This document shows positions 1 through 64,000 of a stretch of DNA of 64,000 nucleotides, piece by piece. Under the pieces are notes generated by a model. It was given only the letters and a program-made list of their open reading frames with translations. It was not told where the DNA came from and ran no database searches. The stretch is from an uncultured Clostridium sp. (GTDB lineage Bacteria; Bacillota; Clostridia; TANB77; CAG-508). A program made the position numbers and the translations under genes. The DNA lies in contig USFR01000006.1 in assembly GCA_900553945.1 (NCBI GenBank), forward strand, positions 52,948 through 116,947, read 5' to 3'. Each line of letters opens with the position of its first letter. Positions within the stretch are counted from its first letter, which is position 1.

Positions 1-193
1 AATAACCTACTATTGCCATAAATAGCATTGGGAAAAATACCAATTTCAAATGTTCCCAAGTACTCTCATTTACTGCAGAAATAATCGAAAACACAACGCT
101 ATCAGGGAACCAATCATGTGTAAAATGTAATAATGTTCCAGCAATCCAGACAAAAATTATACTAACAATTTGAAAATTTTTAACTCTCTTCAT
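1..193 (-). CDS. Hypothetical membrane protein, N-terminal part only; the gene runs off the window start
   Basis: Minus-strand reading from ATG at 191-193 gives MKRVKNFQIVSIIFVWIAGTLLHFTHDWFPDSVVFSIISAVNESTWEHLKLVFFPMLFMAIVGY, a hydrophobic TM-like sequence. Confidence 0.4.
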   Translation of the reverse strand, partial: MKRVKNFQIVSIIFVWIAGTLLHFTHDWFPDSVVFSIISAVNESTWEHLKLVFFPMLFMAIVGY

Positions 194-347
194 AAAAAAC
201 CTCCATAACTAATTAATATTATAATAAGTTATAAAATATTATGAAAATTTTCTATCCATTCAAAATTTTTGCCTAACCTTGAAAAGCCGATTTTTTTTTG
301 CTATTATTTAAATAAATATTTAATAGCAGAATTGAGGAAAATTTGAT

Positions 348-1961
348 ATGACAATAAATGAAATAGAAAAAAGTTTACAAGAAAAATTTAATGATGAATT
401 CACAATAAAAGCATTTGCGAATTTTGCCTTTGAATTTCAAGAATGCTTTTCAGACATTCTATCCACTGAAGAATTAATACAAAGAATTAAAAAAAATGTT
501 AAAGGAAATATCATAGTAAAAGATGAATTTGAAAACAAACGATTAGATGGTCAATATAACAAGGATGGATATATATGTTTAAAAAAATCAGTAATCGAAA
601 ATGAAAGTTATACAAAATATCTTTTATTTCATGAAATGCTTCACGCAGTAACTTCAATAAGAGATGAAAATGGAAATGAAATTATGTCAGGCTTTTCATA
701 TATAGAACACAGCTATGGAAAAGGATTAAATGAAGCTATGACAGAATATCTAACTCAAATAAGAAATGAAAAATTCGAAAAAAACTCTAGCAACTTAATA
801 TCAGACTACAGAACAATAGTTGAACAACTCAGACGTCTTATTTTAATAATTGGGGATAAGAAAATAAAAGAATGCTATTTTCATAAGCCAATGGCATTTA
901 AAGATTTATTAAACGAAACTGGCATGAATTATGATGAAGTTGACTCAGCATTCAATGGCTTATGTGAGCAAGATTATGACGTTTATGCAATGGGACATGG
1001 GCAAAAGCTCAAAGAAAATAGTAATTATAAATTACATAAATATGCTGAAATACTATTTGAAAATTACTCAAAAGCAATTGGCGAAGTTAGAACATTAGAG
1101 GACTTTAAAAGAAAATATAAGGTTTTCGAAACATGCGTGGATGGTAATTTTGATGCTATTACAACAATGTATATACCCTACTATGGTCAAATGGGAAAAG
1201 ATATAAATTCTCTGTTAAATACAGGTATTCCATTTGAAAAAATAAAAGATACATTACAAATTCTAAAAATTAATTTAGATACATTGTCATCCGCATATGA
1301 TTTCTCAAAATGTTTTGTACCTGACAAAAACAAATCAGCTACTGAAATATATAAATATTATAAAAAAAATCCAAATAGATATACTGCATTTTTTAGTCAG
1401 AATTATGGCATGATATTTGACCATTTTAGTGAACTTACTGAATATACTTTAACGCCTAATGACAACACTTTATATGATTACTATCTATATCCGCTTAAAG
1501 GTTTATTAATACAAGATCATCCTGAAATAGATTATTCTGAAATCTCATGTAGAAGAATCAAAGATGAAAATTCAAAGGTTGATTTAGTTATTTTTAGTTC
1601 ATCTAATAATGAACAATACGGATATACTACAAATGGAGACAAAGCTATACAATATATTGATGACAAAGGAAATAAAATTTTGAGATTTAACGTAAGTAGT
1701 CAATACATTTTGAATTTAATATATCAAAAAGATGGCCAAGTAAATTTTCAATTCCAAGCTTCAAAAGATTTTCCACCTGAAAAATTCAAAGCTCTTATGG
1801 AAAATTTAAACTTTGAATCAAAATATTATTACAGTGACAAAGAAGATATAGAATATTGGTTACAAGAAAATAGCGATGATAAATTGTTGCAATCCAAATT
1901 AAATACCATATCAGAAAGAATTAACACTAGAAGGAAAGAAAGTTCTAAAACTTTGCAATAA
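348..1961 (+). CDS. Large hypothetical protein with an N-terminal HExxH zincin-like motif (HEMLH ... NEAMTEY, resembling ImmA/IrrE or SprT metallopeptidases)
   Basis: 537-aa ORF containing LLFHEMLHAV and a downstream GLNEAMTEYL Glu motif. The ~400-aa C-terminal region is unrecognised. An AT-rich promoter region precedes it. Confidence 0.55.
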   Translation: MTINEIEKSLQEKFNDEFTIKAFANFAFEFQECFSDILSTEELIQRIKKNVKGNIIVKDEFENKRLDGQYNKDGYICLKKSVIENESYTKYLLFHEMLHAVTSIRDENGNEIMSGFSYIEHSYGKGLNEAMTEYLTQIRNEKFEKNSSNLISDYRTIVEQLRRLILIIGDKKIKECYFHKPMAFKDLLNETGMNYDEVDSAFNGLCEQDYDVYAMGHGQKLKENSNYKLHKYAEILFENYSKAIGEVRTLEDFKRKYKVFETCVDGNFDAITTMYIPYYGQMGKDINSLLNTGIPFEKIKDTLQILKINLDTLSSAYDFSKCFVPDKNKSATEIYKYYKKNPNRYTAFFSQNYGMIFDHFSELTEYTLTPNDNTLYDYYLYPLKGLLIQDHPEIDYSEISCRRIKDENSKVDLVIFSSSNNEQYGYTTNGDKAIQYIDDKGNKILRFNVSSQYILNLIYQKDGQVNFQFQASKDFPPEKFKALMENLNFESKYYYSDKEDIEYWLQENSDDKLLQSKLNTISERINTRRKESSKTLQ

Positions 1962-1981
1962 CTATTAGTTTTCAACTCATA

Positions 1982-2020
1982 AAAAATCTCATGTTATTAA
2001 TTAAAACATGAGATTTTTTA
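1982..2020. terminator. Bidirectional rho-independent terminator between two convergent genes
   Basis: Hairpin aaaaatctcatgtt-attaattaa-aacatgagattttt with A/T runs on both sides. Confidence 0.6.
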
Positions 2021-2044
2021 TATATTCAAAGCAAATCTTTTATA

Positions 2045-3766
2045 TTAATTTAATTTTCCATAGTACATATCACTAAACATTCCGCCTTTGTCAATTAACT
2101 CATCAAATTTTCCTTCTTCTTCTATATGACCTTTGTTCAAAACAATTATTCTATCGCAATTTTTTAATGTAGTTAATCTATGTGCAATTGCAATAATCGT
2201 TGTATTATTTTCATCTTTCATTTTTTCTATTTCTGCTTGAATATGCTTTTCAGAGGTATTATCCAAAGCAGAAGTTGCTTCATCTAAAATTAATATTTTG
2301 GGCTTTCTCAAAAATATTCTAGCAATAGCTATTCTTTGTCTTTGACCACCAGATAAATTGTTTCCTCCTTCTGAAACCATAGTATCAAATTTTTCTGGTA
2401 AACTATTTATATAATCAAATATATATGCTCTTTTTGAAGCCTCTTCTACTTCATCTTTTGATACCTCTCTATCTATACCATACGTTATATTTTCATAAAT
2501 TGTTCCCGCTATTAAAAATGGACTTTGTGGCACTAATGCAATCAATTTAGAAATATCTTTTCTTGATAAATTATTTAAATTAATATTATCAATAATTATC
2601 GTACCCTTTGCTTTTTCCAGCTTACATATAGACTTTATCAAAGATGATTTACCGCAACCTGATGGCCCAGCAATACCAAGATAAGTTCCTTTATTTATAT
2701 CAATATTAAAATTATCAAGAATTACTTTATCTTTACTTTCTGGATAAGAAAACGTAATATTTTCCATATTAATCATTTCATCTGTTTCTTTATTTTCTGA
2801 TTTCACACTTATAGGAAAATAAGAAAAATCATTTTCTATTTCTGTCATTTTGAAGAAATCTGTTGCTAAAACAGTACATTCAGACACTTCATCGAAAATT
2901 CTATGTAATTCTTCTAATGGCTTTAATAATTGATTAAAACACAAATATGCTGTTAGAACACTACCTACTGAGATTATATTCTTAGTTGCTAGATATGTAG
3001 ATACACCAATAACTAAAACAGTAAATACTGCTTGATTAATAAATTTTAAACAATCATATACAGCCATTGCTTTATGATGTTTCATTTCCTTTGCTCGTAA
3101 AAATTCTGATTTATTTTCAAATCTATTTGTTTCAAATTCTAAGCTATCACATATTCTTATTACTTCAATACCATTTATTAATTCAACAATAGTTCCGTCC
3201 ATTTCAGATTTACTATTTAAAAGTTCAACTCTAATTCCCTTCTGACTTTTAATCTGTTTCAAAACTATAAAAACTCCAATTGGGATTACTAACATCATAG
3301 GTAAAGCTAATGCTATTGGTAACGTTATAAAAATAGTAATAATTGCTGCTATACTATTGAATATAGCTGGAGCAAAATCCATAAACAACAATTTTTCCAA
3401 TTTTATTGTTCCATCAAGACATCTATTTAACCTTCCATGAATATTTCCAGTCATATTTTTTCTGAAATATGATAATGGAGCCATTAAAAGAGATTTTATA
3501 ACAATTCCTCTTGCTTTTTTTTCTGTCCTAGTTGCTGTATCCTCAACTAAAACTCTTCTTACAATTTTTATTATTTCATTAACTACATTGACTATTAGTA
3601 TAAAAATAAGAAATGGTATTACTTTTTCAAACGAAATTGAATCCTTAGATAAAATATCATCTGTTAACCATCCTATAGCTTTAGGAGTCATCTGTGCTAA
3701 TATTGCTGAAATTATCATTATCATAATAATTATTATAAATCTTATTTTCTGCTTTTTATCTAACAA
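2045..3766 (-). CDS. ABC transporter, fused permease/ATP-binding exporter (MsbA/LmrA type)
   Basis: N-terminal six-TM region; Walker A GPSGCGKSS, ABC signature LSGGQRQR, Walker B ILILDEAT. Confidence 0.85.
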   Translation of the reverse strand: MLDKKQKIRFIIIIMIMIISAILAQMTPKAIGWLTDDILSKDSISFEKVIPFLIFILIVNVVNEIIKIVRRVLVEDTATRTEKKARGIVIKSLLMAPLSYFRKNMTGNIHGRLNRCLDGTIKLEKLLFMDFAPAIFNSIAAIITIFITLPIALALPMMLVIPIGVFIVLKQIKSQKGIRVELLNSKSEMDGTIVELINGIEVIRICDSLEFETNRFENKSEFLRAKEMKHHKAMAVYDCLKFINQAVFTVLVIGVSTYLATKNIISVGSVLTAYLCFNQLLKPLEELHRIFDEVSECTVLATDFFKMTEIENDFSYFPISVKSENKETDEMINMENITFSYPESKDKVILDNFNIDINKGTYLGIAGPSGCGKSSLIKSICKLEKAKGTIIIDNINLNNLSRKDISKLIALVPQSPFLIAGTIYENITYGIDREVSKDEVEEASKRAYIFDYINSLPEKFDTMVSEGGNNLSGGQRQRIAIARIFLRKPKILILDEATSALDNTSEKHIQAEIEKMKDENNTTIIAIAHRLTTLKNCDRIIVLNKGHIEEEGKFDELIDKGGMFSDMYYGKLN

Positions 3767-3978
3767 TTTATATATTTTCTTTAAAACATTCGATAAATTA
3801 TTTTTTTCATATTTACTCCTTTTAATTTAAATTACATTATATATTATAACATAAAACTATCTAAAACACCAATTTATCCGAATGCTATATTTTTTTACAT
3901 TTCATGTCATCAAGCTCTATTAATTACTTTAATATCTAACAATTTATTTCGTATACCACTTGATATATTTTATCAATT

Positions 3979-5343
3979 TTAGTTTATATCATCATTTTGT
4001 ATAACTTTTTTCTCTAATTTTTGAGCAAGTTTTTCTAGTTCTTCATCCCCTGTTTCATCAGCAAACTTTCTTGCCATAGTTTTATTTTTAGAAACTAATT
4101 TTTTTATAGTTAAATCATTCGCTTTATCATTTGCTAATCGAAGATTTCTGTCACTACTTACAAGAGCATCCTTTATTTTTTGAAGATGATCTATTGACTT
4201 ATCTATTTCTTCTATTGCCTCATTAAATTTTCTTGATGCTAACATATAATTTCTGCTAAATGCATCTTTAAATTTATTCATATTATCTTCGAAATTTGAA
4301 ATATCAATATTGGTATTTTTCATTTCAATCATTTGTTTTTTATATTGCAATGAATTCATTGATGCAGTTCGTAGCAAAGTGATAATAGGTATAAATGATT
4401 GTGGACGAATTACATACATTTTTTCATATCTATGTGATACATCAGTAATTCCAGCATTATAAAGTTCATTATCTTTTTCTAATAAAGAAACTAACACTGC
4501 ATATTCGCAATTCTTTTCTTTTCTATCTTTATCAAGTTCTTTGAAAAAATCCTCATTTTTATGTTTAGTAGCTGTTTCATCATTTTCGTTTTTCATTTCG
4601 AACATAATAGAAACTATTTCAACACCGTCATCATCATAATCTCTAAATATAAAATCACCTTTAGATCCTGTTTTAGCATCATTATCTTTTTCAAAATATG
4701 CATTTGAGAACAAAGGTCTTAATCTATTAAACTCAACATTGCAATGTTGTTCTAAGGTTTCTCCCACCATTTTTGTTGATAATGATGTTTTTAAGTCTTT
4801 ATAATATTCTATCATTTCATCTTTTTGTTTTAATTGATTATCATAACTTAATATAAGATTTTTTTCGTTTATTTCTTGCTCTTTTTTATTAAGATTAATC
4901 TGATTCTTCAAAGACTCTATGTCTTTATCTTTTTCATTTATTGCATCTTTAATAGCCATTTGATCTTTTGATTTCTGAACAATTAAATCAGATTGTAATT
5001 TTGTATTTTCATTTGTTAATTCATTTATTTTATCATTTAATTTTTTCTCTACTTCATTTCGAGTAGACATCTCTATATTTCTTTTCTCTTTTTCACTTTC
5101 TTGCAATTTGTTTTGAGCTGTTATTAATTCTAGTTTTAATGAATTAATTTCTTCTTGCATTTTCTTTTCTGTATTAACTTCTGCAAGTTTTACTGCATTT
5201 TCTTTTTCAGAATTAAATTGCTTAATTCTTATATCTAGTTCCTTCTCAAACTCATGATTTTTTATTTGCTTAACTATTGATTCATAATCTGTTTCATTTA
5301 TCGTAAATGCTTTTCCACAATGTGGACATTTAATTTCATTCAT
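3979..5343 (-). CDS. DUF2130/RmuC-like protein: N-terminal Zn-ribbon, long coiled coil, C-terminal PD-(D/E)xK-like nuclease fold
   Basis: CPHCGKAF zinc ribbon at the N-terminus. About 250 aa of heptad-like E/K/Q/L-rich sequence. C-terminal GDFIFRDYDDDGVEIVSIMFEMKNE ... EYAVLVS matches a D...ExK restriction-endonuclease-like motif. Confidence 0.6.
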   Translation of the reverse strand: MNEIKCPHCGKAFTINETDYESIVKQIKNHEFEKELDIRIKQFNSEKENAVKLAEVNTEKKMQEEINSLKLELITAQNKLQESEKEKRNIEMSTRNEVEKKLNDKINELTNENTKLQSDLIVQKSKDQMAIKDAINEKDKDIESLKNQINLNKKEQEINEKNLILSYDNQLKQKDEMIEYYKDLKTSLSTKMVGETLEQHCNVEFNRLRPLFSNAYFEKDNDAKTGSKGDFIFRDYDDDGVEIVSIMFEMKNENDETATKHKNEDFFKELDKDRKEKNCEYAVLVSLLEKDNELYNAGITDVSHRYEKMYVIRPQSFIPIITLLRTASMNSLQYKKQMIEMKNTNIDISNFEDNMNKFKDAFSRNYMLASRKFNEAIEEIDKSIDHLQKIKDALVSSDRNLRLANDKANDLTIKKLVSKNKTMARKFADETGDEELEKLAQKLEKKVIQNDDIN

Positions 5344-5395
5344 TATATATTTTCCTTTCTTTAATTATTAAAGTAAAATTTATAATATAATTGTA

Positions 5396-5620
5396 TCATT
5401 TATTCAGTAATTTATCATATATTAATTTTGTGTTTTCATTTAAATGTATTTTTTCATCAAAAACATCTACACATTTTGGTTTGCAAAAATTTTTAAATTC
5501 AGAAATAGCTAAATCTATATTATTTGCATTAACTTTATCTTCAAATATTTTAATTGCTGTTTTCATATATCCTCTTACAGCACATCCTGCCATTGCTTTA
5601 AAATAAGATTTTTCTGGCAA
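5396..5620 (-). pseudogene. Probable gene remnant: a 74-aa ORF with a TTG start, and out-of-frame fragments upstream (5621-5728)
   Basis: No ATG start and no Shine-Dalgarno. The adjacent 108 bp holds short frames in other phases (...APHGVFRSNKIIITNPRVVTDEMAMDF*), suggesting a decayed gene between DUF2130 and the RhuM pair. Confidence 0.3.
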
Positions 5621-5728
5621 ATTCGATTTATATTAAAAATCCATGGCCATCTCATCTGTAACAACTCTAGGATTTGTTATAATAATTTTATTACTTCTAA
5701 ATACTCCGTGCGGAGCTTAAGTGCTTTC

Positions 5729-5953
5729 TCAATCTATTATTTCAGCATCATCTGGAATAGCAACATCATATATTGTATCACCACGCACTAACCATCTTAG
5801 TATGTTATCTTCTGTACTAAAGTTAAAACCGCCCATTTTTTGTGGGTCATGAACATTAGGATTCCAATTATTAGCAATATTTACTTTTCCTATCTTATAC
5901 TCAAAATCCGAGGCTCCAGATTTCGTTTTAAACATTACCTTTAAATACTTCAT
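5729..5953 (-). CDS. Small hypothetical protein (74 aa) overlapping the 3' end of the RhuM-family gene
   Basis: Protein-like composition (GGFNFSTEDNILRWLVRGDTIYDVAIPDDAEIID). The 26-nt overlap with the upstream gene suggests translational coupling. Confidence 0.45.
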   Translation of the reverse strand: MKYLKVMFKTKSGASDFEYKIGKVNIANNWNPNVHDPQKMGGFNFSTEDNILRWLVRGDTIYDVAIPDDAEIID

Positions 5954-6863
5954 TTGCTTGTTTATGTGAATTTTTTCCTTTTCCTTCTAAAACTTCATAA
6001 TGGAAAACTTTTAGGGCATTTTCTACTTCATTTTTCCAATCTTCCATATACATTGTTATGTTTCTCTCTGCATTATTTTCAGCAATATCCAAAAATAAGT
6101 TTACTAAATTATTTAAATTTTTAATTTCTTGTTCACTTAAATAGTTCTTGGCAATAATTACATCAGATTTTAAAATTTTCCCATCAGGTGAATTTTCCCA
6201 GGTAGTAAGTCCAATATTTTCTTTTTTAGAATTCACTCTTTTATAAACTATTTCAGCAGCAATGTTTCCAGTAATTGCATAATGAAATTTATTTTGAATT
6301 GTTTTATAAAAAGTTATTGCAGTATCACTATTTTTATCATAATCAATAGAACATTCAGCAAATATATCAGTAATTTTTTGATAAAACATTCTCTCGCTTG
6401 TACGAATTAATTTAATTCTTTCGAGTAATCTTTTAAAATACTCTTGATCAGATTTCTTTGCTTTTAAAAATCTTTCATCATTTAAAGCAAAACCTTGAAC
6501 CATATAATCTTTAATTATTTTATTTGCCCAAGTTCTAAATTTAATTGCTTTTTTAGAGTTAACTCGAAAACCTATTGAAATGATCATATCAAGATTATAA
6601 TATTTTGTATTATAATCTTGTTTGCCATTGTTACCCACATGTTCCATTTTGGAACATGTGCTTTTTTCTTCAAGTTCTTCGTCTTCATAAATATTATTTA
6701 TATGTTTCGTAATTGCTGGTCGTTTAACATTAAAAAGTGCGGCTAATGCTTTTGTATTTAACCAAACATCTTCATTTTCTAATAGTACTTCTACTTTTGT
6801 ATTACCTTCTTCATCATTATAAAATAAAATATTTTTCTCATTTCCAATTAATTTTTCTTTCAA
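5928..6863 (-). CDS. RhuM/DinD-family virulence-associated protein (N-terminal Bro-N/KilA-N-like DNA-binding region)
   Basis: NTKALAALFNVKRPAITKHINNIY ... DMIISIGFRVNSKKAIKFRTWANKIIKDYMVQGFALNDERF is characteristic of the Virulence_RhuM family. Confidence 0.7.
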   Translation of the reverse strand: MKEKLIGNEKNILFYNDEEGNTKVEVLLENEDVWLNTKALAALFNVKRPAITKHINNIYEDEELEEKSTCSKMEHVGNNGKQDYNTKYYNLDMIISIGFRVNSKKAIKFRTWANKIIKDYMVQGFALNDERFLKAKKSDQEYFKRLLERIKLIRTSERMFYQKITDIFAECSIDYDKNSDTAITFYKTIQNKFHYAITGNIAAEIVYKRVNSKKENIGLTTWENSPDGKILKSDVIIAKNYLSEQEIKNLNNLVNLFLDIAENNAERNITMYMEDWKNEVENALKVFHYEVLEGKGKNSHKQANEVFKGNV

Positions 6864-6995
6864 ATTAACATCTCCTAATCCAAATATAATAAATTCTTAT
6901 CTAATTAATATAATACTATTTTTACGAACATTTGTATTGTATCATGGATATACTTGAATTTCAATATTTTTACATGCAATAATTATATTAAAAAA

Positions 6996-7030
6996 AGTGC
7001 ATCCAGATTATTACACTGGATTGCACTTTT
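6996..7030 (-). terminator. Terminator hairpin just downstream of the displaced secA 3' fragment; probably the ancestral secA terminator
   Basis: agtgcatccag-attattaca-ctggattgcact followed by a T-run. It sits immediately after the remnant stop codon at 7047-7049. Confidence 0.5.
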
Positions 7031-7046
7031 TTATTATATTATATAA

Positions 7047-7136
7047 TTACGCATTTTTTCCACAACAGTTTTTATACTTTTTTCCACTTCCACAAGAAGA
7101 CTTTATTTGTGTATTATCAATACTATAAAATACTAT
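7047..7136 (-). pseudogene. Displaced secA 3'-end remnant (encodes ...[17 protein letters not shown]), the distal att-repeat of the integrated island
   Basis: Minus-strand translation of 7047-7100 reproduces the SecA C-terminal zinc-finger tail. It is 41/48 nt identical to the genuine secA terminus at 14458-14505. Confidence 0.7.
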
Positions 7137-7572
7137 CTATACTAATAATATCACGGATTATAGCCATTTATATTTATTGTATTATTAGTATTTATTTTGT
7201 ATATGTTTTATTATTTTTTGCAAACAAAATGCAAACAATGTTTACATTCGATTTTAAAATTATAATAAAAATGCCTAGATTGCAACGTACTTAACATACG
7301 CTTAGCTTGTAGCTACATTGTCTAGGTCTTACTAAAAATATTTTACTATATCGAAACTTGTATGTCAAACATTTTTGCTAAAAAATATTAAAGGTAAAGA
7401 CCTAAATCTCTACCTTTTTTACCGTTGGTTATTTGGCAGGTGTGCCAAATCCTGCATCTCTTTTGACCTTTTAAAGGTGTGTGGATGGCACTATTGTCCA
7501 CTTCAAATAACCTAATTATATTGTACTTTTATTATACAACTTTTATTCATTTTTGTCTAGCATTTTTTAGAT

Positions 7573-7956
7573 TTATTTTTCCATATGATTTTTCCGTCTA
7601 TTTCTTATAGTTTGATTCCAAGTTCTTTTATTTAATTTCATTAATGTTATTATTGAGTTTTTATTATGCTCATCATCTTGTCCTAATGCTAACTTTATAA
7701 CGACTCTACCATTCTTTCCTATATCATCAATTTCTTTTAAATATATCATTGTATCTTCATGTCTATTATCTTCAACTATATAGTCTGGATTTTCAATTAT
7801 ACTTTTAATATATGGTCTTAACTGTTTATATTCTTCTTCGTGGAATAATAGTATGTGTTCATATAGTCGTTCATCTGTTAAAATAACTTCTTCAGTTATT
7901 AACTTATCTTTATATATTCCTAATTTTTCTTTATCTAAATTTGTTATATATTGCAA
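7573..7956 (-). CDS. Hypothetical 127-aa island cargo protein, possibly a toxin/nuclease-like domain
   Basis: ORF with a basic C-terminus (RNRRKNHMEK). First gene inside the island boundary. No confident family assignment. Confidence 0.4.
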   Translation of the reverse strand: MQYITNLDKEKLGIYKDKLITEEVILTDERLYEHILLFHEEEYKQLRPYIKSIIENPDYIVEDNRHEDTMIYLKEIDDIGKNGRVVIKLALGQDDEHNKNSIITLMKLNKRTWNQTIRNRRKNHMEK

Positions 7957-7983
7957 TTTATTACCTTCTTTTTATTATAATAT

Positions 7984-8430
7984 TTATCTTACATATTTTG
8001 TATTATTAAAAATATCTAAAGAATATATTTTGTTTTCTTCAAAATATTTGATAAACTGGATGCTTGTATCATATCCTCTTAATTCATTTTCTGTCATGTT
8101 TTTAACATCTTTGACATTTAACCATTTTACATCCAATATCTCATCAGTATCAAATTTAATATCTTCTTCTAATATATCAGCAGTAAATCTTACCATTACT
8201 CGTGTTTCTCCATCTTCTCCATCAACAGAACATATCGGTAATACCCCTGTGAGTTTTACTTTACAGCCCGTTTCTTCATAAGTTTCTCTTACTGCTGCAT
8301 CTGTTATTTTTTCTAATTCATCTACATGCCCTGCTGGAAAATTCCATTGTCCATAACATTTCTTTTTTGCTTCTTTTACCATTAAAATTTTATTATCTCT
8401 TACTATTATACAACCTGCTATAACTACCAT
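7984..8430 (-). CDS. NUDIX hydrolase
   Basis: Nudix box GHVDELEKITDAAVRETYEETG (GX5EX7REUXEEXGU). Confidence 0.8.
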   Translation of the reverse strand: MVVIAGCIIVRDNKILMVKEAKKKCYGQWNFPAGHVDELEKITDAAVRETYEETGCKVKLTGVLPICSVDGEDGETRVMVRFTADILEEDIKFDTDEILDVKWLNVKDVKNMTENELRGYDTSIQFIKYFEENKIYSLDIFNNTKYVR

Positions 8431-8444
8431 TCTATCTCTCCTAA

Positions 8445-9248
8445 CTATAAAATTACTTCTTCTAAATCATTTGGAACATAAACATTACCTAAAAAGAATT
8501 TCTTTGCTTCTTCTATATATGATTTTTTTCTGTTTTTTACATCATTGTCTATTGTATGCCATAAAATCAAATTTTTAGCTTTCATCATTTCCATCTTTTC
8601 TGCCACATCCTTAACTACTGAATGATTTTTTTCACGGGCTTTAAAAATAGGTTCTTCTTTTTCTAAACAAAATGCTTCATGTAGTATCCAATCAAAATTT
8701 TTTATTCTATCACATATCTTTTCAGAGCAAGGAACATCTCCTAAAAATGCTATATTCTTTCCATTATTTAATATCGTTTTAAATCCATATTGAATACATT
8801 CATTAGAGTGTAAATCTATTACATCTATATCATATCCTATAATAGAAAACTTTTTATAATCTTTACAAAAGTTATATATTACTAACTCTTTATATAAGTC
8901 TATATGTACTTTATGAAATGTAGCTGACATGAAAGTATCTATTATTTCTTTAATTTCATCATCACAATATATATTTAATTTTCCATTATATCTTTTCATT
9001 CTATGTTGTTGCATTATATATCTTAATAGTGGAATAATGCCTAATAAATGGTCTATATGTTTATGTGAGATAAAAATATCATGTATTTTATCAATGTCTA
9101 TATTTTTTGACTTTAATTGATTTAATATTTGATTACCACTACCTGTATCTACCAACATATACTTATCATCATTTTCTAGTAAAAAACATGTACTATAACA
9201 ATTTATTGATATTCCTGCCCCAGTACCTAAAACTATAATTTTTTCCAT
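8445..9248 (-). CDS. MBL-fold metallo-hydrolase (RNase Z / beta-lactamase superfamily)
   Basis: Glycine-rich N-terminus LGTGAG, HxHxDH motif (SHKHIDH), and a downstream His/Asp-rich region. Confidence 0.75.
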   Translation of the reverse strand: MEKIIVLGTGAGISINCYSTCFLLENDDKYMLVDTGSGNQILNQLKSKNIDIDKIHDIFISHKHIDHLLGIIPLLRYIMQQHRMKRYNGKLNIYCDDEIKEIIDTFMSATFHKVHIDLYKELVIYNFCKDYKKFSIIGYDIDVIDLHSNECIQYGFKTILNNGKNIAFLGDVPCSEKICDRIKNFDWILHEAFCLEKEEPIFKAREKNHSVVKDVAEKMEMMKAKNLILWHTIDNDVKNRKKSYIEEAKKFFLGNVYVPNDLEEVIL

Positions 9249-9261
9249 CTATAAATCCTTT

Positions 9262-9789
9262 CTATTTATTCAAATAATATTCTAATATATTTCTATCCCT
9301 TAATGCTATAAATTTTGTGTGATATACAGACTCGTATTTTGATGCAATTAAATTATCAAAACATTCTGTAATTAACTTTAATCCATTTTCAGGAGTTTCC
9401 CATAATAATTTAGCACCTTCTTCTTTTTCTTTTTGAGTTACATTCAGTTGTTTTGTATCTTTTATAACTTTTCCTACAAATACATAAGAAATTTGTTTAA
9501 AATTATCAAATGTTTTATATTCTTCAGTTGTTCCTAAACATTCTATAATTTCTACTTCGCATCCTGTTTCTTCTAGCACTTCTCTTTTAAATGCTTCTTC
9601 TGGTTTTTCTTCTCCTTCTAATCCTCCACCAGGTAATTTATATTCATTTTTATTACTCTTATTAAAAATTGCAATTTTACCATCTTCTCTTATCACAATT
9701 CCTCTTGCACCTAATCGCAATCTTGGATTGTCCATTTCAATCGGCTGTTTTCCTATATCTTTATCTGTTATTTTACATATTAAATTCAT
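9262..9789 (-). CDS. NUDIX hydrolase (second copy)
   Basis: Nudix box GGGLEGEEKPEEAFKREVLEETG. Confidence 0.8.
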   Translation of the reverse strand: MNLICKITDKDIGKQPIEMDNPRLRLGARGIVIREDGKIAIFNKSNKNEYKLPGGGLEGEEKPEEAFKREVLEETGCEVEIIECLGTTEEYKTFDNFKQISYVFVGKVIKDTKQLNVTQKEKEEGAKLLWETPENGLKLITECFDNLIASKYESVYHTKFIALRDRNILEYYLNK

Positions 9790-9922
9790 ATTTTTTATAT
9801 TCTCCTCTTTTGGGATATTTTTAAGGAATTATATCATACTTTACTTTATTTGTCTCAATTTTATAAAAATTTTATATTTTTCTTATATTTTAAAGAGCCA
9901 GTAATTATACTAGCTCTCTAAT

Positions 9923-11200
9923 CTAATAAGCAATTTCATATTTAATAATATCTTCAATCGTTTTAGAACTCATTAAATCGTCAAATACATTACTTACATC
10001 TTTCTTGTTTTCATCAGTACTTGTTATATAAAAGTTTTCAGTAGTTTCTATATATTTGTGTCCCAAAATATCAGCAACATCTCTTATTTCTATACCATTT
10101 CTTAAATTAATTGTTGCATAACTTCCTCTTAAATCATAAAATCTACAATTTTTAATACCAAGTTCTTTATGAATTATCTTAAATGGATAATTTAAAATAT
10201 TTCTGCCAACATATTTACCATTAGGTCTTGTAAATACCATATCTGCTTTGTTTATTTGAAGGATATTACTTTCATTCTGCACAATTCGTTGTTCTACTAC
10301 TTTTCCATATTTATTGAGTACATCTTCAAAATGATAAGTGCAATATTCTTTACCATATAACTTTTTCATATACTGTTGTTTCTTTTTATAATTCGTTAGA
10401 GCATTATATACAGTTTCACACATATTAATTTGTCTTGTGCCTTGTTTAGTTTTAGTAGTGCCAATATACCATCTTCCTTTATCATCTTTTGGCTTATCAT
10501 ATACTGTATGCCTAACTTTTATAACTCTATTTTCGAAATCTATATCGTCCCAAGTTAAGCTACAAACCTCTCCTGTTCTCATTCCAGTAAAACAACTTGT
10601 AATAAATGCACAAGTAAAAGTATCATCATCTTTAAATCTATCTAAAATTAAATCAATTTCATTTTTATTATATAAATGTTTCTTAAAAGCCTTTTCATCT
10701 TCTATTTTTGGTAGTTTTAAAGTCAATGTTGGATTATATCTTATAAATCCATATACATCTGTTGCTATTCTAAAACAGTTTTTCAAAACTTTTAATATAT
10801 TTTTATAATATGATTTTTTATAGTTATATTTGTTGCATAAATCAACGATATATGAATTTAGCTTTACACTTGTTAATGAACTTAATCTATACTTGCCTAG
10901 TTCTGGTTTTAAATATTTATCCATTATTGTTTTATAAGTTCTTCTTGTATTATATTTCAAGTTTATTTCACAATAATTTTCATACCAGTAATCTAAATAA
11001 TCACTAAATGAAATTGCTTTTTCTTTAAAACTCAAACCAGTGTTTAAATATTCTGTATAAGCAATATTTCCTGCTTTAATTGCTTCATCTTTTGTTTCAA
11101 ACCCAGATTTATTTATAAATTTTCTTTTGCCATCTACTTTAGCTACTTCAAATTTATATTGATAATATTTGCCTCTTTTCTGAATTGTAACATTACCCAT
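9923..11200 (-). CDS. Tyrosine-type site-specific recombinase/integrase (int1)
   Basis: 425 aa. N-terminal SAM-like region. C-terminal catalytic region with R...HxxR...Y context (DLRGSYATINLRNG ... HKYIETTENFY). Paralog of the 12941-14212 integrase. Confidence 0.85.
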   Translation of the reverse strand: MGNVTIQKRGKYYQYKFEVAKVDGKRKFINKSGFETKDEAIKAGNIAYTEYLNTGLSFKEKAISFSDYLDYWYENYCEINLKYNTRRTYKTIMDKYLKPELGKYRLSSLTSVKLNSYIVDLCNKYNYKKSYYKNILKVLKNCFRIATDVYGFIRYNPTLTLKLPKIEDEKAFKKHLYNKNEIDLILDRFKDDDTFTCAFITSCFTGMRTGEVCSLTWDDIDFENRVIKVRHTVYDKPKDDKGRWYIGTTKTKQGTRQINMCETVYNALTNYKKKQQYMKKLYGKEYCTYHFEDVLNKYGKVVEQRIVQNESNILQINKADMVFTRPNGKYVGRNILNYPFKIIHKELGIKNCRFYDLRGSYATINLRNGIEIRDVADILGHKYIETTENFYITSTDENKKDVSNVFDDLMSSKTIEDIIKYEIAY

Positions 11201-11206
11201 AACTTA

Positions 11207-11452
11207 TTATCTCTCTATATCTTCACATATCGATATTTTTCTTATATTATCAATATCTGATAAATCATTTCCTTCATTTTCTTTTAAAAAATCTTCTAAA
11301 GTAGATTTAAGAATCTTTATACTTTTCAATTTTACTGCTTTAAGTTTTCCTTTTTTAACTAATTCATATATATAATTAGGGCTTGAATGTAATATCTTTG
11401 CAGCTTCTTGAGCTGAATATACTATTTGTTCTTCTCTTATTTTTTCTGACAT
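11207..11452 (-). CDS. Excisionase/helix-turn-helix DNA-binding protein (Xis-like)
   Basis: 81 aa containing AQEAAKILHSSPNYIYELVKKGKLKAVKL, an HTH_17/MerR-like excisionase motif. Located immediately upstream of int1. Confidence 0.65.
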   Translation of the reverse strand: MSEKIREEQIVYSAQEAAKILHSSPNYIYELVKKGKLKAVKLKSIKILKSTLEDFLKENEGNDLSDIDNIRKISICEDIER

Positions 11453-11646
11453 TATAGTTCCATCTCCTTTTCTTTATTGTGTTCTCGTTCCCTTTCTTTA
11501 GCTTCAATTTCATCTAAAATTTCTTTTGGAACTTTTTTTATATATTTTTCATACTTTTTAACTTGATTTTGCATATTTCTTAACTTTACATCAGTTTCAA
11601 AATCCTGATCTACAATTTTATTCTTTAATTGTCTATTTTCATTCAT
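11452..11646 (-). CDS. Small coiled-coil hypothetical protein (64 aa); may be the out-of-frame continuation of the truncated AAA_25 gene
   Basis: Charged K/E-rich ORF directly downstream of the truncated 11718-12314 gene. Confidence 0.3.
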   Translation of the reverse strand: MNENRQLKNKIVDQDFETDVKLRNMQNQVKKYEKYIKKVPKEILDEIEAKEREREHNKEKEMEL

Positions 11647-11717
11647 TAGATCTTTATTATTTGATTTCTGAAAATTTACTCTTTCTTCTAGTTCTTGAAT
11701 ATATTCATTATAAGAAT

Positions 11718-12314
11718 TTACTTTTGATGTGTTCCAGAAATTTTATTAAATACATCACTATCATCTTGTTTTCTTAAATGGTGCACTAATATAATCGCAA
11801 TTTTATTTTTATCAGCAAATGCTTTTAATAATGAAATTTCTCCATAGTCTGCTGAATAATTAATATCATTACTTTGCTTTCTTATTTTTTGTAAAGTGTC
11901 TATAACAACTAATCTTATATTTGAATATTGCTTTAATGCTTGTTCTAATTGCATTACCAATCCATTTGTAATTTTGTTTGACTCTATTGCTATATGAAAA
12001 TTAGAACCTATTTCATCAGTTAACCTAAATAATCTTTTTTGCAATCTTTGATGGGTATCCTCTAACGCTAAATACAAAACATCACATTGATTAGTTTTTA
12101 AATTCCATAATTCTTCGCCTTTTGAAACTTTAATACATAAATCAAGCATTAACCAACTTTTACCTACTTTAGGTGCTCCACAAAATATATGAAGTCCTAT
12201 AGGTAATATTTCTTCGATTATAAATTCTGTTTCGCCTAAAGATGTATATAGTAAATTGTCTGCATTAATAATTTTTAAATCTTCCAAGTTTTCCTCCTTT
12301 CTAGCAAGTAGCAT
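11718..12314 (-). pseudogene. AAA_25/RepA-like replication ATPase (primase-helicase family), apparently truncated at the C-terminus
   Basis: Walker A GAPKVGKS, Walker B-like VVIDTL and a VHHLRK sensor motif. The ORF stops after ISGTHQK, where family members normally continue for about 100+ more residues. Confidence 0.55.
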
Positions 12315-12940
12315 TACATCAAAAAAGGCTTCGCTTTTTTAACTCAAACGAAACCTTATATCAAATTTATACATTAAAATAAATCCCTATATAAGCCATT
12401 AAATGATACAGAAGTTCCGTTTTCTCTTACTGAAAAATTCTTGTGCTTACTTGCATAAAAATTTTTCTTGACTTTTCTATAAAAAACAGAAAAGCCATAA
12501 GAGATATTAGAATATCAATTTAATTTACAGCTAACAAAATTCCTTATACAAGGCATATTTTAATAAGTCCATTAAATATACAATTTTGGACATATCAAAA
12601 AATATTTTGTCTACTGCAAATTAAATATGATATTCTGTAGCACTTACGACTTCTTATTACATCTATCTATTTGTTGGACCAAATTACATTATAACTATAA
12701 AAACCAACATAGGCCTACGAAACTTAAAAGGGCCTCATATCATTTCTGGCTTCCGATTAGTAGGGAAAGTATTTTCTTGCGAAGTACTTTTTGGATTATT
12801 TCTAATCAACCACTATTTTATCATTAAGTTACATAGTGGCTCAACCTACAACAGGGAAATATCTATATTTAATTTTTCAGTTGTATTCCTAATGAATACA
12901 TTTATTTTATATCACCATTTTTATGGTTTGTCAATCGTTT

Positions 12941-14212
12941 TTACAGAAATTTACAAATCTTCTCAAATTTATTTGCTGTCTCACTTTCCATCTTTTCTGT
13001 TACTCTCACATATATATTATAAGTAGTATCAATATTTCTATGTCCTAGCCTTTTTGAAACTGCTTTTATATCCGCACCTGATTCAATAAGTCTTGTAGCA
13101 TGAGTATCTCTAAAGTCGTGAAATCTACAAGGAATACCTAATTCATAATGTATAACTTTGAATGGATATTTACAACTATCAGTCCCCTCATATACTCCAT
13201 TTTTCTTTACAAAAACAAAATCTACTTCTTCCAACGCAACATCAATTTCAGAATATGCATTTATTATTTTTGTTTCTGTTTTATTATTATATGGATTAAC
13301 AACACTCTTTTTATAATGTTTCATATATGTATCGCCATAATTAATTTTATTTTCTTCTTGCTCTTTTTTATAAGTTTTAAGAGCATTTAATAAAGTATCT
13401 CCTATTGGTATAGTTCTATAGCTTGTTTCTGTTTTACAAGTTCCAAAATACCATACTGTAGTTGAATTACCACTTATATGTCTTTTCTTTGTACCACCAT
13501 TTTGATTCTTTTTTAGTATGTTTTTATTTACACTAATTGTTTTATTTCTAAAATCTATATCATTCCAAGTAAGTGCAAATACTTCTGCAATTCTTAATCC
13601 TGTACAATATGCAGTTAAAAAAGCATAATATATACAATGATTATTTTTAAACCTATCTAAAATAAGATTTATTTCTTCATTTGTAAATATATGAGCTGGA
13701 TCATTTGGTGGAACATCATATTTTGGAAGTTTCAATCCTATTGATGGATTTGTCTTTATTAAGTCATTTTCATAAGCATAAGTAAATGAGCCTTTTACAA
13801 CTTTTTTAATATTATTTAGAAAATTCTTACTAAATGATTTTTTGATGTAAATACTATTTATAAACTCTTGTAAAGTTGACCTAGTAATTTGTGATATTTT
13901 ATAAAAACCAATATTAGGCTTTATATGATTTTTTACAATACTACTATATGCTTCAATTGTATGATATTTTAAGTTTATATAGCAATAATTTTGTATCCAA
14001 TAATCTAACAAGTCTGCATAGCTCATATCACTTGGCTCAAAACCGTGTCCTGTATTAATATAATTATTATATGCAATTATCCCCTCTCTTTCTGCTTCTG
14101 CTTTTGTTTTAAATCCTGATTTGTTTGCAAACTTTCTTTTACCATCAACCTTTGCAATTTCAAATTTGTATTGATAGTATTTTCCTCTCTTTTGAATTGT
14201 TACATTCGACAT
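12941..14212 (-). CDS. Tyrosine-type site-specific recombinase/integrase (int2), adjacent to the secA attachment site
   Basis: 423 aa. N-terminus is near-identical in pattern to int1 (MSNVTIQKRGKYYQYKFEIAKVDGKRKF). C-terminal HDFRDTHATRL ... GHRNIDTTYNIY catalytic region. Confidence 0.85.
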   Translation of the reverse strand: MSNVTIQKRGKYYQYKFEIAKVDGKRKFANKSGFKTKAEAEREGIIAYNNYINTGHGFEPSDMSYADLLDYWIQNYCYINLKYHTIEAYSSIVKNHIKPNIGFYKISQITRSTLQEFINSIYIKKSFSKNFLNNIKKVVKGSFTYAYENDLIKTNPSIGLKLPKYDVPPNDPAHIFTNEEINLILDRFKNNHCIYYAFLTAYCTGLRIAEVFALTWNDIDFRNKTISVNKNILKKNQNGGTKKRHISGNSTTVWYFGTCKTETSYRTIPIGDTLLNALKTYKKEQEENKINYGDTYMKHYKKSVVNPYNNKTETKIINAYSEIDVALEEVDFVFVKKNGVYEGTDSCKYPFKVIHYELGIPCRFHDFRDTHATRLIESGADIKAVSKRLGHRNIDTTYNIYVRVTEKMESETANKFEKICKFL

Positions 14213-14457
14213 TTTTCATTTCTCCTTTCCTTTTTCGAATGTAAACATTATAATTTAATTCAAAAATAAAAATGCTAACACGAATGCTAACATTTTTATT
14301 TATTATATTCACTTTGTTTGCAGGTTTAAACTTCTTTATTTTCAAGCATTCCAGAGATTTTGTCCACTTATATGAAAACATTTTGCAAACAAAATGTAAA
14401 CAATTTGGCATGTTTTCATATTTATGTTTACTTATCTAATCTCTGAAAGTATTGATA

Positions 14458-17214
14458 TTATGCGTTTTTTCCACAACAGTTCTTGTATTTCTTTCCACTT
14501 CCACATGGGCACAAGTCATTTCTACCTACCTTAGGTCCTTCATTAACTATTGGTGCTTTCACTTTTTTCTTTTCTTCTTGAGCAAGCTCAGGATTAATCA
14601 TTCCATCAATATCTTCTCTACCTTCACCAGTAATTTTAACTGTGCTTCTTCTTTCATATCCTTCACGTTTCTTTACGCACATTAAAATTTTAGCTACCTC
14701 TAATTTGATGCTATTGATCATTTCTTCAAACATATCTGAACCTTCAATTTGATATTGAATAACAGGATCTTTTTGTCCATAAGCACGAAGTCCAATACCA
14801 TTTTTTAATTCATCCATGCTATCGATATGATCCATCCATTTTGAATCAACAACTTTTAATAAAACAATTCTTTGAAGCTCTTTGAATGGTTCTTCTCCGA
14901 TTTCTTCTTTTTTGGCTTCATATATTGCTAATGCTTTTTCTTGCATTTCAGCTAGTACTTCATCAGCATCAACTTTATCTTTCTTTAATGAATCTAATTC
15001 TTTTATGTTTAATCCGTTTTGTACTTCAATTAAGAAAGCAGCTGTATCAGGATTTTTCTCTGAAAGCTCAGCTCTATAAGTATCAACTATTAAAGCACAA
15101 GCTTCTCTTATCATATTTTTAATTGATTCTGTAACATCTTCTCCATCAAGAACTTCTCTTCTTTGTGTATAAATAATCTCTCTTTGAGTATTCATAACAT
15201 CATCATAGCTTAATACATGTTTTCTTATTGAGAAGTTTCTACTCTCAACTTTCTTTTGAGCAGATTCAACAGCTTTTGAAATTGGCTTAAATTGAATTGG
15301 CATATTTTCATCAGCTTTTAATGCATTATATACAGCAGTAACTTTATCACCACCAAATATTTTCATTAAATCATCATCAAGTCCAATATAGAATATTGAT
15401 TCTCCTGGATCTCCTTGACGACCACTACGTCCACGTAACTGGTTATCAATTCTTCTTGATTCATGTCTTTCAGTACCAATGATTTTCAAACCACCAGCAG
15501 CAATAACTTTTTCTTTTTCTTCTTTTATTTGTTTTTTGAATTTCGTTTCTAATTCGTTAAATGTTTTTCTAGCTTCAATAACTTTTTCATCTTTTGTTTC
15601 ATTATGAGCAGAAGCTTGATTTATAAGATCGTTAGTATATCCAGCTCTCTTCATTTCTTGCTTAGCCATATATTCAGTGTTTCCACCAAGCATAATATCA
15701 GTACCACGACCAGCCATGTTAGTAGCAATTGTAACAGCACCATATTTACCAGCTTGAGCAATTATTTCAGCTTCTTTTTCATGGAACTTAGCATTCAACA
15801 CTTCATGAGGAATTCCAGCTTTTTTAAGTAATTTACTTAATCTTTCTGATTTATCAATTGAAACTGTACCAACCAATACCGGTTGTCCTTTTTCATGAGA
15901 TTTTTTAATATCCTCAACAACAGCATTAAATTTAACTTTTTCATTTTTATATATAATATCGTTTTTATCATCTCTTGCAACTGGTAAGTTTGTAGGAATA
16001 CAAACAACATCCAAATTATAAATCTCTCTGAATTCTTCTTCTTCTGTTTTAGCTGTACCAGTCATACCAGATAATTTGTTGTACATTCTAAAGTAATTTT
16101 GGAATGTGATATTTGCTAAAGTTTTTTGTTCATCAGCAATCTTTACACCTTCTTTAGCTTCAATTGCTTGATGTAAACCAGCATTATATCTTCTTCCATA
16201 CATAATTCTACCTGTGAACTCATCAACAATTAAAACTTCTCCATCTTTAACGATGTAATCTTTATCTCTCTTCATAACGCCATGTGCTTTTAAAGCTTGG
16301 TTAACATTATGAACTATATCTGTATTATCTAAATCATTGAAGTTTTCAACTTCAAAGAATTCTTCAGCCTTCTTAATACCTTTTTGTGTCAATGTAGCTG
16401 TTTTGGCTTTTAAGTCTACAATGTAATCATATTTTTCATTATCTTCTAATTGAGCTTCATCTTTAATATCTTCTTCAATAATAACTTTTGCTTGTAATCT
16501 TTTTACAAAATCATCAGCTCTTTTGTATAAATCAGATGATTTATTTGCTCTACCAGATATGATAAGTGGTGTTCTAGCCTCATCAATCAAGATACTATCG
16601 ATCTCATCAACAATTGCATATTCTAATCCTCTTTGAACCATATCTTCTTTGTGAATAACCATGTTATCTCTCAAATAATCGAATCCATATTCATTATTTG
16701 TTCCATATGTTATATCACATGCATATGCTTTTTGTTTATCTTGTTGATTCATTCTTGAAATATTTAATCCAACAGATAAACCTAAGAATTTATATAATTT
16801 ACCCATCCACTCACTATCTCTCTTAGCTAGGTAATCATTAACTGTAATTAAATGAACACCTTTTCCTGTAAGTGCATTTAAGTATATTGGTAATGAAGCA
16901 ACTAATGTTTTTCCTTCACCAGTTTTCATTTCAGCAATTCTACCTTGATGTAATATAATACCACCAACTAATTGCACATCATAATGTCTCAATTCTAAAA
17001 CTCTTTTTGATGCCTCTCTTACAACTGCAAATGCTTCTGGTAAGATATCATCAAGAGTTTTGCCTTCAGCTAATTGTTTCTTAAAATAATCTTTTTTAGC
17101 TCTTAGCTCTGCATCTGTTAACTTTTCCATTTCAGGTTCTAAACTATTAATTTTGTTTACTATAGGTTGAACTCTTTTTACTTCTTTTTCACTATAAGAT
17201 TTAAATAAACCCAT
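14458..17214 (-). CDS. secA: Preprotein translocase subunit SecA
   Basis: 918 aa with DEAD-like motor motifs and the C-terminal zinc-binding tail [17 protein letters not shown]. Confidence 0.97.
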
Positions 17215-17336
17215 CTGATTTGCCTCCTAATTATTAACTATCGATAAATATATCATTAATTTTTTGAAATAGCAAGGAATAATCTATAAAATATTTCATA
17301 GTATTTAATAAATTTATTTTTAGGTAGGATTTTGCT

Positions 17337-17900
17337 ATGCGTATTTATAATTTTAAAATCAATAAAAACAAGTTATTTAAAGGGATTCTCCTTTTTTTCA
17401 TTATGATTTGTTTGGTACTTTTAATTCTTTCTGTTTATAAACTTTTTTTTGAAATGAAACATTATAATTCAGAAAATTTTGTAGTTAATGATACTTGTAT
17501 TTCTGATAACGATACTACAGAACTTAAATCCAATCAATATACAAATGTCTTAAAAGCAGTTCACGAAAATATTGATGATTACATTGGTAAAGAAATTACC
17601 TTTGTAGGCTATATCTACAGAATCAACTATCTACAAGCAAATCAATTTGTTCTAGCAAGAAATATGATTGTTAATCAAGCAAATCAAACGGTAGTTGTTG
17701 GATTTTTATCTGAATATGACAAAATAAATGACTTTACGAATTGCTCATGGGTTAAGGTTACAGGAAAAATAAAAAAAGGTTATCTAGATGGAGACATTCC
17801 AATACTAGAAGTAACTAAAATTGAAAATGTTGAAAAACCTACAGATGATTTTGTTTATCCACCAGACGAAACCTATATTCCAACAAGTGCTACCTTCTAA
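17337..17900 (+). CDS. Membrane-anchored hypothetical protein (DUF1980/TIGR03943-like permease-associated subunit)
   Basis: N-terminal TM helix followed by a soluble domain. Divergently adjacent to an AI-2E-type permease. Confidence 0.45.
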   Translation: MRIYNFKINKNKLFKGILLFFIMICLVLLILSVYKLFFEMKHYNSENFVVNDTCISDNDTTELKSNQYTNVLKAVHENIDDYIGKEITFVGYIYRINYLQANQFVLARNMIVNQANQTVVVGFLSEYDKINDFTNCSWVKVTGKIKKGYLDGDIPILEVTKIENVEKPTDDFVYPPDETYIPTSATF

Positions 17901-18966
17901 AAATAGCTTTAGAACTAGAAAAGAAATTCATAACTATAATTAACACAATTGGTCCAATTAAAAGTCCAATTATCCCACTAAATTTAAATCCAATGTACAT
18001 AGAAATTAACGTATACAACGGATGGATACCTAAATGAGTTGAAACAATTTTAGGCTCTAAAAATTGTCTTACAAGCGATATAAAAACTAATAACCCAATA
18101 ATACAAATTCCCAGTGTAACATCGCCCATAATAATCTCAATTATTCCCCAAGGCAACATTACTGTTCCAGAACCGAGTATTGGAAGTAAATCAACAAAAC
18201 CAATTCCAAGTGCAATCAAAAACGGCGATTTTACGTTCAACCCAACAAATTTAAAAATATATAATCCAATCAAAACTAATATAAAAGAAATAAAAATCAA
18301 AATTAATTCAGCTTTCAAATACTTTCCCATTACCAATGTTGTACTCTTAAAATGTTTGTTAGCCTTTCTAAGCCATCTTTTAGGAACCTTCTGTTCTAAA
18401 TCATCTAATATTGACAATCTATCTGTGCAAATAAAATAAGTAGCCAAAATAGTAATAACAAAATAAATAACAAAAACAGGAATCTGGGTTATCATATTCA
18501 AAATTCCAATTAAAAAATTCTTAAAATACTCAAGCATATGTGATATTAATCCATTAGTCGCATCATTTATGATATTCTTTACCTGAGGAGAAACATTTAA
18601 GCTTTCTATTTTTAAAAAGTTACTTATCTCCGCCACACCATTAAAAACATTATTTCCAAAGCTACTAAAGTCTTTTAATAAATTACTAGTTTCAGAAATT
18701 GTAGCAACACTAATTAAAATAATAACTCCTATTAAAATCGCAAATATCAAAATCAAAGAAATTACAGCCGATGCTTTTCTCACTAATTTAGTTTTTTTAC
18801 TTATAAATTTTATAATTGGATCTATTAAATTAGCAATTATCAAAGCAATTAGAAAAGGCATGAAAAAACACGCTAATTTTAGCACAACAAACACCATAAA
18901 AAATGTGAAAATACTATATAAAATCCTTTTTATAATTTTATTCCAATAACACATATCGATAATCAT
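17890..18966 (-). CDS. AI-2E family transporter (YtvI/PerM-like integral membrane protein)
   Basis: 358 aa with about 8 TM segments and an AI-2E (UPF0118)-like architecture. Confidence 0.6.
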   Translation of the reverse strand: MIIDMCYWNKIIKRILYSIFTFFMVFVVLKLACFFMPFLIALIIANLIDPIIKFISKKTKLVRKASAVISLILIFAILIGVIILISVATISETSNLLKDFSSFGNNVFNGVAEISNFLKIESLNVSPQVKNIINDATNGLISHMLEYFKNFLIGILNMITQIPVFVIYFVITILATYFICTDRLSILDDLEQKVPKRWLRKANKHFKSTTLVMGKYLKAELILIFISFILVLIGLYIFKFVGLNVKSPFLIALGIGFVDLLPILGSGTVMLPWGIIEIIMGDVTLGICIIGLLVFISLVRQFLEPKIVSTHLGIHPLYTLISMYIGFKFSGIIGLLIGPIVLIIVMNFFSSSKAIFRR

Positions 18967-19027
18967 TAAACATACCTCTTTTGGGTAGTATGTTTAATTT
19001 CGAATATAAATATACTTAACTATAGCA

Positions 19028-19150
19028 GAAATCAACTACTTTATTTTTAAATGACACGCAGTTTGAAAGTTTTTACCTAACCGACTAAACAAAGTTTAGT
19101 TGGTGGTAAAATCTTTTAGCAAGAAATTTAAAAATAAAGTAGTTGATTTC
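19028..19150. repeat. MITE-like palindromic element, copy A: 25-bp terminal inverted repeats flanking a ~73-bp structured core
   Basis: TIR gaaatcaactactttatttttaaat (19028-19052) against its reverse complement at 19126-19150. The core is homologous to 42685-42755 in inverted orientation. Confidence 0.7.
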
Positions 19151-19347
19151 TTTTTATTAATAAAAGGAAAATACATATAAAATTTTTTTACACCTTACTG
19201 TCGCATTCCTCAGAATTTTAAAATAAAATTTATCAATTTTATTTTAAATTCGGGTAGAATGCTTCAATCGAACTCACTTCGTTCGTTTGGTCCCTGCGCG
19301 GTGATTCAAAAATTTTATATGTATTTTCCTTCAGATTACAAATTAAT

Positions 19348-19386
19348 AAAAAAACTCATCACCAAAACTGACGATGAGTTTTTTAA
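19348..19386 (-). terminator. Rho-independent terminator of the 19393-19791 gene
   Basis: aaaaaactcatc-(loop)-gatgagtttttt, the same stem sequence as the terminator at 26968-27003. Confidence 0.6.
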
Positions 19387-19392
19387 AACGGA

Positions 19393-19791
19393 TCACTTTT
19401 TAAAAACTAAAAACACAATAGCAGCAACTACTACTCCAACGACAGCACCTGTGATAATCAGTTCCGCCGATTTCAGGATTACTCCCCAGAAAATCAGCAA
19501 CATCAACGATGCCATGAATAATATCACCACTATCAAAATAGCTGCAACCTTAGCATCGTTTTCCTCGATTGCCGTTATGGCTACATATGGACCTACCAAG
19601 AGCGAAAAAGCTAAATATCCATATGTCAAAAAGCCAACCAGCAGTGCAGCAATCAAGCCAACACGGGTTTCATAGCCTACCTGGTAGACTTGTATTTCGT
19701 AGAATATAAATCCTACAAATACTGCAATTGCTAAAACACCCTTCCAAACTTTCAAGTTCCGTTTTCTTTCCTGCATAAAACACACCTCCAT
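19393..19791 (-). CDS. Small 4-TM membrane protein encoded in a GC-elevated (about 40%) insert
   Basis: Four clear hydrophobic helices. Likely start at the internal MQERKRNL. Codon usage is G/C-richer than neighbouring genes. Confidence 0.55.
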   Translation of the reverse strand: MEVCFMQERKRNLKVWKGVLAIAVFVGFIFYEIQVYQVGYETRVGLIAALLVGFLTYGYLAFSLLVGPYVAITAIEENDAKVAAILIVVILFMASLMLLIFWGVILKSAELIITGAVVGVVVAAIVFLVFKK

Positions 19792-19881
19792 ATTGTTATT
19801 ATCTATAAGATGAACCGGTCATTAGACCAGATTGTGTTTCTTCTACAAGCAAGTACATCTATTATACCTCTTTTTTCTAAA

Positions 19882-21291
19882 TTAATCAACCATCTCGCGT
19901 ACTGCTGTCTTGAACTTATCTCCTCTATCATAAGCATTTTTAAACATATCAAAGCTAGCACTTGCGGGAGAAAATAACACAATATCTCCTTGAACAGCAA
20001 CTTCATTTGCAACTTCAATAGCTTCTTTTAATGAAAATGCTTCATATATATCCAATTCTTTGTGTTGATTAGCAAGTTCTTTTGTAACAGCATCATATAT
20101 CTTCTTTTTAGTATTTCCCATAAGAATCAAAGTTTTAACGCCTTCTACAATTGGCTTAGCAATTGGCGTATAATCCAAATTCTTATCATATCCACCAGCT
20201 ATCAAAATAACCTTTTTATAAAAAGCTTTTATTCCTGAAATTGTTCTTGTGGGTGATGAACTAGCTGAGTCATTATACCATCTAACATCATTTGAACTAA
20301 TTTTTACAAGTTCTAATCTGTGGGCAACACCAGTAAAATTAGTAACAATTCTCTTAGCATCTTCCTCTTTAACAAGAGTATCTGTTGCAGCCAATGCGGC
20401 ACAAATATTTTGATAATTATGCTTTCCAATCAAAGCAACATCTCTAACATTTAGAATATGCTTTCTTAATTTATTCTCACAGAATTTAATAGTTCCATCA
20501 TCTACTATATACCCATTATCTAGTCTTTCTTGATCACTAAAGAAAATAACTTTTCCTTTTGCTTCTTTTGCAAATTCACGAGTAACCAAATTATCATAAT
20601 TCAATACTAATATTCCGTCTTCATTTTGATATTTAAAAATAGATTTTTTAGCATCAATATATTCTTCTAAATCTGTATGATAATCTAAATGATTTGGTGT
20701 AACATTTGTAACAACAGCTATATCAGGGCTTACAGTCATATTCATAAGTTGAAAACTACTCATTTCCAATACAACAATATCATCAGGATTCATTTCATTA
20801 ACTCTTGTGAATAAAGGTGTTCCAATGTTTCCGCCTAAAAACACATTATATCCAGCCTCTTTTAAAATCTCAGATATCAATGTTGTAGTAGTAGTTTTTC
20901 CATCACTGCCTGTAACACCAATTACTTTGCAAGGGCATAACTCAATACACATTTCAATTTCAGTAGTTACCAAAGCTCCTCTCTCAGATTCGGCAACTAA
21001 TTCAGGCCTATTAGGTAAACAACTTGGTGAACGGAAAATCAAATCAAATCCCTTTAATTTAGATAAACTATCTTTTCCTAAAGAAAACTCCATTCCATAC
21101 TCTACAACTTTATCCATAATTGATTTATCAATATTATCAATTGTTCTGTTATCAAAAACTGTAACATTTGCCTTATATTTTCTTAAATAATCAATTAAAG
21201 GTACATTACTAACACCTAAACCAATAATTGCAACTTTTCTTCCTTTTAAATATGTATTAAATTCATCTAATTTCTCATTTACAAAATTCAT
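19882..21291 (-). CDS. murD: UDP-N-acetylmuramoyl-L-alanine--D-glutamate ligase
   Basis: 469 aa with N-terminal Rossmann GLGVSN, Mur ligase GTNGKT-type P-loop (GVTGSDGKTTTT) and C-terminal domain. Confidence 0.9.
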   Translation of the reverse strand: MNFVNEKLDEFNTYLKGRKVAIIGLGVSNVPLIDYLRKYKANVTVFDNRTIDNIDKSIMDKVVEYGMEFSLGKDSLSKLKGFDLIFRSPSCLPNRPELVAESERGALVTTEIEMCIELCPCKVIGVTGSDGKTTTTTLISEILKEAGYNVFLGGNIGTPLFTRVNEMNPDDIVVLEMSSFQLMNMTVSPDIAVVTNVTPNHLDYHTDLEEYIDAKKSIFKYQNEDGILVLNYDNLVTREFAKEAKGKVIFFSDQERLDNGYIVDDGTIKFCENKLRKHILNVRDVALIGKHNYQNICAALAATDTLVKEEDAKRIVTNFTGVAHRLELVKISSNDVRWYNDSASSSPTRTISGIKAFYKKVILIAGGYDKNLDYTPIAKPIVEGVKTLILMGNTKKKIYDAVTKELANQHKELDIYEAFSLKEAIEVANEVAVQGDIVLFSPASASFDMFKNAYDRGDKFKTAVREMVD

Positions 21292-21306
21292 AAATAATAT
21301 CTCCTC

Positions 21307-21996
21307 TTATTGTAAAATATAATTCAATTCTATAATATTCTCTGCCACCATTTTTGTTGACTCTTCTATGCTTTTCGAATCAGACACATCAACAACAATT
21401 GTATTATCATATATTTGATAATATCCTGATTTCTCTTGAAGTTCATCTCTTTTCAAAATATTATCTTTTAACTCTTTCCTACTAACGTCTTCACCATATT
21501 GTTTTGCTTTCCATTCAACTCTCTTATTAATATCAGCAGTAATAAAAATATGGTAATCTAAATCCGGATAAATTTGCATTGTATCCCTTCCAGAAAAAAT
21601 TACAGTATGACTCTTTTTATAGCCATCTATATATTCTCTTACAATCTTATAAGCGTTTTCATTATTAGCAATATTCGAAATTTTCGAAACAGCCATCGAG
21701 TTTTCTAAAGACTGTAAATCCTTCTCCTCAATCTTTTTTCCATGAGCATACACAACGCTTTCTCGATTTTCAATACCAATAGAAATTTCAAATTCTTTAA
21801 ATAAATCTTTCAAATCAATTGAATATAACTTTTCAAACGGAATTTCTTCTTTAATAATCTGATATGTAATTGCTCTATAGATATTTCCAGCATGTAAAAC
21901 AATTGCATTAGGAATATATTTTAATAATTCATGGCAAATTGAAGTTTTTCCCGTTCCCACAAGTCCTTCAATACCAATAACTAGATTTTTATCCAT
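21307..21996 (-). CDS. Cytidylate kinase-like (d)CMP kinase family protein
   Basis: P-loop GIEGLVGTGKTS, and NIYRAITYQI resembling the cmk AMYRAL motif. Confidence 0.6.
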   Translation of the reverse strand: MDKNLVIGIEGLVGTGKTSICHELLKYIPNAIVLHAGNIYRAITYQIIKEEIPFEKLYSIDLKDLFKEFEISIGIENRESVVYAHGKKIEEKDLQSLENSMAVSKISNIANNENAYKIVREYIDGYKKSHTVIFSGRDTMQIYPDLDYHIFITADINKRVEWKAKQYGEDVSRKELKDNILKRDELQEKSGYYQIYDNTIVVDVSDSKSIEESTKMVAENIIELNYILQ

Positions 21997-22170
21997 ATCG
22001 TCTTCCTTTCATACCGCAAAAACAAAAGCGGACATTAATATCATTTGCATTTATTATAAATTTTTAAAATCCATGTCTTTATTCGCATGTGTAAAATTTG
22101 CTTTACAAATTTCTATGTCATACTTCTAATAAGAATTTTCTGCAAATCTTCTATTACACAAAAATTAACA
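21997..22170 (-). promoter_or_regulatory. Conserved ~170-nt 5' leader, copy 1 (homologous to 30336-30510)
   Basis: Shares with copy 2 the blocks tttttgtRtaatagaa, gcaaatttYacRYgcgaaYaaagac and a G/C hairpin next to the RBS. Confidence 0.5.
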
Positions 22171-22277
22171 AACATATTATACTACATTTTTTAATAAATA
22201 TGAATATTTTTACGAAATTTTGAAAAAATAAATACATAAACTTTAAATAATTACTTAATTTACCGGAGGTGTTTTAA

Positions 22278-22343
22278 ATGAGTAAAGAAAAAAAGAATAA
22301 ACAAAAAAAGAATTCTTCATCAAATACTAATGAAGAAAAATAA
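22278..22343 (+). CDS. Candidate 21-aa lysine-rich micro-ORF (MSKEKKNKQKKNSSSNTNEEK)
   Basis: Strong SD GGAGGTG 6 nt upstream of the ATG, followed by a terminator hairpin. Not present in the ORF track. Confidence 0.3.
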   Translation: MSKEKKNKQKKNSSSNTNEEK

Positions 22344-22363
22344 TTTACTTTATATACAACGTT

Positions 22364-22390
22364 AAAGGCGGATTTTGAATCCGCCTTTTC
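22364..22390. terminator. Bidirectional terminator hairpin
   Basis: aaaggcggatt-ttg-aatccgccttttc. Confidence 0.6.
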
Positions 22391-23365
22391 TTAATTTCCA
22401 CCTTTACCTATTGTATTTTCAAAATACTCTACATCTTCTGAATCCAAATTATGTTGTACCTTTTTCAAAGCATTAGCTGACTTCACACAAAATTGTAAAA
22501 TCTCGCCTATATTATTACTCTTTATTCTATTTTGCAATGATATCAATGCTTCTTCTTTTTGTTCTTCAGGAACCGTATATTTAATCAAATCAGAAATTGT
22601 AGAAGAATCTAATCTATAACAACATTTATATAATGTCTCAAGCTTTCTCTTTTCAGGTACATAATACTGAATAATATCAGAAATCTGTTTACTAGTTAAA
22701 CTATTATAAACAACATTCAACACATCAGGAATTCTATCTGTTTCAGTTGAACAAACAATATCATATAAATCAGTTTTATTAAGTTCTTTTTGATATTTAC
22801 TAAGTGCTGTAAATTTTCTATCTGCATCCAATTCTTTTATAATATTTGCTTTTGATGAACCATCTAATCTAGTATGATATAAATTCAAGCAATCAAGTCT
22901 ATCATATAAAGGCATATACTTTTTTATAATTTCTGAAAGTGCAAATGAATCAAATCTATCAACACATTTTTTCAAAGCTCTAACTCTTTGATCTGGCGGA
23001 ATGTTATTAAATAACTGATACATATCCTCCAAATCCAATCTGTTTTGGAATTTCTCAAGTACACAAATTTTTCCATTATAATCGAGCTTTCTTAAAGCTA
23101 AATCAGATAAATCATATGGTGTAATATATTTTTGTGCAATTTCAATACCCTCAACTCTTCTTTTCATAGGTAAATGAGCAATTATGTGAACAATTGAATT
23201 TGAATTCATTTCAAAACAATATGTTCTCAAAATATCCAACACTTTCTCTGGATCTCTTTCTTTTACTGCTAATAATACTACCTTCTCTGTTTCGATTGAA
23301 GCTTCAGGCAATGCTTTAACTTTATTTTTAAAAAATATACTCTTTATTTTTTCAAATAACTTCAT
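22391..23365 (-). CDS. Hypothetical protein with ~40-aa internal repeats
   Basis: Recurring ...SKQISDIIQYYVPEKRK / ...STISDLIKYTVPEEQKEE units suggest helical repeats. Confidence 0.5.
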   Translation of the reverse strand: MKLFEKIKSIFFKNKVKALPEASIETEKVVLLAVKERDPEKVLDILRTYCFEMNSNSIVHIIAHLPMKRRVEGIEIAQKYITPYDLSDLALRKLDYNGKICVLEKFQNRLDLEDMYQLFNNIPPDQRVRALKKCVDRFDSFALSEIIKKYMPLYDRLDCLNLYHTRLDGSSKANIIKELDADRKFTALSKYQKELNKTDLYDIVCSTETDRIPDVLNVVYNSLTSKQISDIIQYYVPEKRKLETLYKCCYRLDSSTISDLIKYTVPEEQKEEALISLQNRIKSNNIGEILQFCVKSANALKKVQHNLDSEDVEYFENTIGKGGN

Positions 23366-23465
23366 TCTTTTGTACCTCGTCTAATACTTCAAAATTAGTA
23401 TATCACTAAATACAAAATTTTCAGTTACAATTCGTTTACATTTTGAACACAGTTATATATCATTT

Positions 23466-26288
23466 TTAATCTAAATACTTTTTCAAGAAAATCCCTGTTT
23501 GTGATTCAGGATTTCTAGTAATTTGCTCTGGTGTACCAACAGCAATAATTCTTCCTCCTGCTTCTCCGCCTTCTGGTCCTAAATCAATAATATGATCAGC
23601 TGTTTTAATTAAATCCAAATTATGTTCAATAACAATAATAGTATTTCCAGTGTCTACAAGCCTTTGTAAAATATCAACCAATCTATGAACATCATCAATA
23701 TGAAGTCCTGTAGTTGGCTCATCTAAAATATATAAAGTCTTACCAGTTGCACGTTTTGAAAGTTCAGTTGCAAGTTTAACTCTTTGTGCTTCACCACCTG
23801 ACAACGTTGTAGAAGGTTGTCCAAGTTTAATATATCCTAAACCAACATCAAATAATGTTTGCATTTTTGTTTTTATCTTAGGAATATTTGAGAAGAATTC
23901 TAAAGCTTCTTCGACAGTCATATCCAAAACATCTGAAATGCTCTTTCCTTTATATTTAACCTCTAAAGTTTCTCTATTATATCTTCTTCCATGACAAACT
24001 TCACAAGGCACATAAATATCAGGTAAGAAATTCATTTCAATTTTAATTATTCCATCACCTTGGCAAGCCTCACATCTTCCCCCAGAAACATTAAAACTAA
24101 ATCTTCCCTTTTGATATCCACGCATCTTAGCTTCATTGGTATTAGCAAAAATATCTCTAATTGTATCAAATACACCAGTATAAGTAGCTGGATTAGAACG
24201 TGGAGTTCTTCCAATAGGAGATTGATCAATATTAATAATTTTATCAATATTCTCTATACCTTTTATCTTTTCACACTTACCTGGTTTAACATTTGATCCA
24301 TACAATTCTCTAGCTAAATAATTATATAAAACTTCATTAACTAATGTACTCTTACCAGAACCTGAAACACCTGTAACGCAGTTAAATACTCCAAGTGGAA
24401 ATTTAACATTTACATTCTTTAAATTATGTTCTGTTGCTCCAACAATTTCAATACTCTTTCCATTTGATTTTCTTCTCTTTTTAGGAACAAGAATCTTTTT
24501 CTTTCCACTCAAATATTGTCCAGTAATAGAACCAGGAATTAATTTAATTTCATCAGCTGTACCTTGTGCCACAACATTTCCTCCATGAACACCAGCTCCA
24601 GGTCCTATATCAATAATTTGGTCAGCTGCATACATTGTATCTTCATCATGTTCAACAACAATTAAAGTATTTCCTAAATCTCTTAGTTTTCTCAAAGTAG
24701 CCAATAATCTATCATTATCTCTCTGATGAAGACCTATACTTGGCTCATCAAGAATATATAAAACCCCTGTCAATCCTGAACCAATTTGTGTTGCGAGACG
24801 AATTCTTTGTGCTTCACCACCAGATAAAGTTCCAGCAGAACGAGATAAAGTTAAATAAGACAAACCAACATCCATTAAAAATTGCAATCTTTTATTAAGC
24901 TCCTTAAAAATTTGATCTGCAATCATCTTATCTTTTTTGCTTAATTCCAAATTATCTAAATATTTCTTAATCTCATTAATTGGCATATCTGTAAGCTCAT
25001 TAATATTTTTATCTCCAACCTTTACAGCCAATACCTCTTCCTTTAATCTAGCTCCATGACAAGTGCTACAAGGCTTTTCACTCATATAAAGTTCATAGAA
25101 ATCTCTCATACCTTGTGATTTAGTCTCTCTATATCTTCTATCAAGAGTAGGAATAACACCTTCAAATGGACAACTAAACTTACGAACACCACTTGCAGAT
25201 GCAAACTCAAAATCAATAATTTCACTTCCTGTACCATATAAAATTTTATCTAAGAAATCCCTAGGAAGCTTTTTAATAGGCTTTTTAATATCAACTCCAT
25301 AATGTCTTGCAATAGATTCAAAATACATTTTAGCCATAGTTTCGCCCTTTTTCATTGTGCTTGAACCAAAAGCTTTAACACCATCATACAAAGTTTTGCT
25401 TTTATCAGGAATAATTAAATCCTCATCCATTCTCATTAAATATCCAATACCTGTACATTCAGGGCAAGCACCTTGAGGATTGTTAAAAGAAAACATTCTA
25501 GGAGACAATTCCTCAAAACTTATTCCGCAATCAGGGCAAGCATAATTTTGACTATAAATTCTTTCTCCTTTTCCAATAGCATCAATAGTAACTAAGTTAT
25601 TTGCATATTTTAAAGCAGTTTCAACAGATTCAGTTAAACGATTTCTAATATCTTCTTTTATAACTAATCTATCAACAATAATATCAATATTATGTTTTTT
25701 CTTTCTATCAATCTCAATATCATCAGATAATTCATACATAGTTCCATCAACTCTAGCTCTAACAAAACCATCTTTTTGGAAATCATCTAATAACTTAACA
25801 TATTCACCTTTTTTACCCCTTACAACAGGTGCTAAAACCTGAATCCTAGTTCCTTCAGGCAATTCCAAAATATTATCAACAATCTGGTCTATTGACTGTT
25901 TCTCAATTTTCTTACCACACTTAGGACAGTATGGAACACCAATTCTAGCATATAATAAACGAATAAAATCATAAATCTCAGTAACCGTTCCAACTGTAGA
26001 ACGAGGATTTTTAGACGTAGTTTTTTGATCTATAGAAATAGCTGGTGATAACCCCTCAATGCTCTCAACATCAGGCTTTTCCATTAATCCTAAAAATTGT
26101 CTTGCATAAGAAGATAAACTCTCAACATATCTTCTTTGCCCCTCAGCATATAATGTATCAAAAGCAAGAGATGATTTACCAGAACCTGAAAGTCCAGTTA
26201 TAACAACTAATTTATCTCTTGGTATCTCTAAATTAATATTTTTTAAATTGTGTACTTTTGCTCCCTTTATAACAATAGAATCATTCAT
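23466..26288 (-). CDS. uvrA: Excinuclease ABC subunit A
   Basis: 940 aa with two ABC modules (GLSGSGKSS / [17 protein letters not shown] twice) and zinc-finger cysteines. Confidence 0.97.
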
Positions 26289-26501
26289 TCTAACCCCTCC
26301 AAAATAATTTCTACACAGTTAAATATTTTATCATACTTATTATAAAATGTCATCACTTTTTTATGTTTACATAAGTATTTACTTTTGAACCTTAATATGA
26401 TATACTTTTAAAAGTTCCGCTTTTGAATAAAGGACACTCGCAATTTGTGTCTTAACAGGAACTGTGGAGAAATGGTTGTTTCTATATAGGAGGTATTTTA
26501 T

Positions 26502-26921
26502 ATGAAGAATACAAGTATTATAGAAAGAATCGAATACGCAGCGCAAAATGGAGTTTATGAAATTCCATTATACGTTTGGAACAAAACAGCCAAAAAACTG
26601 CGCAAAGAAGGTTTCATCCTTACTGAAACCAAAATCAAAAATGTTCGGAAAGGCGAAGGTCACTATCTGATTAGCTGGAAAAACGGTTATCATACTACCA
26701 ATCCAGAAATGAACTTGAAGGAACTGCTTCAAGAAACTGTTATGACAGTTGTTAGCAGCTTACCAGAAACAGTAAATAGTTGGGAAACACTTTTAAAAAC
26801 ATATAGTGAAATTGACAACAAGCTGTGCGTAAAAGTATTTCGTGAAAAAATATCGAAATACAACATCGAGCTCACTGAAGCCAACAGAATGTGGCTCATT
26901 GCAGCAACAAATCAAAAATAA
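26502..26921 (+). CDS. Hypothetical 139-aa protein in a GC-elevated insert between uvrB and uvrA
   Basis: Strong RBS aggagg. GC about 37% with ctg/cgg/ggc codons. Own terminator. Opposite strand to the flanking uvr genes. Confidence 0.6.
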   Translation: MKNTSIIERIEYAAQNGVYEIPLYVWNKTAKKLRKEGFILTETKIKNVRKGEGHYLISWKNGYHTTNPEMNLKELLQETVMTVVSSLPETVNSWETLLKTYSEIDNKLCVKVFREKISKYNIELTEANRMWLIAATNQK

Positions 26922-26967
26922 TTAAACAGTCAATCCGTTAACCGAACCATTTTTCCACAAATCTATG

Positions 26968-27003
26968 AAAAAACTCATCAAAAAACATTGATGAGTTTTT
27001 TCT
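26968..27003 (+). terminator. Rho-independent terminator of the 26502-26921 gene
   Basis: aaaaaactcatc-aaaaaacat-tgatgagtttttt. Confidence 0.65.
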
Positions 27004-27126
27004 TTACTTTAATTTATTCCTCAATTGAATAACAAATAACTATTAGAAAAAAGTTTGTATAAAACACTATAACATTTTATGTCACATCATTTTAAAACAC
27101 TAGTTTACTTTAAAATTTTCTATTTC

Positions 27127-29091
27127 TTATTTATTCTCTATAAACTTCTCTAATTCTTTAATCTTATCACGCAACTCCGCAGCCTTCTCAAATTCCATAG
27201 CCTGTGCACATTTAAGCATTTCATCAGTAAGTCTATTAATAATATCTTCAGGCGTTTCATTCTTATCAATTTGATATTCCGTTGAAATATCCTCAACAAT
27301 AGTTGCCTTAATTATATCTCTTACAGACTTCTTAATAGTCTTTGGAGTAATTCCATGTTCCTTATTATATTCTTCTTGAATTTTACGTCTTCTATTAGTT
27401 TCTGAAATCGCCTTTTCCATTGACTCAGTAAGTTCATCAGCATACATAATAACCTTCCCCTCAGTATTTCTAGCAGCACGACCAATCGTTTGGATAAGAG
27501 ATCGTTCTGAACGTAAAAATCCTTCTTTATCCGCATCTAAAATAGCAACCAAAGAAACCTCTGGGATATCCAAACCTTCTCTAAGCAAGTTAATACCAAC
27601 TAAAACATCAAACTCACCTATACGCAAATCTCTGATAATCTCCATTCTTTCCAAAGCCTTAATCTCAGAATGCATATAACGAACACGAATACCAATGTTT
27701 CTTAAATAAGCAGTTAAATCCTCAGCCATTTTCTTAGTCAAAGTTGTAACAAGAACTCTCTCCTGTCTCTCAACTCTTTCATTAATTTGAGTAATCAAAT
27801 CATCAATCTGATTCTCAACAGGCTTAACTTCTATCTTAGGATCCAAAAGCCCAGTAGGACGAATAATCTGCTCAACAACATTACTTCCTGAATGCTCTTT
27901 CTCATAATCAGCAGGTGTAGCACTAACAAACACGCATTGATTAATTCTCTCTTCGAACTCCTCAAACTTCAAAGGTCTATTATCATAAGCAGAAGGCAAT
28001 CTAAAGCCATAATTGACAAGCGAATCCTTTCTAGCCCTATCGCCATTATACATAGCCCTAACCTGTGGAATTGTTGCATGTGATTCATCAATCAAAAGTA
28101 AAAAATCATCAGGAAAATAATCAAACAATGTAAATGGAGGACTACCAGCAGCTCTACCACTTATATGCCTTGAATAATTCTCAATTCCTTGGCAGAAGCC
28201 AGTTTCCTTAAGCATCTCAATATCGAAATTAGTTCTCTCTTCAATTCTCTGTGCCTCAATTAATTTTTTATGATCTTTAAACCATTGAACTCTCTCTTCC
28301 ATTTCCTGTTCAATCGTTCCAAGAGCTCTTTCAAGTTTGTCCTTACTAGTAACATAATGAGAATTTGGAACAATCATAACATGTTCTCTAACACCAATCG
28401 TCTTGCCAGTAAGCGGATTAATCTCGCTAATCTTCTCAATCTCATCACCCCAGAACTCAACACGAATTGCAGACTCTTCTTGGTTAGAAGGATAAATCTC
28501 TAAAATATCGCCCTTAGCCCTAAAAGTACCTCTCTTAAAATCCATTTCATTTCTTGAATACTGCATATTAACAAGCTTTTTCATTACTTCATTTCTTTCA
28601 ATCTGCATACCAGGTCTCAAAGAAACAATCATATTCTCGTAATCAATCGGATCACCCAAACCATAAATACAAGAAACAGAAGCAACAACAATAACATCTC
28701 TTGCTTCAAACAAAGATGCAGTAGCTGAGTGTCTCAACTTATCAATCTCGTCATTAATAGAAGCATCTTTTTCTATATATGTATCAGAAGATGCAATATA
28801 AGCTTCTGGTTGGTAATAATCGTAATAAGAAACAAAATACTCTACTCTATTTTCAGGAAAAAATTCCTTAAACTCACTATACAACTGTCCAGCCAAAGTC
28901 TTATTATGAGCCAAAACCAACGTTGGACGTTGAGTTTTCTCAATTATATTAGCCATTGTAAATGTCTTACCAGAACCAGTAACACCCAAAAGTGTCTGAA
29001 ACTTCTTTCCATCTTCAATTCCTTTACTCAAATATTCAATTGCCTGAGGCTGATCCCCAGTAGGTTTATATTCTGAATGAATCTTAAACAT
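27127..29091 (-). CDS. uvrB: Excinuclease ABC subunit B
   Basis: 654 aa with helicase motifs GVTGSGKT and DESH, and the C-terminal UVR domain [12 protein letters not shown]. Confidence 0.97.
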
Positions 29092-29231
29092 AACTTTTCA
29101 AATACCTCTCCATCTCTCTATCAATCTTATGTATTATATCAAATTATCTCATATATTTAAACACCAAACATAAAATTACATAAAAAAGTACCTACAACTT
29201 TTCATTGTAAGCACTTTTATTAATATTCAAT

Positions 29232-29346
29232 TCTATTTATTTTTTCTTTTTTGAACTACTATCATTGTAACTAATCCAGCTAAAGATACACCAGCTATTG
29301 CTACATATAGAATTATATTATCATAACAAGATTTAATACTCTGCAT
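29232..29346 (-). CDS. Candidate small hydrophobic peptide (38 aa), type I toxin-like
   Basis: Minus-strand ORF MQSIKSCYDNIILYVAIAGVSLAGLVTMIVVQKRKNK: one TM helix plus a basic tail. Lies in a 350-bp gene-free region next to a palindrome taccaatt..aatttggta. No clear Shine-Dalgarno. Confidence 0.25.
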
Positions 29347-29444
29347 TTTTACCAATTTTGCCATGCCAATTTGGTAATCAAAAATTCCAATTACAATATC
29401 ATTCTTATAAAAACCTTAAACAGGAGTACTTACAGTAATTTAAA

Positions 29445-30335
29445 TCATTCAATAATATTTCTAATCATTTCATCAATCATATCATCATCTAATTTTAAAT
29501 CCGTATTTATCAAACCAATTTCCGGACGAATGCCATCTTTAAAATGGAAATCAGAACTAACAGTAACAAATAATCCATTTCTTTTTGCAAACTCACACCA
29601 TCTCTCAGATTCATCATGTCTTTGATTATTACAATCCGTATAAAAATAATAAGCTTCAATTCCATCAGGTTTCATATCATCAACAATTTTCTGGATATCA
29701 TCTTCTGTCAAACCATCCTCATTAGCATATGCAATTGGATGCGCCAAAACAACTTTTCCACCAGCTCTTCTTATAATTTCAGCAGCTTCACATGGCGTAC
29801 ATGTATTTTTCTTAACATAGGCAGGACACCCTTCGTTCATAATTGTTTCTATAAATTCACCTTTAGTAGGAATATGTCCAAAATCATTCAATAATTTCTT
29901 TTTATTTTTTTCACAATTTACTACATCAAGTGCTATATGAGCTTTTGTAACTGCCTCTATTTTATCTAATTCTTCAACATTTAGATAATAACCTAACTCA
30001 TTCAATTTCTCAGCAACATCATGTAAATAAATGTGTCTAATATTTCTTAACTTATTCAAACTCTTTCTAAAAGATTTGTCGTTTAAATCAAAATTATATC
30101 CCAAAACATGAATACCACATTTTTCCCATTTAGTTGATATCTCAACAGCATTTATAAGCTGTATATTCTTACTCTTAGCATACAAAAATAAATCCTCATT
30201 ATAAGCATCAACCGTATCATGATCAGATATAGCAATAACTGACACATTATTTCTCACAGCCTCGTCAATTACCTCTTTCGGACTAAAAGCTCCGTCAGAC
30301 ACATTTGTGTGGATATGTAAATCAATTCTTTTCAT
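29445..30335 (-). CDS. PHP-domain phosphoesterase (TrpH/YciV-like, pAp phosphatase/RNase AM family)
   Basis: N-terminal IDLHIHTNVSDG ... AISDHDT metal-binding motifs typical of PHP-family TrpH/YciV. Confidence 0.7.
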   Translation of the reverse strand: MKRIDLHIHTNVSDGAFSPKEVIDEAVRNNVSVIAISDHDTVDAYNEDLFLYAKSKNIQLINAVEISTKWEKCGIHVLGYNFDLNDKSFRKSLNKLRNIRHIYLHDVAEKLNELGYYLNVEELDKIEAVTKAHIALDVVNCEKNKKKLLNDFGHIPTKGEFIETIMNEGCPAYVKKNTCTPCEAAEIIRRAGGKVVLAHPIAYANEDGLTEDDIQKIVDDMKPDGIEAYYFYTDCNNQRHDESERWCEFAKRNGLFVTVSSDFHFKDGIRPEIGLINTDLKLDDDMIDEMIRNIIE

Positions 30336-30510
30336 AATAAATCCCCCCTTAATAGAACAAAAACGGACTATTTATAACATTTATACCAATTATAACATTT
30401 TCAAGCCCGCGTCTTTGTTCGCACGTGAAATTTGCAAAGTAATTTCTGTGCATTGTTATTTCATATAATAGAAAGTTCAGAGAAATTTTCTATTATACAA
30501 AAAGAGATGA
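30336..30510 (-). promoter_or_regulatory. Conserved ~170-nt 5' leader, copy 2 (homologous to 21997-22170)
   Basis: See copy 1. Contains ctttgcaaatttcacgtgcgaacaaagac and ends in aagggggggat before the ATG. Confidence 0.5.
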
Positions 30511-30545
30511 ACAAAAAGTCCATCTCCAAATATAGATATTACATA

Positions 30546-31085
30546 TTAATAATTTTCTGCTTTGATTTCAAAGAAAGCTTTTGGATGAGCACATACAGGA
30601 CAAACTTCTGGAGCTTTTGTTCCAACTACAATGTGTCCACAATTTCTACATTTCCAAATCTTAACTTCTCCTGCCTCAAAAACTTTTCCATCTTTAACAT
30701 TTGCTAATAATTTTCTATATCTTTCTTCATGTTCTTTTTCAATTTTTGCAACTTCTGAAAATAAAAATGCTATATGGTTAAATCCTTCTTCTTTAGCTTC
30801 TTCAGCCATTCTCTCATACATATCAGTCCATTCAAAATTCTCGCCTTCAGCTGCAGCTAATAAATTTTCTTCTGTTGAAGGAATATCACCACCATTTAAT
30901 AATTTAAACCACATTTTTGCATGTTCTTTTTCATTATCAGCTGTTTCTTGGAATATAGCAGCAATTTGCTCATATCCTTCTTTTTTAGCTTTACTTGCAA
31001 AATATGTGTACTTATTTCTTGCTTGTGATTCACCAGCAAAAGCATCCATCAAATTTTTCTCTGTTTTTGAACCTTTTAATTCCAT
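30546..31085 (-). CDS. rbr: Rubrerythrin
   Basis: Ferritin-like EEXXH di-iron motifs plus C-terminal rubredoxin-like CRNCGH...CPVCAHPK. Confidence 0.9.
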
Positions 31086-31157
31086 TTTATAACCTCCTAA
31101 AATTTTATTTTTTCTCCCCTTATTTGTTTCATTTTATATCATAAACTTAATATAATT

Positions 31158-31928
31158 TCAAGGCATTTTTGCTGCATGCAAAACAATTCTTTCTTTATTA
31201 TCATTAGTGCATGTTGACAATGTTAAAATCTTGCTTTGTGCTGATAGCTCTGTTCCAAAATTCTTTACACTTCGAGACTTCAATGTATTTAAAAACTTCA
31301 AATATTCCTCATCAGATTCAAAATAATTTTTTAAATAATATTCTTCTGGCTCAATCTTATATACAGAGAAAACTCGGTAATAATCAACACTATCTTTAGT
31401 TGCAAGAACAACTGTCATATTCTCCTCATTATTTTGCCAATCGGCTGTTAGCATATTGTTCATTGTACCAAACATAGAATTATCTCTCATATTATGTCCA
31501 AAAATAGAAATATTTTTATCAGTGCCATCAAACTTATTAATATAATTTGCAAATATCCACCCAGCACGATTATATTCCTTATAAAAATTATGTCTTAAGT
31601 AAAAATCATTGTTATCTGTTTTCACAACAGGGAAACTAATATCTGTACCATTAACAATCAAATATGCAATCGTATCAGGATTTTTCTCTGTCAATGCTGA
31701 AAAATCAACAATATATTCTTTTTCATTATTATCATCTTGAGTAACTTGAACATAATGCTGAACTTCACTAATAACTTCACCATTCTTCTTATTGTCCATA
31801 AACCAAGAATATATCTTCACTCCAGAATATATCAGTACAATAACAAATGTACATTCTATTATAGAAAATAGTATTAACTTTCTTTTTTTATTTTTTTCTA
31901 CTCTTTTTTCTCTTCTATTCATGCACAT
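31158..31928 (-). CDS. srtB: Class B sortase
   Basis: N-terminal TM anchor, catalytic His (IFGHNM), TLSTC active-site cysteine motif, conserved Arg (RIVLHA). Confidence 0.8.
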   Translation of the reverse strand: MCMNRREKRVEKNKKRKLILFSIIECTFVIVLIYSGVKIYSWFMDNKKNGEVISEVQHYVQVTQDDNNEKEYIVDFSALTEKNPDTIAYLIVNGTDISFPVVKTDNNDFYLRHNFYKEYNRAGWIFANYINKFDGTDKNISIFGHNMRDNSMFGTMNNMLTADWQNNEENMTVVLATKDSVDYYRVFSVYKIEPEEYYLKNYFESDEEYLKFLNTLKSRSVKNFGTELSAQSKILTLSTCTNDNKERIVLHAAKMP

Positions 31929-32108
31929 AATTATACTATTTCAAAATTTAAGAGTCAAATACATTCAATATACAAAACTTTACATTTATCGTTGAAATTC
32001 TTTGAATCTCCTTCCTTGCTTGATTTTCTGTGATTTTTGAGATATAATTACTATAGATGCTTTTTTATTTATATGTGAGACATTATTTACCAAAGGAGGA
32101 TAAACACA

Positions 32109-33134
32109 ATGAAAATGTCAAATACTTTAAAAGATGTCATCCATCAAAAGTACGTTAGTGCAGCACAGGCAGCAAGCATTAACCCAGTAGAGGTTGAAGA
32201 AAATCTTCGCAAAGAGCTCGAAAACATTGATTTTTCTGGAAATGATGCTATAATTATGGATTATTTTCTGGACAAACTTGACAAAAGCATTCTTGCTCGG
32301 AAACAAACCCACCAAATGACAAACGTCAGCAGTGATGTATTGCACACAGCAATGTATATTATCAAATGGTTGAATCACGAATTTGATTACAATATTGATA
32401 CAAACATTGTTGCAAGACGTAAAGGTCTTGATTCAGAATTAGCTAAAATGCTTAGCCTCGCAGATGAACAGGATCCAACTCAGATTATGGATCGATTTGG
32501 TATAAGATTTGTTCTCGAAAACAACATCTCAACCGTATGCAAGTTCATGGTAAAATTCGTTAACATCATTTGCCACTTGAATCGTCAAGATTTAAGAAAC
32601 TTTATGAGTTTCGTGGAAACATCAGAATATGTTGATGATGTAGATGCCTACAGAATCAAAAACTTATTAAGAATTCCGTTTTCACTGAAACCACTTAGCA
32701 GAAAAAGTGATGGCAAACAGTTTGACCACGAGAAATATCCTGATATCGAGCTCCCGACACAAGCCGATATTGAAATTGTTAAACATCTTCTTGGAAACAT
32801 GAAATTCTATTTCATTCCGAAATCAAATGGATATCAGTCCATTCATGTTTTGATTGAAATTGAATCTTCATCTCCAAAGTTGCCAGGTTTCCAGATTGAA
32901 GTACAATTCCGTACTCACAAAATGGATGACTTTGCAGAAAATAACATCAACGCATCTCATATTCTTCATAAGGGTAAATTTAAGGAATACCTTAATGTAT
33001 TTACCCTTACAGATGAGGAATTGAAAGGAACTAACATTAGATTCTTCCGTTCATATAAGAGCGAGCAGGATGACCAAGACGGCATTCACTTTGGGAAGAA
33101 ATTCTACAACCGTCGTATCAACACAATTTCATAA
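32109..33134 (+). CDS. RelA/SpoT-domain protein: small-alarmone-synthetase-like nucleotide pyrophosphokinase (possible toxSAS) in a GC-elevated insert
   Basis: Synthetase-fold motifs: basic helix VARRKGLDSELAK, DRFGIRFVLE (G-loop Asp), NGYQSIHVLIEI, EVQFRTHKMDDFAE...HILHKGK (ExQxRT..M..WA..H..YK pattern). GC about 37%. Confidence 0.65.
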   Translation: MKMSNTLKDVIHQKYVSAAQAASINPVEVEENLRKELENIDFSGNDAIIMDYFLDKLDKSILARKQTHQMTNVSSDVLHTAMYIIKWLNHEFDYNIDTNIVARRKGLDSELAKMLSLADEQDPTQIMDRFGIRFVLENNISTVCKFMVKFVNIICHLNRQDLRNFMSFVETSEYVDDVDAYRIKNLLRIPFSLKPLSRKSDGKQFDHEKYPDIELPTQADIEIVKHLLGNMKFYFIPKSNGYQSIHVLIEIESSSPKLPGFQIEVQFRTHKMDDFAENNINASHILHKGKFKEYLNVFTLTDEELKGTNIRFFRSYKSEQDDQDGIHFGKKFYNRRINTIS

Positions 33135-33343
33135 CAAAAAAAAAATTGTCTCACATCAATATACCACCGTTCCGAATTGGAACGCAAAACAAAAAAACGA
33201 CCATGCAGGCCGTTTTTTTGTTTTATTTAATTTTAATGATACCCCTCAACTATGCTAGGGGATAATTGTAACTTTAATAATCTACTCAACTATATTGAGA
33301 AATAATTATAACTTTAATATTTCTCTGTTATACACAAAAATAA

Positions 33344-35113
33344 TTATTTTTCCTCAGGTAAAAGGTTCAACAATTTTAGTATCGCAACACCAATCTTTTC
33401 ACCTTTTCCCTCATAAGGCCATTCGTTAATTGAATAGCCAGGATTATCATTAATCTCAATAATTGAATAATTCTCCTCATCCAAATCTTCAATAATTATA
33501 TCAACACCGCAAATTTTTGCATCAAATGCACGAGACGCTTTCTCAGCAACCTTTTTAAAATATGTTGGCATAATCTCAGTCATATCAACGCTCTCACCAC
33601 CAGTAGAACAATTTGAATTTGTTCTCAAGAAAACTCTCTTTCCAGCAGGTAAAACCGTTTCATAATCATAGCCTTGAACCCTCAAATACTCAACAACCGG
33701 TTCATCCATCTTAACAGGAGTTCCAGTCAAGAAATGCCAAGGCTCTTTATTTTTCGCATCAATCAATTCCTTAATTGTACTCTTTCCATTTCCAACAACA
33801 CTAGCAGCCCTCCTATGAGCGACACTCAAGCATTTACCATTAACAACTAAGAAACGATACTCCATACCCTTTACATACTGCTCAATTAAAACATTTTCAT
33901 CAAACTTAAACGCATAATCAACAGCATTCATAATCTGAGCTTTAGAAGCACTTTTAGCAAATACAGTAATACCTGTACCATAGTTCGTATTTCTAGGCTT
34001 TACAACCAAAGAGCGATTATAAAATTCCTTCAATAACTCTTCTCTATCCTGAGCATTCATATTTCTATTTAGCAAAATAGCATTTGGAACATTCAGACCA
34101 TGCTCTTTCATTATCTGCTTTGAAGTAAACTTATCATCAGTAATAATTGGGAAAATATATGTATCTTTATCAGTCTTATTTCCCTCAATTACAAACTCCT
34201 CTCTGTCCTTATAATAGAATTGAACAATACTCTTTAACTCATTCAAAACTTCATAATCAACACCATTAGCAATAGCATCTTTAATTAAAACTACAGATTC
34301 ACTAACTAGCTTCTTATAATTTTGAAGACAATATCTAGCATTGTGGCCTTCATTAGTATACAAACTCAAAAATTCTTCAACTTTTTCATCTGTTAAAGAA
34401 TCCTCATCAAATCTACACAATCCAGCTTTAACCTCAGCTTCAATAGATTCAAGACCTGATTTAGTCTTCAAATTATACTTTTTCTCTACCTTATATAAAT
34501 ACTTAATCTCCTCTTTTAAACTCTTTGATTCATCATTTCCTAAGCAACCAAAAATAAATGTTAATAAAAACATTGCATCAGCCTCTGACAAACCACACTT
34601 TGAACGATAATTAATACCTATTGATGAAATCCTCAACTTATTCTTTCCAGCAATAATCTTACACTTACCAAACAACGGCTGAATAAGTTCTAACTTACGC
34701 TCAAACTCCTTCTTAATCTTCTCATTAGCCTCTTCAATATCATCTGGTAAAAAATCCTTTTCTCTAATTTCATCATAAAACTCTTCATCCAATATAATTC
34801 CCATTTGAGCCTTTAAGTTTATCTTTTCATCCTTCTTCTTAAAAGTTCCAAACGTCCATATATATTGATTAATCTTATATAACTCTTCAATAACAACATT
34901 TGTTATTTCATTAAATTTATCATACGCATCAAATAAATTTTCTTCCATTGGCGTTTTAATTTTAAAAACAACATCATCGTCATCAGCCGTAATTAACGGA
35001 TTTTTTTCCTTACAGCCAAATGCCTTAGGAAAACTTGTTTCAACCAACTTATTTTTTGAATTAATTCTTACAAACTCTCTTTCGAGACTAATATTATATT
35101 TTTCTATTTTCAT
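33344..35113 (-). CDS. ATP-grasp ligase (D-Ala-D-Ala ligase/glutathione synthetase-like C-terminal domain) with an uncharacterised ~300-aa N-terminal domain
   Basis: C-terminal half has ATP-grasp signatures: VVKPRNTNYGTGITVF, EQYVKGMEYRFLVVNG, IIEINDNPGYS. The N-terminal half matches nothing recognisable by eye. Confidence 0.65.
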   Translation of the reverse strand: MKIEKYNISLEREFVRINSKNKLVETSFPKAFGCKEKNPLITADDDDVVFKIKTPMEENLFDAYDKFNEITNVVIEELYKINQYIWTFGTFKKKDEKINLKAQMGIILDEEFYDEIREKDFLPDDIEEANEKIKKEFERKLELIQPLFGKCKIIAGKNKLRISSIGINYRSKCGLSEADAMFLLTFIFGCLGNDESKSLKEEIKYLYKVEKKYNLKTKSGLESIEAEVKAGLCRFDEDSLTDEKVEEFLSLYTNEGHNARYCLQNYKKLVSESVVLIKDAIANGVDYEVLNELKSIVQFYYKDREEFVIEGNKTDKDTYIFPIITDDKFTSKQIMKEHGLNVPNAILLNRNMNAQDREELLKEFYNRSLVVKPRNTNYGTGITVFAKSASKAQIMNAVDYAFKFDENVLIEQYVKGMEYRFLVVNGKCLSVAHRRAASVVGNGKSTIKELIDAKNKEPWHFLTGTPVKMDEPVVEYLRVQGYDYETVLPAGKRVFLRTNSNCSTGGESVDMTEIMPTYFKKVAEKASRAFDAKICGVDIIIEDLDEENYSIIEINDNPGYSINEWPYEGKGEKIGVAILKLLNLLPEEK

Positions 35114-35133
35114 AATAACTCACTTTCTTACAA

Positions 35134-36105
35134 CTACAATATATTCATAGATTCTACCTGAACTTTTCCAAACCTTGGTGTTCTTTCATTACCAACTGCC
35201 GTACTTCCAGGCTCTATGCTCATATTAAGTGCATTTACTGGTTTAATTTCATGGTATACAACAAAATCATGTTCATACATATTCAAATAACTGCGTTTTT
35301 CATATGTATTTCTTTTTATAATATGAGACAATTTTTTAAACAAATTATCCGTATCCAAATCAACATAAGAAAAAACTTTTTCAGAACTCTCATCACCTTT
35401 ATTTTGAAAATCAATTTCAAATAAAAAAGTTGGAGCCTCTTTTAATTCTATGTTTTTATTCATAATTTCATAATAACCTACCAGCTTTAATCCTACATTT
35501 AATTCATCCTCCTGCAACGATTTAACCGTTTTGCACAAAGCATCAAAACTATTTTTATTTCTACAATCAATCTCACACGCTAATCGTATTTTATTCTCCT
35601 TATTTAACTCATAAGCGCCTTTAATTGCAGACCTATATAGTTGCTTACCAATTCCTTTTACTTTATTTCCATACACGTCAAAAATATTCTGCTTTGCAAG
35701 AACCCCTGTTATAAACATCACATTTTCATTTGAAGTTGGGAAAAACGGATTATTAGACTTTTTTAAATTATTTTCAATTTTAACTGTTGTTGCTCCAATA
35801 ATATCATTTTCACCAAACTCATTTCTCTGCGTTGCAAGTATAACAGGATACTTAGTCACATTTTGATAAACCTGTGAAACATCCGGCACATGCATAAAAT
35901 CTTTGTTACCAATAAAATTCTGGTCATAAAAATAAGTTAATTTCAAAATGCCATTTAAAAAATCTTTTTCTGGCAAAGATTGAAACAAATTAAATTTAAT
36001 ATTTGATTTCTCTTTCAGTTCCTCCATTTCTTTAAAATATTTTTTGAATACAGTCTCTTCAAGAGACATCTGTATTCGCGGTTTTGCTTTTTTCTTTTTC
36101 TTCAT
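35134..36105 (-). CDS. GNAT-family N-acetyltransferase domain protein
   Basis: Motif A-like NKVKGIGKQLYRSAIKGA after beta-strand FITGVLAKQ. Lysine-rich N-terminus; the true start is probably at MSLEETVF. Confidence 0.55.
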   Translation of the reverse strand: MKKKKKAKPRIQMSLEETVFKKYFKEMEELKEKSNIKFNLFQSLPEKDFLNGILKLTYFYDQNFIGNKDFMHVPDVSQVYQNVTKYPVILATQRNEFGENDIIGATTVKIENNLKKSNNPFFPTSNENVMFITGVLAKQNIFDVYGNKVKGIGKQLYRSAIKGAYELNKENKIRLACEIDCRNKNSFDALCKTVKSLQEDELNVGLKLVGYYEIMNKNIELKEAPTFLFEIDFQNKGDESSEKVFSYVDLDTDNLFKKLSHIIKRNTYEKRSYLNMYEHDFVVYHEIKPVNALNMSIEPGSTAVGNERTPRFGKVQVESMNIL

Positions 36106-36393
36106 ATGATTCTCCTATAACAAGCAATCCGAGCTAGTTACAACCGATTTGCTTGCTCATAAAAAATAGTGCTAACCACTTTTAAGGCTAACACAGTAAT
36201 AATACGATTTTTCAAATTAAAAAGCAATTTGATAAACGAGTTAATTTTAACCAATTTCAGTCAAATTTAACCATTTTAGCTCAAATTTCATTTCCAATAT
36301 ATGTTTATCTTTTTAAATATTGTTCTTAATCATTTTATTGCATTTTCTCAATAAAAGTCCCAGTAACTCAACACTTTGCAGAATTTTGTAGTT

Positions 36394-37191
36394 CTAAACT
36401 CCCATTATGTTATAACCATTATCAGCATAAAGTACATGTCCCGTAACACAACTTGACATGCCAGATAATAAAAACGTTGCAACATCACCAACTTGACTAG
36501 TAGTAACATTTTTATGTAATGGTGCCTTTTCCTCAACAATACTTAAAATACTTTCAAAATCTTTTATTCCCTTAGCAGATAAAGTTTTAATAGGTCCAGC
36601 AGAAACAGCATTCACACGAACACCTTCCTTACCAAGATTTTCAGCTAAATATCTAACACTCGTCTCTAACGCAGCTTTAGCAACACCCATAACATTATAC
36701 CCTTCTAAAACTTTAGTAGAACCGTGATAAGTTAAAGTAACTAAACTAGCATTTTCATTTAACAAATCCATTTGTTTAGCCATTCTAGCTACTAGCACAA
36801 ATGAATAACTACTTACATCACAAGCATGTGCAAATCCCTCTTTACTTGTATAAATAAAATCATTGTGTAAATCTTCTGTATTTGCATGCGCAATCGCATG
36901 AACAATTCCATCAACCTTGCCATTTTCCTCTTTAATTTTTTTGAAACATTCTTCAACTAATTCATCTTCTGAAGCACCATTCAAGCAATAGCACTTACTT
37001 CCAGCAAAATCAGAAACCAATTCTTCAATTTTCTTTCTATTATCCTCACCCATAAAAGTAAAAATCAATTTTGCCCCATTTTCATAAGCAGACTTTGCAA
37101 TTCCATACGCAATGCTCCACTTATTCCTAATTCCCATTATTAATATTTTTTTATTTTCTAATAACATATCAAAATCCAACCTTTCAATCAT
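36394..37191 (-). CDS. fabI: Enoyl-[acyl-carrier-protein] reductase (NADH), FabI
   Basis: SDR fold with the FabI-type N-terminus LIMGIRNKWSIAYGIAK and the active-site Y-x6-K region. Confidence 0.85.
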   Translation of the reverse strand: MIERLDFDMLLENKKILIMGIRNKWSIAYGIAKSAYENGAKLIFTFMGEDNRKKIEELVSDFAGSKCYCLNGASEDELVEECFKKIKEENGKVDGIVHAIAHANTEDLHNDFIYTSKEGFAHACDVSSYSFVLVARMAKQMDLLNENASLVTLTYHGSTKVLEGYNVMGVAKAALETSVRYLAENLGKEGVRVNAVSAGPIKTLSAKGIKDFESILSIVEEKAPLHKNVTTSQVGDVATFLLSGMSSCVTGHVLYADNGYNIMGV

Positions 37192-37202
37192 TATAATTAA
37201 TA

Positions 37203-37985
37203 TTAAACCTTCTTATACTCACCAATATTTCTAAACTTAGCATATCTATCTTCAACAAGCTCCTCATCAGATAATTGCAACAACTCATCTATAGCCTTGC
37301 AAATCTCACACTTTAAAGTATTTGCTGTTTCATCAGACTCTTCAATTATTTTGTCAATAACCTTTAAATCATACAAATCATAAGCAGTAAGTTTCATTTT
37401 TTCAGCAGCTTCCTTAGCCTTTGAAGAATCCTTCCATAGAATACTAGCATATCCCTCTGGTGAAAGAATCGAATAAATTGCATTTTCTAACATAAAAACT
37501 CTATTTCCTACACCAATAGCTAAAGCACCACCACTTGAACCTTCACCTATGACAATAGAAATAATCGGAACCTTAAGTCCAGCCATTTCAAGCATAGAAC
37601 TAGCAATTGCTTCACCTTGGCCTTTTTCTTCAGCCTCAATTCCAGGATACGCACCTTTAGTATCAATAAAAGTTATAACAGGTCTACGAAACTTTTCTGC
37701 CTGTTTCATAAATCTTATAGCCTTTCTATAACTTTCAGGATTAGGCATTCCAAAATTTCTTTCAATATTCTCCTTAGTATTTCTACCTTTCTGTTCAGCA
37801 ATAATTGTAAAACTTTGATTACCTATTCTAGCAATACCACACACAATTGACTTGTCGTCATATCCCATTCTATCGCCATGCAATTCAATAAACTCATCAA
37901 AAATTTCATCAATATAATCAAGAGATGTTTTTCGATTAGGTGACCTAGCAATTTCAACCCTTTCCCATGCAGTAACTTTTTTCAT
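37203..37985 (-). CDS. accA: Acetyl-CoA carboxylase carboxyltransferase subunit alpha
   Basis: 260 aa with the crotonase-like CT-alpha motifs ...[33 protein letters not shown]. Confidence 0.9.
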
Positions 37986-38893
37986 TAAACATCACTCCTT
38001 TTATGAAATTTAACCAATTTATATAACATACTTTTCATATCTTTTCTTTCAACTATTTCATCTATAAAACCATGTTCTAGTAAAAATTCTGAAGTTTGAA
38101 AGCCTTCTGGCAACTCTTGTCCAATCGTTTGTTTTATTACCCTTTGTCCTGCAAAACCAATCATTGCACCAGGCTCAGCCAAAACAATATCAGCAATGCT
38201 AGCAAAAGAAGCAGTGACACCACCATAAGTTGGATCAGTCAATACAGAAATATACAAAATGCCAGCTTTATTCAATTTTGCGACAGCTGCAGTAGTTTTC
38301 GCCATTTGCATTAAAGAAATAATTCCTTCCTGCATTCTAGCACCACCTGATGTGCAAAAAATTATAAATGGAATACCCAATTCAATAGCTTTCTCCATAG
38401 AATATGTAATCTTTTCACCAACTACACTTCCCATGCTTCCCATTAAAAATCCACTATCCATTACACATATTACAACATCTTCACCATTAATCTTTCCTGT
38501 TCCTGCACTAACAGCCTCCTGAATTCCAGTTTTAGCTCGTAAAGTTTTTATTTTCTGTTCATAGCCATCTAAATTCAATGGATTAACATTATCAATATTT
38601 AAATCGAACTTTTTATAAGACCCCTCATCAAGAATTGTTTCAAGTCTTTTATTAATATGCATTCTAAAATAAGCACCACAATTAGGACAAATACTCATAT
38701 TCTCTCTTACAGTTTCTTTATAAACAATTTCTTTACATTTATCACATTTAACCCATTTACCAACAGGAATATCTATTTTAGACTTTATATTCTTCGCAGT
38801 AGGTGGTCTTTTCTTCATCTTATCAACAATCATAATTTTTACACTCCTAAAAAAGCTAATGTATAATACAGTTTCTAAAATGCTACAAAGCAC
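37985..38893 (-). CDS. accD: Acetyl-CoA carboxylase carboxyltransferase subunit beta
   Basis: Zinc ribbon [10 protein letters not shown]...[10 protein letters not shown] followed by the CT-beta domain. The true start is probably internal (MKKRPP...). Confidence 0.9.
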
Positions 38894-38922
38894 ATTAAAA
38901 ATAACATTTTAGAAACTAGTTA

Positions 38923-40266
38923 TTATTTATTTAAAATTTCTTTTTCAATAAATGATGTGTCAAACTTTCCTCTAATGAAATCCTGATTTTTTATAATCTG
39001 AAATAAAAAATCAATATTAGTATCCACTCCCTCAATAACAATTTCCTCAAGAGCTCTTTTCATTTTGCTGATTGCTTCATTTCTTGTATCACCAAACGCA
39101 ATAATTTTTGCAATCATAGAATCATAATTTGGAGGAATAGTATATCCCTCATAAATTGCGGAATCAATTCTGATTCCCTTACCACCTGGAAAATTCAAAC
39201 CAGTTATCTTACCAGGACAAGGCATAAAATTTTTAGAAGGATTTTCAGCATTAATTCTACATTCTATACTATGCCCTCTAAACTCAACATCCTTTTGTTT
39301 TAATTTCAATTGTTCACCACCAGCAATCTTTATTTGCTGTTTAACAATATCAATACCTGTTCTCATCTCAGTAATCGGATGCTCCACCTGAATTCTTGTA
39401 TTCATTTCCATAAAATAAAATTTCTTATCATCATCTACAAGAAATTCAACAGTTCCGCAACTACTATATCCAGCTAATTTAGCAGCCTTCACGGCAGTTT
39501 CTCCCATTTTATTTCTTAGCTTTTCATCAACAATAGTTGAAGGTGTTTCCTCAATTACCTTTTGATTTCTTCTTTGAATTGAGCAATCCCTTTCACCCAA
39601 ATGAATAACATTTCCATGCTCATCAGCTAATATTTGAATCTCAACATGTCTTGGATTTTTAATAAATTTCTCTATATAAATTTCATCATCATTAAAAGAA
39701 ATTTTTGCCTCTTGCTTTACAATATTATAATTTTTCTCTAATTCCTCAGGTGAATTTGCAACACGAATTCCTTTTCCGCCACCACCTGCAGCAGCCTTCA
39801 ACATAACCGGATACCCTATTCTTTCCGCAACTGCAAGTGCATCTTTTAATCCTTTTATGCTTCCATCCGAACCAGGAATAACAGGAATTCCCGCATTCTT
39901 CATAAATTCTTTAGCATTAGACTTGTTTCCCATAAATTCAATAACCTTATGAGAAGGACCAATAAACTTAATATTAGATTCTTCACACATTTGGGCAAAC
40001 TGACTATTTTCTGATAAAAAACCGAACCCAGGATGAATACTATCACTTCCAGTAATATTAGCTGCTTCAATAATATTTTTACAATTCAAATAACTTTTGG
40101 TAGAATTTGCAGGGCCAATACACACAGCTTCATCCGCTAAATGAGTATGCATAGCATCTTTGTCAGCCTCAGAATAAACGGCAACAGTTTTAATATTCAT
40201 CTCTTTACATGCACGTATTACTCTAACTGCAATCTCACCTCTATTGGCAATTAATATTTTATTCAT
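38923..40266 (-). CDS. accC: Acetyl-CoA carboxylase biotin carboxylase subunit
   Basis: 447 aa; MNKILIANRGEIAVRVIRACKEM N-terminus with an ATP-grasp core. Confidence 0.95.
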   Translation of the reverse strand: MNKILIANRGEIAVRVIRACKEMNIKTVAVYSEADKDAMHTHLADEAVCIGPANSTKSYLNCKNIIEAANITGSDSIHPGFGFLSENSQFAQMCEESNIKFIGPSHKVIEFMGNKSNAKEFMKNAGIPVIPGSDGSIKGLKDALAVAERIGYPVMLKAAAGGGGKGIRVANSPEELEKNYNIVKQEAKISFNDDEIYIEKFIKNPRHVEIQILADEHGNVIHLGERDCSIQRRNQKVIEETPSTIVDEKLRNKMGETAVKAAKLAGYSSCGTVEFLVDDDKKFYFMEMNTRIQVEHPITEMRTGIDIVKQQIKIAGGEQLKLKQKDVEFRGHSIECRINAENPSKNFMPCPGKITGLNFPGGKGIRIDSAIYEGYTIPPNYDSMIAKIIAFGDTRNEAISKMKRALEEIVIEGVDTNIDFLFQIIKNQDFIRGKFDTSFIEKEILNK

Positions 40267-40281
40267 TATAAAATCTCCTTT

Positions 40282-40704
40282 TTAAACAATTGCAAAAGTA
40301 AGTTCACCTTTAGCAACAATTTTTCCATCACAAGTTGCTAAAGCCTCTCCAACACCAATTGGACCTTTTTGTTTTATGATTTTTACTTCTAATTTTAAAA
40401 CATCCCCAGGAACAACTTGCTTTTTAAAACGCATCTTATCAATTCCAGCAAATAAAGCATTTCTACCTTTATTTGCTTCTAAACTCAATATTGCAATAGC
40501 TCCTGTTTGGGCTAAACTTTCAGTAATTAAGACTCCAGGCATTATTGGATTTCCAGGAAAATGGCCCTTAAAATACCATTCATTTTCACTTACATGTTTA
40601 TATGCAATAGCTGATTCGCCAGGTACATATTCTTCAACTTCATCAATCATCAAAAAAGGTTCTCTTTGAGGTATGATTTGTTTTATCTCATTTTTGTTTA
40701 ACAT
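40282..40704 (-). CDS. fabZ: 3-hydroxyacyl-[ACP] dehydratase FabZ
   Basis: 140-aa hot-dog fold with [15 protein letters not shown] active-site motif. Confidence 0.9.
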
Positions 40705-40740
40705 ACTTTACTCCTTTTTATTTATTTCATTATCCTTTAC

Positions 40741-40909
40741 GTCAGAAATATAAAAATAAAATTTATGATTGCGACGTGAGAGATGGTAGTAGAAAATCTT
40801 AGAAAAATCAATTAGGGAATCTCACAGGAATGAGGGCGCTGATTGATTTTTCTTAGAATTTCTAAACCACGAAACGAGCCAAAATAAAATTTATTTTTAT
40901 ATTTCTGAC
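40741..40909. repeat. Palindromic MITE-like element, copy C (169 bp): near-perfect 24-bp TIRs plus nested internal inverted repeats, between fabZ and accB
   Basis: gtcagaaatataaaaataaaattt at 40741-40764 against its reverse complement at 40886-40909. Inner IR tagaaaatcttagaaaaatcaat / attgatttttcttagaatttcta. Confidence 0.65.
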
Positions 40910-40921
40910 ATAATTGTTAAT

Positions 40922-41359
40922 CTATATAATTCTAAATAAAGCTTTCCCATATTCAACAGCTTCACCATCTTTTATAAAAATCTCTGCAATTTCGCCATCA
41001 AACTCTGATTCAATTTCATTCATAAGTTTCATGGCCTCTATAATGCAAAGCACATCCCCCTTTTTAACATTCTTTCCAACCTCAACATAAGGATTAGCAC
41101 TCGGATTAGGTTTGATATAAAAAGTACCAACCATCGGAGACTTTACAATTTTTCCTGTATCTTCATTACTTGATTGCTCTGACTTAAGCTCCTCTTTCTT
41201 AACTTCTTGACTAGAAGATTTCATTGCTTTAGTTGATATCTCAACATTTTTATTTTTCTTCATACTGATCTTTGTACCATCAGGAAAATCAATATGAATA
41301 GAAGATAATTTTGAGTTTCCCATATCATCCATTAATTGTTTAATTTTCTCATACTCCAT
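40922..41359 (-). CDS. accB: Acetyl-CoA carboxylase biotin carboxyl carrier protein
   Basis: C-terminal biotinyl domain with the EAMKLMNEIE motif. Confidence 0.9.
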   Translation of the reverse strand: MEYEKIKQLMDDMGNSKLSSIHIDFPDGTKISMKKNKNVEISTKAMKSSSQEVKKEELKSEQSSNEDTGKIVKSPMVGTFYIKPNPSANPYVEVGKNVKKGDVLCIIEAMKLMNEIESEFDGEIAEIFIKDGEAVEYGKALFRII

Positions 41360-41376
41360 TTTAATTCACCTCATAA

Positions 41377-42624
41377 TTAATTCATTTTTCTAAATATAAT
41401 ACTTGCGTTATGCCCACCAAATCCTAAAGAATTAGACATAACTACATTTAAATCTTTTTTTATAACCTCATTTTGAACAATATTTAAATCACATTCTAGA
41501 TCTGGTACTTTATAATTAATCGTTGGTGGTACAATTCCATTTTCTAAAGCCATAGAACAAATAACCGCCTCAACACCACCAGCAGCACCCAGCAAATGAC
41601 CTGTATTACCTTTAGTAGAACTAACTAAAACATTATTCCAATCTTCTCCCATAACTTTTTTAATAGCCATAGTTTCGCAAGAATCATTCAAATGAGTAGA
41701 AGTTCCATGAGCATTTATGTAATCAATATCTCTAGCTAAAATACCAGCATCTTTAATTGCTCTATTCATAGCATTTACAGCTCCTGCTCCATCAGGGCAA
41801 GGAGAAGTAATATGATAAGCATCCGAAGTAGCGCCATACCCAATCACTTCGCCATAAATTTTAGCACCCCTTTTTTTAGCATGTTCATATTCCTCAAGAA
41901 CTAAAATTCCAGAACCTTCACCCATTACAAAACCAGATCTCTCTTTATCAAAAGGAATACTCGCTCTATTTTTATCAGTAGCACTAGAAAGAGCTTTCAT
42001 GTTTTCAAAACCTCCAATACCAACTTCACAAATAGAAGCTTCAGCGCCACCAGCTAAAATTACATCTTCATAACCATGTTTAATAGTTCTATAAGCCTCA
42101 CCGATAGCATGAGTAGAAGATGCACACGCAGTAACAATAGAAACAGATTCACCCTTAAGTCCAAGTTCAATAGCAATATTTCCAGCAGGCATATTAGCAA
42201 TAGACATAGGTATAAACATAGGTGAAATTCTATTATGTCCCTTCTCCAAATTAACCTCACATTGATTTTGAATTGTAATCAAACCACCAATACCTGAACT
42301 AACAAAAATACCAACATTATTAAAATCTGTATTCTCCTCAGAAATACCAGAATCAGCAAACGCTTCTCTAGCAGCAATCAAAGCAAATTGAGAAGACCTA
42401 TCCAAACGTCTAGTCTGTTTCACGTCAAAATAATCATGTGGATTATAATCCTTAACTTCAGCATCCATCTTGGTTTTAAAAGTTTCTGGATTAACTAACT
42501 TCATAGTATCGACACCACAAACTCCATTTTCAATTCCATTCCAAGTCTCTTCGACATTTTTTCCGATAGGAGTTATACAACCTAATCCTGTAACAACAAC
42601 TCGTCTATTACTCATAGCACTCAC
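41377..42624 (-). CDS. fabF: 3-oxoacyl-[ACP] synthase II
   Basis: 415-aa thiolase-fold KAS with active-site Cys (VTACASSTHA) and His motifs (NAHGTSTH, GHLLGAAG). Confidence 0.93.
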   Translation of the reverse strand: MSAMSNRRVVVTGLGCITPIGKNVEETWNGIENGVCGVDTMKLVNPETFKTKMDAEVKDYNPHDYFDVKQTRRLDRSSQFALIAAREAFADSGISEENTDFNNVGIFVSSGIGGLITIQNQCEVNLEKGHNRISPMFIPMSIANMPAGNIAIELGLKGESVSIVTACASSTHAIGEAYRTIKHGYEDVILAGGAEASICEVGIGGFENMKALSSATDKNRASIPFDKERSGFVMGEGSGILVLEEYEHAKKRGAKIYGEVIGYGATSDAYHITSPCPDGAGAVNAMNRAIKDAGILARDIDYINAHGTSTHLNDSCETMAIKKVMGEDWNNVLVSSTKGNTGHLLGAAGGVEAVICSMALENGIVPPTINYKVPDLECDLNIVQNEVIKKDLNVVMSNSLGFGGHNASIIFRKMN

Positions 42625-42657
42625 CTTTCACAATTTATTTTTAAACAATTAATTTTT

Positions 42658-42780
42658 AAAAATATTATATTTATTTTTTCGTTCCTTGCTAAAATATTTT
42701 CCCGCCTACTAAACTTCGTTTAGCAGGTTAGGGAAAAACTTTCAAACTGCGCGTCACTCAAAAATCAAATATAATATTTT
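42658..42780. repeat. MITE-like palindromic element, copy B (inverted relative to copy A), between fabG and fabF
   Basis: 71-bp core 42685-42755 is the reverse complement of 19053-19125 with compensatory stem changes. Flanked by its own ~21-bp TIRs aaaatattatattt[a/g]attttt. Confidence 0.65.
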
Positions 42781-42816
42781 CTTCTATGATTAATAATTGT
42801 CAAAACGATTTATTAA

Positions 42817-43548
42817 TTAAATTAATCCCCCTGTAACTGGAATAACTGTCCCAGTAACATAACTTGAAGCTTCGCCGCATAAAAACTCCACAACACCAGC
42901 CACGTCTTCAGCTGTTCCCATTCTTTTTAAAGAAATTTTCTTAGCAATCTCATCTCTAACAGAATCGCTCAAAACAGCCGTCATATCTGTTTCAATAAAT
43001 CCCGGTGCAACAGCATTTACTAAAATATTTCTAGAACCAAGTTCTCTTGCCAAACTCTTAGTAAAACCAATAATGCCAGCCTTAGAAGCAGAATAATTAG
43101 CTTGTCCTGCATTTCCTTCTATTCCAACAACAGAAGAAATATTAACAATTTTACCAGATCTAGCTTTAACCATATATGGGACAACATTTCTAGTCATATT
43201 GAAAGTACCAATTAAATTAACATCAACAACACTTGAAAAATCTTCAGGCTTCATTCTCATAAGCAACATATCTTTTGTAATACCTGCATTATTAACTAAA
43301 ACATCAATTTTACCGAACTTATCAAATATTTCTTTTGCAATTCTCTCACAATCCTCGAAAGAAGAAATATCTCCTTGAACAGGTAAACAATCTACTCCTG
43401 CTTTTTCAATTTCTGATTTTGTATTAGTTAAGTCATCATTTTCTTTTCTATAATTCAAAGCAATATCAAAACCAGCATTAGCCAACCTAATAGCAATTGC
43501 TTTACCAATTCCTCTTGTAGCACCCGTAATTAAAGCAACTTTAGCCAT
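42817..43548 (-). CDS. fabG: 3-oxoacyl-[ACP] reductase FabG
   Basis: SDR motifs TGATRGIGKAIA, NNAG, and YSASKAG catalytic region. Confidence 0.92.
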   Translation of the reverse strand: MAKVALITGATRGIGKAIAIRLANAGFDIALNYRKENDDLTNTKSEIEKAGVDCLPVQGDISSFEDCERIAKEIFDKFGKIDVLVNNAGITKDMLLMRMKPEDFSSVVDVNLIGTFNMTRNVVPYMVKARSGKIVNISSVVGIEGNAGQANYSASKAGIIGFTKSLARELGSRNILVNAVAPGFIETDMTAVLSDSVRDEIAKKISLKRMGTAEDVAGVVEFLCGEASSYVTGTVIPVTGGLI

Positions 43549-43549
43549 A

Positions 43550-44500
43550 CTAAAACACCTCCATATTCTTTTTTAAACTATCAATTGTAAATTCCAAAGA
43601 ATCAACATTATTAATATTAAAAATATAAACAGGTCTTTCAAATTCCATTCTCTTAACAAATCCAGATAATGTTTTACCAGGACCTATTTCAATAAATGTA
43701 TCCACTCCATCAGCATACATATTTTTTAGCACATCTGAAAATTTAACTGGATTAACAATATGCCTAGCTAAAATATCAGACATATTGTCATTGTTTTTAT
43801 ATTCATATCCATCTATATTCTTAAAAACTTTAGAATTAAACTCATGAAATTTTATCTTTTTCAAATCTTTTCTCAAAGCATTTGCAGCATCTATTAATTT
43901 TTCCGTGTGAAAAGGACCAGCAGTGTTTAAAACTCTAACCTTTTTAGCGCCATATTCAGTAGCAATTTTTTGTAGCTCACTAATACCTTCTGCATCGCCA
44001 GACACAACAATTTGTCCAATTGTGTTAAAATTTACTGGAACAACAAAACCATTCTTCACACTATTACAAGCAGAAATAACACTTTTTTCATCCAATCCCA
44101 ACACAGCAGTCATTTTCCAATCGCCCTCTGGCAATAAATTCTGCATATATTCTCCTCTTTTTTTAACTATTGATATTCCATCCTCAAACGAAAGAGCACC
44201 ACTATAAATTAATGAAGCATATTCTCCTAAGCTCAAGCCAGCAGAATCCTCAGCTTTTATATTCTTGTCTTCCAAAACATTCAAAATTGCTAAACTCATT
44301 GTTAAAATACATATCTGAGTATACTTTGTCTGATTCAAAATCTCAGCAGGCTGATTAAAAGTAATATCAGCCACATCAATCCCAGTAATTTTCTCAACCT
44401 CATCATACACTTTTCTAGCCACTTCATATTTTTCATAAATATCTTTTCCCATTCCAACAGATTGTGAACCCTGTCCAGAAAATAAAAATCCTATCTTCAT
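43550..44500 (-). CDS. fabD: Malonyl-CoA:ACP transacylase FabD
   Basis: FSGQGSQSVGMG and active-site GLSLGEYAS. Confidence 0.92.
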   Translation of the reverse strand: MKIGFLFSGQGSQSVGMGKDIYEKYEVARKVYDEVEKITGIDVADITFNQPAEILNQTKYTQICILTMSLAILNVLEDKNIKAEDSAGLSLGEYASLIYSGALSFEDGISIVKKRGEYMQNLLPEGDWKMTAVLGLDEKSVISACNSVKNGFVVPVNFNTIGQIVVSGDAEGISELQKIATEYGAKKVRVLNTAGPFHTEKLIDAANALRKDLKKIKFHEFNSKVFKNIDGYEYKNNDNMSDILARHIVNPVKFSDVLKNMYADGVDTFIEIGPGKTLSGFVKRMEFERPVYIFNINNVDSLEFTIDSLKKNMEVF

Positions 44501-45076
44501 TTATTTAATCCTTTCATAAACTTTCTTCTCAAATAAATTACAAAATTCTGAAATTATTTTTCCATTATCGACACTAAATCCAAACTCATTTTTTATAGAC
44601 GTAGCAATATCATGTATCTCATCAGCAAACTCAGTTTGATTCGTATTTATTCCTATACCAACAACTAAATCTCTCACACATTCACCAACTAACTTTGTCT
44701 CTGTAAGGATTCCTCCAATTTTCTTCTGATTATAAACAATATCATTTGGCTTTTTGATTTCTAATAAAATATTGTATTTCTTTTCAAAAATACTTCTTAT
44801 AATCTCGGCAATCTCCAATGTAACTCCATCAAGCTTTTCAATTTCAACATTCAAGTTCAAATAAAACGAAAAAGCAATATTATTCTTCTCATCAGTGTGC
44901 CACACTCTGCCATGAGTTCCAACACCACTCTCTTGAACTTCAGCACAAATAACAGTACCATTTTCAATTCTATTTTCTGCAACTCTTGACCAAATTTCTT
45001 TTTGCGTTGAATCAATCTTTTCATAATATTCAAAATTTCTCCCAAGCACTTGGGTATGTAAATTATTTAACTTCAT
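44501..45076 (-). CDS. Biotin--[acetyl-CoA-carboxylase] ligase, catalytic domain only (group I BPL, no HTH)
   Basis: ...QESGVGTHGRVWHT... and KIGGILTE motifs of biotin protein ligase. 191 aa without an N-terminal DNA-binding domain. Confidence 0.75.
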   Translation of the reverse strand: MKLNNLHTQVLGRNFEYYEKIDSTQKEIWSRVAENRIENGTVICAEVQESGVGTHGRVWHTDEKNNIAFSFYLNLNVEIEKLDGVTLEIAEIIRSIFEKKYNILLEIKKPNDIVYNQKKIGGILTETKLVGECVRDLVVGIGINTNQTEFADEIHDIATSIKNEFGFSVDNGKIISEFCNLFEKKVYERIK

Positions 45077-46859
45077 AATTTTTTAAAACCTTTTTCAAAT
45101 TTTCATTTCTTTTTATTTTTCCAGTAGTAGTTTTTATTAATGATTCCTTAGTTAATGTAATCCCTCTAATTGCCTTGTAAGGTGGCATCGTTTTATTAAT
45201 CTCTTTAACCTTTTGAAAAATTGCATCATATATACCATCAAAATCTTCAACCTTATATGCTTTCATAACAATATCCTCGTTATAAACTACTTCAGCAAAA
45301 ATCTTCAAATCATTAGGATCTTCTGAAATAGGCATCCCATAAATAAAAGACTCCTCAACACCCTCAATTCTATTTAGTAAATTCTCCATTTCTTCTGGAA
45401 AAATATTTTTGCCATTCTTCAAAACAATAACACTCTTTTTTCTGCCACAAATAAAAATATAACCATCGTCATCAATTTTTGCTAAATCTCCAGTATAGAA
45501 CCAACCATCACGTAAAGCATCTTTTGTAGCTTCTTCATTTTGGTAATATTCAAGCATAATACTTGGCCCCGAAACCACAAGCTCTCCCATTCCATCCTTA
45601 TCAGCATTAACTATCTTAGCCTTCACATGAGGAACAGTTTTTCCAACAGAACCAACCCTATTAAAAACCTTATTTCCAACAGCAACAACAGGAGACGTCT
45701 CTGTTAAGCCATAACCTTGAACCATATTCAAGCCCAATTTTCTATATTTTTCCTCAATTGTAGGATCTAAACTAGCAGCACCAGAAATCAACAATCTAAC
45801 ATTACCGCCAAGCATCTCATGTATTTCAGCAAAAACTTTCTTTTTCTCTTCCATAGAAGATCCCTTATGCTCCTCTTCTAGCTTAAGAATATTTTCTCTT
45901 AAATTTTTATTCTCCAACTGCTTAGAAATCATTTTAAAAATTCTTTCATAAATAGCAGGAACAGAAGCCATAACCGTAACATGATATTCATTCATATTCT
46001 CAACAATATGTCTAATTCCATCTGCAAAAACAGTTTGAGCCCCTTTATAAAGAGAAAATAAAAATCCAACAGTACACTCAAAAACATGATGCAAAGGCAA
46101 GAAAGATAAGAACACATCTTGGGCATTAATATCTAAAACAGAAGCAATATCCATCAAATTAGAACAAATATTTTTATGAGATAACGCAACAATCTTAGAA
46201 GCAGACGTTGTTCCAGAAGTAAATAACATTACACCCATTTTCTCAGCATCAATCTTAGCATCAACAAAATCTCTGTTACCATCCTCAACTAAATTCTTTC
46301 CATACTGAACAAGTTCCATTTCAGAATAAATTCCATCAGTATGCATATCCAAATCCATATTTATCAAATGCTTTAATTGGCCAACACACTCATATTTCAT
46401 TTTGATCAAATAATCTTCATATTTTTTAGTATAAAAAATCGCCTCAACACCAGAACGCTCAATCAAATTTCTAAGTTCATTTTCAGGCAAAGATTTATCC
46501 AAAGGAACAACTATACCAGTACCACACGCAATCGCCAAATATGCAATCTCCCATTCATACCTATTCTCACCAATAACAGCAATTCGTTTTCCCTTAAGTC
46601 CCATATTAATAAGAGCCGTTCCTAAACCATTAATCATTTTCCTAATCTCTTTATGAGAAAAAGTTATATACTCACCATTTCTCTTTATTTTATAAGCAAT
46701 ATTATCGCCATATAAATCACCTGACTTTTGAAGCATATCCTTCAAATCAGAAATCTCTATATATTCATATAACCCCTCAGCCATATTATAAAATCCTTTC
46801 TCAAATTCTTCCCCAAAAATCACTACAACTTTTATACCATTATTCAAAAATAAAATCAT
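45063..46859 (-). CDS. Long-chain fatty-acid--CoA ligase (AMP-dependent synthetase)
   Basis: AMP-binding motifs LFTSGTTSASK, GYGLTE, and downstream GRKK region. The true start is likely the internal MAEGLYEY (about 46784). Confidence 0.8.
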   Translation of the reverse strand: MILFLNNGIKVVVIFGEEFEKGFYNMAEGLYEYIEISDLKDMLQKSGDLYGDNIAYKIKRNGEYITFSHKEIRKMINGLGTALINMGLKGKRIAVIGENRYEWEIAYLAIACGTGIVVPLDKSLPENELRNLIERSGVEAIFYTKKYEDYLIKMKYECVGQLKHLINMDLDMHTDGIYSEMELVQYGKNLVEDGNRDFVDAKIDAEKMGVMLFTSGTTSASKIVALSHKNICSNLMDIASVLDINAQDVFLSFLPLHHVFECTVGFLFSLYKGAQTVFADGIRHIVENMNEYHVTVMASVPAIYERIFKMISKQLENKNLRENILKLEEEHKGSSMEEKKKVFAEIHEMLGGNVRLLISGAASLDPTIEEKYRKLGLNMVQGYGLTETSPVVAVGNKVFNRVGSVGKTVPHVKAKIVNADKDGMGELVVSGPSIMLEYYQNEEATKDALRDGWFYTGDLAKIDDDGYIFICGRKKSVIVLKNGKNIFPEEMENLLNRIEGVEESFIYGMPISEDPNDLKIFAEVVYNEDIVMKAYKVEDFDGIYDAIFQKVKEINKTMPPYKAIRGITLTKESLIKTTTGKIKRNENLKKVLKNYEVK

Positions 46860-47069
46860 TAGACTGGCGGGTCAGTACAAAAAAACACATTACTTTTAAG
46901 AAACAAAAACAAGTAGTTTTAAAACTACTTGTTTCATTAATTTCTTGTTTTTTAGTTCGTATTGCAAAATATGTTTGAGCAAGAGCAATAACTTCTTTTC
47001 GTGGATCTCCATTTTGTGCTATTAGTTAGCAAGCATAACGAGTTAATTTATAGTTATAAATATAACTCG

Positions 47070-47558
47070 TTATTTCCTATTAACCGTCTCAATAATAGCC
47101 GAATACTTATCCACCATACAAACAAGCAAAGCCTCCTTAGACTTCGGCAACTTCGTAATAGTAAGAGGCCACATATGAGACTCAATAATCTTCTGCTCGC
47201 TCTCTGAAATATCAAACATCTCTTTCGCATTCTTAGCAGCCGTCTTAGGATGACTAAAACCATGCCACCTATGCGCCTTATTCTTCTCATGCCAATCATA
47301 CAAAAAGAAATCATGCAAATAAGCACCAACAATCAAATCATCATAATTAAACTGGATATTGTATCTCTTCTCCAATCTCTTCGCCAACATAAAACTTCTA
47401 TATGCCACATTCCTAGAATGTTCCCACACAGACGTCTTGCCATGTTGTTTATAATTTTTAAGCAACTTTTTAATATACTTATACTTAGTCAACTTATAAA
47501 TATATTTATAAAATTCCATCTTACTATTTAACTTCATCTTTAAATCCTTTGTAATCAC
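47070..47558 (-). CDS. HD-domain phosphohydrolase
   Basis: H...HD metal-binding pattern (WEHSRNVAY ... GAYLHDF). Confidence 0.6.
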
Positions 47559-47561
47559 ATT

Positions 47562-48287
47562 TTATTTTGATAATTCAATTACAGAATTAACAACACTACC
47601 ATCCTCGCTCATAATAACAACAACATGTTTGCCATTAAAATAAGCATACTTACAAATAACCGTATCACCCAATTTAATCTCATGCTTATACGTTATTCTA
47701 AAAGAATCATAAGGTCTTGCATCATAAACATCCTCAGGCAAAGCATCATAAACCAAATTTAAATAATATGTATTATGCATGTGTCCATTAATATCAATAT
47801 CTTTTCTAGATACAGTATATTTAACCTCATTTGAAAATTCAATGGGAACTTCTGGCTTAGGAAAATTATAATCACCAAAAGAACTATAATCCTCAGGTTT
47901 ATAAGCCTCTTTTACTTCTGGTCCCATTCTAACAATCTTTCTAGTATCGCTATTAATCATAACCCACTTAGTAGTAGCTTTAATACACAATTCTCCCTTT
48001 GAATTGTAAACCTCAAAATCCCTATATGTATACGCCTTTTGGAAACATCTTCCCCAAGTTCTAATCTCTAACTCTTCAGGGTAAGCAGGTCTTTTAATAA
48101 CCTTAACTGTCCAATCAAGCAAAATCCAACTAAGCTTTGTTCTTTCAATGTCCAATATTCCATATCCCGCTAAATCAGATTGTTCACCACCGACATTCTC
48201 AAGAATCTCAAGAATCGCCTCATTTTTTATTAAACAATCTTTGCCAGAATCTCTTAATCCTATTTTAACTTTATCTACAAATATCAT
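47562..48287 (-). CDS. Acyl-[acyl-carrier-protein] thioesterase
   Basis: Double hot-dog acyl-ACP thioesterase pattern with conserved ...WILLDWTVKV... region. 241 aa. Confidence 0.7.
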   Translation of the reverse strand: MIFVDKVKIGLRDSGKDCLIKNEAILEILENVGGEQSDLAGYGILDIERTKLSWILLDWTVKVIKRPAYPEELEIRTWGRCFQKAYTYRDFEVYNSKGELCIKATTKWVMINSDTRKIVRMGPEVKEAYKPEDYSSFGDYNFPKPEVPIEFSNEVKYTVSRKDIDINGHMHNTYYLNLVYDALPEDVYDARPYDSFRITYKHEIKLGDTVICKYAYFNGKHVVVIMSEDGSVVNSVIELSK

Positions 48288-48289
48288 TT

Positions 48290-49972
48290 CTACCTCATCA
48301 CCTTGTAAATCTTACAACCAACATCTCCATCATCATCAAGTAAAACTTCATAATTTGAAAAGCCAGTTTTCTCAATAACTTTAGCCAAAATCTCATCAGC
48401 ACCTTTGTACTTCTTTATACTCAAAATAAATTCATTTTCTTCTGAAAGCTTAGAATCATTTTCCAAAACATCTAATTGATTTTCATTCAATATTAAACTC
48501 TCACTATATGTCTCAAACTCAGGCATACTTTGAATATGATTAAAAGCTGTGTCTCCAACATACACGAATTTATCTTCCTTATTTTCTTCAGCAATCTCTA
48601 AATATTTAGCATAGCCCTTATAAAGAAAAGCAGGTTCACTAAACATTAATCCATAAACTGAAATTACCAATGAAATTCCAACTAAACTATATTTTAGCAC
48701 ATTTTTATTTTTAATAACAGTGTCAATTAACAATAAAATCGAAATAATTATTAACGGTAACACACACATTATATATCTTATAATATTTGCATCTTGTAAT
48801 TCTGGTGAAACCTTTACAATAACACAAACATAACAAATTACAGAAAATATAATCGCACTTGCACCTAAAACATTTTTATCAATTTTCTTATCAATTACAG
48901 ATTTAACAGCAACCACCATACCAAATAAAATCAAACATATAGCAATAGCAAAAACAGGAACTGAAAAAGAATATCCAATCATATTCAAATACTCTACTAA
49001 CTTTTCTCCGAACCCTCTTGTCATCTCAGCTTTTCCAACTCCACGATATGAAAAGAAAATATGATTAATACTCAATGGATAAAACAATACACCTATTACA
49101 GCCATTTTTAAATATTTCAAAATATACGTTATAGCGCCCTGTTTTCCTTGTTTTCTTATCACTCCTATTAAAACTAAAACCGCAACCATTCCAGCAACAA
49201 TGCAAAAATAATATTGCGTCCAAAATCCAAGTAAAACAATCCAAGTAAGTTTATTCCATAATTTTTTATCTATATCAAAATCTTTTTTTATAATATCAAT
49301 GTTAGCTGAAATAAACATTAAAACAAAGAAATTAAGCATAGAATACATTCTCTGAAAAATAACCGTTGAAATCGCTCCCATACTGAATCCGTACAAAATT
49401 AAAGTAGGAATTATTAAATACTTTTTATCCAATTTTTCAAAAATATTTTTTATAGTCCACAAACTTAAAACCATAAAAACAAGATTAATACCAAAAATAA
49501 TATACTTTGAAAAATGCCCCATAAAAAATATTGAAACTGTATGTACTAAAAAATAAAAAAGAGGCGGATGAATATCACGAGATTGATTATAATAAACCAT
49601 TCCATAATTTAATGCATCCTTTGGCTGAATAGTTAAATAATCATTTGCCTCATCCGAACTTCTCCATGTTGGAACAAATTCAGATTTAATATCAACCAAC
49701 GTTTCATCCTTTATATCTCTATGATCAATTAAATAATACTTCAAATTTTGAAAAATATTGCCATTCATAATTTTTTCTTTAACAAAAATATTCGTTTCAT
49801 CTTCCTTGCCATAAGGTCTGTAAACATTGTCATAAGCGTAATTAGACGAACCATAAGAAAACATTTCATCCTCATGAAAACCTTCCTTTTTTGTCATAAA
49901 AAACGTCATAACAACACTAATAACTAAAATAACAATAATATATTTATAATTCTTTTTAAAAAATTCCTTCAT
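48290..49972 (-). CDS. Polytopic membrane protein, putative GT-C-fold glycosyltransferase (ArnT/PMT/YfhO-like)
   Basis: 560 aa with about 12 TM helices and an N-terminal FHEDEM acidic loop motif. Confidence 0.45.
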   Translation of the reverse strand: MKEFFKKNYKYIIVILVISVVMTFFMTKKEGFHEDEMFSYGSSNYAYDNVYRPYGKEDETNIFVKEKIMNGNIFQNLKYYLIDHRDIKDETLVDIKSEFVPTWRSSDEANDYLTIQPKDALNYGMVYYNQSRDIHPPLFYFLVHTVSIFFMGHFSKYIIFGINLVFMVLSLWTIKNIFEKLDKKYLIIPTLILYGFSMGAISTVIFQRMYSMLNFFVLMFISANIDIIKKDFDIDKKLWNKLTWIVLLGFWTQYYFCIVAGMVAVLVLIGVIRKQGKQGAITYILKYLKMAVIGVLFYPLSINHIFFSYRGVGKAEMTRGFGEKLVEYLNMIGYSFSVPVFAIAICLILFGMVVAVKSVIDKKIDKNVLGASAIIFSVICYVCVIVKVSPELQDANIIRYIMCVLPLIIISILLLIDTVIKNKNVLKYSLVGISLVISVYGLMFSEPAFLYKGYAKYLEIAEENKEDKFVYVGDTAFNHIQSMPEFETYSESLILNENQLDVLENDSKLSEENEFILSIKKYKGADEILAKVIEKTGFSNYEVLLDDDGDVGCKIYKVMR

Positions 49973-50104
49973 AATATTCTTCTCCCTAAACTAACAAATA
50001 GTCTACCATAAAAAAAGTATTTTGTTAACGTTCTAAAAATAAAAATAGACACACATTTTGTGTCTAATGTATCCATACTATAAAATTTTCCATCTTTTGA
50101 TTTT

Positions 50105-50142
50105 AAAGTGAGTTATCGACAGTTTGTCGATAGCTCACTTTA
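50105..50142. repeat. Long near-perfect palindrome (15-bp arms, 3-nt loop)
   Basis: agtgagttatcgaca-gtt-tgtcgatagctcact. Lies just downstream of the NUDIX gene stop (minus strand) and upstream of a second hairpin agacacacattttgtgtct with a T-run. Confidence 0.5.
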
Positions 50143-50161
50143 AAAATATGCATATTAAAAA

Positions 50162-50593
50162 TTACCAACCAAATATAGAAAATGGCTCATCACGCAAATA
50201 TGATTCTATCCCTTTTCTTATATATGGAATCGTATTCTCAGGCAATTTCTTCAATTCAAAAAATCTCACATCATCACATTTGTTTTTTTCCATAATTTCA
50301 ATCTTACCTTCATATTTTTTACAAATTAAAAAATAATCTATACTTTCTCTATCAGGTGCTTTTCTTTGCATAACATGAACAATTTTTAAATCTTCTTTTT
50401 TTATTTTTATACCTATCTCTTCAAAAGCCTCCCTTTGCATTGCCTTTATAACATCTTCATCTTCTTCAACATGCCCTGCTGGAACACTATAATTTCCATC
50501 TTCATAACCTGTATTATACCTTCTTGATAATAATACTTTTTCATTTTCTATCAAAATTAAATGTACTGCTGTTATTATTTTAAATCTTTCCAT
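50162..50593 (-). CDS. NUDIX hydrolase (chromosomal copy)
   Basis: Nudix box GHVEEDEDVIKAMQREAFEEIG. Confidence 0.8.
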   Translation of the reverse strand: MERFKIITAVHLILIENEKVLLSRRYNTGYEDGNYSVPAGHVEEDEDVIKAMQREAFEEIGIKIKKEDLKIVHVMQRKAPDRESIDYFLICKKYEGKIEIMEKNKCDDVRFFELKKLPENTIPYIRKGIESYLRDEPFSIFGW

Positions 50594-50769
50594 TTTTTCT
50601 TCTCCAATCTTTTAATTTTACAAGAACTTTTGTTTGTATTTTATGTTATATTTTACTCATTGTCAATCACAAAAATTTAATCTTATAATCCCACACAAAA
50701 AAATCATTACTTTCTTATTCTCTCAACAATATTTTTATAAAAATATATATTGGTGAAATACTCAGTATG

Positions 50770-50803
50770 TGTTATAATATTTCTAACTTGAGAATCTCAA
50801 GTT
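50770..50803 (+). promoter_or_regulatory. Extended -10 promoter (tgttataat) followed by a perfect 8-bp inverted repeat operator candidate (aacttgag-aat-ctcaagtt)
   Basis: Located 45-80 nt upstream of the small HTH-like gene at 50848. RBS aaggagag. Confidence 0.45.
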
Positions 50804-50847
50804 ATTTTGGTAACTTGCAAACAATAATTTGAATAAGGAGAGCAAAT

Positions 50848-51078
50848 ATGCCAAACAGAAAATATGCGTATGCCGACATGCAAAAGTTTCGAAAAACTAC
50901 AAACGCTCAGAACAAAAGATACTATGGCAAAACTGAGTTTTACGGTCCGAGTAATTGGACTGTCGAACAAGATAAAATGGTTTTGGAGCATCTTATTACC
51001 GATACTGAGTTGTCAAAAATCATTAAACATTCTGTTAAAGCAATTCAAGTGCGCCGGTGCAGGTTAAAGAAAAAATAA
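50848..51078 (+). CDS. Small HTH-like hypothetical protein (76 aa)
   Basis: Good RBS. C-terminal TELSKIIKHSVKAIQVRR helix-turn-helix-like segment. Strong terminator at 51080-51106. Confidence 0.55.
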   Translation: MPNRKYAYADMQKFRKTTNAQNKRYYGKTEFYGPSNWTVEQDKMVLEHLITDTELSKIIKHSVKAIQVRRCRLKKK

Positions 51079-51079
51079 A

Positions 51080-51106
51080 GAAAGGGGTCGTATGACCCTT
51101 TTCTTT
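51080..51106 (+). terminator. Rho-independent terminator
   Basis: aaaggggtc-gtat-gacccttttctttt. Confidence 0.7.
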
Positions 51107-51129
51107 TACCCTTTACAATAAACTTCAAA

Positions 51130-53721
51130 CTATATATTATCCTTCCTTATTGTTTCAATAATATTTTGCTTATTAATTTTCTTCAAAGAAAATCTCATAA
51201 TAACCCAAATTAAAATTGCAACAACAACAATTGAAATACCAATCGCCTTAAATGGTAGTTCGTATGTCATCTCATAGCTAATGCCAAAAGCCTTAAACAA
51301 TAAATATGACAAACCAACTCCAATTGGAATACCAATAACTAAAGCCTTACTACCATATAAAACACTTTCCAATCTAATCATCCTGTTAAACTCTTTTTTC
51401 GTCATACCAATTGATTTCAAATTAGCAAATTCCTTTTGACGTAACTCCATATTAGTTGTAATAGTATTAAATATATTCGTAACACCAATCAAAGAAATAA
51501 CAGCAATAAATCCATACAAGAATATAGAAATAGCTAGCATCATAGCGTTTTGCTCCTTAGCAATAGTCTCAATATTCTCAACATAACTACCTATATTTGA
51601 TTTTCTAACAATTTCTTCTAACTCGTTTGGATTACTAGAATCCATATACAAACTAACACTCATATCTTCCTTGCTTTTGTATTTATCAAAAAACTCATCA
51701 CTAACTATAAACATTCCATTTGAATAGTAAGGTCCCATTGGAACCGAATCAACAATCGCAGCGATTTCTAAATCAGTGCTCTTACCATCTATACTAGCAC
51801 TAATATGATCACCTTTTTTGTAATCATAAATTCTATACATTGAATATGCTTTCTTACTATCTATATACGTTTTAGCAGAATCATTTAAAATAACTTTATC
51901 TTTCACATCATCATATTTCAAACCGTTCTTACTTAAAAATCTCATATATTCATCTTTCCCAACTGCCACTAAATTTGCATAATCCTTTTCATCATTAGAA
52001 TTTATCATACCAAGACTTTCATCAGCATTCTTCTTCTCACTTGTATAATGATTTCTTAATTCTCTTCCAGCAACCTCAGCAACTAAATCCCTATTAATAG
52101 AATACTTTTTAACAGTATCATTTTTCGCAATCTCAAGCAATTGATTAATCTCACTCGTTCTTCCATTTACAATAAGATTATAATCATAATCCTTATAATA
52201 TACAGACGTTGTACCAAATGCATATTCTATAAACGCACTCATTGCAATAAAAATTGACACACTAACAATAATTGAAATAACTGTTGTTCTGTACTTTTTT
52301 CTATTTCTCTTTAAATTCTTATAAGAAATATCTCCACCAACGCCAAATAAACTCTTTATAATCCTTGGCGTTCTCAATTTCTTAGCTTTAATTTTTATAT
52401 CATCAGTATTCCTAATTGCTTCAATTGGTGAAATCTTGCTTGCCTTTTTTGCAGACTTTCTAGCAGATAAATAAATAGTAATACCCGCAAGTAAAATAGA
52501 AATTGCAATTGCCGAAAGATTTGTTGTAAATATAAATTCAAAACCTAAAAAACTTTTTAAAATATGTGAAATAACTTTAAGTAAAACAAAAATTGCAATC
52601 AAGCCACTCAAAATTCCAACAGGAACTCCAATAAGTCCTAGAATTAAACCTTCATACAATACATTCTTTCTAATCTGCTTTGAAGTAGCACCAACAGAAG
52701 CAAGCATACCATACTGTCTCGTTTTTTCAGTGATAGAAATTTCGAAACTATTTCTAATACAAAAAACAGAAGTAACAATAATAATCACTATAACAATCGC
52801 ACTGACAGTATATAAAACATTTCTAGTAGCCTCTTTAAACTCTAAATTCTCCCATCTTATCAAACTATCATTTTCAGAAAATACATACTTAGCATTTCCA
52901 AAAATCTCTGTATCTGACTTACTAATCATTCCATTAGACGAGTCAGAAATACGTTTCAACACTTGTTCATCAATTCCAATAATTTGAGCAGTTGTAGCAA
53001 GATGTTTTTTAACATCTTTATACCTTACATACACATTCAAACTACCCTTAATATCATTCTCATTCAATATAGTAAGAACCGTATAGCCAGGAGCTGTATA
53101 AGGTTCAATATCAAAATTTGGTCTCTCTATTATTCCAACAATCTTGTAATTCTTCTCATTTCTAAGAACAAAACTCTCACTTTTTTCTTCATCTAAAGCC
53201 ATACCTTGATCTAAACTTTCACCATCACTAATTCTTTCACCTAATTTCAAATCAAGCTCATCACCAATTTTATACTCAACACCACCATTAGATTTTATAT
53301 GAGATGAAATCACAACCTCATTATCATTCTCAGGAAGCCTACCTTCTTTTAGTTCAATCCCAAGTTTCTCAATCGAACCCTTTGAATACGCTTTAAGATA
53401 CAAATATGGTTTATCTTCGTTCTTACTACCATCCAATAAACTATAACCTAAATCTTCATTTAAATATACATCCTCAACATTTCTATTATTTTTAATATAC
53501 TTTAAATCATCAACAGGCACATTATAAAATACATAATGATAATCTCCCGAATCTTGCTTTTCATATTCAATAATCGTGCTCCTAAAACTACTAACAAGAG
53601 TTGCAACACCAGTAATTAAAGCAGTAGACAAAATAATACCAATTATAGTAACCAATGTTCTCTTTTTGTTCAACCTCAAATTCTTTAAAGTCAATCTATT
53701 CAACAAATTCATATTACTCAC
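51130..53721 (-). CDS. ABC transporter permease, FtsX-like (BceB/MacB-type, large extracellular domain)
   Basis: 863 aa with two FtsX-type 4-TM bundles separated by a large extracytoplasmic domain. Adjacent to a MacB/BceA-type ATPase. Confidence 0.8.
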   Translation of the reverse strand: MSNMNLLNRLTLKNLRLNKKRTLVTIIGIILSTALITGVATLVSSFRSTIIEYEKQDSGDYHYVFYNVPVDDLKYIKNNRNVEDVYLNEDLGYSLLDGSKNEDKPYLYLKAYSKGSIEKLGIELKEGRLPENDNEVVISSHIKSNGGVEYKIGDELDLKLGERISDGESLDQGMALDEEKSESFVLRNEKNYKIVGIIERPNFDIEPYTAPGYTVLTILNENDIKGSLNVYVRYKDVKKHLATTAQIIGIDEQVLKRISDSSNGMISKSDTEIFGNAKYVFSENDSLIRWENLEFKEATRNVLYTVSAIVIVIIIVTSVFCIRNSFEISITEKTRQYGMLASVGATSKQIRKNVLYEGLILGLIGVPVGILSGLIAIFVLLKVISHILKSFLGFEFIFTTNLSAIAISILLAGITIYLSARKSAKKASKISPIEAIRNTDDIKIKAKKLRTPRIIKSLFGVGGDISYKNLKRNRKKYRTTVISIIVSVSIFIAMSAFIEYAFGTTSVYYKDYDYNLIVNGRTSEINQLLEIAKNDTVKKYSINRDLVAEVAGRELRNHYTSEKKNADESLGMINSNDEKDYANLVAVGKDEYMRFLSKNGLKYDDVKDKVILNDSAKTYIDSKKAYSMYRIYDYKKGDHISASIDGKSTDLEIAAIVDSVPMGPYYSNGMFIVSDEFFDKYKSKEDMSVSLYMDSSNPNELEEIVRKSNIGSYVENIETIAKEQNAMMLAISIFLYGFIAVISLIGVTNIFNTITTNMELRQKEFANLKSIGMTKKEFNRMIRLESVLYGSKALVIGIPIGVGLSYLLFKAFGISYEMTYELPFKAIGISIVVVAILIWVIMRFSLKKINKQNIIETIRKDNI

Positions 53722-54390
53722 CTACCCTTTTACAATTCTGCCATCTTCGATTCTTATAATCCTATCAGCAGTCTTTGCAATCTCTAAATCATGAGTAATC
53801 ATAACAATCGTTTGATTATATTTTTTATTAGACAAACGTAGCAACTCAACAATCTCTTCACTAGCCTTTGAATCAAGATTTCCAGTTGGTTCATCAGCAA
53901 GCACAATACTTGGATTATTTATAAGACTCCTTCCAATTGAAACCCTTTGTTGTTGACCACCAGATAATTGATTAGGCAAATGCTTTCTTCTATTACTCAA
54001 CCCCAAAGTCGCAATCAACTCATTCAACTGTCTTTGATCAGGTTTCTTACCATCCAACTCACAAGGTAAAGTAATATTCTCCTCAACATTCAAAATAGGA
54101 ATCAAATTATAAAACTGATAAATAATCCCAACCTGTCTCCTCCTAAAAATCGCTAAAGCATCATCATTCAAAGAATAAATATCCTTACCCTCAATAAAAA
54201 CTTTACCAGAAGTAGGCCTATCAACACCACCAATCAAATGAAGCAACGTAGACTTTCCACTACCAGAACTACCAACTATTGCAACAAACTCGCCCTTCTC
54301 AATTGAAAAAGAAACATCATCCACCGCAACAACCTGATTATCACCTTTTCCATATCTTTTTGTTAAATTTTCAACTCTTAATATTTCCAT
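53722..54390 (-). CDS. ABC transporter ATP-binding protein (BceA/MacB-type)
   Basis: Walker A GSSGSGKST, signature LSGGQQQR, Walker B VLADEPTGNLD. Start taken at MEILRVENL with an upstream RBS and tataat box; the ORF track call extends to 54447. Confidence 0.85.
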   Translation of the reverse strand: MEILRVENLTKRYGKGDNQVVAVDDVSFSIEKGEFVAIVGSSGSGKSTLLHLIGGVDRPTSGKVFIEGKDIYSLNDDALAIFRRRQVGIIYQFYNLIPILNVEENITLPCELDGKKPDQRQLNELIATLGLSNRRKHLPNQLSGGQQQRVSIGRSLINNPSIVLADEPTGNLDSKASEEIVELLRLSNKKYNQTIVMITHDLEIAKTADRIIRIEDGRIVKG

Positions 54391-54460
54391 AACAAAATCC
54401 TTTCTTAATAAATTTGCTAAACACATTATATAAATCAAAAGTGACAATCAAATGACAGTA

Positions 54461-54545
54461 TCACGGGAACGTTCTTTTTGACACGTACATCCAACCCAGC
54501 AACCAAGCCAAGTTGTCATGGGGACGTCCTTTTTGACACAGATAA
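54461..54545 (-). promoter_or_regulatory. Two 21-bp direct repeats (GGGRACGTYCTTTTTGACAC) upstream of the ABC ATPase promoter; candidate response-regulator binding site
   Basis: Repeat units at 54465-54485 and 54520-54540, 55 bp apart, GC-rich relative to their surroundings. A -10 tataat and RBS follow on the minus strand. Confidence 0.45.
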
Positions 54546-54567
54546 AATTGTAATTATTTTTCAACGC

Positions 54568-55779
54568 TTACTTAAAATATTTAACCGTAAACACAGTACC
54601 CTTTCCAACCTCCGAATCCACACTAACAAACCCATTCTGCTTTTCAACAATCGACTTTGAAAGTGCTAAACCAATACCGAAACTATCCTCAGCTGAATTA
54701 CCTCTCTTATAGAACCTCTCAAAAATATGAGGCAAATCCTTCTCATCAATCCCCTTTCCTTCATCTCTAATTACAATCTTAGTATACAAATCATTCTCCT
54801 CAGCACCAATAAAAATATTCTTTCCATCCGGAGTATATTCAACAGCATTTTTAACAATATTCAAAACCGCTTCTTTATTCCAATTATAATCCCCATCAAA
54901 ACGAACATTCTCTGAAACATCAACATGGACATCAAGATGTTTCAACTCAATAAGCACATCTAAATCAGCTAAAATATCTGCTATAAGCTTATTTACAGAA
55001 ATCTTCTCATTATCGAACTCAACTACACATGCATCCAACTTCGACAACTTAAGCAAAGAAAAAATCAAAAAATTCATTCCCTTAACTTGTCTTAAAATTT
55101 CCAATGTAAATTTTCTTCTCGTATCACTATCCATATTCTCGTTTTCTAAAATATTATCAAGCAAAATCTGAATTGACGTAATCGGTGTTTTCAACTGATG
55201 AGAAATATCAGAAACCAACTCCAAAATTGCCTCATTCTGCTTTCTCTTACTTTCCGAATCTTCTTTCAACATAACCGTAATCTTATACAAAGAATCCTTT
55301 AACCTATTAAGCTCGTCCTCAGATTCCTTATCAATCCCAATCTCATACATCTTATTAGAAACATCTTGAATATATCTATCTAACTCGTCAATCTTCCTCT
55401 TTCTCTTGTTTGTATACACTCCAAACACAATTAATAGTAAAACACCTAATCCAGCTAAAATAGCCAAATTACCAATCACCGTAACTCTTCTAGTATGTTC
55501 CATACTCTTAAAAACATATACATCACCAGAAATTCCATAATCCGCAAGCACATCATCCGAACCCTCAACAGTCTCCGCATTAACAAGTTCAACAATCTCC
55601 TCTTCACTCACCTCAGGATATTTCTCCCTAACCATCTTAACCATAGCACATGCATATTTGTTCAAAGCTTCCCTATACTCAACATCTTGATAAATATTAA
55701 ACCCAATCATACATGCCATACATATTAAAATAACAATTCCAGAAAATATTAAATATCTTCGAGCAACTAAATTTTTCAT
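54568..55779 (-). CDS. Sensor histidine kinase (BceS-like, intramembrane-sensing type)
   Basis: Two N-terminal TM helices with a short loop, H-box ISHQLKTPITSI, HATPase_c motifs (G-box GIGLALSK). Confidence 0.85.
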   Translation of the reverse strand: MKNLVARRYLIFSGIVILICMACMIGFNIYQDVEYREALNKYACAMVKMVREKYPEVSEEEIVELVNAETVEGSDDVLADYGISGDVYVFKSMEHTRRVTVIGNLAILAGLGVLLLIVFGVYTNKRKRKIDELDRYIQDVSNKMYEIGIDKESEDELNRLKDSLYKITVMLKEDSESKRKQNEAILELVSDISHQLKTPITSIQILLDNILENENMDSDTRRKFTLEILRQVKGMNFLIFSLLKLSKLDACVVEFDNEKISVNKLIADILADLDVLIELKHLDVHVDVSENVRFDGDYNWNKEAVLNIVKNAVEYTPDGKNIFIGAEENDLYTKIVIRDEGKGIDEKDLPHIFERFYKRGNSAEDSFGIGLALSKSIVEKQNGFVSVDSEVGKGTVFTVKYFK

Positions 55780-55854
55780 ACCAAAACCTTCTCTTAACTT
55801 TCACTTTTTAAATCACTCAATTTAAAACTTCAAAATATATTCTAAACAGCAAAA

Positions 55855-56526
55855 TCATACATCATTACTAACCCTATATCCAACACCTCTCACAGTCTCA
55901 ATAATCTTGCCATCCTTATCACCAATCTTCTCTCTAATTCTCTTAATATAAACCGTAAGTGTATTATCATTCACAAAATTACCCGCTAAATCCCAAATAT
56001 CATTTAAAATCTCCTCACGCGTAATCAACTTATTAATATTACTAAACAAATTCAAACAAATACTATACTCAAGCTTAGTCAAATCAACCTCAGCTCCATC
56101 TCTAAAAACCTTCCTCTGAACCGTGTCAATCGAAACACCCTTACACGAAATCAAATCAGGCTTACCATTTCTCCTAAGCACATTCTTAATCCTAGAAATC
56201 AACTCCCTATTTCTAAAAGGCTTTGTAATATAATCCTCTGCACCCAAATCTAAACCATATACAACATCCTTCTCCTCGTCATTAGCCGTCAAGAAAATAA
56301 TCGGCAACTGCTTTCTATACTCCTTTATATATTTGCCAACCTCAAATCCATTACCATCAGGCAAACCAATATCAATTAAAACAATATCAAAATTCTCTTT
56401 CTCAATTTTTTCAATTGCATCCTTTTTTAATTTAGCAAAATCGAACTCAAACTTTTCTTCCTTAAATAAATATTCCAAACCTAAAATTATCGAATCATTA
56501 TCCTCAACCAATAAAATCCTACTCAT
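55855..56526 (-). CDS. OmpR-family response regulator
   Basis: Receiver domain LLVEDNDS...D...K plus C-terminal winged-helix (TVYIKRIREKI, GVGYRV). Confidence 0.9.
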   Translation of the reverse strand: MSRILLVEDNDSIILGLEYLFKEEKFEFDFAKLKKDAIEKIEKENFDIVLIDIGLPDGNGFEVGKYIKEYRKQLPIIFLTANDEEKDVVYGLDLGAEDYITKPFRNRELISRIKNVLRRNGKPDLISCKGVSIDTVQRKVFRDGAEVDLTKLEYSICLNLFSNINKLITREEILNDIWDLAGNFVNDNTLTVYIKRIREKIGDKDGKIIETVRGVGYRVSNDV

Positions 56527-56711
56527 AACCCTCTCCTATCATAAAACAATTTTCTCAACGTAAGGTCATACCATTGGAATGTTTTGAAAACACAAACCTC
56601 AATTCCAGTCACAGTCTCAAAGTGCCACAGGAGCACCACTTTTGAGGCATCAAACTTCTCATAAAAATTCTCTTTAATGTAAAAATACCATCAAACGCAC
56701 ATTCAAAAAGC

Positions 56712-56741
56712 AAAAAAGATTTTTGACAAAAAACTATCAAA
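56712..56741 (-). terminator. Terminator hairpin for the 56756-57739 gene
   Basis: Perfect 10-bp IR agatttttga-caaaaaacta-tcaaaaatct followed by a T-run on the minus strand. Confidence 0.55.
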
Positions 56742-56755
56742 AATCTCTTTCGTAA

Positions 56756-57739
56756 TTATTTATTTTTTCTAAATTCTGCAAATGCCTTTTGGTTTTCAGG
56801 CGTATAGCCAATTAATATTTGATCATTTTTCTCATGAATTTTTTCCATTATTTCTTGAAGCATTTTTTCATCTCTTACCGCATATGCAATTTGAACACTT
56901 CTCTTATCCTTCTTAATTGCAATTAAATATCTTCCAGTTGTTATACCTCTGTATTTAGTATTATTAATATATATCCAATACAAATCATCATATTTTATTA
57001 CATCAAGTCCAGATGCAGTAGAAATTAAATATTCATCTGCTAAATATATTTTAGCTTTTTCATAAGCTACACTGTTTTCTAATGCTTTTTCCAATTCATC
57101 TTTATTAAATTCTTTTAAAGTTTTCTTCATTCTTGACTTTTTGATAAAATACGTAATAAGACAAGCAAAAGCAAAAATATCAGCAAATACACCTAAACAA
57201 ACACATAGTGAAACAGTACCATCATTAGGCAATTGAATTTCATCTAAATAATACTTTCCAAAATATTGATCAAAATCTGCATCTGTGAAATCTTCTTCTG
57301 AATATTCTTTTACTCTCTCTATCGCAAGTTTCTTTACTTCATCAGGAATTGCATAAATATATCCTTTTAACTCATAAGAAAAATTTTCACCTTGTTCATC
57401 AATTGCACTCTCAATTTTATTAAAAGTATCAACTGTCAATTTAGCAATATACGCATTATTTTCATCACCAACTATATAATACTTATAATCATTCCCACTA
57501 CCTTCTAATTCAGCAAATTGATCTGGTTCCCATATATCCTTTATTGTAACATATGTCTCTTCTGCATCATTTCCTGAATTTCTTAATGTTCCCCAATCAA
57601 CCGGAGTTACATTGGCATCTTCATCGCTAACGCTTACTGCCATCCAATAAAAGAATATAGATGCAAGAATTAAAATCATTCCAATAATCAAACTTCTTTT
57701 TAAGTTTTTAATAAATCCTTCAATTTTCATTTGTTTCAC
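56756..57739 (-). CDS. Hypothetical two-TM membrane protein upstream of the Bce-like module
   Basis: 327 aa. TM helices near residues 17-35 and 178-198. Acidic extracytoplasmic domain. Confidence 0.5.
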   Translation of the reverse strand: MKQMKIEGFIKNLKRSLIIGMILILASIFFYWMAVSVSDEDANVTPVDWGTLRNSGNDAEETYVTIKDIWEPDQFAELEGSGNDYKYYIVGDENNAYIAKLTVDTFNKIESAIDEQGENFSYELKGYIYAIPDEVKKLAIERVKEYSEEDFTDADFDQYFGKYYLDEIQLPNDGTVSLCVCLGVFADIFAFACLITYFIKKSRMKKTLKEFNKDELEKALENSVAYEKAKIYLADEYLISTASGLDVIKYDDLYWIYINNTKYRGITTGRYLIAIKKDKRSVQIAYAVRDEKMLQEIMEKIHEKNDQILIGYTPENQKAFAEFRKNK

Positions 57740-57925
57740 ACACCTTTATATTAAATTTCTAATCTTCATTTAGATTACATCATTACCATGCAAAAGTCAA
57801 CCTTTCAAAATTCAGTTTTACACTACTAAAATTCAAAACAAATATCATTATAATCAAAATACTAAATCAATTTTTTCTAAATATTTTTAGTATATAAAAT
57901 TTCATTATGCAAATACTAAATTCAG

Positions 57926-58111
57926 GTGGTGATAAAAATGACAAATAAAGAACTTTTATATGTTGAAGATGCATTAGGACATGAACAATTTATGAAATGT
58001 TGTAGTAAAAAAACATCTGCTCAATTGCAAGATGCTACACTTTCACAATATGTTAGTGAATTAGAACAAAAGCATTGCGAATTATTCAACAAATTTTTAA
58101 ATTTATTATAA
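57926..58111 (+). CDS. Small spore-coat-associated protein (Coat F-like, first of a pair)
   Basis: 61 aa. RBS ggtggtg. Paired and overlapping with the downstream Coat F-like ORF. Confidence 0.45.
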   Translation: MVIKMTNKELLYVEDALGHEQFMKCCSKKTSAQLQDATLSQYVSELEQKHCELFNKFLNLL

Positions 58112-58126
58112 GGAGTGTTTCAAAAA

Positions 58127-58377
58127 TGGAAGACAGAGATTTAATGGAAAAAGAATTATTAGTCATAAAAGGAGTATGTGATTTATACCTACACGGCACA
58201 ATCGAATCAACAACTCAAGAAGTACACTGTGCATTTAAAGAAGCATTAAATACTTCTTTAGATATACAAAATAAAATTTACAATTTAATGAAAGAAAAAG
58301 GTTGGTACACAACTCAAGAAGCAGACCAAATGCAACTTGCAAGTGCTAAACAAAAATTTCAAGCTTGCAATCAATAA
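58127..58377 (+). CDS. Spore coat protein F-like domain protein
   Basis: Start MEDRDLMEKEL with RBS aaggagtg. ELLVIKGVCDLYLHGTIESTT...HCAFKEALNTSLDIQNKIYNLMKEKGWY resembles Coat_F. Terminator at 58386-58423. Confidence 0.55.
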
Positions 58378-58454
58378 TTTGGCTCAAAAAACAGGAGAAT
58401 TTTTTATCGAATTCTCCTGTTTTATAATTGTCAAAAAGCACGTCTCATTGACAC

Positions 58455-59750
58455 TCAGATCATATTTTTAATTGTTCTTACAACATCACCATACACATAA
58501 AAGCTTCCAACAACTAAATTAACAGTATTCTCATCAGAACCTTTTGTACTAATTATTGCGTCTTCTAATGTCATTGTACTAATTTTATCTTCATCAACAT
58601 ATTCTTTCATGCATTCATACAATGTATTTCCATCAACATATCTCTCCGCATCATTTCCAGATGTGAAAATAAATTTTCCTTCTTTATCACTTGCAAGGAT
58701 TTTTAACATTTTTCTATAATCCTTACTCTTCAAAATTGACACAATATAAACTCTATCGAAATCAGAATAATACATAGCCACCATACTCTGCAAATTCTCC
58801 ATTGCAGGCGTATTATGAGCTCCGTCATAAACTATAAAAGGTTTAGACAATAATTTCTCCATTCTAGCTTTATGAATAACAGTTTTCAAGCCTTCTCTTA
58901 TGCTTTCATCTGAAACCTCATACCCTTTATCTTTTAATATTTTCATTGCTTCAATACAAATACTTGCATTTCTAATTTGAACCATTCCTTTCAAATTAAC
59001 AGCAATATCTTTCATCTCGCCATAATCAAAATACTGCAAATCACTATCATATCTATAATTAGAAACATTCTTTTCTCTCACAATATGAAGCTGATTTTCC
59101 TTCTTCGAACACTCTTTGGCAAAAACCTCATCCACATCTGGAGTTTGTTCAAAAATAACTGTACTCGAATTAGGCTTAACAATCCCAGCCTTTTGAAAAG
59201 CAATCTTAGGTAAAGTATCTCCTAAAAGATTCATATGATCATGTCCAATCGACGTAATAATAGAAACCAATGGACATGTAATCACATTTGTACAATCATA
59301 CAAACCGCCAAGCCCAGTCTCTAAAACAACAAAATCAACTTTCATTCTATAAAAATATAAAAGTGCCATCATTGTTTCTAACTCAAATAGTGTAATTCTA
59401 GATTTTTCTTTTTCACTATACTCTTCAATCAAAGGTTTTAACTCTTCAATCAATCCCTGCATATCTTCGTCAGAAATGCTTTCTCCATTAATACTAATTC
59501 TTTCATTATATCTAATTAAATGTGGAGATAAAAATTTCCCAACTTTATACCCTTGTATTTTTAATATATTAGATATAATTTCTACACAACTACCTTTTCC
59601 ATTTGTACCAGCAATATGGATAAATTTCATTTCTTTTTCGAAATTATTATACTTATCCATAAAATAATGCATAGCTTTTAATGATGGTTCCTTAGTTCCT
59701 TTATAAAATCCTTTTAAATATTCATTTACATCAATCATTTCTTTCTCCAA
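58455..59750 (-). CDS. folC: Bifunctional folylpolyglutamate synthase/dihydrofolate synthase
   Basis: Mur-ligase-type P-loop HIAGTNGKGS and the FolC domain organisation. Confidence 0.88.
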   Translation of the reverse strand: MEKEMIDVNEYLKGFYKGTKEPSLKAMHYFMDKYNNFEKEMKFIHIAGTNGKGSCVEIISNILKIQGYKVGKFLSPHLIRYNERISINGESISDEDMQGLIEELKPLIEEYSEKEKSRITLFELETMMALLYFYRMKVDFVVLETGLGGLYDCTNVITCPLVSIITSIGHDHMNLLGDTLPKIAFQKAGIVKPNSSTVIFEQTPDVDEVFAKECSKKENQLHIVREKNVSNYRYDSDLQYFDYGEMKDIAVNLKGMVQIRNASICIEAMKILKDKGYEVSDESIREGLKTVIHKARMEKLLSKPFIVYDGAHNTPAMENLQSMVAMYYSDFDRVYIVSILKSKDYRKMLKILASDKEGKFIFTSGNDAERYVDGNTLYECMKEYVDEDKISTMTLEDAIISTKGSDENTVNLVVGSFYVYGDVVRTIKNMI

Positions 59751-59899
59751 AACACATTTTACATAGTTTTATCAGTTTTTATAGAAGAAGTCAAATTACA
59801 CTTCTAATAATTTAAATTTTCCGCTTCGTCTAATTAATACTTTAATATCTATTCCGAATAAAATCAATTTTTTCTATAATTCGTAATAATATTATAACT

Positions 59900-60766
59900 T
59901 TAATTTCTCAAACAACTAACAATATCGGAAATTTTATCCTTAGTCTGCTTATACCCAAACTCATAAAGTTCTTCCTGTCTACCTTTAGCAAGTAATCCAA
60001 CTTTAGGCATATACAATTTTAATAAATAATCCGTGCCGTCCCATTCATAATTCGCAAGCTCTGAACACAATATTGAAAAAGACTTATCTAAAACATCATA
60101 AATATTATCACATCTTTTCTTGTCTTTATCAACAAAAACAATACTCAAAACTTTATCAGCACCAGCTTTTTTCGTTTCTCTCCACGGAAGATTTTCTGCA
60201 ATTCCTCCGTCAACTAGTAAATTATTTTCAAATCTGCAAGGTGAGAAAATGCCTGGATAACTGCAACTAGCTTGAACTGCAGTTCCTACACTAATATCAT
60301 TTATGTATTTTATATCTCTATCTCTATTTTGAATTATATTATTAGAAAATACATACAGCTTCTCTGTACACAAATTAACTGCAGGAATAACAATTGGCAT
60401 TTTAATCTGTTTAATATTGCTTATTCCTTTTTTAAAACAATATCTGTCAACAAGATTTTTTATAATTATTCCACTATTAAACCCATCAATTTTCAATCCC
60501 TTACCCGAAAAAAAATTCTTTGTAATTCTTTTAATATTTTCAAAATCAACATACCTTATTTTTCTAACATTAGCCCTAAAAATATCATGAATCTCATCTG
60601 TCGAATAGCCACAAGCATATAGCATCGCAACAATACTTCCAGAAGACGTACCAGAGATATAATCAAAATGTATTCCAGCTTCCTCTAATGCTTTAATCGC
60701 CCCAATATGAGCAAAACCTTTTATTCCGCCACCAGCTAAAGATAAACCTAATTTCATAAAAATCAC
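59900..60766 (-). CDS. Patatin-like phospholipase
   Basis: Oxyanion GGGIKG, nucleophile elbow GTSSG, catalytic DGG motif. Confidence 0.85.
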   Translation of the reverse strand: MIFMKLGLSLAGGGIKGFAHIGAIKALEEAGIHFDYISGTSSGSIVAMLYACGYSTDEIHDIFRANVRKIRYVDFENIKRITKNFFSGKGLKIDGFNSGIIIKNLVDRYCFKKGISNIKQIKMPIVIPAVNLCTEKLYVFSNNIIQNRDRDIKYINDISVGTAVQASCSYPGIFSPCRFENNLLVDGGIAENLPWRETKKAGADKVLSIVFVDKDKKRCDNIYDVLDKSFSILCSELANYEWDGTDYLLKLYMPKVGLLAKGRQEELYEFGYKQTKDKISDIVSCLRN

Positions 60767-60798
60767 CTGAAATATAATATTCCAGATGATTTAAAATG

Positions 60799-61551
60799 TT
60801 ACTTTTTCAAAATATCCTTAATTACTTCCCCAGCAATAATCATTCCAGCAACACTAGGCACAAATGAAATACTACCAGGCACTTGATTCTTAACCGCACA
60901 TGTTCTTTTAGCACCAGGAGGACAAACGCAATGATTCTTGCAACTATTCTCCGCACTCTCATAAGGCTTAATAGGCTCCTCCTTAGAATAAACAACCTTC
61001 AACTTCTTAATTCCTCTAGCTCTCAATTCTTTTCTCATAACCTTAGCCAAAGGACAAACACTAGTCTTATAAATATCTGTTACTTCAAATCTAGTTGGAT
61101 CTAATTTATTTCCTGTTCCCATTGCAGACATAATTGGAACACCAAGCTTATCAGCCTGCATAACAAGCTCAATCTTAGCCGTAACAGTATCAATAGCATC
61201 AACAATATAATCAATACTATCATCAAGTATTTTCACCTCAGAATCAGGCATAAAAAACTCTTTGAAAACTTCAACCTTCGCATCAGGATTAATCTCCAAA
61301 ATTCTATCCCTCATCAGCTCAGCCTTATACTTTCCGATCGTCTTTCTAGTAGCATGAATCTGTCTATTTAAATTAGTTAAACAAACCTCATCATCATCAA
61401 CCAAAATAAAATTACCAACACCAGCTCTAACAAGTCCCTCAACAACAAACGAACCAACACCGCCAACGCCAAAAACTGCTACTTTTGCATTATGTAATTT
61501 TTCTACGCCATCTTTTCCTATTAATAACTCTGTTCTAGAAAACTGATTCAT
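60799..61551 (-). CDS. tcdA: tRNA threonylcarbamoyladenosine dehydratase (ThiF/MoeB-family E1-like, TcdA/CsdL)
   Basis: Rossmann GVGGVGS and ThiF-family fold, about 250 aa. Confidence 0.75.
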   Translation of the reverse strand: MNQFSRTELLIGKDGVEKLHNAKVAVFGVGGVGSFVVEGLVRAGVGNFILVDDDEVCLTNLNRQIHATRKTIGKYKAELMRDRILEINPDAKVEVFKEFFMPDSEVKILDDSIDYIVDAIDTVTAKIELVMQADKLGVPIMSAMGTGNKLDPTRFEVTDIYKTSVCPLAKVMRKELRARGIKKLKVVYSKEEPIKPYESAENSCKNHCVCPPGAKRTCAVKNQVPGSISFVPSVAGMIIAGEVIKDILKK

Positions 61552-61600
61552 ATATGTACCCCTTTCACATCTCTGCGATTATCACTAATCGCACTCATTT

Positions 61601-63799
61601 TTATTTAACAACTCTTAACCTCAATGCATTCAATACTACAAACAAGCTACTGAATACCATTGCAAGTGCCGCAAGCATTGGATTCATACTTACTCCTAAA
61701 CCAACGAACACACCCATAGCAATTGGTATCATACAAATATTATAGAAAAAAGCCCAAAACAAATTACCACTAATATTTCGAATAGTTTTAGAACTAATTC
61801 TAATCAAATCATTAATTCTATCCAAATTATCATTCATAATAACAACCTGTGCAGAATCCATAGCAATATCAGTACCTGAAGAAACAGAAACACCAATATC
61901 TGCTTTAACTAAACTAACACTATCATTAATTCCATCTCCACACATCATAACCAAGCCATCTTTTTTAAACTTCTCAACATACTCAGCCTTTTGACTTGGC
62001 ATAACATTAGCTACAACAGTCTCAATTCCAACATTTTCAGCTATTTTCTTTGCAGTTACTTCATTATCTCCTGTAAGCATAACAACATTTATATTCTTCT
62101 TTTTCAAAGAAGAAATAACCTCAGAAACATTTTCTTTAACAACATCTTTAACGCCAATTAAAGCAACAACTTTATTATTCGAACTTACATATAAAATACT
62201 ATTTCCGTCATTTACTAACTCATCAAAATCAGACTCATTCACAGAAATATTATTAGCATCCATTAATCTCTTGTTTCCAATTAAAACATCATAATTTTCA
62301 ACAACAGCAAAAACGCCTTGACCTGAAATAGCTTTAAATTCCTTTACTTCATCAAAATCAATATTTCTCTTTTCAGCCTCTTCCACTATTGCTTTTGCAA
62401 TTGGATGTTCAGATTTCTTTTCAACTCCCGCAATGATTTTAAAAATATCATCATCATTCAAATCACTATAATTGTACATTTTTGAAAAACTCAATGTTCC
62501 TTTTGTTAAAGTTCCAGTTTTATCAAAAATAACAGTTTTAACTTTGTGCGCATTTTCTAAGCTCTCACTATTTTTTACTAATATCCCTTTTTTACTACAA
62601 ACACCAGAAGCAATAACAATAGCAAGTGGTGTTGCCAAACCTAAACTACATGGACAAGCCACAACTAAAACAGTTATAAAATAATTTAACGCAACAGCAA
62701 AATTTCTTTCAATCACTAACCACACAATAAAGGTAATAATAGCAATTGCAATAACTATAGGAACAAACACACTACTAACTTTATCAGCCAACTTTGAAAT
62801 AGGAGCCTTTGTATTTGTAGCCTCAACAACCATTCTAACAATTTCAGAAACAGTTGATTCTTTGCCTATTTTTTCAGCTTTATATTTAATTGCCCCCTCA
62901 TAATTAATACTACCAGCAATAACCTTAGAGCCAATTTCAACCTTAGCTGGAACACTTTCTCCTGTTATAAAAGACTCATTTACATGAGAAATTCCATCAG
63001 TTACTGTACCATCCACTGCAATCTTTTCACCAGGTCTGCAAATAACAATATCTCCTTTTTCTATTTCATCTAATGTGACATTAGTTTCTTTGCCATCTCT
63101 TTCAATAACAGCAGAATTAGGAGTTATTGTCATCAACTCTTGAATTGCTTCTTTAGTTTTATCTGTATTTATTCCTTCAACATATTTTCCAATCTTTATA
63201 AAGAAAATAACTATAGCTGCTGATTCATAATAAAGCGAATGCACAAAACTCGCATCACCTAAAAAAATCTGTACAGTTTCATATAAACTATAAATAAAAC
63301 TAGCAAATACTCCTATTGTTACTAATGTATCCATATTAGGAGTTCCGTGCATTAAATTTTTAATACCATTTTTTAAAATATTATATCCCAATCCTAATAC
63401 AATGGTTGTTAGAACTAGCAATAAAACAGCATAATTTAATGGATGTTCCATCATACTAATTAAAGAAATATTCGGTAATCTAATCATATGAGCCATGGAA
63501 ACATACAAAATTAAAATTGAAAAAATTGATGTCAAAATTAAATTAATTTTTTCTCCAGATTTTTTTCTCTCTTCCTTTTTCAAATTATCTATTCCTAAAC
63601 TTTCAAAACCAGCTTTATCAACAAATTTTTCTATATCTTTTAAAGATAATTTTTTATCATCATACTCTATACTAGCATTATTCATTACCAAATTAACATT
63701 AGCTCGAACAACGCCATCTTGCTTATTCAAGTATTTTTCTAATCCGCTAGAACAAGCACTACAAGTCATTCCTCCAATTTTTAATAAAACTTTCTTCAA
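61601..63799 (-). CDS. copA: Copper-translocating P-type ATPase
   Basis: N-terminal HMA domain GMTCSACSS, TM CPC motif, phosphorylation site DKTGTLT, GDGINDS hinge. Confidence 0.95.
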   Translation of the reverse strand: MKKVLLKIGGMTCSACSSGLEKYLNKQDGVVRANVNLVMNNASIEYDDKKLSLKDIEKFVDKAGFESLGIDNLKKEERKKSGEKINLILTSIFSILILYVSMAHMIRLPNISLISMMEHPLNYAVLLLVLTTIVLGLGYNILKNGIKNLMHGTPNMDTLVTIGVFASFIYSLYETVQIFLGDASFVHSLYYESAAIVIFFIKIGKYVEGINTDKTKEAIQELMTITPNSAVIERDGKETNVTLDEIEKGDIVICRPGEKIAVDGTVTDGISHVNESFITGESVPAKVEIGSKVIAGSINYEGAIKYKAEKIGKESTVSEIVRMVVEATNTKAPISKLADKVSSVFVPIVIAIAIITFIVWLVIERNFAVALNYFITVLVVACPCSLGLATPLAIVIASGVCSKKGILVKNSESLENAHKVKTVIFDKTGTLTKGTLSFSKMYNYSDLNDDDIFKIIAGVEKKSEHPIAKAIVEEAEKRNIDFDEVKEFKAISGQGVFAVVENYDVLIGNKRLMDANNISVNESDFDELVNDGNSILYVSSNNKVVALIGVKDVVKENVSEVISSLKKKNINVVMLTGDNEVTAKKIAENVGIETVVANVMPSQKAEYVEKFKKDGLVMMCGDGINDSVSLVKADIGVSVSSGTDIAMDSAQVVIMNDNLDRINDLIRISSKTIRNISGNLFWAFFYNICMIPIAMGVFVGLGVSMNPMLAALAMVFSSLFVVLNALRLRVVK

Positions 63800-63812
63800 A
63801 GTAATTCTCTCC

Positions 63813-64000
63813 TTTATTTAACTTTAAATCCAGCATCAACAATTGCAGATTTTATATCTTCAGCTTTTAATTTACTATCATACTCTATTTTAGCAATTCC
63901 TGTTTCAAAACTAACCGCTGCTTTTGAAACGCCATCTAAATTACTTAAAACCTTTTGTAGTCTTGTACTACATCCTGTACAATGCATTCCTTCAATATTT
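63813..64000 (-). CDS. copZ: Copper chaperone CopZ (heavy-metal-associated domain); 5' end lies beyond the window
   Basis: Minus-strand translation ...IEGMHCTGCSTRLQKVLSNLDGVSKAAVSFETGIAKIEYDSKLKAEDIKSAIVDAGFKVK*. Confidence 0.8.

Follow-up and report, generated by a model that had tools for sequence, protein, structure and literature searches.

The closest described systems are integrative mobilizable elements (IMEs) of streptococci, 5-18 kb in size, which insert by tyrosine integrases at the 3′ ends of conserved protein genes such as rpsI, rpmG, rplL, rpmE and guaA (Coluzzi et al. 2017, PMC5357655; PMC5704250). Tandem accretion followed by module deletion has been documented for IMEs at the 3′ ends of conserved genes (PMC5357655, PMC5704250). 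Accretion and cis-mobilisation were also described for ICESt1/ICESt3 and the CIMEs at the 3′ end of fda in Streptococcus thermophilus (Pavlovic 2004 and Bellanger 2011, as cited in PMC5357655 and PMC5704250); a CIME is defined as an element that retains attL and attR and has lost both its integration and its transfer genes (PMC5704250). The gene secA appears neither in the target list nor in the texts of PMC5357655 and PMC5704250, and our literature search found no published report of secA as an att site.

The window analysed here is a stretch of 64,000 nt from an uncultured Clostridium sp. (GCA_900553945.1, USFR01000006.1:52948-116947), and the features given with coordinates below lie on its minus strand. 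Positions 7095-14457 are very probably a decayed 7.4-kb IME, which a tyrosine integrase placed within the secA 3′ end, in the codons of the SEC-C zinc finger. The element is of an ordinary kind; the target gene is what appears to be new. The GC content of the island is 25.4%, against 30.6% for secA. Domain searches (Pfam, NCBIfam) revealed two tyrosine integrases, an HTH_17 excisionase, an AAA_25 fragment and NUDIX/MBL/NUDIX genes, which matches the gene content proposed by an earlier sequence-only reading of this DNA; a PBECR2 gene, a skipping-rope RNA and the nature of a 64-aa ORF as a MobV stump were not in its inventory. The structure is not an assembly artefact: metagenome contigs assembled independently are 99.99-100% identical to the window, and the island is present in all contigs of this strain that reach past secA.

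The secA gene (14458..17214) encodes 918 aa with an intact SEC-C zinc-finger tail (ORF analysis; Pfam SecA domains and SEC-C on an identical protein). Its last 15 codons and stop (14458..14505) form the attL core, as defined by the repeat and a three-way alignment with the empty site of contig L098, and the attR core (7047..7094) is the displaced tail of the original host gene. The two belong to a 49-nt direct repeat (7046-7094/14457-14505) with 88% identity. The tail duplication reported by the sequence-only reading is thus real, whereas its count of 41/48 identical nucleotides became 42/48 on recounting of the coding part. A degenerate 41-nt repeat pattern has exactly two matches in the 64 kb of the window, where 100 shuffles gave an expectation of 0.00, and a core profile search of the window returned the same two copies only. 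The six differences between the copies are all at synonymous third-codon positions, which indicates that both evolved as coding secA tails. Only 15 open codons precede the distal copy, so it is not part of another gene, and the earlier concern that 7047-7094 might belong to an unrelated gene does not hold. The terminator hairpin placed right after the distal copy was also recovered (~6991-7032; fold -19.1 kcal/mol, z = -5.55); it is the original secA terminator (6991..7032), which follows secA directly in L098 and now lies 7.4 kb from its gene. On the left flank, the RhuM gene lies beyond this displaced terminator.

Two occupied/empty pairs were found. In the last 817 nt of L098, the 3′ end of secA (96.2% identical to window 15118-14457) is joined directly to the equivalent of window 7094-6892 (99.5% identical), including the terminator and the distal-type tail at all six variable positions. 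Further upstream L098 is chimeric, with the break at an 18-nt shared word ~660 nt from the junction, so this first empty site rests on these 817 nt. An empty site had been expected to show secA followed by the terminator and RhuM; the secA-terminator junction is present, and the picture is incomplete beyond it since L098 stops before RhuM. The second pair is clean: L102 (313 kb) equals L103 (195 kb) with the addition of a 9.3-kb element whose junctions lie at TGTGGAAGTGG, and the two contigs are 99.87% identical over the 10 kb following the element. A local duplication or a vertically inherited rearrangement, with ordinary chromosomal genes between the tail copies, would be in line with the presence of the island in every sampled contig of this strain past secA, its GC content only modestly different from that of its neighbours, and the equally AT-rich DNA to the left of the distal copy. 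It is scarcely credible, however, and is already contradicted by the empty sites; the linkage of integrase and secA across hosts with 42-80% SecA identity, the element DNA up to 94% identical between hosts, and the purely synonymous tail differences, unlike those of a decaying duplicate, also speak against it. The empty sites and the int2-secA linkage together support the first proposal, that the element integrated site-specifically at the secA 3′ end and rebuilt the coding sequence.

Both comparisons (L098 vs window; L103 vs L102) placed the crossover in TGTGGAAGTGG(AAA), and so showed that strand exchange takes place within the CGSG codons of the SecA zinc finger. In the attL core, the crossover segment TGTGGAAGTGGAAA is located at 14492-14505 by the three-way alignment with L098. 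The attachment core spans roughly the final 12-16 codons of secA; among the tail copies, TGTGGAAGTGG is almost always conserved. The secA-attached tail, which the sequence-only reading took as genuine, is in fact element-borne 3′ of the crossover, and the distal copy is the host original, which equals the empty L098 at all six variable positions. The circular element brings its own in-frame remainder of the tail and a stop codon, secA is completed by element DNA after integration, and the host tail and terminator are displaced to the far end of the island. In islands and phages that target tRNA or tmRNA genes (P4-type integrases), attP likewise bears the 3′ end of a highly conserved gene, the integrase adjoins the rebuilt gene, and a displaced fragment marks the far end. 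The window island follows the same logic, whereas its target is a SEC-C zinc-finger protein-coding motif. Since the target is protein-coding, the tail copy of the element must stay in frame and synonymous. The SecA protein sequence of the window is unchanged by the element-borne tail; in some other hosts the last residues are changed, as in L100, where CCGK* has become CCGRNQ* (asterisk, stop). Among the loci of relatives, the type of tail 3′ end (KNA / RNQ / QCCGK*) co-varies with the subtype of the P arm.

The linkage between this integrase and secA was surveyed in 78 species-level genomes, where int2-type genes were counted if they had at least 330 nt of upstream DNA. A secA tail was found 206-299 nt upstream of the int2-type gene in 66/66 testable cases, so the adjacency that the earlier reading had suggested checking extends to distantly related hosts (SecA identity to the window SecA, 42-80%). 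The int2-type loci include 52 on full-length secA, 12 on secA fragments, and 4 cut by contig ends. The elements, 2.6-11 kb in size, reside in MAGs of uncultured low-GC Clostridia and Bacilli from the gut. In dozens of uncultured low-GC gut Firmicutes this site is occupied by one integrase family, and elements pile up there in tandem. In L027, the DNA from int2 through int1 is 88.6-94% identical to the window while the SecA protein is only 72% identical, which points to horizontal spread of the whole backbone. The backbone would now spread as a unit, with a helper conjugative element acting on MobV to mobilise it; the only indirect evidence for such mobilisation is the occurrence of near-identical backbones in hosts whose SecA is 72% identical.

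The integrase int2 (12941..14212, 423 aa; Pfam Phage_integrase 3.6e-28 and a SAM-like domain) represents the secA-tail-linked family, and int1 (9923..11200, 425 aa; Pfam PF00589 1.7e-21) is 43% identical to it. A pattern search of int2 gave the putative catalytic motifs TGLR 204-207, K260, HDFR 365-368, LGH 389-391 and NIYV 399-402; the motifs of int2 and int1 (TGLR/TGMR, KT...R, HDFR/YDLR, LGH, NIYV/NFYI) are consistent with the catalytic residues (R...K...H/Y-x-x-R...H...Y) of the tyrosine recombinase/phage-integrase family (PF00589), to which both are assigned by sequence. Heterobivalent integrases of the lambda type combine an N-terminal arm-binding domain with a SAM-like core-binding domain; int2 and int1 scored above the cut-off for Phage_int_SAM_3 and at 16-21 bits for Arm-DNA-bind_4, below its cut-off of 22.3. 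Their predicted N-terminal arm-binding regions are nearly identical (repeat family D1, 158 nt, 75%). The excisionase Xis (11207..11452) belongs to the HTH_17 family (Pfam 6.2e-12; NCBIfam TIGR01764, 29.3 bits against a cut-off of 28.8). The P arm, from the secA stop to the int2 start (14213..14457; repeat family D3), contains three direct TGTTTRC repeats with 11-bp spacing (~14374-14402) and further direct and inverted copies; a terminator scan detected no terminator in this interval. Counted from the secA stop, the motif stands at +56, +67 and +78, both in the window and across ~30 loci. The P′ arm (7095..7272), a right-end homology common to the mini-elements L020 and L087, has two direct copies and one inverted copy (~7220-7245), conserved across loci at -143, -132 and, inverted, -151. 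Conservation at fixed positions, the sole basis for this reading, suggests that the repeats of both arms might be arm-type binding sites for the N-terminal domain common to int2 and int1.

Downstream of int2, a non-coding leader (12315..12940), marked by the divergence of relatives after the int2 stop and by an inverted repeat (12518-12540/12604-12626), precedes the RepA-like gene. Immediately beyond the int2 stop there is a module junction, at which additional cargo is found in relatives: L087 and L088 diverge ~34-38 nt after the stop, and L023, L037 and L034 have insertions or replacements at ~12934-12952. The 'replication-ATPase remnant' of the sequence-only reading proved to be a truncated RepA-like AAA_25 ATPase gene (11718..12314; Pfam AAA_25 1.8e-26), which keeps the first ~195/361 codons of the 361-aa version found in L088. 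It is followed by a MobV relaxase remnant (11452..11646), matching the C-terminal 64 codons of a 332-aa homologue in L088 (Mob_Pre 1.6e-55; NCBIfam MobV 171 bits, cut-off 100); L023 and L044 also encode full MobV. Every relative is ~1.5 kb longer here, and the deletion, with its junction at 11729/11730, is unique to the window. A single 1.5-kb deletion accounts for both the truncated ATPase and the 64-aa ORF: it removed the MobV relaxase domain with the region upstream of it and half of the RepA-like gene, and probably oriT as well.

The intact relatives carry int2, the RepA-like ATPase, the MobV relaxase, Xis and int1, and are therefore IMEs; the window island, with its truncated ATPase and 64 relaxase codons, is a decayed one. 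The island has its own integration/excision module with attL and attR (int2, int1, xis, 48-nt repeats and empty sites), whereas a relaxase is present in the relatives and absent from the window. Domain searches found no T4SS or coupling-protein domains among the ORFs of the island or its relatives, which indicates that these elements have no conjugative pore of their own. Assignment to the CIMEs was rejected: the transfer genes are gone, but both integrases and xis are full-length. The two integrase genes, xis, the att cores at either end and the two arms all appear intact, so the island can probably still excise; a search for an excised circle or attP junction found none. It would no longer be capable of autonomous transfer, which fits its presence in all contigs of this strain past secA. 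With all of these contigs occupied, the island is at most a candidate for current mobility.

The integrase, the excisionase and the primase/helicase-like AAA_25 ATPase would also suit a prophage remnant or a PICI-like phage satellite that is not conjugatively mobilised. PHROGs matches for the integrase, excisionase, ATPase, NUDIX proteins and PBECR2 point the same way, as does abortive-infection-type cargo such as ToxN in relatives. Such an origin is very improbable, however: repressor, packaging, capsid, tail and lysis genes are absent from the window and the intact relatives (Pfam, PHROGs, NCBIfam), and the latter encode a MobV relaxase. Moreover, no close integrase homologue was found in IMG/VR or among GenBank phages (best 35.6%), which argues against a phage derivation. 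The prophage/PICI class was likewise set aside, with no packaging or capsid-redirecting, structural or lysis genes detected.

The cargo of the decayed IME includes an operon (7984..9789; Pfam) of a NUDIX gene (9262-9789), a putative MBL-fold phosphodiesterase gene of the RNase Z/Apyc1-like group (8445-9248; Pfam, PDB sequence search) and a second NUDIX gene (7984-8430). All NCBIfam matches of these proteins are below the family cut-offs. The MBL protein bears the precomputed Pfam label Anti-Pycsar_Apyc1, and its N-terminus only matched PDB chain 7T28 ('Putative metal-dependent hydrolase', E = 0.006), an Apyc1 structure. It scored 107 bits for RNase_Z (cut-off 293) and, over a full-length alignment, 39.6 bits for cyc_nuc_deg_phdiest (cut-off 400), and was therefore not assigned as an Apyc1 or cyclic-nucleotide phosphodiesterase by the curated cut-off. 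A PBECR2 (Barnase/EndoU/ColicinE5-D/RelE-like) nuclease gene follows (7573..7956; Pfam PBECR2 1e-09), and then a skipping-rope RNA (7428-7511; Rfam RF02924, 69.1 bits against a gathering score of 36.7, E = 1.8e-15) and a terminator-like hairpin (7390-7417, terminator scan; together 7390..7511). The same arrangement is found in L077, where a 93% identical PBECR2 homologue lies at the right end of the island, and the nuclease might be paired with the RNA. The NUDIX-MBL-NUDIX proteins would be nucleotide-directed hydrolases. The cargo most likely consists of conflict-related genes, in defence or anti-defence; this is a guess, and the least supported step of our interpretation.

Like the streptococcal IMEs, the secA-site elements are small, encode a tyrosine integrase, Xis and a MobV-type relaxase, and lack mating-pore genes. 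They also share the housekeeping-gene 3′ end, a gene-preserving direct repeat and frequent tandem accretion with decayed partners. Unlike them, they use secA as the target, occur in uncultured gut Clostridia and Bacilli, and have a recurrent backbone that bears a related integrase at either end; in the window copy the relaxase has also been lost. The tandem accretion at one att site, with deletions giving composite or decayed elements bounded by attL and attR, resembles ICESt1/ICESt3 and the CIMEs as far as these are summarised in the sources cited above. Compared with the same summaries, the window island differs from CIMEs in keeping two apparently intact integrases and Xis, and from ICESt1/ICESt3 in having no conjugation genes at this locus.

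The two-integrase layout is not confined to this window: at least 12 other genomes share the backbone, in the order P arm-int2-(cargo slot)-RepA-like-MobV-Xis-int1-(cargo slot)-P′ arm. It would have arisen when two secA-specific elements accreted and the att site between them was lost. No internal att relic was found in the backbone to back this origin. Without such a relic, the backbone could be an original design. Tn554 has two adjacent tyrosine recombinase genes (TnpA, TnpB), both of them required, and uses a specific chromosomal site. The backbone is similar in having two tyrosine recombinase genes in one element and a specific site, whereas its integrase genes are at opposite ends and single-integrase relatives exist. 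A single element that needs two secA-specific recombinases, rather than an accretion product, is an unlikely alternative that has some evidence on its side: at least 12 species have a collinear backbone of 82-95% identity with no internal att site, the ORFs of the two integrases are as a rule intact and have nearly identical predicted arm-binding regions, and the circular form would make xis-int1, attP and int2 contiguous. For example, Int2 next to attL might serve integration or maintenance through read-through from secA, where the terminator scan was negative, and Xis-Int1 near attR might serve excision; alternatively, Int2 and Int1 might form a heteromeric synaptic complex. However, the int2-only mini-elements L020 and L087 have both arms and both att cores, and elements with a single int1-like or chimeric integrase directly follow secA (L089, L094, L100, L103). 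The variable insertions at the module junction just after the int2 stop, the int2/int1 chimeras, which indicate that one integrase gene can be lost, and the documented route of accretion and module loss (PMC5357655) also favour accretion.

It is quite improbable that the two-integrase backbone is a functional design, with two secA-specific recombinases flanking attP in the circle. If this were true, displacement of the secA terminator would allow int2 and the co-oriented island genes to be read through from an essential gene. The expression of secA would then be coupled to maintenance of the element and control of its excision, and Int2 and Xis-Int1 would share out the tasks of integration and excision.

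The secA ORF occupies positions 14458-17214 on the minus strand, and its last 48 nt are present again at 7047-7094. The sequence-only reading had placed a duplicated secA tail at both ends of the island, and this was borne out: a repeat search returned a 49-nt repeat with 88% identity between the secA tail and the distal copy, and a degenerate 41-nt pattern of the repeat had exactly two matches in the window (0 expected from 100 shuffles). No third copy of the core was found in the window by nucleotide profile search. The terminator right after the distal copy, also noted in that reading, was recovered as a strong hairpin with a U-tract (-19.1 kcal/mol, z = -5.55). Whether this copy might belong to an unrelated gene had been raised as an objection; only 15 codons are open upstream of it (...NTQIKSS-CGSG...), and it is therefore part of no other gene. 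The two tails differ at six positions, each synonymous and at a third codon position, which indicates that both evolved as coding SecA tails and contradicts a decaying local duplicate as the source of the distal tail. An assembly artefact is excluded, because independent metagenome contigs are 99.99-100% identical to the window and carry the island wherever they reach beyond secA. Exact-protein look-ups of SecA, RhuM and the DUF1980 neighbour revealed no same-strain empty site among the contigs found; these contigs, 99.99-100% identical to the window, are island-bearing, fall short of the junction, or end at it.

A search of related genomes for an empty site had been proposed as a check. A pattern linking the secA half of attL to the host half of attR was scanned against the metagenome collection, and one contig matched (L098, OIYG01000331.1). 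In its last 817 nt, the secA 3' end (96.2% identical to window 15118-14457) runs straight on into a 99.5% match to window 7094-6892 that includes the terminator. In a three-way alignment, this empty site equals attL to the left of TGTGGAAGTGGAAA and attR from there onward, all six variable positions included. The distal copy is therefore the original tail of the host, the copy now attached to secA was brought by the element, and the crossover lies inside the 14 nt of TGTGGAAGTGGAAA. A reservation is that L098 is chimeric about 660 nt upstream of the junction (about 12583-12660): a shared 18-nt word, ATGATAAGAGAAGCTTGT (peptide MIREAC), links secA there to an N-carbamoylputrescine-amidase-like gene of a higher-GC organism, and nothing upstream of the join matches the window. 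An artefactual jump over the island would need a join at the 14-mer together with the distal variants by chance, and is unlikely. A second, independent occupied/empty pair is free of this problem. In the 195-kb contig L103, an integrase and its island come straight after secA; the 313-kb contig L102 is 99.87% identical to it from the core onward, and has an additional 9.3-kb element between secA and the core, with genes for an int2-type integrase, TnpV and others. The junctions of this pair are at TGTGGAAGTGG, and the previous tail is now distal to the newcomer. The attP or circular-junction pattern had no match in IMG/VR.

The gene content reported earlier between the tail copies (two tyrosine integrases, an excisionase, an ATPase remnant and a hydrolase cargo) was reproduced by ORF and domain searches. 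All island genes are on the minus strand, as is secA. The integrase adjoining secA, int2 (423 aa, 12941-14212), is transcribed first; next come a 626-nt leader, a RepA-like AAA_25 fragment (11718-12314), a 64-codon ORF (11452-11646), an HTH_17 excisionase (11207-11452), the second integrase int1 (425 aa, 9923-11200), a NUDIX gene, an MBL-fold hydrolase gene, a second NUDIX gene, and a gene for a PBECR2 nuclease of Barnase/EndoU/RelE-like type (7573-7956). The integrases share 43% identity overall, with the first ~57 residues nearly identical, and pattern searches of each found motifs that fit the catalytic residues. A weak Rfam match to CRISPR-DR7 inside int2 (E = 0.099) was dismissed as chance. 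The P arm lies between the secA stop codon and int2. The window and about 30 loci of the closest clade have the repeat TGTTT[AGT]C there at +56, +67 and +78 past the stop codon, spaced by 11 bp, with more copies near +192 and inverted ones near +41 and +137. In the P' arm, before the distal tail, it is located at -143 and -132, and inverted at -151. These repeats are putative arm-type sites. The window shares the 180-230 nt on the island side of the distal tail with the mini-elements L020 (int2 and a peptidase, 2.6 kb) and L087 (int2 and ToxN).

Relatives of int2 with 45-95% identity were present at 78 loci in a scan limited to one genome per species. Adjacency of int2 homologues to secA, suggested earlier as a check, was found throughout: a secA tail lies 206-299 nt upstream in 66 of the 66 int2-type genes having at least 330 nt of upstream DNA. 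These homologues, together with the empty sites in L098 and L102/L103, support the earlier proposal of a site-specific integration that rebuilds the secA 3' end. The tails include 52 on full-length secA, 12 fragments (mostly in tandem arrays), and 4 cut by contig ends. The host records are labelled as Clostridia, Bacilli, Erysipelotrichaceae, Tenericutes and Mollicutes MAGs, from the guts of human, rabbit, sheep, deer and mouse, and the host SecA proteins share 42-80% identity with that of the window. The element DNA is far more alike between hosts than the hosts themselves; for example, locus L027 is 88.6-94% identical to the window in DNA from int2 through int1, with 72% identity in the SecA protein. 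Nearly all tail copies keep the TGTGGAAGTGG block; their 3' ends (KNA*, RNQ* or QCCGK*) track the subtype of the adjacent element arm, not the host. In L100 (9718-9770 and 13377-13420), the SecA end CCGK* of the displaced host copy is replaced by the element-borne CCGRNQ*, and integration is thus able to change the C-terminal residues of an essential protein. Several contigs end (L005, L014) or start (L047, L050, L053, L066) within a few bases of the core, as expected of assemblers at a polymorphic or repeated att site. The gene prfB was rejected as the native neighbour on the downstream side: L089 is the only locus where it comes after the island, and the 64-kb window lacks it. Three-integrase arrays with secA-tail fragments between the integrases were observed in L104 and L105 (e.g. 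L105 840-4117), one fragment being annotated as a 32-aa SEC-C ORF; these arrays show multi-element accretion in Bacilli-type MAGs.

The order P arm, int2, variable slot, leader, RepA, MobV, Xis, int1, variable slot and P' arm recurs in at least 12 species without an internal att; in L023, the distal tail lies about 260 nt after int1 with the same P' arm. Pattern and profile searches found no third, internal att between int2 and the rep-mob-xis-int1 module in the window, and the absent copy rules out a simple intact tandem there. Such a backbone could be one in which both recombinases are functionally required, and not a scar of accretion; this is considered improbable. Four observations favour the accretion of two secA-specific elements as the origin. 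The int2-only mini-elements have both arms; single-integrase islands are located directly after secA (L089, L094, L100, L103); the point after the int2 stop codon is a junction at which the inserted DNA varies (L023, L034, L037; L087 versus L088); and chimeric integrases are present in L083 (7313-9056), L089 and L094 (both 10001-11272). The chimeras combine an int2-like N-terminal half with an int1-like C-terminal half, and appear to come from paralogue recombination with loss of the rep-mob-xis module. By accretion, the two elements would first have been placed in tandem, the internal att site would then have been lost, and int2 and rep-mob-xis-int1 would since have travelled as a single unit.

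The AAA_25 gene has 361 codons in twelve loci (L088, L023, L024, L027, L034, L037-L040, L044, L058 and L090), and the next gene has 330-357 codons. In L088, the gene after the full-length AAA_25 gene encodes a relaxase (Mob_Pre, 1.6e-55; NCBIfam MobV, 171 bits with a cut-off of 100), and the last 64 codons of the relatives' MobV gene correspond to the window's small ORF at 11452-11646. At window 11729/11730 every relative is about 1.5 kb longer, and the deletion is therefore private to the window; it amounts to 1,508 bp compared with L088 2019-3526, and joins the truncated RepA-like gene to the last 64 MobV codons. By this comparison, the window lost the relaxase domain, half its RepA-like gene, and the intergenic stretch that is a putative oriT site. 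The replication-ATPase remnant of the earlier reading is thus confirmed, and it and the 64-codon ORF are now seen as products of one deletion that included MobV. Searches of Pfam, PHROGs and NCBIfam found no phage structural, packaging, lysis or repressor genes in the island or its relatives, and domain searches found no T4SS genes in them. No close integrase relative was present in IMG/VR or GenBank phages (best phage match 35.6%). A prophage or satellite origin is rejected, given the lack of phage genes and of close viral integrase relatives; together with MobV and the lack of T4SS genes, these results identify the family as probable integrative mobilizable elements (IMEs), of which the window copy is a decayed member. 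Tandem accretion followed by module loss has been reported for IMEs at the 3' ends of conserved genes, and the secA elements match these 3'-end-targeting IMEs in both respects (PMC5357655, PMC5704250).

The NUDIX and MBL proteins fell below every curated family cut-off. The MBL protein aligns weakly, over its full length, with a model of cyclic-nucleotide phosphodiesterases, and at its N-terminus with RNase Z. PADLOC identified no known defence system; it assigned the NUDIX proteins to PDC-S07 and the flanking RhuM to PDC-S05, both of them 'candidate' families only. Rfam matched a skipping-rope RNA (RF02924; 7428-7511, minus strand; 69 bits, gathering score 36.7) directly between PBECR2 and the terminator-like hairpin that comes after it. 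PBECR2 and this RNA also fill the slot next to the right arm in L077 (RNA at 16917-17000, 66 bits with the same gathering score; PBECR2 at 16487-16885). In other relatives, the slot contains DUF3800 or ToxN (L087 979-1506 and L083 12072-12599; L089 15374-16036, assigned to DUF3800 only by eye; L100 12423-13073; L102/L103 13917-14447), and ToxN, a type III toxin, matched Pfam at 3e-37. DUF3800 proteins have known associated RNA motifs; the scanned loci yielded none of these at or above the Rfam gathering score. The discoverers of the skipping-rope RNA noted its association with a nearby protein family (PMC5737381). The arrangement at the island end suggests that PBECR2 and the RNA might form a type III-like toxin-antitoxin or abortive-infection module, and a conflict-related role for the cargo is plausible. 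On the other side of the distal tail, window 1-7046 has a GC content of 25.5%, with AT-richness equal to that of the island. It includes a DUF2130 gene (3979-5343), the RhuM gene (5928-6863), and split ORFs (5729-5953 and 5396-5620) that together resemble one 207-aa protein inside the L044 island. RhuM and the 207-aa-type protein are also located downstream of secA-linked integrases in L058, L072, L091 and L096. This region may be the remnant of an older island that has kept no att copy.

No report of the secA 3' end as an att site was found in full-text literature, including a streptococcal IME survey (PMC5357655) and an IME review (PMC5704250), which tabulate or review known IME integration targets; nor was it found in the ICEscreen, Faecalibacterium mobilome and TIGER/Islander papers, the latter with supplements. 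Where 'secA' did occur in the literature, the context was another one (SecA2, a gene neighbour in a GBS ICE, or reference lists). The novelty lies in the target gene, the host breadth and the recurrent two-integrase backbone; the mechanism itself is classical. The secA gene, at its SEC-C zinc-finger DNA, joins the short list of protein-coding landing pads for integrative elements, and its end is a hotspot of tandem islands with defence-type and nucleotide-hydrolase cargo in uncultured gut Firmicutes. The TGTGGAAGTGG core is conserved across Clostridia- and Bacilli/Tenericutes-labelled hosts, so that one integrase family can colonise very distant members of these bacteria. The family also supplies candidate integrases and a ready-made attB for organisms without genetic tools, and the element in L100 illustrates that the end of an essential protein can be rewritten with no apparent harm.

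Follow-up and report, generated by a model that had tools for sequence, protein, structure and literature searches.

In phage lambda, Int uses its N-terminal domain to bind the arm-type sites P1, P2, and P'1–P'3 of attP. Tn554, with its tnpA and tnpB, and RIT elements have more than one tyrosine recombinase per mobile unit. Integrases of the Tn916/Tn1549 type combine DR2 arm-type repeats with an N-terminal three-stranded-sheet DNA-binding domain (PMC8138268, PMC5871717), and the IntTn916 subgroup is marked by a beta-stranded insertion that the catalytic domain carries between its strands 2 and 3 (PMC8138268). Integrative elements of Firmicutes enter the 3' ends of housekeeping genes and build tandem arrays, as in the ICE/IME/CIME accretion of streptococci (PMC4701971, PMC5357655, PMC5704250), and GInts unite several tyrosine recombinases in one mobile unit (PMC5385486). 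The DNA analyzed here, a stretch of 64,000 nucleotides from an uncultured Clostridium sp. (the window), holds a 7,411-bp island in the last codons of secA, with TGYAAACA(A) repeats near both island ends. These repeats are probably, at a probability of roughly 0.8, arm-type (accessory) binding sites of the island's heterobivalent tyrosine integrases. Such sites are an ordinary kind of feature; this is a clean example, previously undescribed.

As in lambda, attP measures a few hundred base pairs and bears in each arm short repeats that do not resemble the core, a run of tandem copies is spaced at about one helical turn, arm binding falls to a separate (here predicted) N-terminal domain of the integrase, and int has an excisionase gene beside it. 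The site sequence differs, however; the tandem sets of both arms share an orientation, insertion is into the 3' end of a protein gene whereas lambda uses an intergenic attB, and the N-domain showed no sequence similarity to lambda Int. With the Tn916/Tn1549 group the island shares an integrase (Int1) similar to Tn1549 Int (E = 2e-12), a predicted succession of three strands and a helix, and PF14657. Tn916-type elements choose their targets loosely, whereas the secA islands are strictly site-specific, small (2.6–9 kb), and without visible conjugation genes. Like ICE/IME/CIME elements, they possess a tyrosine integrase directed at a conserved gene's 3' end, restore the coding end, and form tandem arrays at one site; unlike the streptococcal elements, they reside in uncultured gut and rumen Clostridia and Bacilli, and many carry two integrases. 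The presence of more than one tyrosine recombinase in a mobile unit is shared with GInts, Tn554, and RIT elements, but there the recombinase genes are adjacent in one operon, whereas int1 and int2 flank attP in the circular form, and both products are predicted to carry an arm-binding domain of one specificity class.

The crossover was mapped with an island-free contig of a close relative (L077), which matches the window up to the core at the secA junction and from the core onward at the far junction (99.5% identity to window positions 7094–6892). The common core TGTGGAAGTGGAAA, within which the crossover lies, occupies the minus strand at 14492–14505 on the secA side, where it spans codons C-G-S-G-K of the SecA C-terminal zinc motif, and at 7081–7094 at the far junction, where the displaced native secA end then follows at 7047–7080. 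The last 11 secA codons and the stop codon at 14458–14491 (minus strand) are island-borne; their differences from the native end are synonymous, leaving the encoded amino acids unchanged, and they depart from the attB of L077, to which the remnant at 7047–7080 is identical. secA is translated over 14458–17214, ending in the island-borne codons; the similarity of the two secA copies beyond TGTGGAAGTGGAAA comes from the secA end that the island carries with it. A crossover at TTTTTTCCACAACAGTT (7054–7070 and 14465–14481), the longest identical block of both secA copies, is ruled out by L077. Beyond the displaced secA end, a hairpin at about 6997–7030, recognized by eye and called by no tool, may be the native secA terminator.

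The island-free contig was recovered from metagenome contigs by searching with the downstream flank; an exact search of such contigs for the island-free junction gave no match. Viral contigs searched for an attP-type junction and for the far-arm site cluster returned neither, and neither a circular form nor a phage carrier was found. Rfam models matched no RNA family in the motif regions, and a tRNA gene search identified none. Related elements stack in tandem arrays at the secA site. A secA-like core was sought within the int1–int2 interval and none was found; the island is therefore not simply two intact tandem islands. A literature search turned up no relevant account of secA as a site of integration.

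Because L077 fixes the crossover, the repeats fall in both arms of a reconstructed attP of about 350 bp. All lie outside the core and differ from it in sequence: the far arm holds two tandem copies and an inverted copy at 125–145 nt from the core, and the integrase-side (proximal) arm holds two to three tandem copies at 89–111 nt and an inverted copy at 170 nt. In distant relatives the arm positions are kept and the 8-mer is swapped in all copies together. Five versions occur in proximal arms (TGTTTGCA, TGTCGCCA, TTGTCATCC, TGTTCGCA, and TGTCCACA; classes A–E), and three further versions in far-end arms (TTGACATCC, TGTGTGCA, and GTTGAC); within one element, all copies bear the same version.

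In the proximal arm of the window, the tandem site nearest the core, TGTAAACAA (14395–14403, plus strand), lies 89 nt from it, and the next, TGCAAACAA (14384–14392, plus strand), is 11 bp from the first. Measured from a TGYTGYGG landmark, the two stand at offsets +75 and +86, respectively, in classes A–C, in two of the five class D loci, and in one class E locus; equivalents of the first site in the remaining class D and E loci are a few nucleotides off +75, and the tandem pair lies about 10 nt further out in the other class E loci. A third, degenerate copy, TGAAAACAT (14373–14381, plus strand), follows 11 bp beyond the second. One relative (L002) carries a one-mismatch copy at the matching offset, +97, yet the assignment of this third site remains weaker than that of the first two. 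The inverted site, TGCAAACAA on the minus strand at 14314–14322 (170 nt from the core), escaped the preliminary description; it recurs at +156/157 in classes A and B, and classes C–E have an inverted copy of their own class motif at +107 to +168. Two degenerate inverted copies on the minus strand, TGAAAACA (14411–14418) and AGTAAACA (14425–14432), are of uncertain status: the surrounding ACATAAAT(A/G) is common to classes A and B and does not co-vary. They are probably what had been reported as a degenerate minus-strand copy at 14455, a place that holds no such copy and adjoins the secA stop codon inside the secA-derived repeat. The copy next to int1, CGAATGTAAACAT (14236–14248, plus strand), is an inverted match of 7238–7250. 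It is doubtful as an arm site because it shows no class co-variation, other classes retaining (C)GTTTAC or GTTCA at this position regardless of their arm motif, and because it overlaps the tail of a hairpin, abutting the T run.

The far arm carries TGCAAACAA twice on the plus strand, at 7219–7227, 125 nt from the core, and 11 bp further at 7230–7238. The first stands at offset −160 in all class A remnants, although class A loci are close relatives and conservation within the class says little; the second stands at −171, and its columns switch in concert across seven classes (alignment A4). Across classes, the far-arm offsets are −171/−160 or −181/−170. Abutting the tandem pair is an inverted site, TGTAAACA on the minus strand (7239–7246), with partial class co-variation: its counterpart follows the class in E (TGTGGAC) and C2 (GATGTCAA), whereas class D has TGTGGACA and class B TGTAGACA. 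Alignment A4 also shows A/T-rich boxes of the AATAATAC-N-AATAATA type at 7100–7200, separating the core from the far-arm sites; they are unchanged between classes and are candidates for binding by Xis or by a DNA-bending host protein.

The local DNA is very A+T-rich (25–29% G+C). The window contains five exact AATGYAAACA matches, at 7228–7237 (+), 7239–7248 (−), 14238–14247 (+), 14393–14402 (+), and 23856–23865 (−), the last of which, within a 940-aa ORF, looks like chance; dinucleotide-preserving shuffles averaged 1.1, and none of 100 reached five. For TGYAAACA, eight of the 12 window matches fall at 7219–7246 or 14122–14402, and seven lie in the two arms, which together span 304 nt (binomial P = 4e-14). 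Once one mismatch is tolerated, the 10-mer shows no window-wide excess (24 found, 28.6 expected); the signal is therefore a local cluster of near-exact copies. In the 1.03 Mb made up by the window and 76 related loci, all 34 TGYAAACAA tandem pairs at 11-bp spacing adjoin a secA crossover copy, in a single orientation. The preliminary description had allowed that a motif common at similar density elsewhere would undo its reading, and the tandem-pair count answers that condition.

The same description had proposed arm-binding sites flanking the att-like secA repeats, a reading that every computational test run supports at the level of sequence. Its copy at 14393 was placed exactly and that at 14240 about right; the two left-end copies given as 7223 and 7233 exist, about 5–6 nt from those positions. 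Both longer matches it described are real: TTTTGCAAACAAAATGYAAACAAT at 7216–7239 and 14381–14404, agreeing at 23 of 24 positions, and the inverted CGAATGTAAACAT at 7238–7250 (−) and 14236–14248 (+). Each TTTTGCAAACAAAATGYAAACAAT match comprises two 8-mers 11 bp apart (7219 and 7230; 14384 and 14395), which had gone uncounted. The reported doublet of aatgctaaca is likewise present, at 14271–14280 and 14283–14292 with a 12-nt spacing, but its halves are the two arms of a hairpin and not an arm site.

That hairpin (14262–14297), read on the minus strand in the secA/int direction, has a 17-bp stem and a 4-nt loop (−15.1 kcal/mol, z = −5.5) followed by the U run UUUUUAUUUUU. It thus has the stable stem-loop and direct U run of an intrinsic terminator, on the strand of the upstream gene. 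The stem is not G+C-rich, with 2 G-C pairs in the window, and a consensus terminator scan was silent here because it has fewer than three. Of 21 representative loci, 20 have a hairpin and T run at the equivalent place; their stem sequences vary, and the stems of relatives are stronger (−15 to −19 kcal/mol).

Two tyrosine integrases are encoded on the minus strand of the island: int1 (12941–14212, 423 aa, lineage L1), with PF00589, PF14659, and a weak PF14657, and int2 (9923–11200, 425 aa, lineage L2). The PF00589 scores, 98.9 bits for Int1 and 77.2 for Int2, exceed the Pfam threshold. By eye, the catalytic signature R..HxxR..H..Y appears in Int1 as HDFR...GH...Y, and in Int2 YDLR replaces HxxR, a known kind of variation. 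The two proteins are 43% identical overall and share 31 of 34 positions over residues 1–34; their N-domains are nearly the same, and either could therefore read the same sites. Sequence evidence points to this N-domain as the arm-binding domain; in Int1 it is predicted to comprise residues 1–58 (14039–14212), and residue 28 is F in both proteins. PF14657 matches 21 of 22 N-domains of this integrase family (best E = 2e-11); Int1 (20 bits) and Int2 (21.3 bits) narrowly miss the 22.3-bit cut-off. Structure prediction gives three strands and then a helix (pLDDT 76–89), with residue 28 on strand 3. A profile of the 22 N-domains against the sequences of solved structures gave nothing better than E = 0.7, and a fold search of the N-domain against solved structures gave nothing significant. 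The best solved relatives of the core-binding and catalytic parts of Int1 include 3NKH and Tn1549 Int (E = 2e-12); the model of its catalytic domain is poor (pLDDT below 50, residues 293–423). Directly upstream of int2 on the minus strand lies an excisionase-like HTH_17 gene (11207–11452; PF12728, E = 6e-12), and an AAA_25 (RepA/DnaB-like) gene at 11718–12314 is truncated in the window by a deletion of about 1.5 kb.

The five motif classes differ at residue 28 of the N-domain (F, R, Q, Y, or W), and the motif version follows the N-domain, not the protein body, in two integrase lineages that are about 40% identical elsewhere, although integrase and arms are physically linked and common descent alone would give some co-variation. 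Int1 and the integrase of L013 have bodies 85% identical, yet their N-domains and motifs differ; Int1 and Int2, with bodies 40% identical, have N-domain and motif in common. Lineage 2 includes both L017 (Y28, TGTTCGCA) and L034 (W28, TGTCCACA), and the prediction that R28 pairs with TTGTTGCC was borne out in L020. Spacers contain 3.7–4.8 sites of their own class and 0–0.3 motifs of other classes, with two exceptions: motifs A and D are nearly identical to each other, and class B spacers average 1.33 A-type matches.

It is conceivable, though unlikely, that the repeats bind a protein other than the integrases: the HTH_17 excisionase-like protein, an island repressor, or a host factor, acting in att shaping or int control. 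The HTH_17 gene does adjoin int2, the sites between secA and int1 are where regulation of int1 would be expected, and any protein of the island could show co-variation with the sites through linkage alone. However, the minimal island L001, which consists of int and two unrelated ORFs and has no xis, rep, or repressor-like gene, retains every site, and the motif class tracks residue 28 of the integrase N-domain in two lineages. A host factor, moreover, would not switch class among elements that share one secA target, and Xis or a host factor would more plausibly bind the A/T-rich boxes, which do not depend on class.

Direct repeats at helical spacing, in an island with a RepA-like AAA_25 gene, also recall replication-origin iterons used by that protein. 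This is very improbable: the repeats stand at both island ends, at a fixed distance from the crossover and 2–4.5 kb from the AAA_25 gene, rather than clustered beside a rep gene or origin as Rep-bound iterons would be; the rep gene is itself truncated in the window, and L001 keeps the sites without one. As to chance matches, or non-functional relics of a duplicated flank, the strong A+T richness and the unenriched one-mismatch 10-mer would be in keeping with them, but the shuffles, the binomial test, the confinement of the tandem pairs to crossover copies, and the concerted replacement at conserved positions in the proximal arms of five classes and the far arms of seven oppose this explanation, which they effectively refute.

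If the repeats are arm-type sites of the integrases, the N-terminal three-stranded-sheet domain would bind the TGYAAACA(A) copies while the core-binding and catalytic domains held the secA core; the bridged, bent DNA would form the intasome for integration into secA, and excision would presumably also employ the adjacent HTH_17 excisionase-like protein. A more tentative proposal, which we regard as possible and less probable than its negation, is that the secA islands are dual-integrase elements, in which two paralogous heterobivalent integrases flank attP and share one arm-site code. On this view the code would have changed on several occasions, each time jointly in the two paralogs and all the arm sites, with residue 28, on strand 3, as a main determinant. 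If true, they would be a natural series of mutually orthogonal integrase/attP sets, all targeting one conserved secA core.

Arm-type sites are textbook biology, and the verdict is therefore unsurprising. The analysis also documents a hot spot of integration at the secA 3' end among uncultured Clostridia and Bacilli of gut and rumen. The useful part is the comparative series, in which one attP architecture at one target carries at least five, possibly eight, arm-site words, each paired with a few substitutions in a 60-residue domain. These are ready specificity swaps for studying how three-stranded-sheet arm-binding domains read DNA, and they could supply orthogonal integrase/att pairs for low-G+C Firmicutes.

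The last 49 nt of secA (14458..17214, minus strand) recur at 7046-7094 with 88% identity, and a run of minus-strand genes lies between the two copies: int1 (12941-14212), a truncated AAA_25 RepA-like gene (11718-12314), a 64-aa ORF, an HTH_17 excisionase-like gene (11207-11452), int2 (9923-11200), two NUDIX genes, a metallo-beta-lactamase-fold gene and a PBECR2 nuclease-like gene (7573-7956). The region has a G+C content of 25%, against 29% for the whole window. The metagenome contig L077, from a close relative, has a downstream flank 99.5% identical to that of the window over 203 nt and a secA end 96% identical, with the island absent. In a three-way alignment, the window matches L077 up to TGTGGAAGTGGAAA at the secA junction and from TGTGGAAGTGGAAA onward at the far junction; because the match switches at that block on both junctions, the crossover is placed inside this 14-nt core (14492-14505 and 7081-7094). 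The island is 7,411 bp long, and the putative attP junction of its excised form reads ...AAAGTCTTCT-TGTGGAAGTGGAAA-GAAATACAAGAAC... The same alignment rules out the 17-nt block identical in both secA copies as the core. Positions 14458-14491 are the island's own synonymous copy of the last 11 secA codons, which accounts for the similarity of the secA ends beyond the core.

Two features of the island interior may be added. At 11729/11730, about 1.5 kb is missing relative to at least 10 related loci, a loss that leaves 198 aa of the AAA_25 (RepA/DnaB-like) product. Between int1 and that gene, some 600 bp without a convincing ORF (12315-12940) are 73-97% identical in many loci, and are kept also in loci without the L1 integrase, the lineage of int1 (L059, L062).

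The preliminary description had placed an integrase arm-type motif, AATGYAAACA, near both island ends. Its copy at 14393 (+) is exact, and further exact copies lie at 7228 (+), 7239 (-) and 14238 (+), those at the left end about 5-6 nt from where they had been put; the degenerate copy listed at 14455 is absent, the nearest such copies being at 14411-14418 and 14425-14432. With a fifth exact copy at 23856 (-), inside a 940-aa ORF, the window count is five, against a shuffle mean of 1.1 (0/100 shuffles reach five). The unit is better given as TGYAAACA(A): 8 of its 12 window matches fall at 7219-7246 or 14122-14402, and 7 of the 12 TGYAAACA matches lie in the 304 nt of both arms (P = 4e-14). The longer match reported between the ends is a 24-nt block at 7216 and 14381, identical at 23/24 positions and composed of two such units at 11-bp spacing. 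There is also a third, degenerate unit at 14373, and an inverted unit, absent from the earlier account, at 14314-14322. All 34 tandem pairs of the window's type (class A) in 1.03 Mb of window and related loci adjoin a secA crossover copy, in a single orientation.

Homologues of Int1 number about 1,600 at E <= 1e-20, and a scan of one genome per species yielded 76 loci in gut/rumen Clostridia, Bacilli and Erysipelotrichaceae assemblies. In about 50 of the 76, the integrase starts some 180-260 bp past the secA stop in the same orientation, so the secA 3' end is the regular target of this integrase family; tandem island arrays are common there. The secA-int spacer has a single layout in these loci, namely a direct pair of 8-mers 11 bp apart, an inverted copy, a hairpin with a T run, a ribosome-binding site and int, with extra direct copies in some spacers. 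Relative to a TGYTGYGG landmark within the secA end, the direct 8-mers are found at +75/+86 in classes A-C and also in 2/5 loci of class D and one of class E; in most remaining class E loci they are shifted outward by about 10 nt. Classes A and B have the inverted copy at +156/157, and elsewhere its position ranges from +107 to +168. The far arm has a tandem pair at -171/-160 or -181/-170, upstream of 18 secA remnants. Many contigs (L002, L003, L010, L013 and others) end about 2.1 kb after the integrase start; a repeated or variable island interior in the samples concerned would produce such ends.

The arm word differs from one integrase clade to the next. The window belongs to class A, whose word is TGTTTGCA; classes B, C, D and E have TGTCGCCA, TTGTCATCC, TGTTCGCA and TGTCCACA, respectively. 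When cross-tabulated, spacers hold 3.7-4.8 sites of their own class and 0-0.3 motifs of any other, except for the near-identical motifs of A and D and for class B, which has a mean of 1.33 A-type matches. An alignment of nine far arms shows seven versions of the repeat, among them TTGACATCC, TGTGTGCA and GTTGAC, with both repeat columns changing in step. Conservation within class A is weak evidence, because its loci are closely related, and some co-variation of arms and integrase is expected from descent alone, since the two are linked.

The arm DNA-binding domain PF14657 was found in the N-terminal 60 residues of 21 of 22 representatives (best E = 2e-11), with the window's Int1 and Int2 just below the cut-off. 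AlphaFold models of 15 full-length homologues place strands at residues 5-9, 12-22 and 25-34 and a helix at 37-53, with pLDDT of 76-89 there; three strands and a helix are the known layout of arm-binding domains. Sequence and fold searches of the N-domain against solved structures gave no significant match; arm-binding domains are reviewed in PMC8138268. Residue 28, on the third strand, tracks motif class: F28 occurs with TGTTTGCA (and with TGTGTGCA in locus L051), R28 with TGT(C/T)GCCA, Q28 with TTG(T/A)CATCC, Y28 with TGTTCGCA and W28 with TGTCCACA. A B-type word was predicted for locus L020 from its R28, and the spacer holds TTGTTGCC twice, as predicted. In the body, Int1 shares 85% identity with its L013 counterpart and 40% with Int2; in the N-domain the figures are 62% and 75%. 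The arm words of Int1 and the L013 integrase differ, and those of Int1 and Int2 are the same. Within the Int2 lineage, L017 (Y28) has TGTTCGCA and L034 (W28) has TGTCCACA. Judged from these comparisons, arm-word class follows the N-domain and not the remaining protein. Codons 1-34 of int1 and int2 differ by 14 synonymous and 3 non-synonymous changes, so the shared N-domain is kept by selection and not by recent gene conversion.

The repeat described as 'aatgctaaca x2' exists, but as the two arms of a 17-bp hairpin rather than as an arm site. The stem is followed by a U run (-15.1 kcal/mol, z = -5.5), and a hairpin with a T run occupies the same position in 20 of 21 loci, with differing stem sequences. 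A consensus terminator scan made no call for the window hairpin, whose stem is G+C-poor. Most likely it ends secA transcription, since the island parts secA from a hairpin at ~6997-7030 that we read as the native terminator; it would also shield int1 from read-through. The motif copy beside the int1 start (14236-14248) abuts the hairpin's T run, and its conservation does not extend beyond class A: irrespective of arm word, the other classes have (C)GTTTAC or GTTCA at this position. Its role as an arm site is doubtful.

The comparisons demonstrate an insertion with its core, a restored end of secA, how many repeats there are and where and in which orientation they lie, and the concerted change of these repeats with the N-domain. 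In the mechanism that we propose, the 8-mers would be targets for the N-domains of Int1 and/or Int2, with TGTGGAAGTGGAAA left to the core-binding and catalytic domains, and arm-core bridging would assemble an intasome on ~350 bp of attP. Excision would be directed by the HTH_17 protein, perhaps with class-independent A/T-rich boxes at 7100-7200. A different island or host protein might bind the 8-mers instead, but this is less likely, given that the minimal island L001, which lacks both xis and rep, retains every site and that, in two lineages, arm-word class varies with the Int N-domain. That the 8-mers are replication iterons is unlikely in view of the site positions and of a rep gene that is truncated or absent, and chance matches are excluded by the shuffle, arm-cluster and tandem-pair counts. 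The preliminary reading as integrase arm-type sites is very probably right: the repeats show those defining features of arm-type sites that can be checked computationally, and would work like the arm sites of lambda and of Tn916-type elements.

The A/T-rich boxes, which follow the pattern AATAATAC-N-AATAATA, recur in the stretch from the core to the far-arm sites. They are conserved across all specificity classes and are therefore probably not read by the class-specific domain; Xis sites, host-factor sites or bent DNA are candidate roles. Beyond the far arm, directly downstream of the PBECR2 gene, lies a skipping-rope RNA (Rfam RF02924, 69 bits, E = 2e-15; 7428-7511, minus strand) with its own sigma-70-like promoter and intrinsic terminator (flanking 7531-7559 and 7390-7417); the block of gene and RNA is found again in L058 (9065-9599, 91% identity). 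At 7275-7368 (minus strand), a second promoter-like site (TTGACA, 17 nt, TAAAAT) precedes a stretch of ~60 nt that ends with a CCTAGA...TCTAGG stem and a T run, and is about 85% identical in L020 and L058. This stretch has no Rfam match and may be another small RNA.

Two-integrase islands are numerous, occurring in the window (9923-11200, 12941-14212) and in L004, L005, L007, L014-L017, L023, L027, L028, L034, L041, L050 and L063. The L1 gene directly follows the secA core and the L2 xis-int pair lies toward the far end, so that both would flank attP in the circular form. Residue-28 class is identical for both integrases in 15 of 16 such islands, spanning four classes, and differs between islands that neighbour each other across a core in 4/4 cases. 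Since single-integrase islands exist for either lineage (L001, L058), the pairs may not be an obligate two-enzyme system but islands of one class that have fused. In L058, a short unit without an integrase (8034-9760) has only the PBECR2 gene and skipping-rope RNA and lies between class A tandem-site clusters, of which the one past the core at 8110 passes directly into far-arm-type sequence. This unit points to arm-to-arm recombination and to elements decaying within these arrays. Other mobile DNA may also adjoin the secA site: a RhuM-family/Bro-N gene (5928-6863, minus strand) lies just outside the island, past the presumed native terminator, and a RhuM-like gene lies inside an island in L064 (13507-14532). 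A literature search found no description of secA as an integration target; the less ordinary aspect of the secA islands is their pairing of two integrase lineages.

What the first reader, a model, noticed from the sequence alone, without database searches (positions are those of the whole stretch)
7573..9789. Island cargo: NUDIX - MBL-fold hydrolase - NUDIX operon plus a small basic protein
Three tightly packed hydrolase genes are co-oriented with the integrases, so they are likely cargo. Two carry independent Nudix boxes and one an HxHxDH metallo-beta-lactamase fold. MBL-fold and NUDIX enzymes are the folds used by known nucleotide-signal-degrading anti-defence proteins (for example the MBL-fold Apyc1 against Pycsar) and by NAD/ADP-ribose salvage modules. 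On a mobile island this trio could act as a nucleotide second-messenger or NAD-derivative clearing module. That reading is an inference.
Basis: partly seen in the sequence, partly recalled or inferred. Interest (0 to 1): 0.55.

Follow-up and report, generated by a model that had tools for sequence, protein, structure and literature searches.

The report
Island hydrolase cassette plus RNase–RNA pair
The four genes are real cargo of a small mobile island inserted at the end of secA, but they form two unrelated modules: an ordinary-looking nucleotide-hydrolase trio with no specific link to anti-phage-defence enzymes, and a predicted RNase paired with a conserved structured RNA of unknown function, which is the more interesting part.

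Summary
**Observation.** Confirmed. There are four tightly packed minus-strand ORFs: NUDIX (9789-9262), an MBL-fold hydrolase (9248-8445), NUDIX (8430-7984) and a 127-aa protein (7956-7573). They lie inside a 7.4-kb island bounded by a 49-nt repeat of the secA 3' end (14457-14505 and 7046-7094). The block is 99.8% identical in contigs whose secA is only about 79% identical.

**Anti-defence reading.** Not supported.
- The MBL falls far below the Apyc1 family thresholds.
- It is as close or closer to RNase Z, ZiPD and YhfI in sequence and fold, but lacks the tRNA-binding arm.
- It is almost absent from phages.
- About 94% of related loci sit in integrase-free chromosomal arrays of NUDIX, HAD, HD, Ham1 and UDG genes.
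- The NUDIX–MBL linkage itself is real: 30 of 38 close relatives have an adjacent NUDIX gene.
- The most likely function is general clearance of nucleotides by hydrolysis.

**The small protein.** It is not basic (pI 6.2). This pair recurs in unrelated genomic contexts. In phages it follows MuF–PBECR2 fusion proteins. I infer that the RNA acts as an antidote to the RNase; this is untested.

The parts
14457..14505 (.). attL: 49-nt direct repeat covering the last codons of secA (…[15 protein letters not shown])
   Evidence: family D1 (88% identical to the copy at 7046-7094); a 66-nt, 100% copy in L001; the 17-nt core occurs only twice in the window.
12941..14212 (-). Tyrosine integrase 1 (423 aa), next to attL
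   Evidence: Phage_integrase E 3.6e-28, Phage_int_SAM_3 E 2.3e-14.
11718..12314 (-). Truncated AAA_25/DnaB-like ATPase (198 aa; 352 aa in relatives). A 1.5-kb deletion at 11729/11730 also removed the Mob_Pre relaxase.
   Evidence: window 11730/11729 corresponds to locus positions 6010/7520.
11207..11452 (-). HTH_17 excisionase-like protein
   Evidence: E 6.2e-12.
9923..11200 (-). Tyrosine integrase 2 (425 aa)
   Evidence: Phage_integrase E 1.7e-21.
9828..9856 (-). Promoter-like site (GAGACA-17-TG-TATAAT) upstream of the hydrolase operon
   Evidence: Consensus match only.
9262..9789 (-). NUDIX-A (175 aa), Nudix box at residues 55-77
   Evidence: Orthologues (243-325 bits) sit next to MBL relatives in L021-L035.
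8445..9248 (-). MBL-fold two-zinc phosphodiesterase (267 aa) of the RNase Z/ZiPD/YhfI class, without the tRNA-binding arm
7984..8430 (-). NUDIX-B (148 aa), Nudix box at residues 34-56
   Evidence: The MBL–NUDIX-B pair is 96% identical in DNA in L020, where there are no integrases.
7573..7956 (-). PBECR2 (BECR-fold) predicted endoRNase, 127 aa, with a conserved TTG start codon
   Evidence: PF18810, 39.1 bits against cut-off 27.1; phrog_29609, E 3e-23; invariant H34, P57, N100 and S101.
7531..7559 (-). Promoter-like site (TAGACA-17-TATAAT) for the RNA; the sequence is kept in L100 and L103
7428..7511 (-). skipping-rope RNA (Rfam RF02924)
   Evidence: 69.1 bits against gathering score 36.7, E 1.6e-15; folding z-score -3.9; 11 of 21 pairs with compensatory changes.
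7390..7417 (-). Intrinsic terminator (12-bp stem followed by a T run) closing the RNA
7046..7094 (.). attR: second copy of the secA 3'-end repeat and the end of the conserved island block

Best explanation
The region holds the cargo of a 7.4-kb integrative, formerly mobilisable island inserted in the 3' end of secA of an uncultured low-GC gut Clostridia bacterium. The cargo consists of two modules with separate evolutionary histories.

**Module 1: NUDIX-A, MBL and NUDIX-B, one operon.**
- Shown: the two Nudix enzymes have intact catalytic boxes. The MBL protein keeps all metal-binding motifs and folds like RNase Z, ZiPD and YhfI, but lacks the arm that clamps tRNA.
- Shown: in this MBL subfamily a NUDIX gene is almost always adjacent.
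- Shown: the family lives mainly in integrase-free chromosomal arrays of NUDIX, HAD, HD, Ham1, MazG, UDG and GNAT genes.
- Inferred: the Nudix enzymes split nucleoside-diphosphate-X compounds and the MBL cuts a phosphodiester in a small nucleotide. Together they clear non-canonical, damaged or surplus nucleotide species. This is house-cleaning rather than dedicated destruction of immune signals. The island captured the cassette as a generally useful accessory.

**Module 2: the PBECR2 RNase plus the skipping-rope RNA.**
- Shown: the pair travels as a unit of about 560 bp in unrelated genomic contexts. In phages the RNA follows MuF proteins that end in a PBECR2 domain, the position where polymorphic toxins carry their immunity gene.
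- Inferred: the RNA, made from its own promoter, binds and restrains the RNase. That would make it an RNA antidote, loosely like a type III toxin-antitoxin pair.
For: **Island.**
- att repeats.
- The 11729-7046 block is 99.7-99.8% identical in contigs whose secA is 78-79% identical.
- The same gene order occurs in 8 gut metagenome contigs, followed by variable genes.
- A related island (L101) ends int–attR with no cassette.

**Module 1.**
- Family matches.
- AlphaFold model with pLDDT 95.
- Fold matches at TM 0.81-0.82 to an arylsulfatase, ZiPD, YhfI and RNase Z.
- A profile of the family scores 64.6 bits against RNase Z and 25-34 bits against Apyc1 chains.
- The stretch between the RNase Z-aligned blocks is 45 aa here and 90 aa in B. 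subtilis RNase Z.
- A NUDIX gene is immediately adjacent in 30 of 38 close-relative loci. NUDIX makes up 54 of 149 ORFs within two genes, against 11 of 321 ORFs four or more genes away.
- Pfam census of the neighbours: NUDIX 53 of 145, then HAD, HD, GNAT, Ham1 and TudS.
- Array contexts.
- Only 5 of 80 loci have an integrase or relaxase nearby.

**Module 2.**
- Rfam hit at 69.1 bits.
- The RNA lies on the same strand, a few tens of nt (about 35-60) downstream of PBECR2, in all 9 further PBECR2 loci scanned as well as in the window, covering 3 further genomic contexts. These loci share an 85% identical 560-bp block while their flanks differ.
- Reverse test: 47 of 80 viral loci found with an RNA-only pattern have a PBECR2 ORF ending 83-188 nt upstream of the pattern (88 nt in 44 of them). 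Their PBECR2 domains are only 27-45% identical to the window protein.
- All 11 sampled pattern-hit viral loci pass the Rfam threshold, and three of them carry 2-3 tandem copies.
- RNA covariation.
- Catalytic His and Ser/Thr are conserved, as defined in PMC5512222.
Against: - No substrate is known for any of the three hydrolases. None reaches an equivalog threshold, so 'house-cleaning' rests on gene neighbourhood only.
- The same cassette type also sits on a second, unrelated mobilisable element next to variable defence genes. A role in conflicts between mobile elements and hosts would also explain that.
- The RNA lies downstream of the RNase, not upstream as in known type III systems.
- It is a single complex fold rather than short repeats.
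- 33 of 80 viral pattern hits lack a detectable PBECR2 ORF. Of those inspected, some sit beside Bro-N, DUF3800 or MuF genes instead, and a few look like chance matches in coding sequence.
- No toxicity or binding data exist.
Confidence: 0.5

Rival explanations
1. The NUDIX–MBL–NUDIX trio is an anti-defence module. It degrades nucleotide immune signals (cNMPs, cyclic oligonucleotides, cyclic ADP-ribose) or NAD-derived products, which helps the island or co-resident elements establish in new hosts.
For: - The MBL belongs to the same broad class II phosphodiesterase/RNase Z branch as Apyc1. It gives a full-length but weak alignment to the NCBIfam Apyc1 model.
- The cassette is strictly conserved on a widely spread island.
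- A related cassette sits on a second type of mobilisable element between its core genes and variable defence cargo.
Against: - It falls far below the Apyc1 family thresholds.
- Apyc1 structures rank 43rd in the fold search.
- It is nearly absent from phage genomes and from viral structure models.
- The family is mostly chromosomal, beside Ham1, MazG, UDG, HAD and HD genes.
- No NARP-type synthetases are present.
Confidence: 0.17
2. All four genes form one RNA-turnover module. A Nudix enzyme of the RppH/YtkD type removes 5' pyrophosphate or caps. The MBL acts as an RNase or as a 2',3'-cyclic phosphodiesterase. PBECR2 makes the endonucleolytic cuts, which leave 2',3'-cyclic phosphate ends.
For: - NUDIX-A's best NCBIfam matches are RNA pyrophosphohydrolase models (E 2.8e-9 and 9.1e-8).
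- The MBL is nearest to RNase Z in sequence.
- BECR RNases are metal-independent (PMC5512222).
- The four genes are co-transcribed with no terminator between them.
Against: - PBECR2 and its RNA occur without the hydrolases in every other context examined. The hydrolases occur without PBECR2 in 75 or more loci.
- The Nudix matches are generic and far below the cut-offs.
- The MBL has no tRNA arm and no beta-CASP domain.
Confidence: 0.1
3. The skipping-rope RNA is not an antidote. It is a substrate, a cofactor or guide of PBECR2, or an independent trans-acting small RNA that merely shares a mobile unit with the RNase.
For: - PMC5737381 found no ribozyme or ligand-binding activity and proposed a 'biochemically challenging task' linked to a nearby protein.
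- The RNA also occurs beside DUF3800, Bro-N or MuF genes where no PBECR2 is detected.
- Its invariant AAAAGAGAUG resembles a ribosome-binding site plus start codon, so it could be a cleavage-site mimic or a real target.
Against: - The RNA has its own promoter and terminator.
- It occupies a fixed position directly after the RNase domain, across PBECR2 domains that have diverged to 27-45% identity.
- It occurs as tandem copies in some phages.
- No conserved protein partner exists that could neutralise an active RNase.
Confidence: 0.25
4. The hydrolase cassette is itself a defence module that the island provides to its host, for example by depleting nucleotides during infection.
For: - Both Nudix proteins match the PADLOC candidate family PDC-S07 (E 9.7e-15 and 1.7e-11).
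- The region beyond attR is a variable hotspot holding RhuM/PDC-S05 and other defence-like genes.
Against: - The PDC-S07 match is generic Nudix similarity.
- The MBL matches no PADLOC model.
- There is no sensor or regulator.
- Most relatives sit in arrays of metabolic hydrolases.
Confidence: 0.06

Closest known systems
B. subtilis YhfI / E. coli ZiPD (ElaC) / short-form RNase Z (class II, MBL-fold phosphodiesterases)
   Same: - Same fold (TM 0.80-0.82).
- HxHxDH and the other metal ligands are invariant across 36 relatives.
- Similar size to YhfI.
- RNase Z is the best sequence match.
   Different: - At most 22% identity.
- 107 bits against the 293-bit RNase Z cut-off.
- No flexible arm for tRNA.
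- Conserved adjacency to NUDIX genes, which is not a feature of those enzymes.
Apyc1 (phage anti-Pycsar cNMP phosphodiesterase; PMC9117128)
   Same: MBL-fold homologue of comparable length in the same broad branch. Cyclic nucleotide hydrolysis is chemically plausible.
   Different: - Fails both curated family models.
- Weaker structural match than to cellular enzymes.
- Not phage-borne.
- The Apyc1-specific pocket loop and the E74/Y112 residues were not examined.
House-cleaning nucleotide hydrolases (MutT-type Nudix, MazG, Ham1/ITPase)
   Same: Intact Nudix boxes. Relatives of the MBL sit in arrays with MazG, Ham1, UDG, HAD and HD genes.
   Different: No orthology to MutT, NudI, RppH or other named Nudix enzymes; all scores are far below the cut-offs. 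The substrates are unknown.
MuF polymorphic toxins / polyvalent proteins with PBECR RNase domains (PMC5512222)
   Same: Same PBECR2 domain with the catalytic His and Ser/Thr. Phage relatives carry it at the C-terminus of MuF-like proteins of 500-565 aa.
   Different: - Here the domain stands alone (127 aa), sits on an island or the chromosome, and is not part of a virion module.
- A structured RNA, not a protein, occupies the immunity-gene position.
Type III toxin-antitoxin systems (ToxIN-like)
   Same: An RNase paired with a conserved non-coding RNA bounded by a terminator. The RNA occurs in tandem copies in some relatives.
   Different: - The RNA is downstream, not upstream.
- It is one complex 80-nt fold rather than short repeats.
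- The toxin fold is BECR, not ToxN/AbiEii-like.
- Nothing has been tested.
skipping-rope RNA motif (Rfam RF02924; PMC5737381)
   Same: Full-length match at 69.1 bits, followed by a terminator as described for the motif.
   Different: None in the RNA itself. What is added here is the identity of the partner gene in this lineage (PBECR2).

Membership tests
Nudix hydrolase superfamily | Nudix box GX5EX7REUXEEXGU, and a Pfam PF00293 score above the gathering score | tested here: met
   Both proteins carry a complete box. Scores are 56.9 and 79.4 bits against a 21.1-bit cut-off.
MutT / named Nudix equivalogs (MutT, NudI, RppH, NudC, ADPRase) | Score above the NCBIfam equivalog cut-off | tested here: not met
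   Best scores are 58.7 bits (cut-off 200) and 36.8 bits (cut-off 139).
Metallo-beta-lactamase fold hydrolases | HxHxDH plus the downstream His/Asp/His ligands, and the alpha-beta/beta-alpha fold | tested here: met
   HKHIDH at residues 62-67. H62, H64, D66, H67, D171 and H231 are invariant and H190 is at least 90% conserved in 36 sequences. Model pLDDT is 95.
RNase Z (tRNA 3' endonuclease) | Score above the TIGR02651/NF000801 cut-off | tested here: not met
   107.5 bits against 292.95, and 107 against 252.
RNase Z (tRNA 3' endonuclease) | Flexible arm (exosite) inserted between motifs III and IV | tested here: not met
   The stretch between the aligned blocks is 45 aa here and 90 aa in 1y44. 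No protruding arm appears among the model's secondary-structure elements.
Apyc1 (anti-Pycsar) | Score above the Pfam PF23023 cut-off (50 bits) or the NCBIfam NF041851 cut-off (400 bits) | tested here: not met
   15.3 bits, covering residues 3-72 only. 39.6 bits.
Apyc1 (anti-Pycsar) | Closest structural neighbours are Apyc1 structures | tested here: not met
   7u2r ranks 43rd with TM 0.73. An arylsulfatase, ZiPD, YhfI and RNase Z score 0.81-0.82.
Apyc1 (anti-Pycsar) | Broad cNMP hydrolysis including cCMP and cUMP; the pocket loop; E74/Y112 from the partner protomer | not testable with these tools
   Needs enzymology and a dimer model. The features are as defined in PMC9117128.
NARP1/NARP2/NARP3 NAD+ reconstitution pathways | Presence of Adps+Namat, Nampt+Nmnat, or PnuC+NadR-like genes | tested here: not met
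   None of the island ORFs scanned matches these families. Definitions come from PMC13464706.
PBECR2 (phage BECR-fold RNase) | [quoted passage not shown] | tested here: met
   39.1 bits against 27.1. H34, N100 and S101 are invariant and T104 is at least 90% conserved in 32 solo homologues.
skipping-rope RNA (RF02924) | Covariance-model score above the gathering score, followed by a Rho-independent terminator | tested here: met
   69.1 bits against 36.7, over the full model 1-80. The terminator is at 7417-7390.
Type III toxin-antitoxin | RNA antitoxin repeats upstream of an endoRNase toxin that processes them and is inhibited by them | tested here: not met
   - The RNA is downstream and single-copy here. 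Tandem copies occur only in some phages.
- Processing and inhibition cannot be tested here.
- The module may work like such a system but is not a member of a known family.
Integrative mobilisable element | Flanking direct repeats at a gene's 3' end, an integrase, an excisionase, a relaxase | tested here: inconclusive
   The repeats, two integrases and an HTH_17 protein are present. The Mob_Pre relaxase is present in relatives but deleted in this copy.

The most novel reading that the evidence does not exclude
The skipping-rope RNA, an orphan structured RNA described in 2017, is an RNA immunity factor for PBECR2 RNase toxin domains. It takes the place of the protein immunity gene, both for free-standing PBECR2 genes in gut Clostridia and for MuF–PBECR2 toxins packaged by phages. 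That would be a new architecture of RNase-toxin/RNA-antidote system. Separately, and less likely, the conserved NUDIX–MBL–NUDIX cassette could be a new signal-degrading counter-defence set carried by mobilisable elements.
Probability: 0.3. Interest if true: 0.75.

Novelty: new member of a known kind. Interest (0 to 1): 0.5.

Why it matters
**Hydrolase trio.** The value is mainly negative. MBL and Nudix folds on a mobile island are not evidence of anti-defence. This MBL family should not be labelled Apyc1-like on the strength of weak precomputed Pfam hits. It does define a tightly linked, uncharacterised NUDIX–phosphodiesterase pair that is common in human-gut Clostridia and worth a substrate screen.

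**RNase–RNA pair.** The link between a predicted toxin RNase domain and the skipping-rope RNA turns an RNA of unknown function into a directly testable hypothesis: RNA-based neutralisation of a BECR RNase. It also offers an answer to how phages and elements that carry PBECR2 domains avoid poisoning their own host cell.

Tried and rejected
**Candidate identities tested and rejected.**
- Apyc1 membership: rejected on curated thresholds and fold ranking.
- True RNase Z: rejected, below cut-off and no exosite.
- NARP-type NAD salvage: rejected, no partner enzymes.
- Named Nudix functions (MutT, RppH, NudC, ADPRase): no score near a cut-off.

**Searches that found nothing.**
- Plasmid collection searched with the 4.7-kb block: no match.
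- PBECR2 protein against phage records: one weak hit.
- PBECR2 protein against viral contigs: none.
- A third att copy or tandem islands within the window: none.

**Steps that failed.**
- The search for related loci with the divergent PBECR2 alignment failed because it had no conserved stretch. I therefore searched with an RNA-derived pattern instead.
- The supplement of PMC5737381, which names the protein associated with skipping-rope RNAs, is not held. I cannot say whether that paper already named this partner.

**Dismissed.**
- A weak CRISPR-DR7 match inside integrase 1 (13729-13762, E 0.09, below threshold): chance.
- The precomputed 'Anti-Pycsar_Apyc1' labels: on rescanning these are sub-threshold N-terminal matches.
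Full report
**1. What is there.** The window is low-GC DNA (about 25-30% GC here), with nearly all genes on the minus strand. Read in the direction of transcription, the order is:
- secA (17214-14458)
- tyrosine integrase 1 (14212-12941)
- a truncated AAA_25 ATPase (12314-11718)
- a 64-aa remnant ORF
- an HTH_17 excisionase-like gene (11452-11207)
- tyrosine integrase 2 (11200-9923)
- NUDIX-A (9789-9262)
- an MBL-fold protein (9248-8445)
- NUDIX-B (8430-7984)
- a 127-aa protein (7956-7573)

All family assignments are well above Pfam thresholds. Both Nudix boxes are complete, and the MBL carries HKHIDH. The three hydrolase genes are separated by 13 and 14 nt, each with a ribosome-binding site. 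They are preceded by a hairpin after integrase 2 and by a promoter-like site with an extended -10. One detail is wrong: the last protein has pI 6.2, so it is not basic.

**2. It is island cargo.**
- A 49-nt direct repeat of the last codons of secA occurs at 14457-14505 and at 7046-7094. Its 17-nt core occurs nowhere else in the window.
- In eight gut-metagenome contigs that carry the identical MBL protein, the order is always secA, int1, AAA_25, Mob_Pre, HTH_17, int2, NUDIX, MBL, NUDIX, PBECR2. Different genes follow in different contigs.
- The block 11729-7046 is 99.7-99.8% identical in contigs whose secA is only 78-79% identical. That implies recent horizontal spread.
- In L001 the secA 3' end is repeated exactly (66 nt) at the point where the conserved block ends.
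- The window copy has lost 1.5 kb, covering the 3' part of AAA_25 and the Mob_Pre relaxase.
- A related island (L101) ends with xis, int and attR and has no hydrolase genes, so the cassette is accessory.

**3. The MBL protein.**
- Its best sequence matches are RNase Z models (107 bits), but these fall far below the cut-offs of 252-293 bits. The Apyc1 model NF041851 gives 39.6 bits against a cut-off of 400.
- The 'Anti-Pycsar_Apyc1' label attached to this protein and its relatives in precomputed tables is, on rescanning, a 15-27 bit match to the N-terminal ~70 residues against a 50-bit cut-off.
- A 36-sequence profile scores 64.6 bits on B. subtilis RNase Z and 25-34 bits on Apyc1 chains, again over the N-terminus only.
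- The AlphaFold model is confident (pLDDT 95).
- Foldseek places an MBL-fold arylsulfatase, ZiPD, YhfI, RNase Z and BA1088 at TM 0.79-0.82. Apyc1 (7u2r) ranks 43rd at TM 0.73.
- Where RNase Z carries its tRNA-binding arm, this protein has 45 residues instead of 90.
- Only 5 of 50,697 phage records encode any relative. The best is 39.5% identical, on a 6-kb faecal contig. The best viral structure model reaches TM 0.65.
- I conclude it is an uncharacterised branch of the RNase Z/class II phosphodiesterase group. It is neither an RNase Z nor an Apyc1.

**4. Where the family lives.** A scan of one genome per species returned 80 loci. Nearly all are uncultured gut Clostridia.
- In the 38 loci whose MBL is at least about 52% identical, 30 have a NUDIX gene immediately adjacent.
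- NUDIX makes up 54 of 149 ORFs within two genes of the MBL, against 11 of 321 ORFs four or more genes away.
- In the 39 more distant loci the enrichment disappears.
- A Pfam census of the neighbours agrees: NUDIX 53 of 145, then HAD 13, other MBL 6, HD, GNAT, Ham1 and TudS. For distant relatives NUDIX is 6 of 145.
- An orthologue of NUDIX-A (243-325 bits) plus a second NUDIX precede the MBL in about ten species, in the order A, B', MBL.
- Typical contexts are long co-directional arrays. One runs NUDIX, MazG, NUDIX, MFS, APH, ASCH, PHP, MBL, NUDIX, Ham1, SPL, UDG. Another runs HD, GNAT, NUDIX, NUDIX, Ham1, MBL, Inositol_P, UDG.
- Only 5 of 80 loci have a tyrosine recombinase or relaxase within 7 kb.
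- There are exceptions. A 66%-identical MBL with four NUDIX genes and TudS sits on a different mobilisable element, next to variable defence genes.
- In L020 the MBL–NUDIX-B pair (96% identical in DNA) lies downstream of secA with no integrase, beside a NUDIX–inositol-phosphatase fusion.

The NUDIX–MBL linkage is real and specific to this subfamily. Its company is phosphohydrolases and nucleotide-sanitising enzymes, not phage or counter-defence genes.

**5. How the trio most likely works.**
- Shown: the catalytic motifs are intact, the genes are organised as an operon, and the adjacency is conserved.
- From established family chemistry: Nudix enzymes hydrolyse nucleoside-diphosphate-X compounds, and RNase Z/YhfI-type MBL enzymes hydrolyse phosphodiesters in nucleotides or RNA.
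- Inferred: the set clears non-canonical or surplus nucleotide species, and the island carries it as a general accessory.
- The anti-defence reading keeps some weight, about 0.17 in my estimate. The enzyme class is right and two kinds of mobilisable element carry the cassette. But no specific feature supports it and several argue against it.
- NAD reconstitution is excluded because the required synthetases are absent.

**6. The fourth gene is a different module.**
- It matches PBECR2 (39.1 bits against 27.1) and phrog_29609 (E 3e-23). [quoted passage not shown] H34, N100 and S101 are invariant and T104 is nearly so in 32 solo homologues.
- Sixty-one nt after its stop codon lies a skipping-rope RNA (RF02924) at 7511-7428. 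It scores 69.1 bits against a gathering score of 36.7, E 1.6e-15.
- The RNA has a promoter-like site (7559-7531) and a strong terminator (7417-7390). It is the only Rfam match above threshold in the whole 64-kb window.
- More than 120 protein clusters at least 84% identical to this PBECR2 exist.
- Their contexts differ: directly after secA with no island (L100); after an island's attR, so outside that island (L101); and between a radical-SAM gene and thyA (L103-L108).
- What these contexts share is a block of about 560 bp (window 7987-7426, 85% identical). It holds the gene, the RNA promoter and the RNA. All 9 of these loci carry the RNA on the same strand as PBECR2.

**7. Reverse test.** I built a pattern from the RNA alone (AAAAGAGATGNNGGN{5,14}CCNNCCAAA) and searched viral contigs.
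- It hit 88 stretches, and 80 loci were returned.
- In 47 of these, an ORF matching a PBECR2 profile ends 83-188 nt upstream of the pattern (88 nt in 44 of them) on the same strand. Usually the match is the C-terminal domain of a 500-565-aa ORF with MuF signatures.
- These domains are only 27-45% identical to the window protein. The pairing therefore survives deep divergence.
- All 11 sampled pattern-hit viral loci pass the Rfam threshold. Three of them carry two or three tandem RNA copies.
- Fourteen diverse copies support the fold, with compensatory changes at 11 of 21 pairs.
- Most of the other 33 loci hold true skipping-rope-like sequences; a few (for example L130, L143, L162) look like chance matches in coding sequence. 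Of those inspected, the RNA sits beside a Bro-N protein and a DUF3800 gene, or after MuF plus a small ORF.
- In L020 a DUF3800 gene occupies the position that PBECR2 holds in the window. This fits the remark in PMC5737381 that skipping-rope, drum and DUF3800 RNAs are tied to related nearby genes. The supplement naming those genes is not held.

**8. How the pair most likely works (inference).** The reasoning has four parts.
- An active RNase needs restraint.
- No conserved protein neighbour exists.
- The RNA is the only constant partner and has its own promoter.
- It sits where polymorphic toxins keep their immunity gene, sometimes in tandem.

I therefore propose that it is an RNA antidote. Its invariant GAGAUG segment may act as a mimic of the enzyme's target; this resemblance to a ribosome-binding site plus start codon is my own reading. 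It is not a member of any known type III family (wrong gene order, wrong RNA architecture, different toxin fold), and nothing has been tested. The alternatives (substrate, cofactor, independent small RNA) remain open.

**9. Verdict.**
- The cargo claim is confirmed.
- The anti-defence interpretation is not supported.
- The trio is a new, uncharacterised member of known hydrolase families.
- The RNase–RNA pairing is the part worth following up.

Noticed in passing
window 7428-7511 (-), with promoter-like site 7559-7531 and terminator 7417-7390: A skipping-rope RNA (Rfam RF02924, 69.1 bits) lies directly downstream of the PBECR2 gene. It is the only Rfam match above threshold in the 64-kb window.
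   Followed up: yes
window 7216-7239 and 14381-14404; also 7237-7274 and 14238-14275: A 24-nt sequence, TTTTGCAAACAAAATG(C/T)AAACAAT, is repeated just inside both ends of the island (96% identical). A looser 38-nt repeat lies beside it. These may be arm-type integrase binding sites.
   Followed up: no
window 11729/11730: Compared with eight related contigs, this copy of the island has a 1.5-kb deletion. It removes the 3' part of the AAA_25 gene and almost all of the Mob_Pre relaxase, so the copy can probably no longer be mobilised.
   Followed up: partly
window 9923-11200 and 12941-14212: - Two integrases with nearly identical N-termini sit in one att-bounded island, with no internal att copy.
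- The int1 half is 87-99% identical between contigs, while the int2-to-attR half is 99.8% identical.
- The island is therefore a mosaic, or a fused tandem.
   Followed up: partly
window ~2000-7046 (beyond attR); loci L001-L008: - The region downstream of attR differs between otherwise identical islands.
- In this window it holds RhuM (PADLOC candidate PDC-S05, E 7.6e-123), DUF2130 and an ABC transporter.
- Elsewhere it holds an APH–NUDIX fusion, AAA+ proteins, a DnaA-like ATPase or a DUF1016 nuclease.
- It looks like a variable hotspot.
   Followed up: partly
L014, L019, L100 and most of L036-L099: Uncultured gut Clostridia carry long co-directional arrays of small, unrelated enzymes: NUDIX, MazG, Ham1, HAD, HD, GNAT, ASCH, UDG, TudS, PHP, APH. 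The arrays have no nearby integrase. How they are organised and why they are clustered is unexplained.
   Followed up: partly
L100 4860-4895 and 5525-5560: Where PBECR2 and its RNA lie directly after secA, the module is bracketed by two almost identical hairpin terminators whose loops are in opposite orientation (one mismatch as reverse complements). This could be a trace of how the module inserted.
   Followed up: no
L020 8335-8886: A DUF3800 gene (Pfam E 1.3e-11) follows the 96%-identical MBL–NUDIX-B pair, in the position PBECR2 holds in the window. No Rfam RNA was detected beside it.
   Followed up: partly
L160 3317-3505, L167 6000-6309, L172 5678-5866: In some phage contigs, skipping-rope RNAs occur as two or three tandem copies after the MuF–PBECR2 gene.
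   Followed up: partly
L127 10210-10371: A FuFi-1 RNA (RF02986, 120.5 bits) lies on the same phage contig as a skipping-rope RNA. It is another of the four 'terminator-followed' orphan motifs of PMC5737381.
   Followed up: no
window 7956 (TTG start of PBECR2); L100, L103: The PBECR2 gene keeps a TTG start codon and the same AAGAAGG ribosome-binding site in all contexts read. This would fit deliberately weak translation.
   Followed up: no

Follow-up and report, generated by a model that had tools for sequence, protein, structure and literature searches.

Several intergenic gaps in the 64,000-nucleotide stretch of DNA from an uncultured Clostridium sp. analysed here (the window; A/T-rich, at 25-32% G+C, with the majority of its genes on the minus strand) hold long palindromes, and the question they raise is whether these are mobile DNA, structured RNAs of the host, invertible switches or products of the way in which palindromes mutate. 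Hairpin repeats have been investigated in depth in proteobacteria, in Neisseria, in pneumococci and in the Bacillus cereus group, and low-G+C uncultured Clostridia dominate many human guts. A sequence-only reading had proposed two copies of a MITE-like element with a common core, plus a third element with a different core, and had taken pairing conserved through sequence drift as a sign of selection on structure and not just transposition. The elements, with one adjacent terminator, were delimited as follows.

19027-19151, plus strand: family-1 hairpin element, copy A (fold, inverted repeat, covariance-model match)
42655-42784, minus strand: family-1 hairpin element, copy B, in the spacer between fabG and fabF (the hairpin itself spans 42658-42780)
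40729-40921, no strand assigned: hairpin element C (arms 40729-40766 and 40884-40921, interior 40767-40884)
19164-19331, minus strand: family-2 hairpin element D (24-bp perfect outer stem, three-way-junction interior)
19349-19384, minus strand: intrinsic terminator of the upstream 132-aa ORF, outside the elements

Copies A and B each form a single long hairpin. In copy A the outer stem, formed by a perfect inverted repeat of 26 bp (19027-19052 and 19126-19151), encloses a conserved core of 73 nt (19053-19125), while the arms of copy B form a 21-nt inverted repeat that is 90% complementary (42659-42679 and 42760-42780), and the two copies match in inverted orientation at 83% over 102 nt, or 86% once aligned. 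Both the inverted match of the cores and the possession by each copy of its own terminal repeats, with pairing kept, had been read correctly from the sequence. Copy A folds at -55.3 kcal/mol (z = -12.0 against shuffled sequence) and the minus strand of copy B at -43.5 kcal/mol (z = -7.3 against shuffled sequence), the plus strand of copy B reaching only -29.6; scores with the family-1 covariance model (R1) were 130.2 bits for copy A and 141.7 bits for copy B. An A:T to C:G change had been placed in the apical hairpin; a clean A:U to C:G swap does exist, but it sits in the neighbouring stem (UUUUUACC/GGUAAAA versus UUUUUCCC/GGGAAAA), and the apical differences between A and B are G:U to U:A and A:U to G:U. 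Through these G:U pairs the apical hairpin is fully paired in both copies solely on the A(+)/B(-) strand.

Copy A is antisense to both of its flanking genes, which encode an AI-2E transporter (17890-18966, minus strand) and a 132-aa protein (19393-19791, minus strand), and it lies with element D between the terminator at 19349-19384 and the start of the transporter gene. Copy B runs in the direction of the fab operon, whose order by Pfam matches and ORF calls is fabD, fabG, copy B, fabF, accB, element C, fabZ, accC, all on the minus strand. It is bracketed by fabG (42817-43548) and fabF (41377-42624), both on the minus strand by Pfam, and ends 33 nt upstream of the GTG start of fabF (42624). 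Element C, the expected third element with a different core, extends over 40729-40921 in the spacer between accB (40922-41359) and fabZ (40282-40704), both on the minus strand by Pfam, and its arms form a 38-nt inverted repeat that is 87% complementary. The intergenic placement of the elements, two of them inside the fab operon, was thus borne out by the Pfam context. Between the fabG stop and copy B, positions 42776-42803 of the minus strand hold a perfect -35 hexamer TTGACA, a 16-nt spacer and GAAAAT, which by their sequence may form an internal fabF promoter independent of element B.

A covariance model built from 13 copies gave 93 forward-strand matches of 101-153 bits in human-gut contigs and three related MAGs, corresponding to 77 distinct sequences and about 51 distinct sites. 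The sequence-only reading, which had called for a genome-wide search for the core, had left room for there being only the copies in the window; with 93 matches at about 51 sites, they belong instead to a multi-copy family. The three MAGs (CAKPEG01, USQZ01 and CAMCHB01, deposited as uncultured Clostridia or Clostridium) came from a search that covered one genome per species; at least 10 copies were present in one MAG, and contig L052 bears two. Copies number in the tens per genome, and the per-genome counts are lower bounds, because the search pattern CGCAGTTTGAAAGTTTT also matched AAQFESF, a coding motif of RND efflux pumps that has nothing to do with the family. A more specific pattern occurred in 77 stretches among human-gut metagenome contigs and in none of the viral contigs; phage and plasmid collections likewise gave no family-1 match, and carriage by phages or plasmids was rejected on these grounds. 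Contigs encoding an identical FabG came from human-gut metagenomes and carry copy B unchanged. Several Logan contigs terminate exactly at the start of the core, as expected because the core is a repeat, and the short-read contigs L005-L008, L202-L204, L206 and L212 stop within copy B or at its edge, which indicates that the repeats fragment assemblies of the host species.

All family-1 copies are intergenic, 11 of them between convergent genes and one between divergent genes, as is usual for repeats of this sort. Cores are more than 90% alike and distal arms vary strongly among copies: copies agree in the junction and in the innermost 12-15 bp of their arms, the outermost 8-12 bp differ with compensation inside each copy, and subfamilies have whole arm variants in common. 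A search with FabF for related species with an empty fabG-fabF spacer returned only same-species proteins of 98-100% identity. Contigs L082 and L115 were considered as carriers of a flipped copy at the fab locus and rejected, the adjoining 243-aa ORF not being FabG by BLASTP; an origin from tRNA was also rejected, no tRNA having been detected in the window. In the literature, no description was found of the family in low-G+C uncultured gut Clostridia. The family is a previously uncatalogued set of non-coding hairpin repeats of about 125 bases in an abundant uncultured human-gut bacterium.

In the model-based alignment of the 77 family-1 sequences, 97.3% of cells were paired, and 26 of 47 pairs showed double changes, a level reached in none of 500 shuffles. 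Double-changed cells numbered 250, compared to 62 ± 6 in the shuffles and 17-39 when the 3′ partners were slid, and all 16 pairs of the outer stem covary. Because this alignment had been fitted to the structure, the test was repeated: 47 site representatives were aligned with MAFFT alone, and on this alignment RNAalifold returned the identical fold de novo, with 20 of 39 pairs compensatory. The covariation that had been predicted for a larger alignment is therefore supported in both. The unpaired junction, with GACGCGCAG as its 5′ block and AGCAAGGA as its 3′ block, is nearly invariant as well; the search pattern itself dictated part of the 5′ block, while the preceding GAC and the whole 3′ block were free to vary. 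The compensatory half of the claim of selection on structure rather than just transposition is thus statistically supported, but the two are not separable, as propagation may itself need the fold. That keeping the hairpin is a condition of spread has been argued for both REPINs (PMC3116915) and bcr1 (PMC3184786).

Such covariation, with nearly invariant unpaired nucleotides at the junction, would also suit a structured RNA with a host function, acting in cis within operons or as a multi-copy small RNA, whose hairpin and junction are selected and which binds a protein or controls how neighbouring messages are processed, terminated or kept stable. In 15 of 16 family-1 copies the A(+)/B(-) strand has the better fold, owing to G:U pairs, and there are 161 G:U cells to 28 A:C cells (91 to 28 once a single nearly fixed pair is left out), which hints at one functional strand in family 1. 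Counted by positions, the excess is only 23 versus 15, so much of the asymmetry in cell counts may stem from founder copies. All intact copies of B across 39 same-species contigs are sense in the fab operon, and the joining strands of the three-way junction in family 2 are conserved, both as a host RNA would have it. Against this, orientation is random among family-1 copies between co-directional genes (13 sense, 12 antisense), copy A is itself antisense, copies are dispensable in some strains and nested in one another, and family 2 is without strand asymmetry. Rfam gave no match for the elements even at E ≤ 10, apart from generic microRNA-hairpin models far below threshold, and known RNA families and ribozymes were rejected as their identity. 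The absence of a terminator-like signature on any of the four elements also counts against such a role; in the vicinity, calls were confined to the true terminator (19349-19384) and a weak site of 5 pairs within the AI-2E transporter gene (18858-18873), and a terminator function was rejected. The random gene orientation and the empty Rfam search weigh against the structured-RNA part of the sequence-only reading in particular, and we consider a host RNA quite unlikely.

Element D, which begins 12 nt from copy A and was absent from the sequence-only reading, has at least 19 distinct relatives, here called family 2. Elements of both families are one long imperfect hairpin whose outer stem is A/T-rich and 20-35 bp long and whose interior is family-specific. 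The interiors are unrelated, whereas the A/T-rich outer stem and the asymmetric junction GCGCAG ... CAGCAAGG are held in common, within an end motif TTTTTGA[A/G]T[G/C]AC(C)GCGCAG ... CAGCAAGG[A/T][A/G][C/T]GAAAAA. The family-2 interior is a three-way junction, composed of a short hairpin, of which two covarying versions exist, and a long arm whose tip varies in length, and 12 of its 37 pairs are compensatory across 19 copies. Its strands are balanced: the forward strand is the more stable in 11 of 19 copies, with 23 G:U against 11 A:C.

Members of the two families often lie 10-15 nt apart, and family 1 is inserted within truncated family-2 copies in L126, L160 and L177. In L052, positions 5806-6270 hold one family-2 copy followed by two tandem family-1 copies that overlap by one arm length, a small array of elements. 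In the window, D was inserted between copy A and the terminator at 19349-19384. The 12-nt spacer between A and D and the ends of both elements form a further palindrome at 19130-19187 (CTTTTTATTAATAAAAG), D having been inserted at its edge, and A/T-rich palindromes adjoining existing elements may be preferred targets.

Gain or loss of whole elements was seen between strains. The same-species contig L165 is without exactly positions 19167-19348 of the window, its surroundings being identical, and the missing segment comprises the D hairpin plus a 17-nt extension on one side; contig L151 is without a family-1 copy found in L137. Precise deletion, instead of a state preceding insertion, could in principle account for either empty site. 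No repeats adjoin the hairpin ends of family 1 as a target-site duplication would, and the longest direct repeat flanking these elements within 35 nt averaged 6.52, against 6.36 ± 0.18 in mismatched controls. Element D is flanked by the repeat ATTAATA(AAAG), which cannot be scored as a target-site duplication because it is itself palindromic. Copying of the distal arms from the target site was rejected, there being no such palindrome at the empty sites and one site having alleles with different arms. No pair of junction motifs flanked an ORF, as an autonomous copy would, in 836 kb of related contigs; the window showed neither a transposase nor a RAYT gene, and no invertase adjoins the elements. 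The MITE-like label therefore fits in part: the elements are multi-copy and act like mobile, non-coding inverted-repeat DNA, but they have no target-site duplication, their distal ends differ and no parent insertion sequence was found in the window or the 836 kb.

The two tyrosine integrases of the window (9.9-14.2 kb) belong to an island beside secA.

14458-17214: secA

A 49-nt direct repeat (88%; 7046-7094 and 14457-14505) brackets about 7.4 kb ending at the 3′ end of secA, and this stretch contains both integrases (9923-11200 and 12941-14212), a DnaB-like AAA_25 protein, NUDIX proteins and a PBECR nuclease, with a RhuM-family gene (5928-6863) just outside it. The bracketed stretch probably represents one integrative element, or possibly two in tandem, together with attachment-site repeats. 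Inside this apparent integrated island lies a skipping-rope RNA (Rfam RF02924; 7428-7511, minus strand; 69.1 bits against a gathering score of 36.7), the only Rfam match in the window. Elsewhere in the window, the ORFs at 348-1961, 35134-36105 and 48290-49972 (537, 323 and 560 aa) had no Pfam match at E ≤ 1e-5.

At several family-1 sites the element lies in opposite orientations in different contigs. L164 and L154 differ by a clean flip with arms and flanks unchanged; in other flipped pairs the arms and nearest flanks differ too, and L182 differs from L145 and L147 on one side, which points to rearrangement between copies. Element C was found at no site other than that between accB and fabZ, and its 118-nt interior is 98-100% identical in 39 same-species contigs in either orientation, window-like in about 25 and flipped in about 14, although the flanking genes are 99-100% identical. 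These observations, with the clean flip and the further flipped pairs, speak for invertons, in which a site-specific recombinase would invert the stretch enclosed by the arms and orientation would set expression, for instance of fabZ and accC downstream of C. Orientation of C, however, always goes with one or the other of two arm and flank haplotypes, and none of the 39 contigs is recombinant, a pattern more suggestive of two old alleles than of a running switch. The interiors are near-palindromic, so both orientations look alike; copy B was never flipped; no invertase adjoins the elements, and the two integrases are genes of the island. A promoter-like TTAGCA-N17-TATAAT reads outward from the 3′ end in 29 of the 47 family-1 representatives, which would suit an expression switch, but such matches were no commoner than in shuffled sequence, and in only 19 of 44 cases does a co-directional gene lie ahead of the putative promoter. 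Inversion by a dedicated recombinase is accordingly highly improbable in our judgement. A promoter function as such was rejected: the -35/-10 match is good but inconsistently used, and it is absent from copy A.

Changes inside resident copies raise another explanation, namely that the compensatory pattern is largely mechanical, produced by template switching and by gene conversion from arm to arm or copy to copy, with no selection on the fold. Copy B is intact and in the fab sense in about 35 of the 39 same-species contigs, and four contigs carry derivatives of it. In L221 (1089-1119) the apical triloop is inverted (AAAC-GAA-GTTT to AAAC-TTC-GTTT), a 3-nt flip such as template switching in a palindrome produces. 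L219 (1102-1201) and L231 (1035-1201) show slippage deletions bounded by short direct repeats; one derivative has lost 104 nt between GAAGAAAAT and GAAAAAAAT, leaving a solo 3′ arm, and another has lost the 3′ arm between AAAAATAAAT repeats. Downstream of B, the spacer before fabF in L207 contains a 15-nt tandem duplication (AATTGTTTAAAAATA). In L215 (1-1200), seryl-tRNA synthetase and a GTPase stand upstream of copy B in place of fabD and fabG; the junction falls at the 5′ end of copy B, the flank resembles that of another copy (L195), and the contig is a rearrangement between copies. L026 contains a chimeric copy with arms from two subfamilies.

The triloop flip, the slippage deletions, the rearrangement and the chimera all show such mechanisms acting at these loci, and the perfect 26-bp stem of a copy as divergent as A is what they would leave behind; part of the compensation in the stems may be mechanical. 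The G:U (G:T) pairs, such as that at columns 46:105 in 70 of 77 sequences, remain frequent and uncorrected, though, and the single-stranded junction is conserved too, which arm-to-arm copying cannot account for; both speak against a mechanical origin as the full explanation. Whole arm variants common to subfamilies are, moreover, as expected of master copies still able to spread. A largely mechanical pattern is, in our view, a serious but rather unlikely explanation. Simple copy-and-decay, for its part, fails to predict distal arms that differ so strongly around cores that are more than 90% alike.

The elements are present in some strains and absent from others, are nested in one another, keep their pairing through double substitutions and have a nearly invariant junction. 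We therefore favour, as probable though well short of certain, a superfamily of small, non-autonomous, non-coding MITE/REPIN-like hairpin repeats in which the hairpin-keeping lineages spread by means of a presumed trans-acting enzyme. Such an enzyme would copy the elements by recognising the folded single strand at the junction, more likely as DNA than as RNA, and only lineages that keep the hairpin would continue to spread, which would produce perfect stems with drifting sequence. Once resident, the palindromes would serve as substrates for template switching and homologous recombination, giving rise to the flips, slippage deletions, chimeric arms and rearrangements. Elements inside operons, such as B and C in fab, would be co-transcribed as a very stable RNA hairpin that probably changes transcript processing or decay as a side effect. 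In the fab operon, conceivable effects are RNase III-type cleavage, a barrier to exonucleases or internal initiation at TTAGCA-N17-TATAAT.

A bolder version, which we regard as very unlikely, is a new class of hairpin-borne mobile DNA whose enzyme reads GCGCAG / CAGCAAGG and whose flips within operons, such as that between accB and fabZ, act as a heritable switch of processing or read-through; the switch is proposed because the two orientations fold with different stability. If a dedicated enzyme does read the common junction, it would represent a new mobilisation system, and if flips alter operon expression, they would be a new kind of heritable switch. The family matters in any case: short-read assemblies break at its copies, its sites are places where strains differ by rearrangement, deletion and inversion, and it puts very stable hairpins into essential operons such as fab.

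REPINs are REP doublets mobilised by RAYT (TnpA-REP) transposases. Like them, the elements described here are non-coding hairpins of roughly 100 nt that lie outside genes and number tens to hundreds of copies, without target-site duplication, clustering side by side, restricted to a single lineage and absent from phages and plasmids. In contrast to REPINs, whose two flanking REPs are conserved around a variable spacer, it is the centre and the junction that are conserved here and the distal arms that vary; the GTAG or CGTC head of REP is absent from the 77-sequence consensus, and the elements are A/T-rich and belong to a Clostridia lineage, whereas REPINs are G+C-rich. The fold of REPINs is likewise kept by compensatory changes (PMC3116915). 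The bcr1 element of the Bacillus cereus group, of about 155 bp, is transcribed, and compensatory changes keep its RNA structure (PMC3184786). It resembles the present elements in being found in Firmicutes and mobile between strains, but its insertion sites show a 5-bp direct repeat and it folds into two hairpins, in contrast to the single long hairpin of family 1 or the three-way junction of family 2 with no duplication, and no sequence similarity to bcr1 was detected. Membership in REPINs or bcr1 thus fails on defining features, there being no GTAG head, duplication or known enzyme.

Flip-flop of loops between short inverted repeats is well known in plastid non-coding DNA, and with such inversions, as with bacterial invertons, the elements have in common a segment between arms that occurs in both orientations at one site, on a scale from the 3-nt loop of L221 to the 118 nt of element C. 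Unlike invertons, they show no sign of a dedicated invertase or promoter switch, and orientation is linked to the flank haplotype. SPRITE-type terminator-like repeats have a G+C-rich stem followed by a T run, a signature called on none of the four elements. Classical bacterial MITEs of the Correia/NEMIS, ERIC and RUP type, whose RNA hairpins are processed by RNase III or RNase E, are marked by conserved terminal repeats, by TA or longer duplications and sometimes by known parent insertion sequences, whereas here the extreme ends are copy-specific, duplications are not detectable and no parent element was found in the window or in 836 kb of related contigs; the small size, the lack of coding capacity, the dispersal over about 51 sites and the empty sites in L165 and L151 are features of classical, DDE-transposase-derived MITEs all the same. 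Correia/NEMIS elements of Neisseria, ERIC of enterobacteria and RUP of pneumococcus come close in their terminal inverted repeats, their intergenic or intra-operon sites and their co-transcription as long hairpins, which is predicted here as well, and also in their size of 100-170 bp and their outward promoter-like motifs (PMC3184786). In general type, the elements of this uncultured gut bacterium belong with MITEs, REPINs, ERIC and bcr1.
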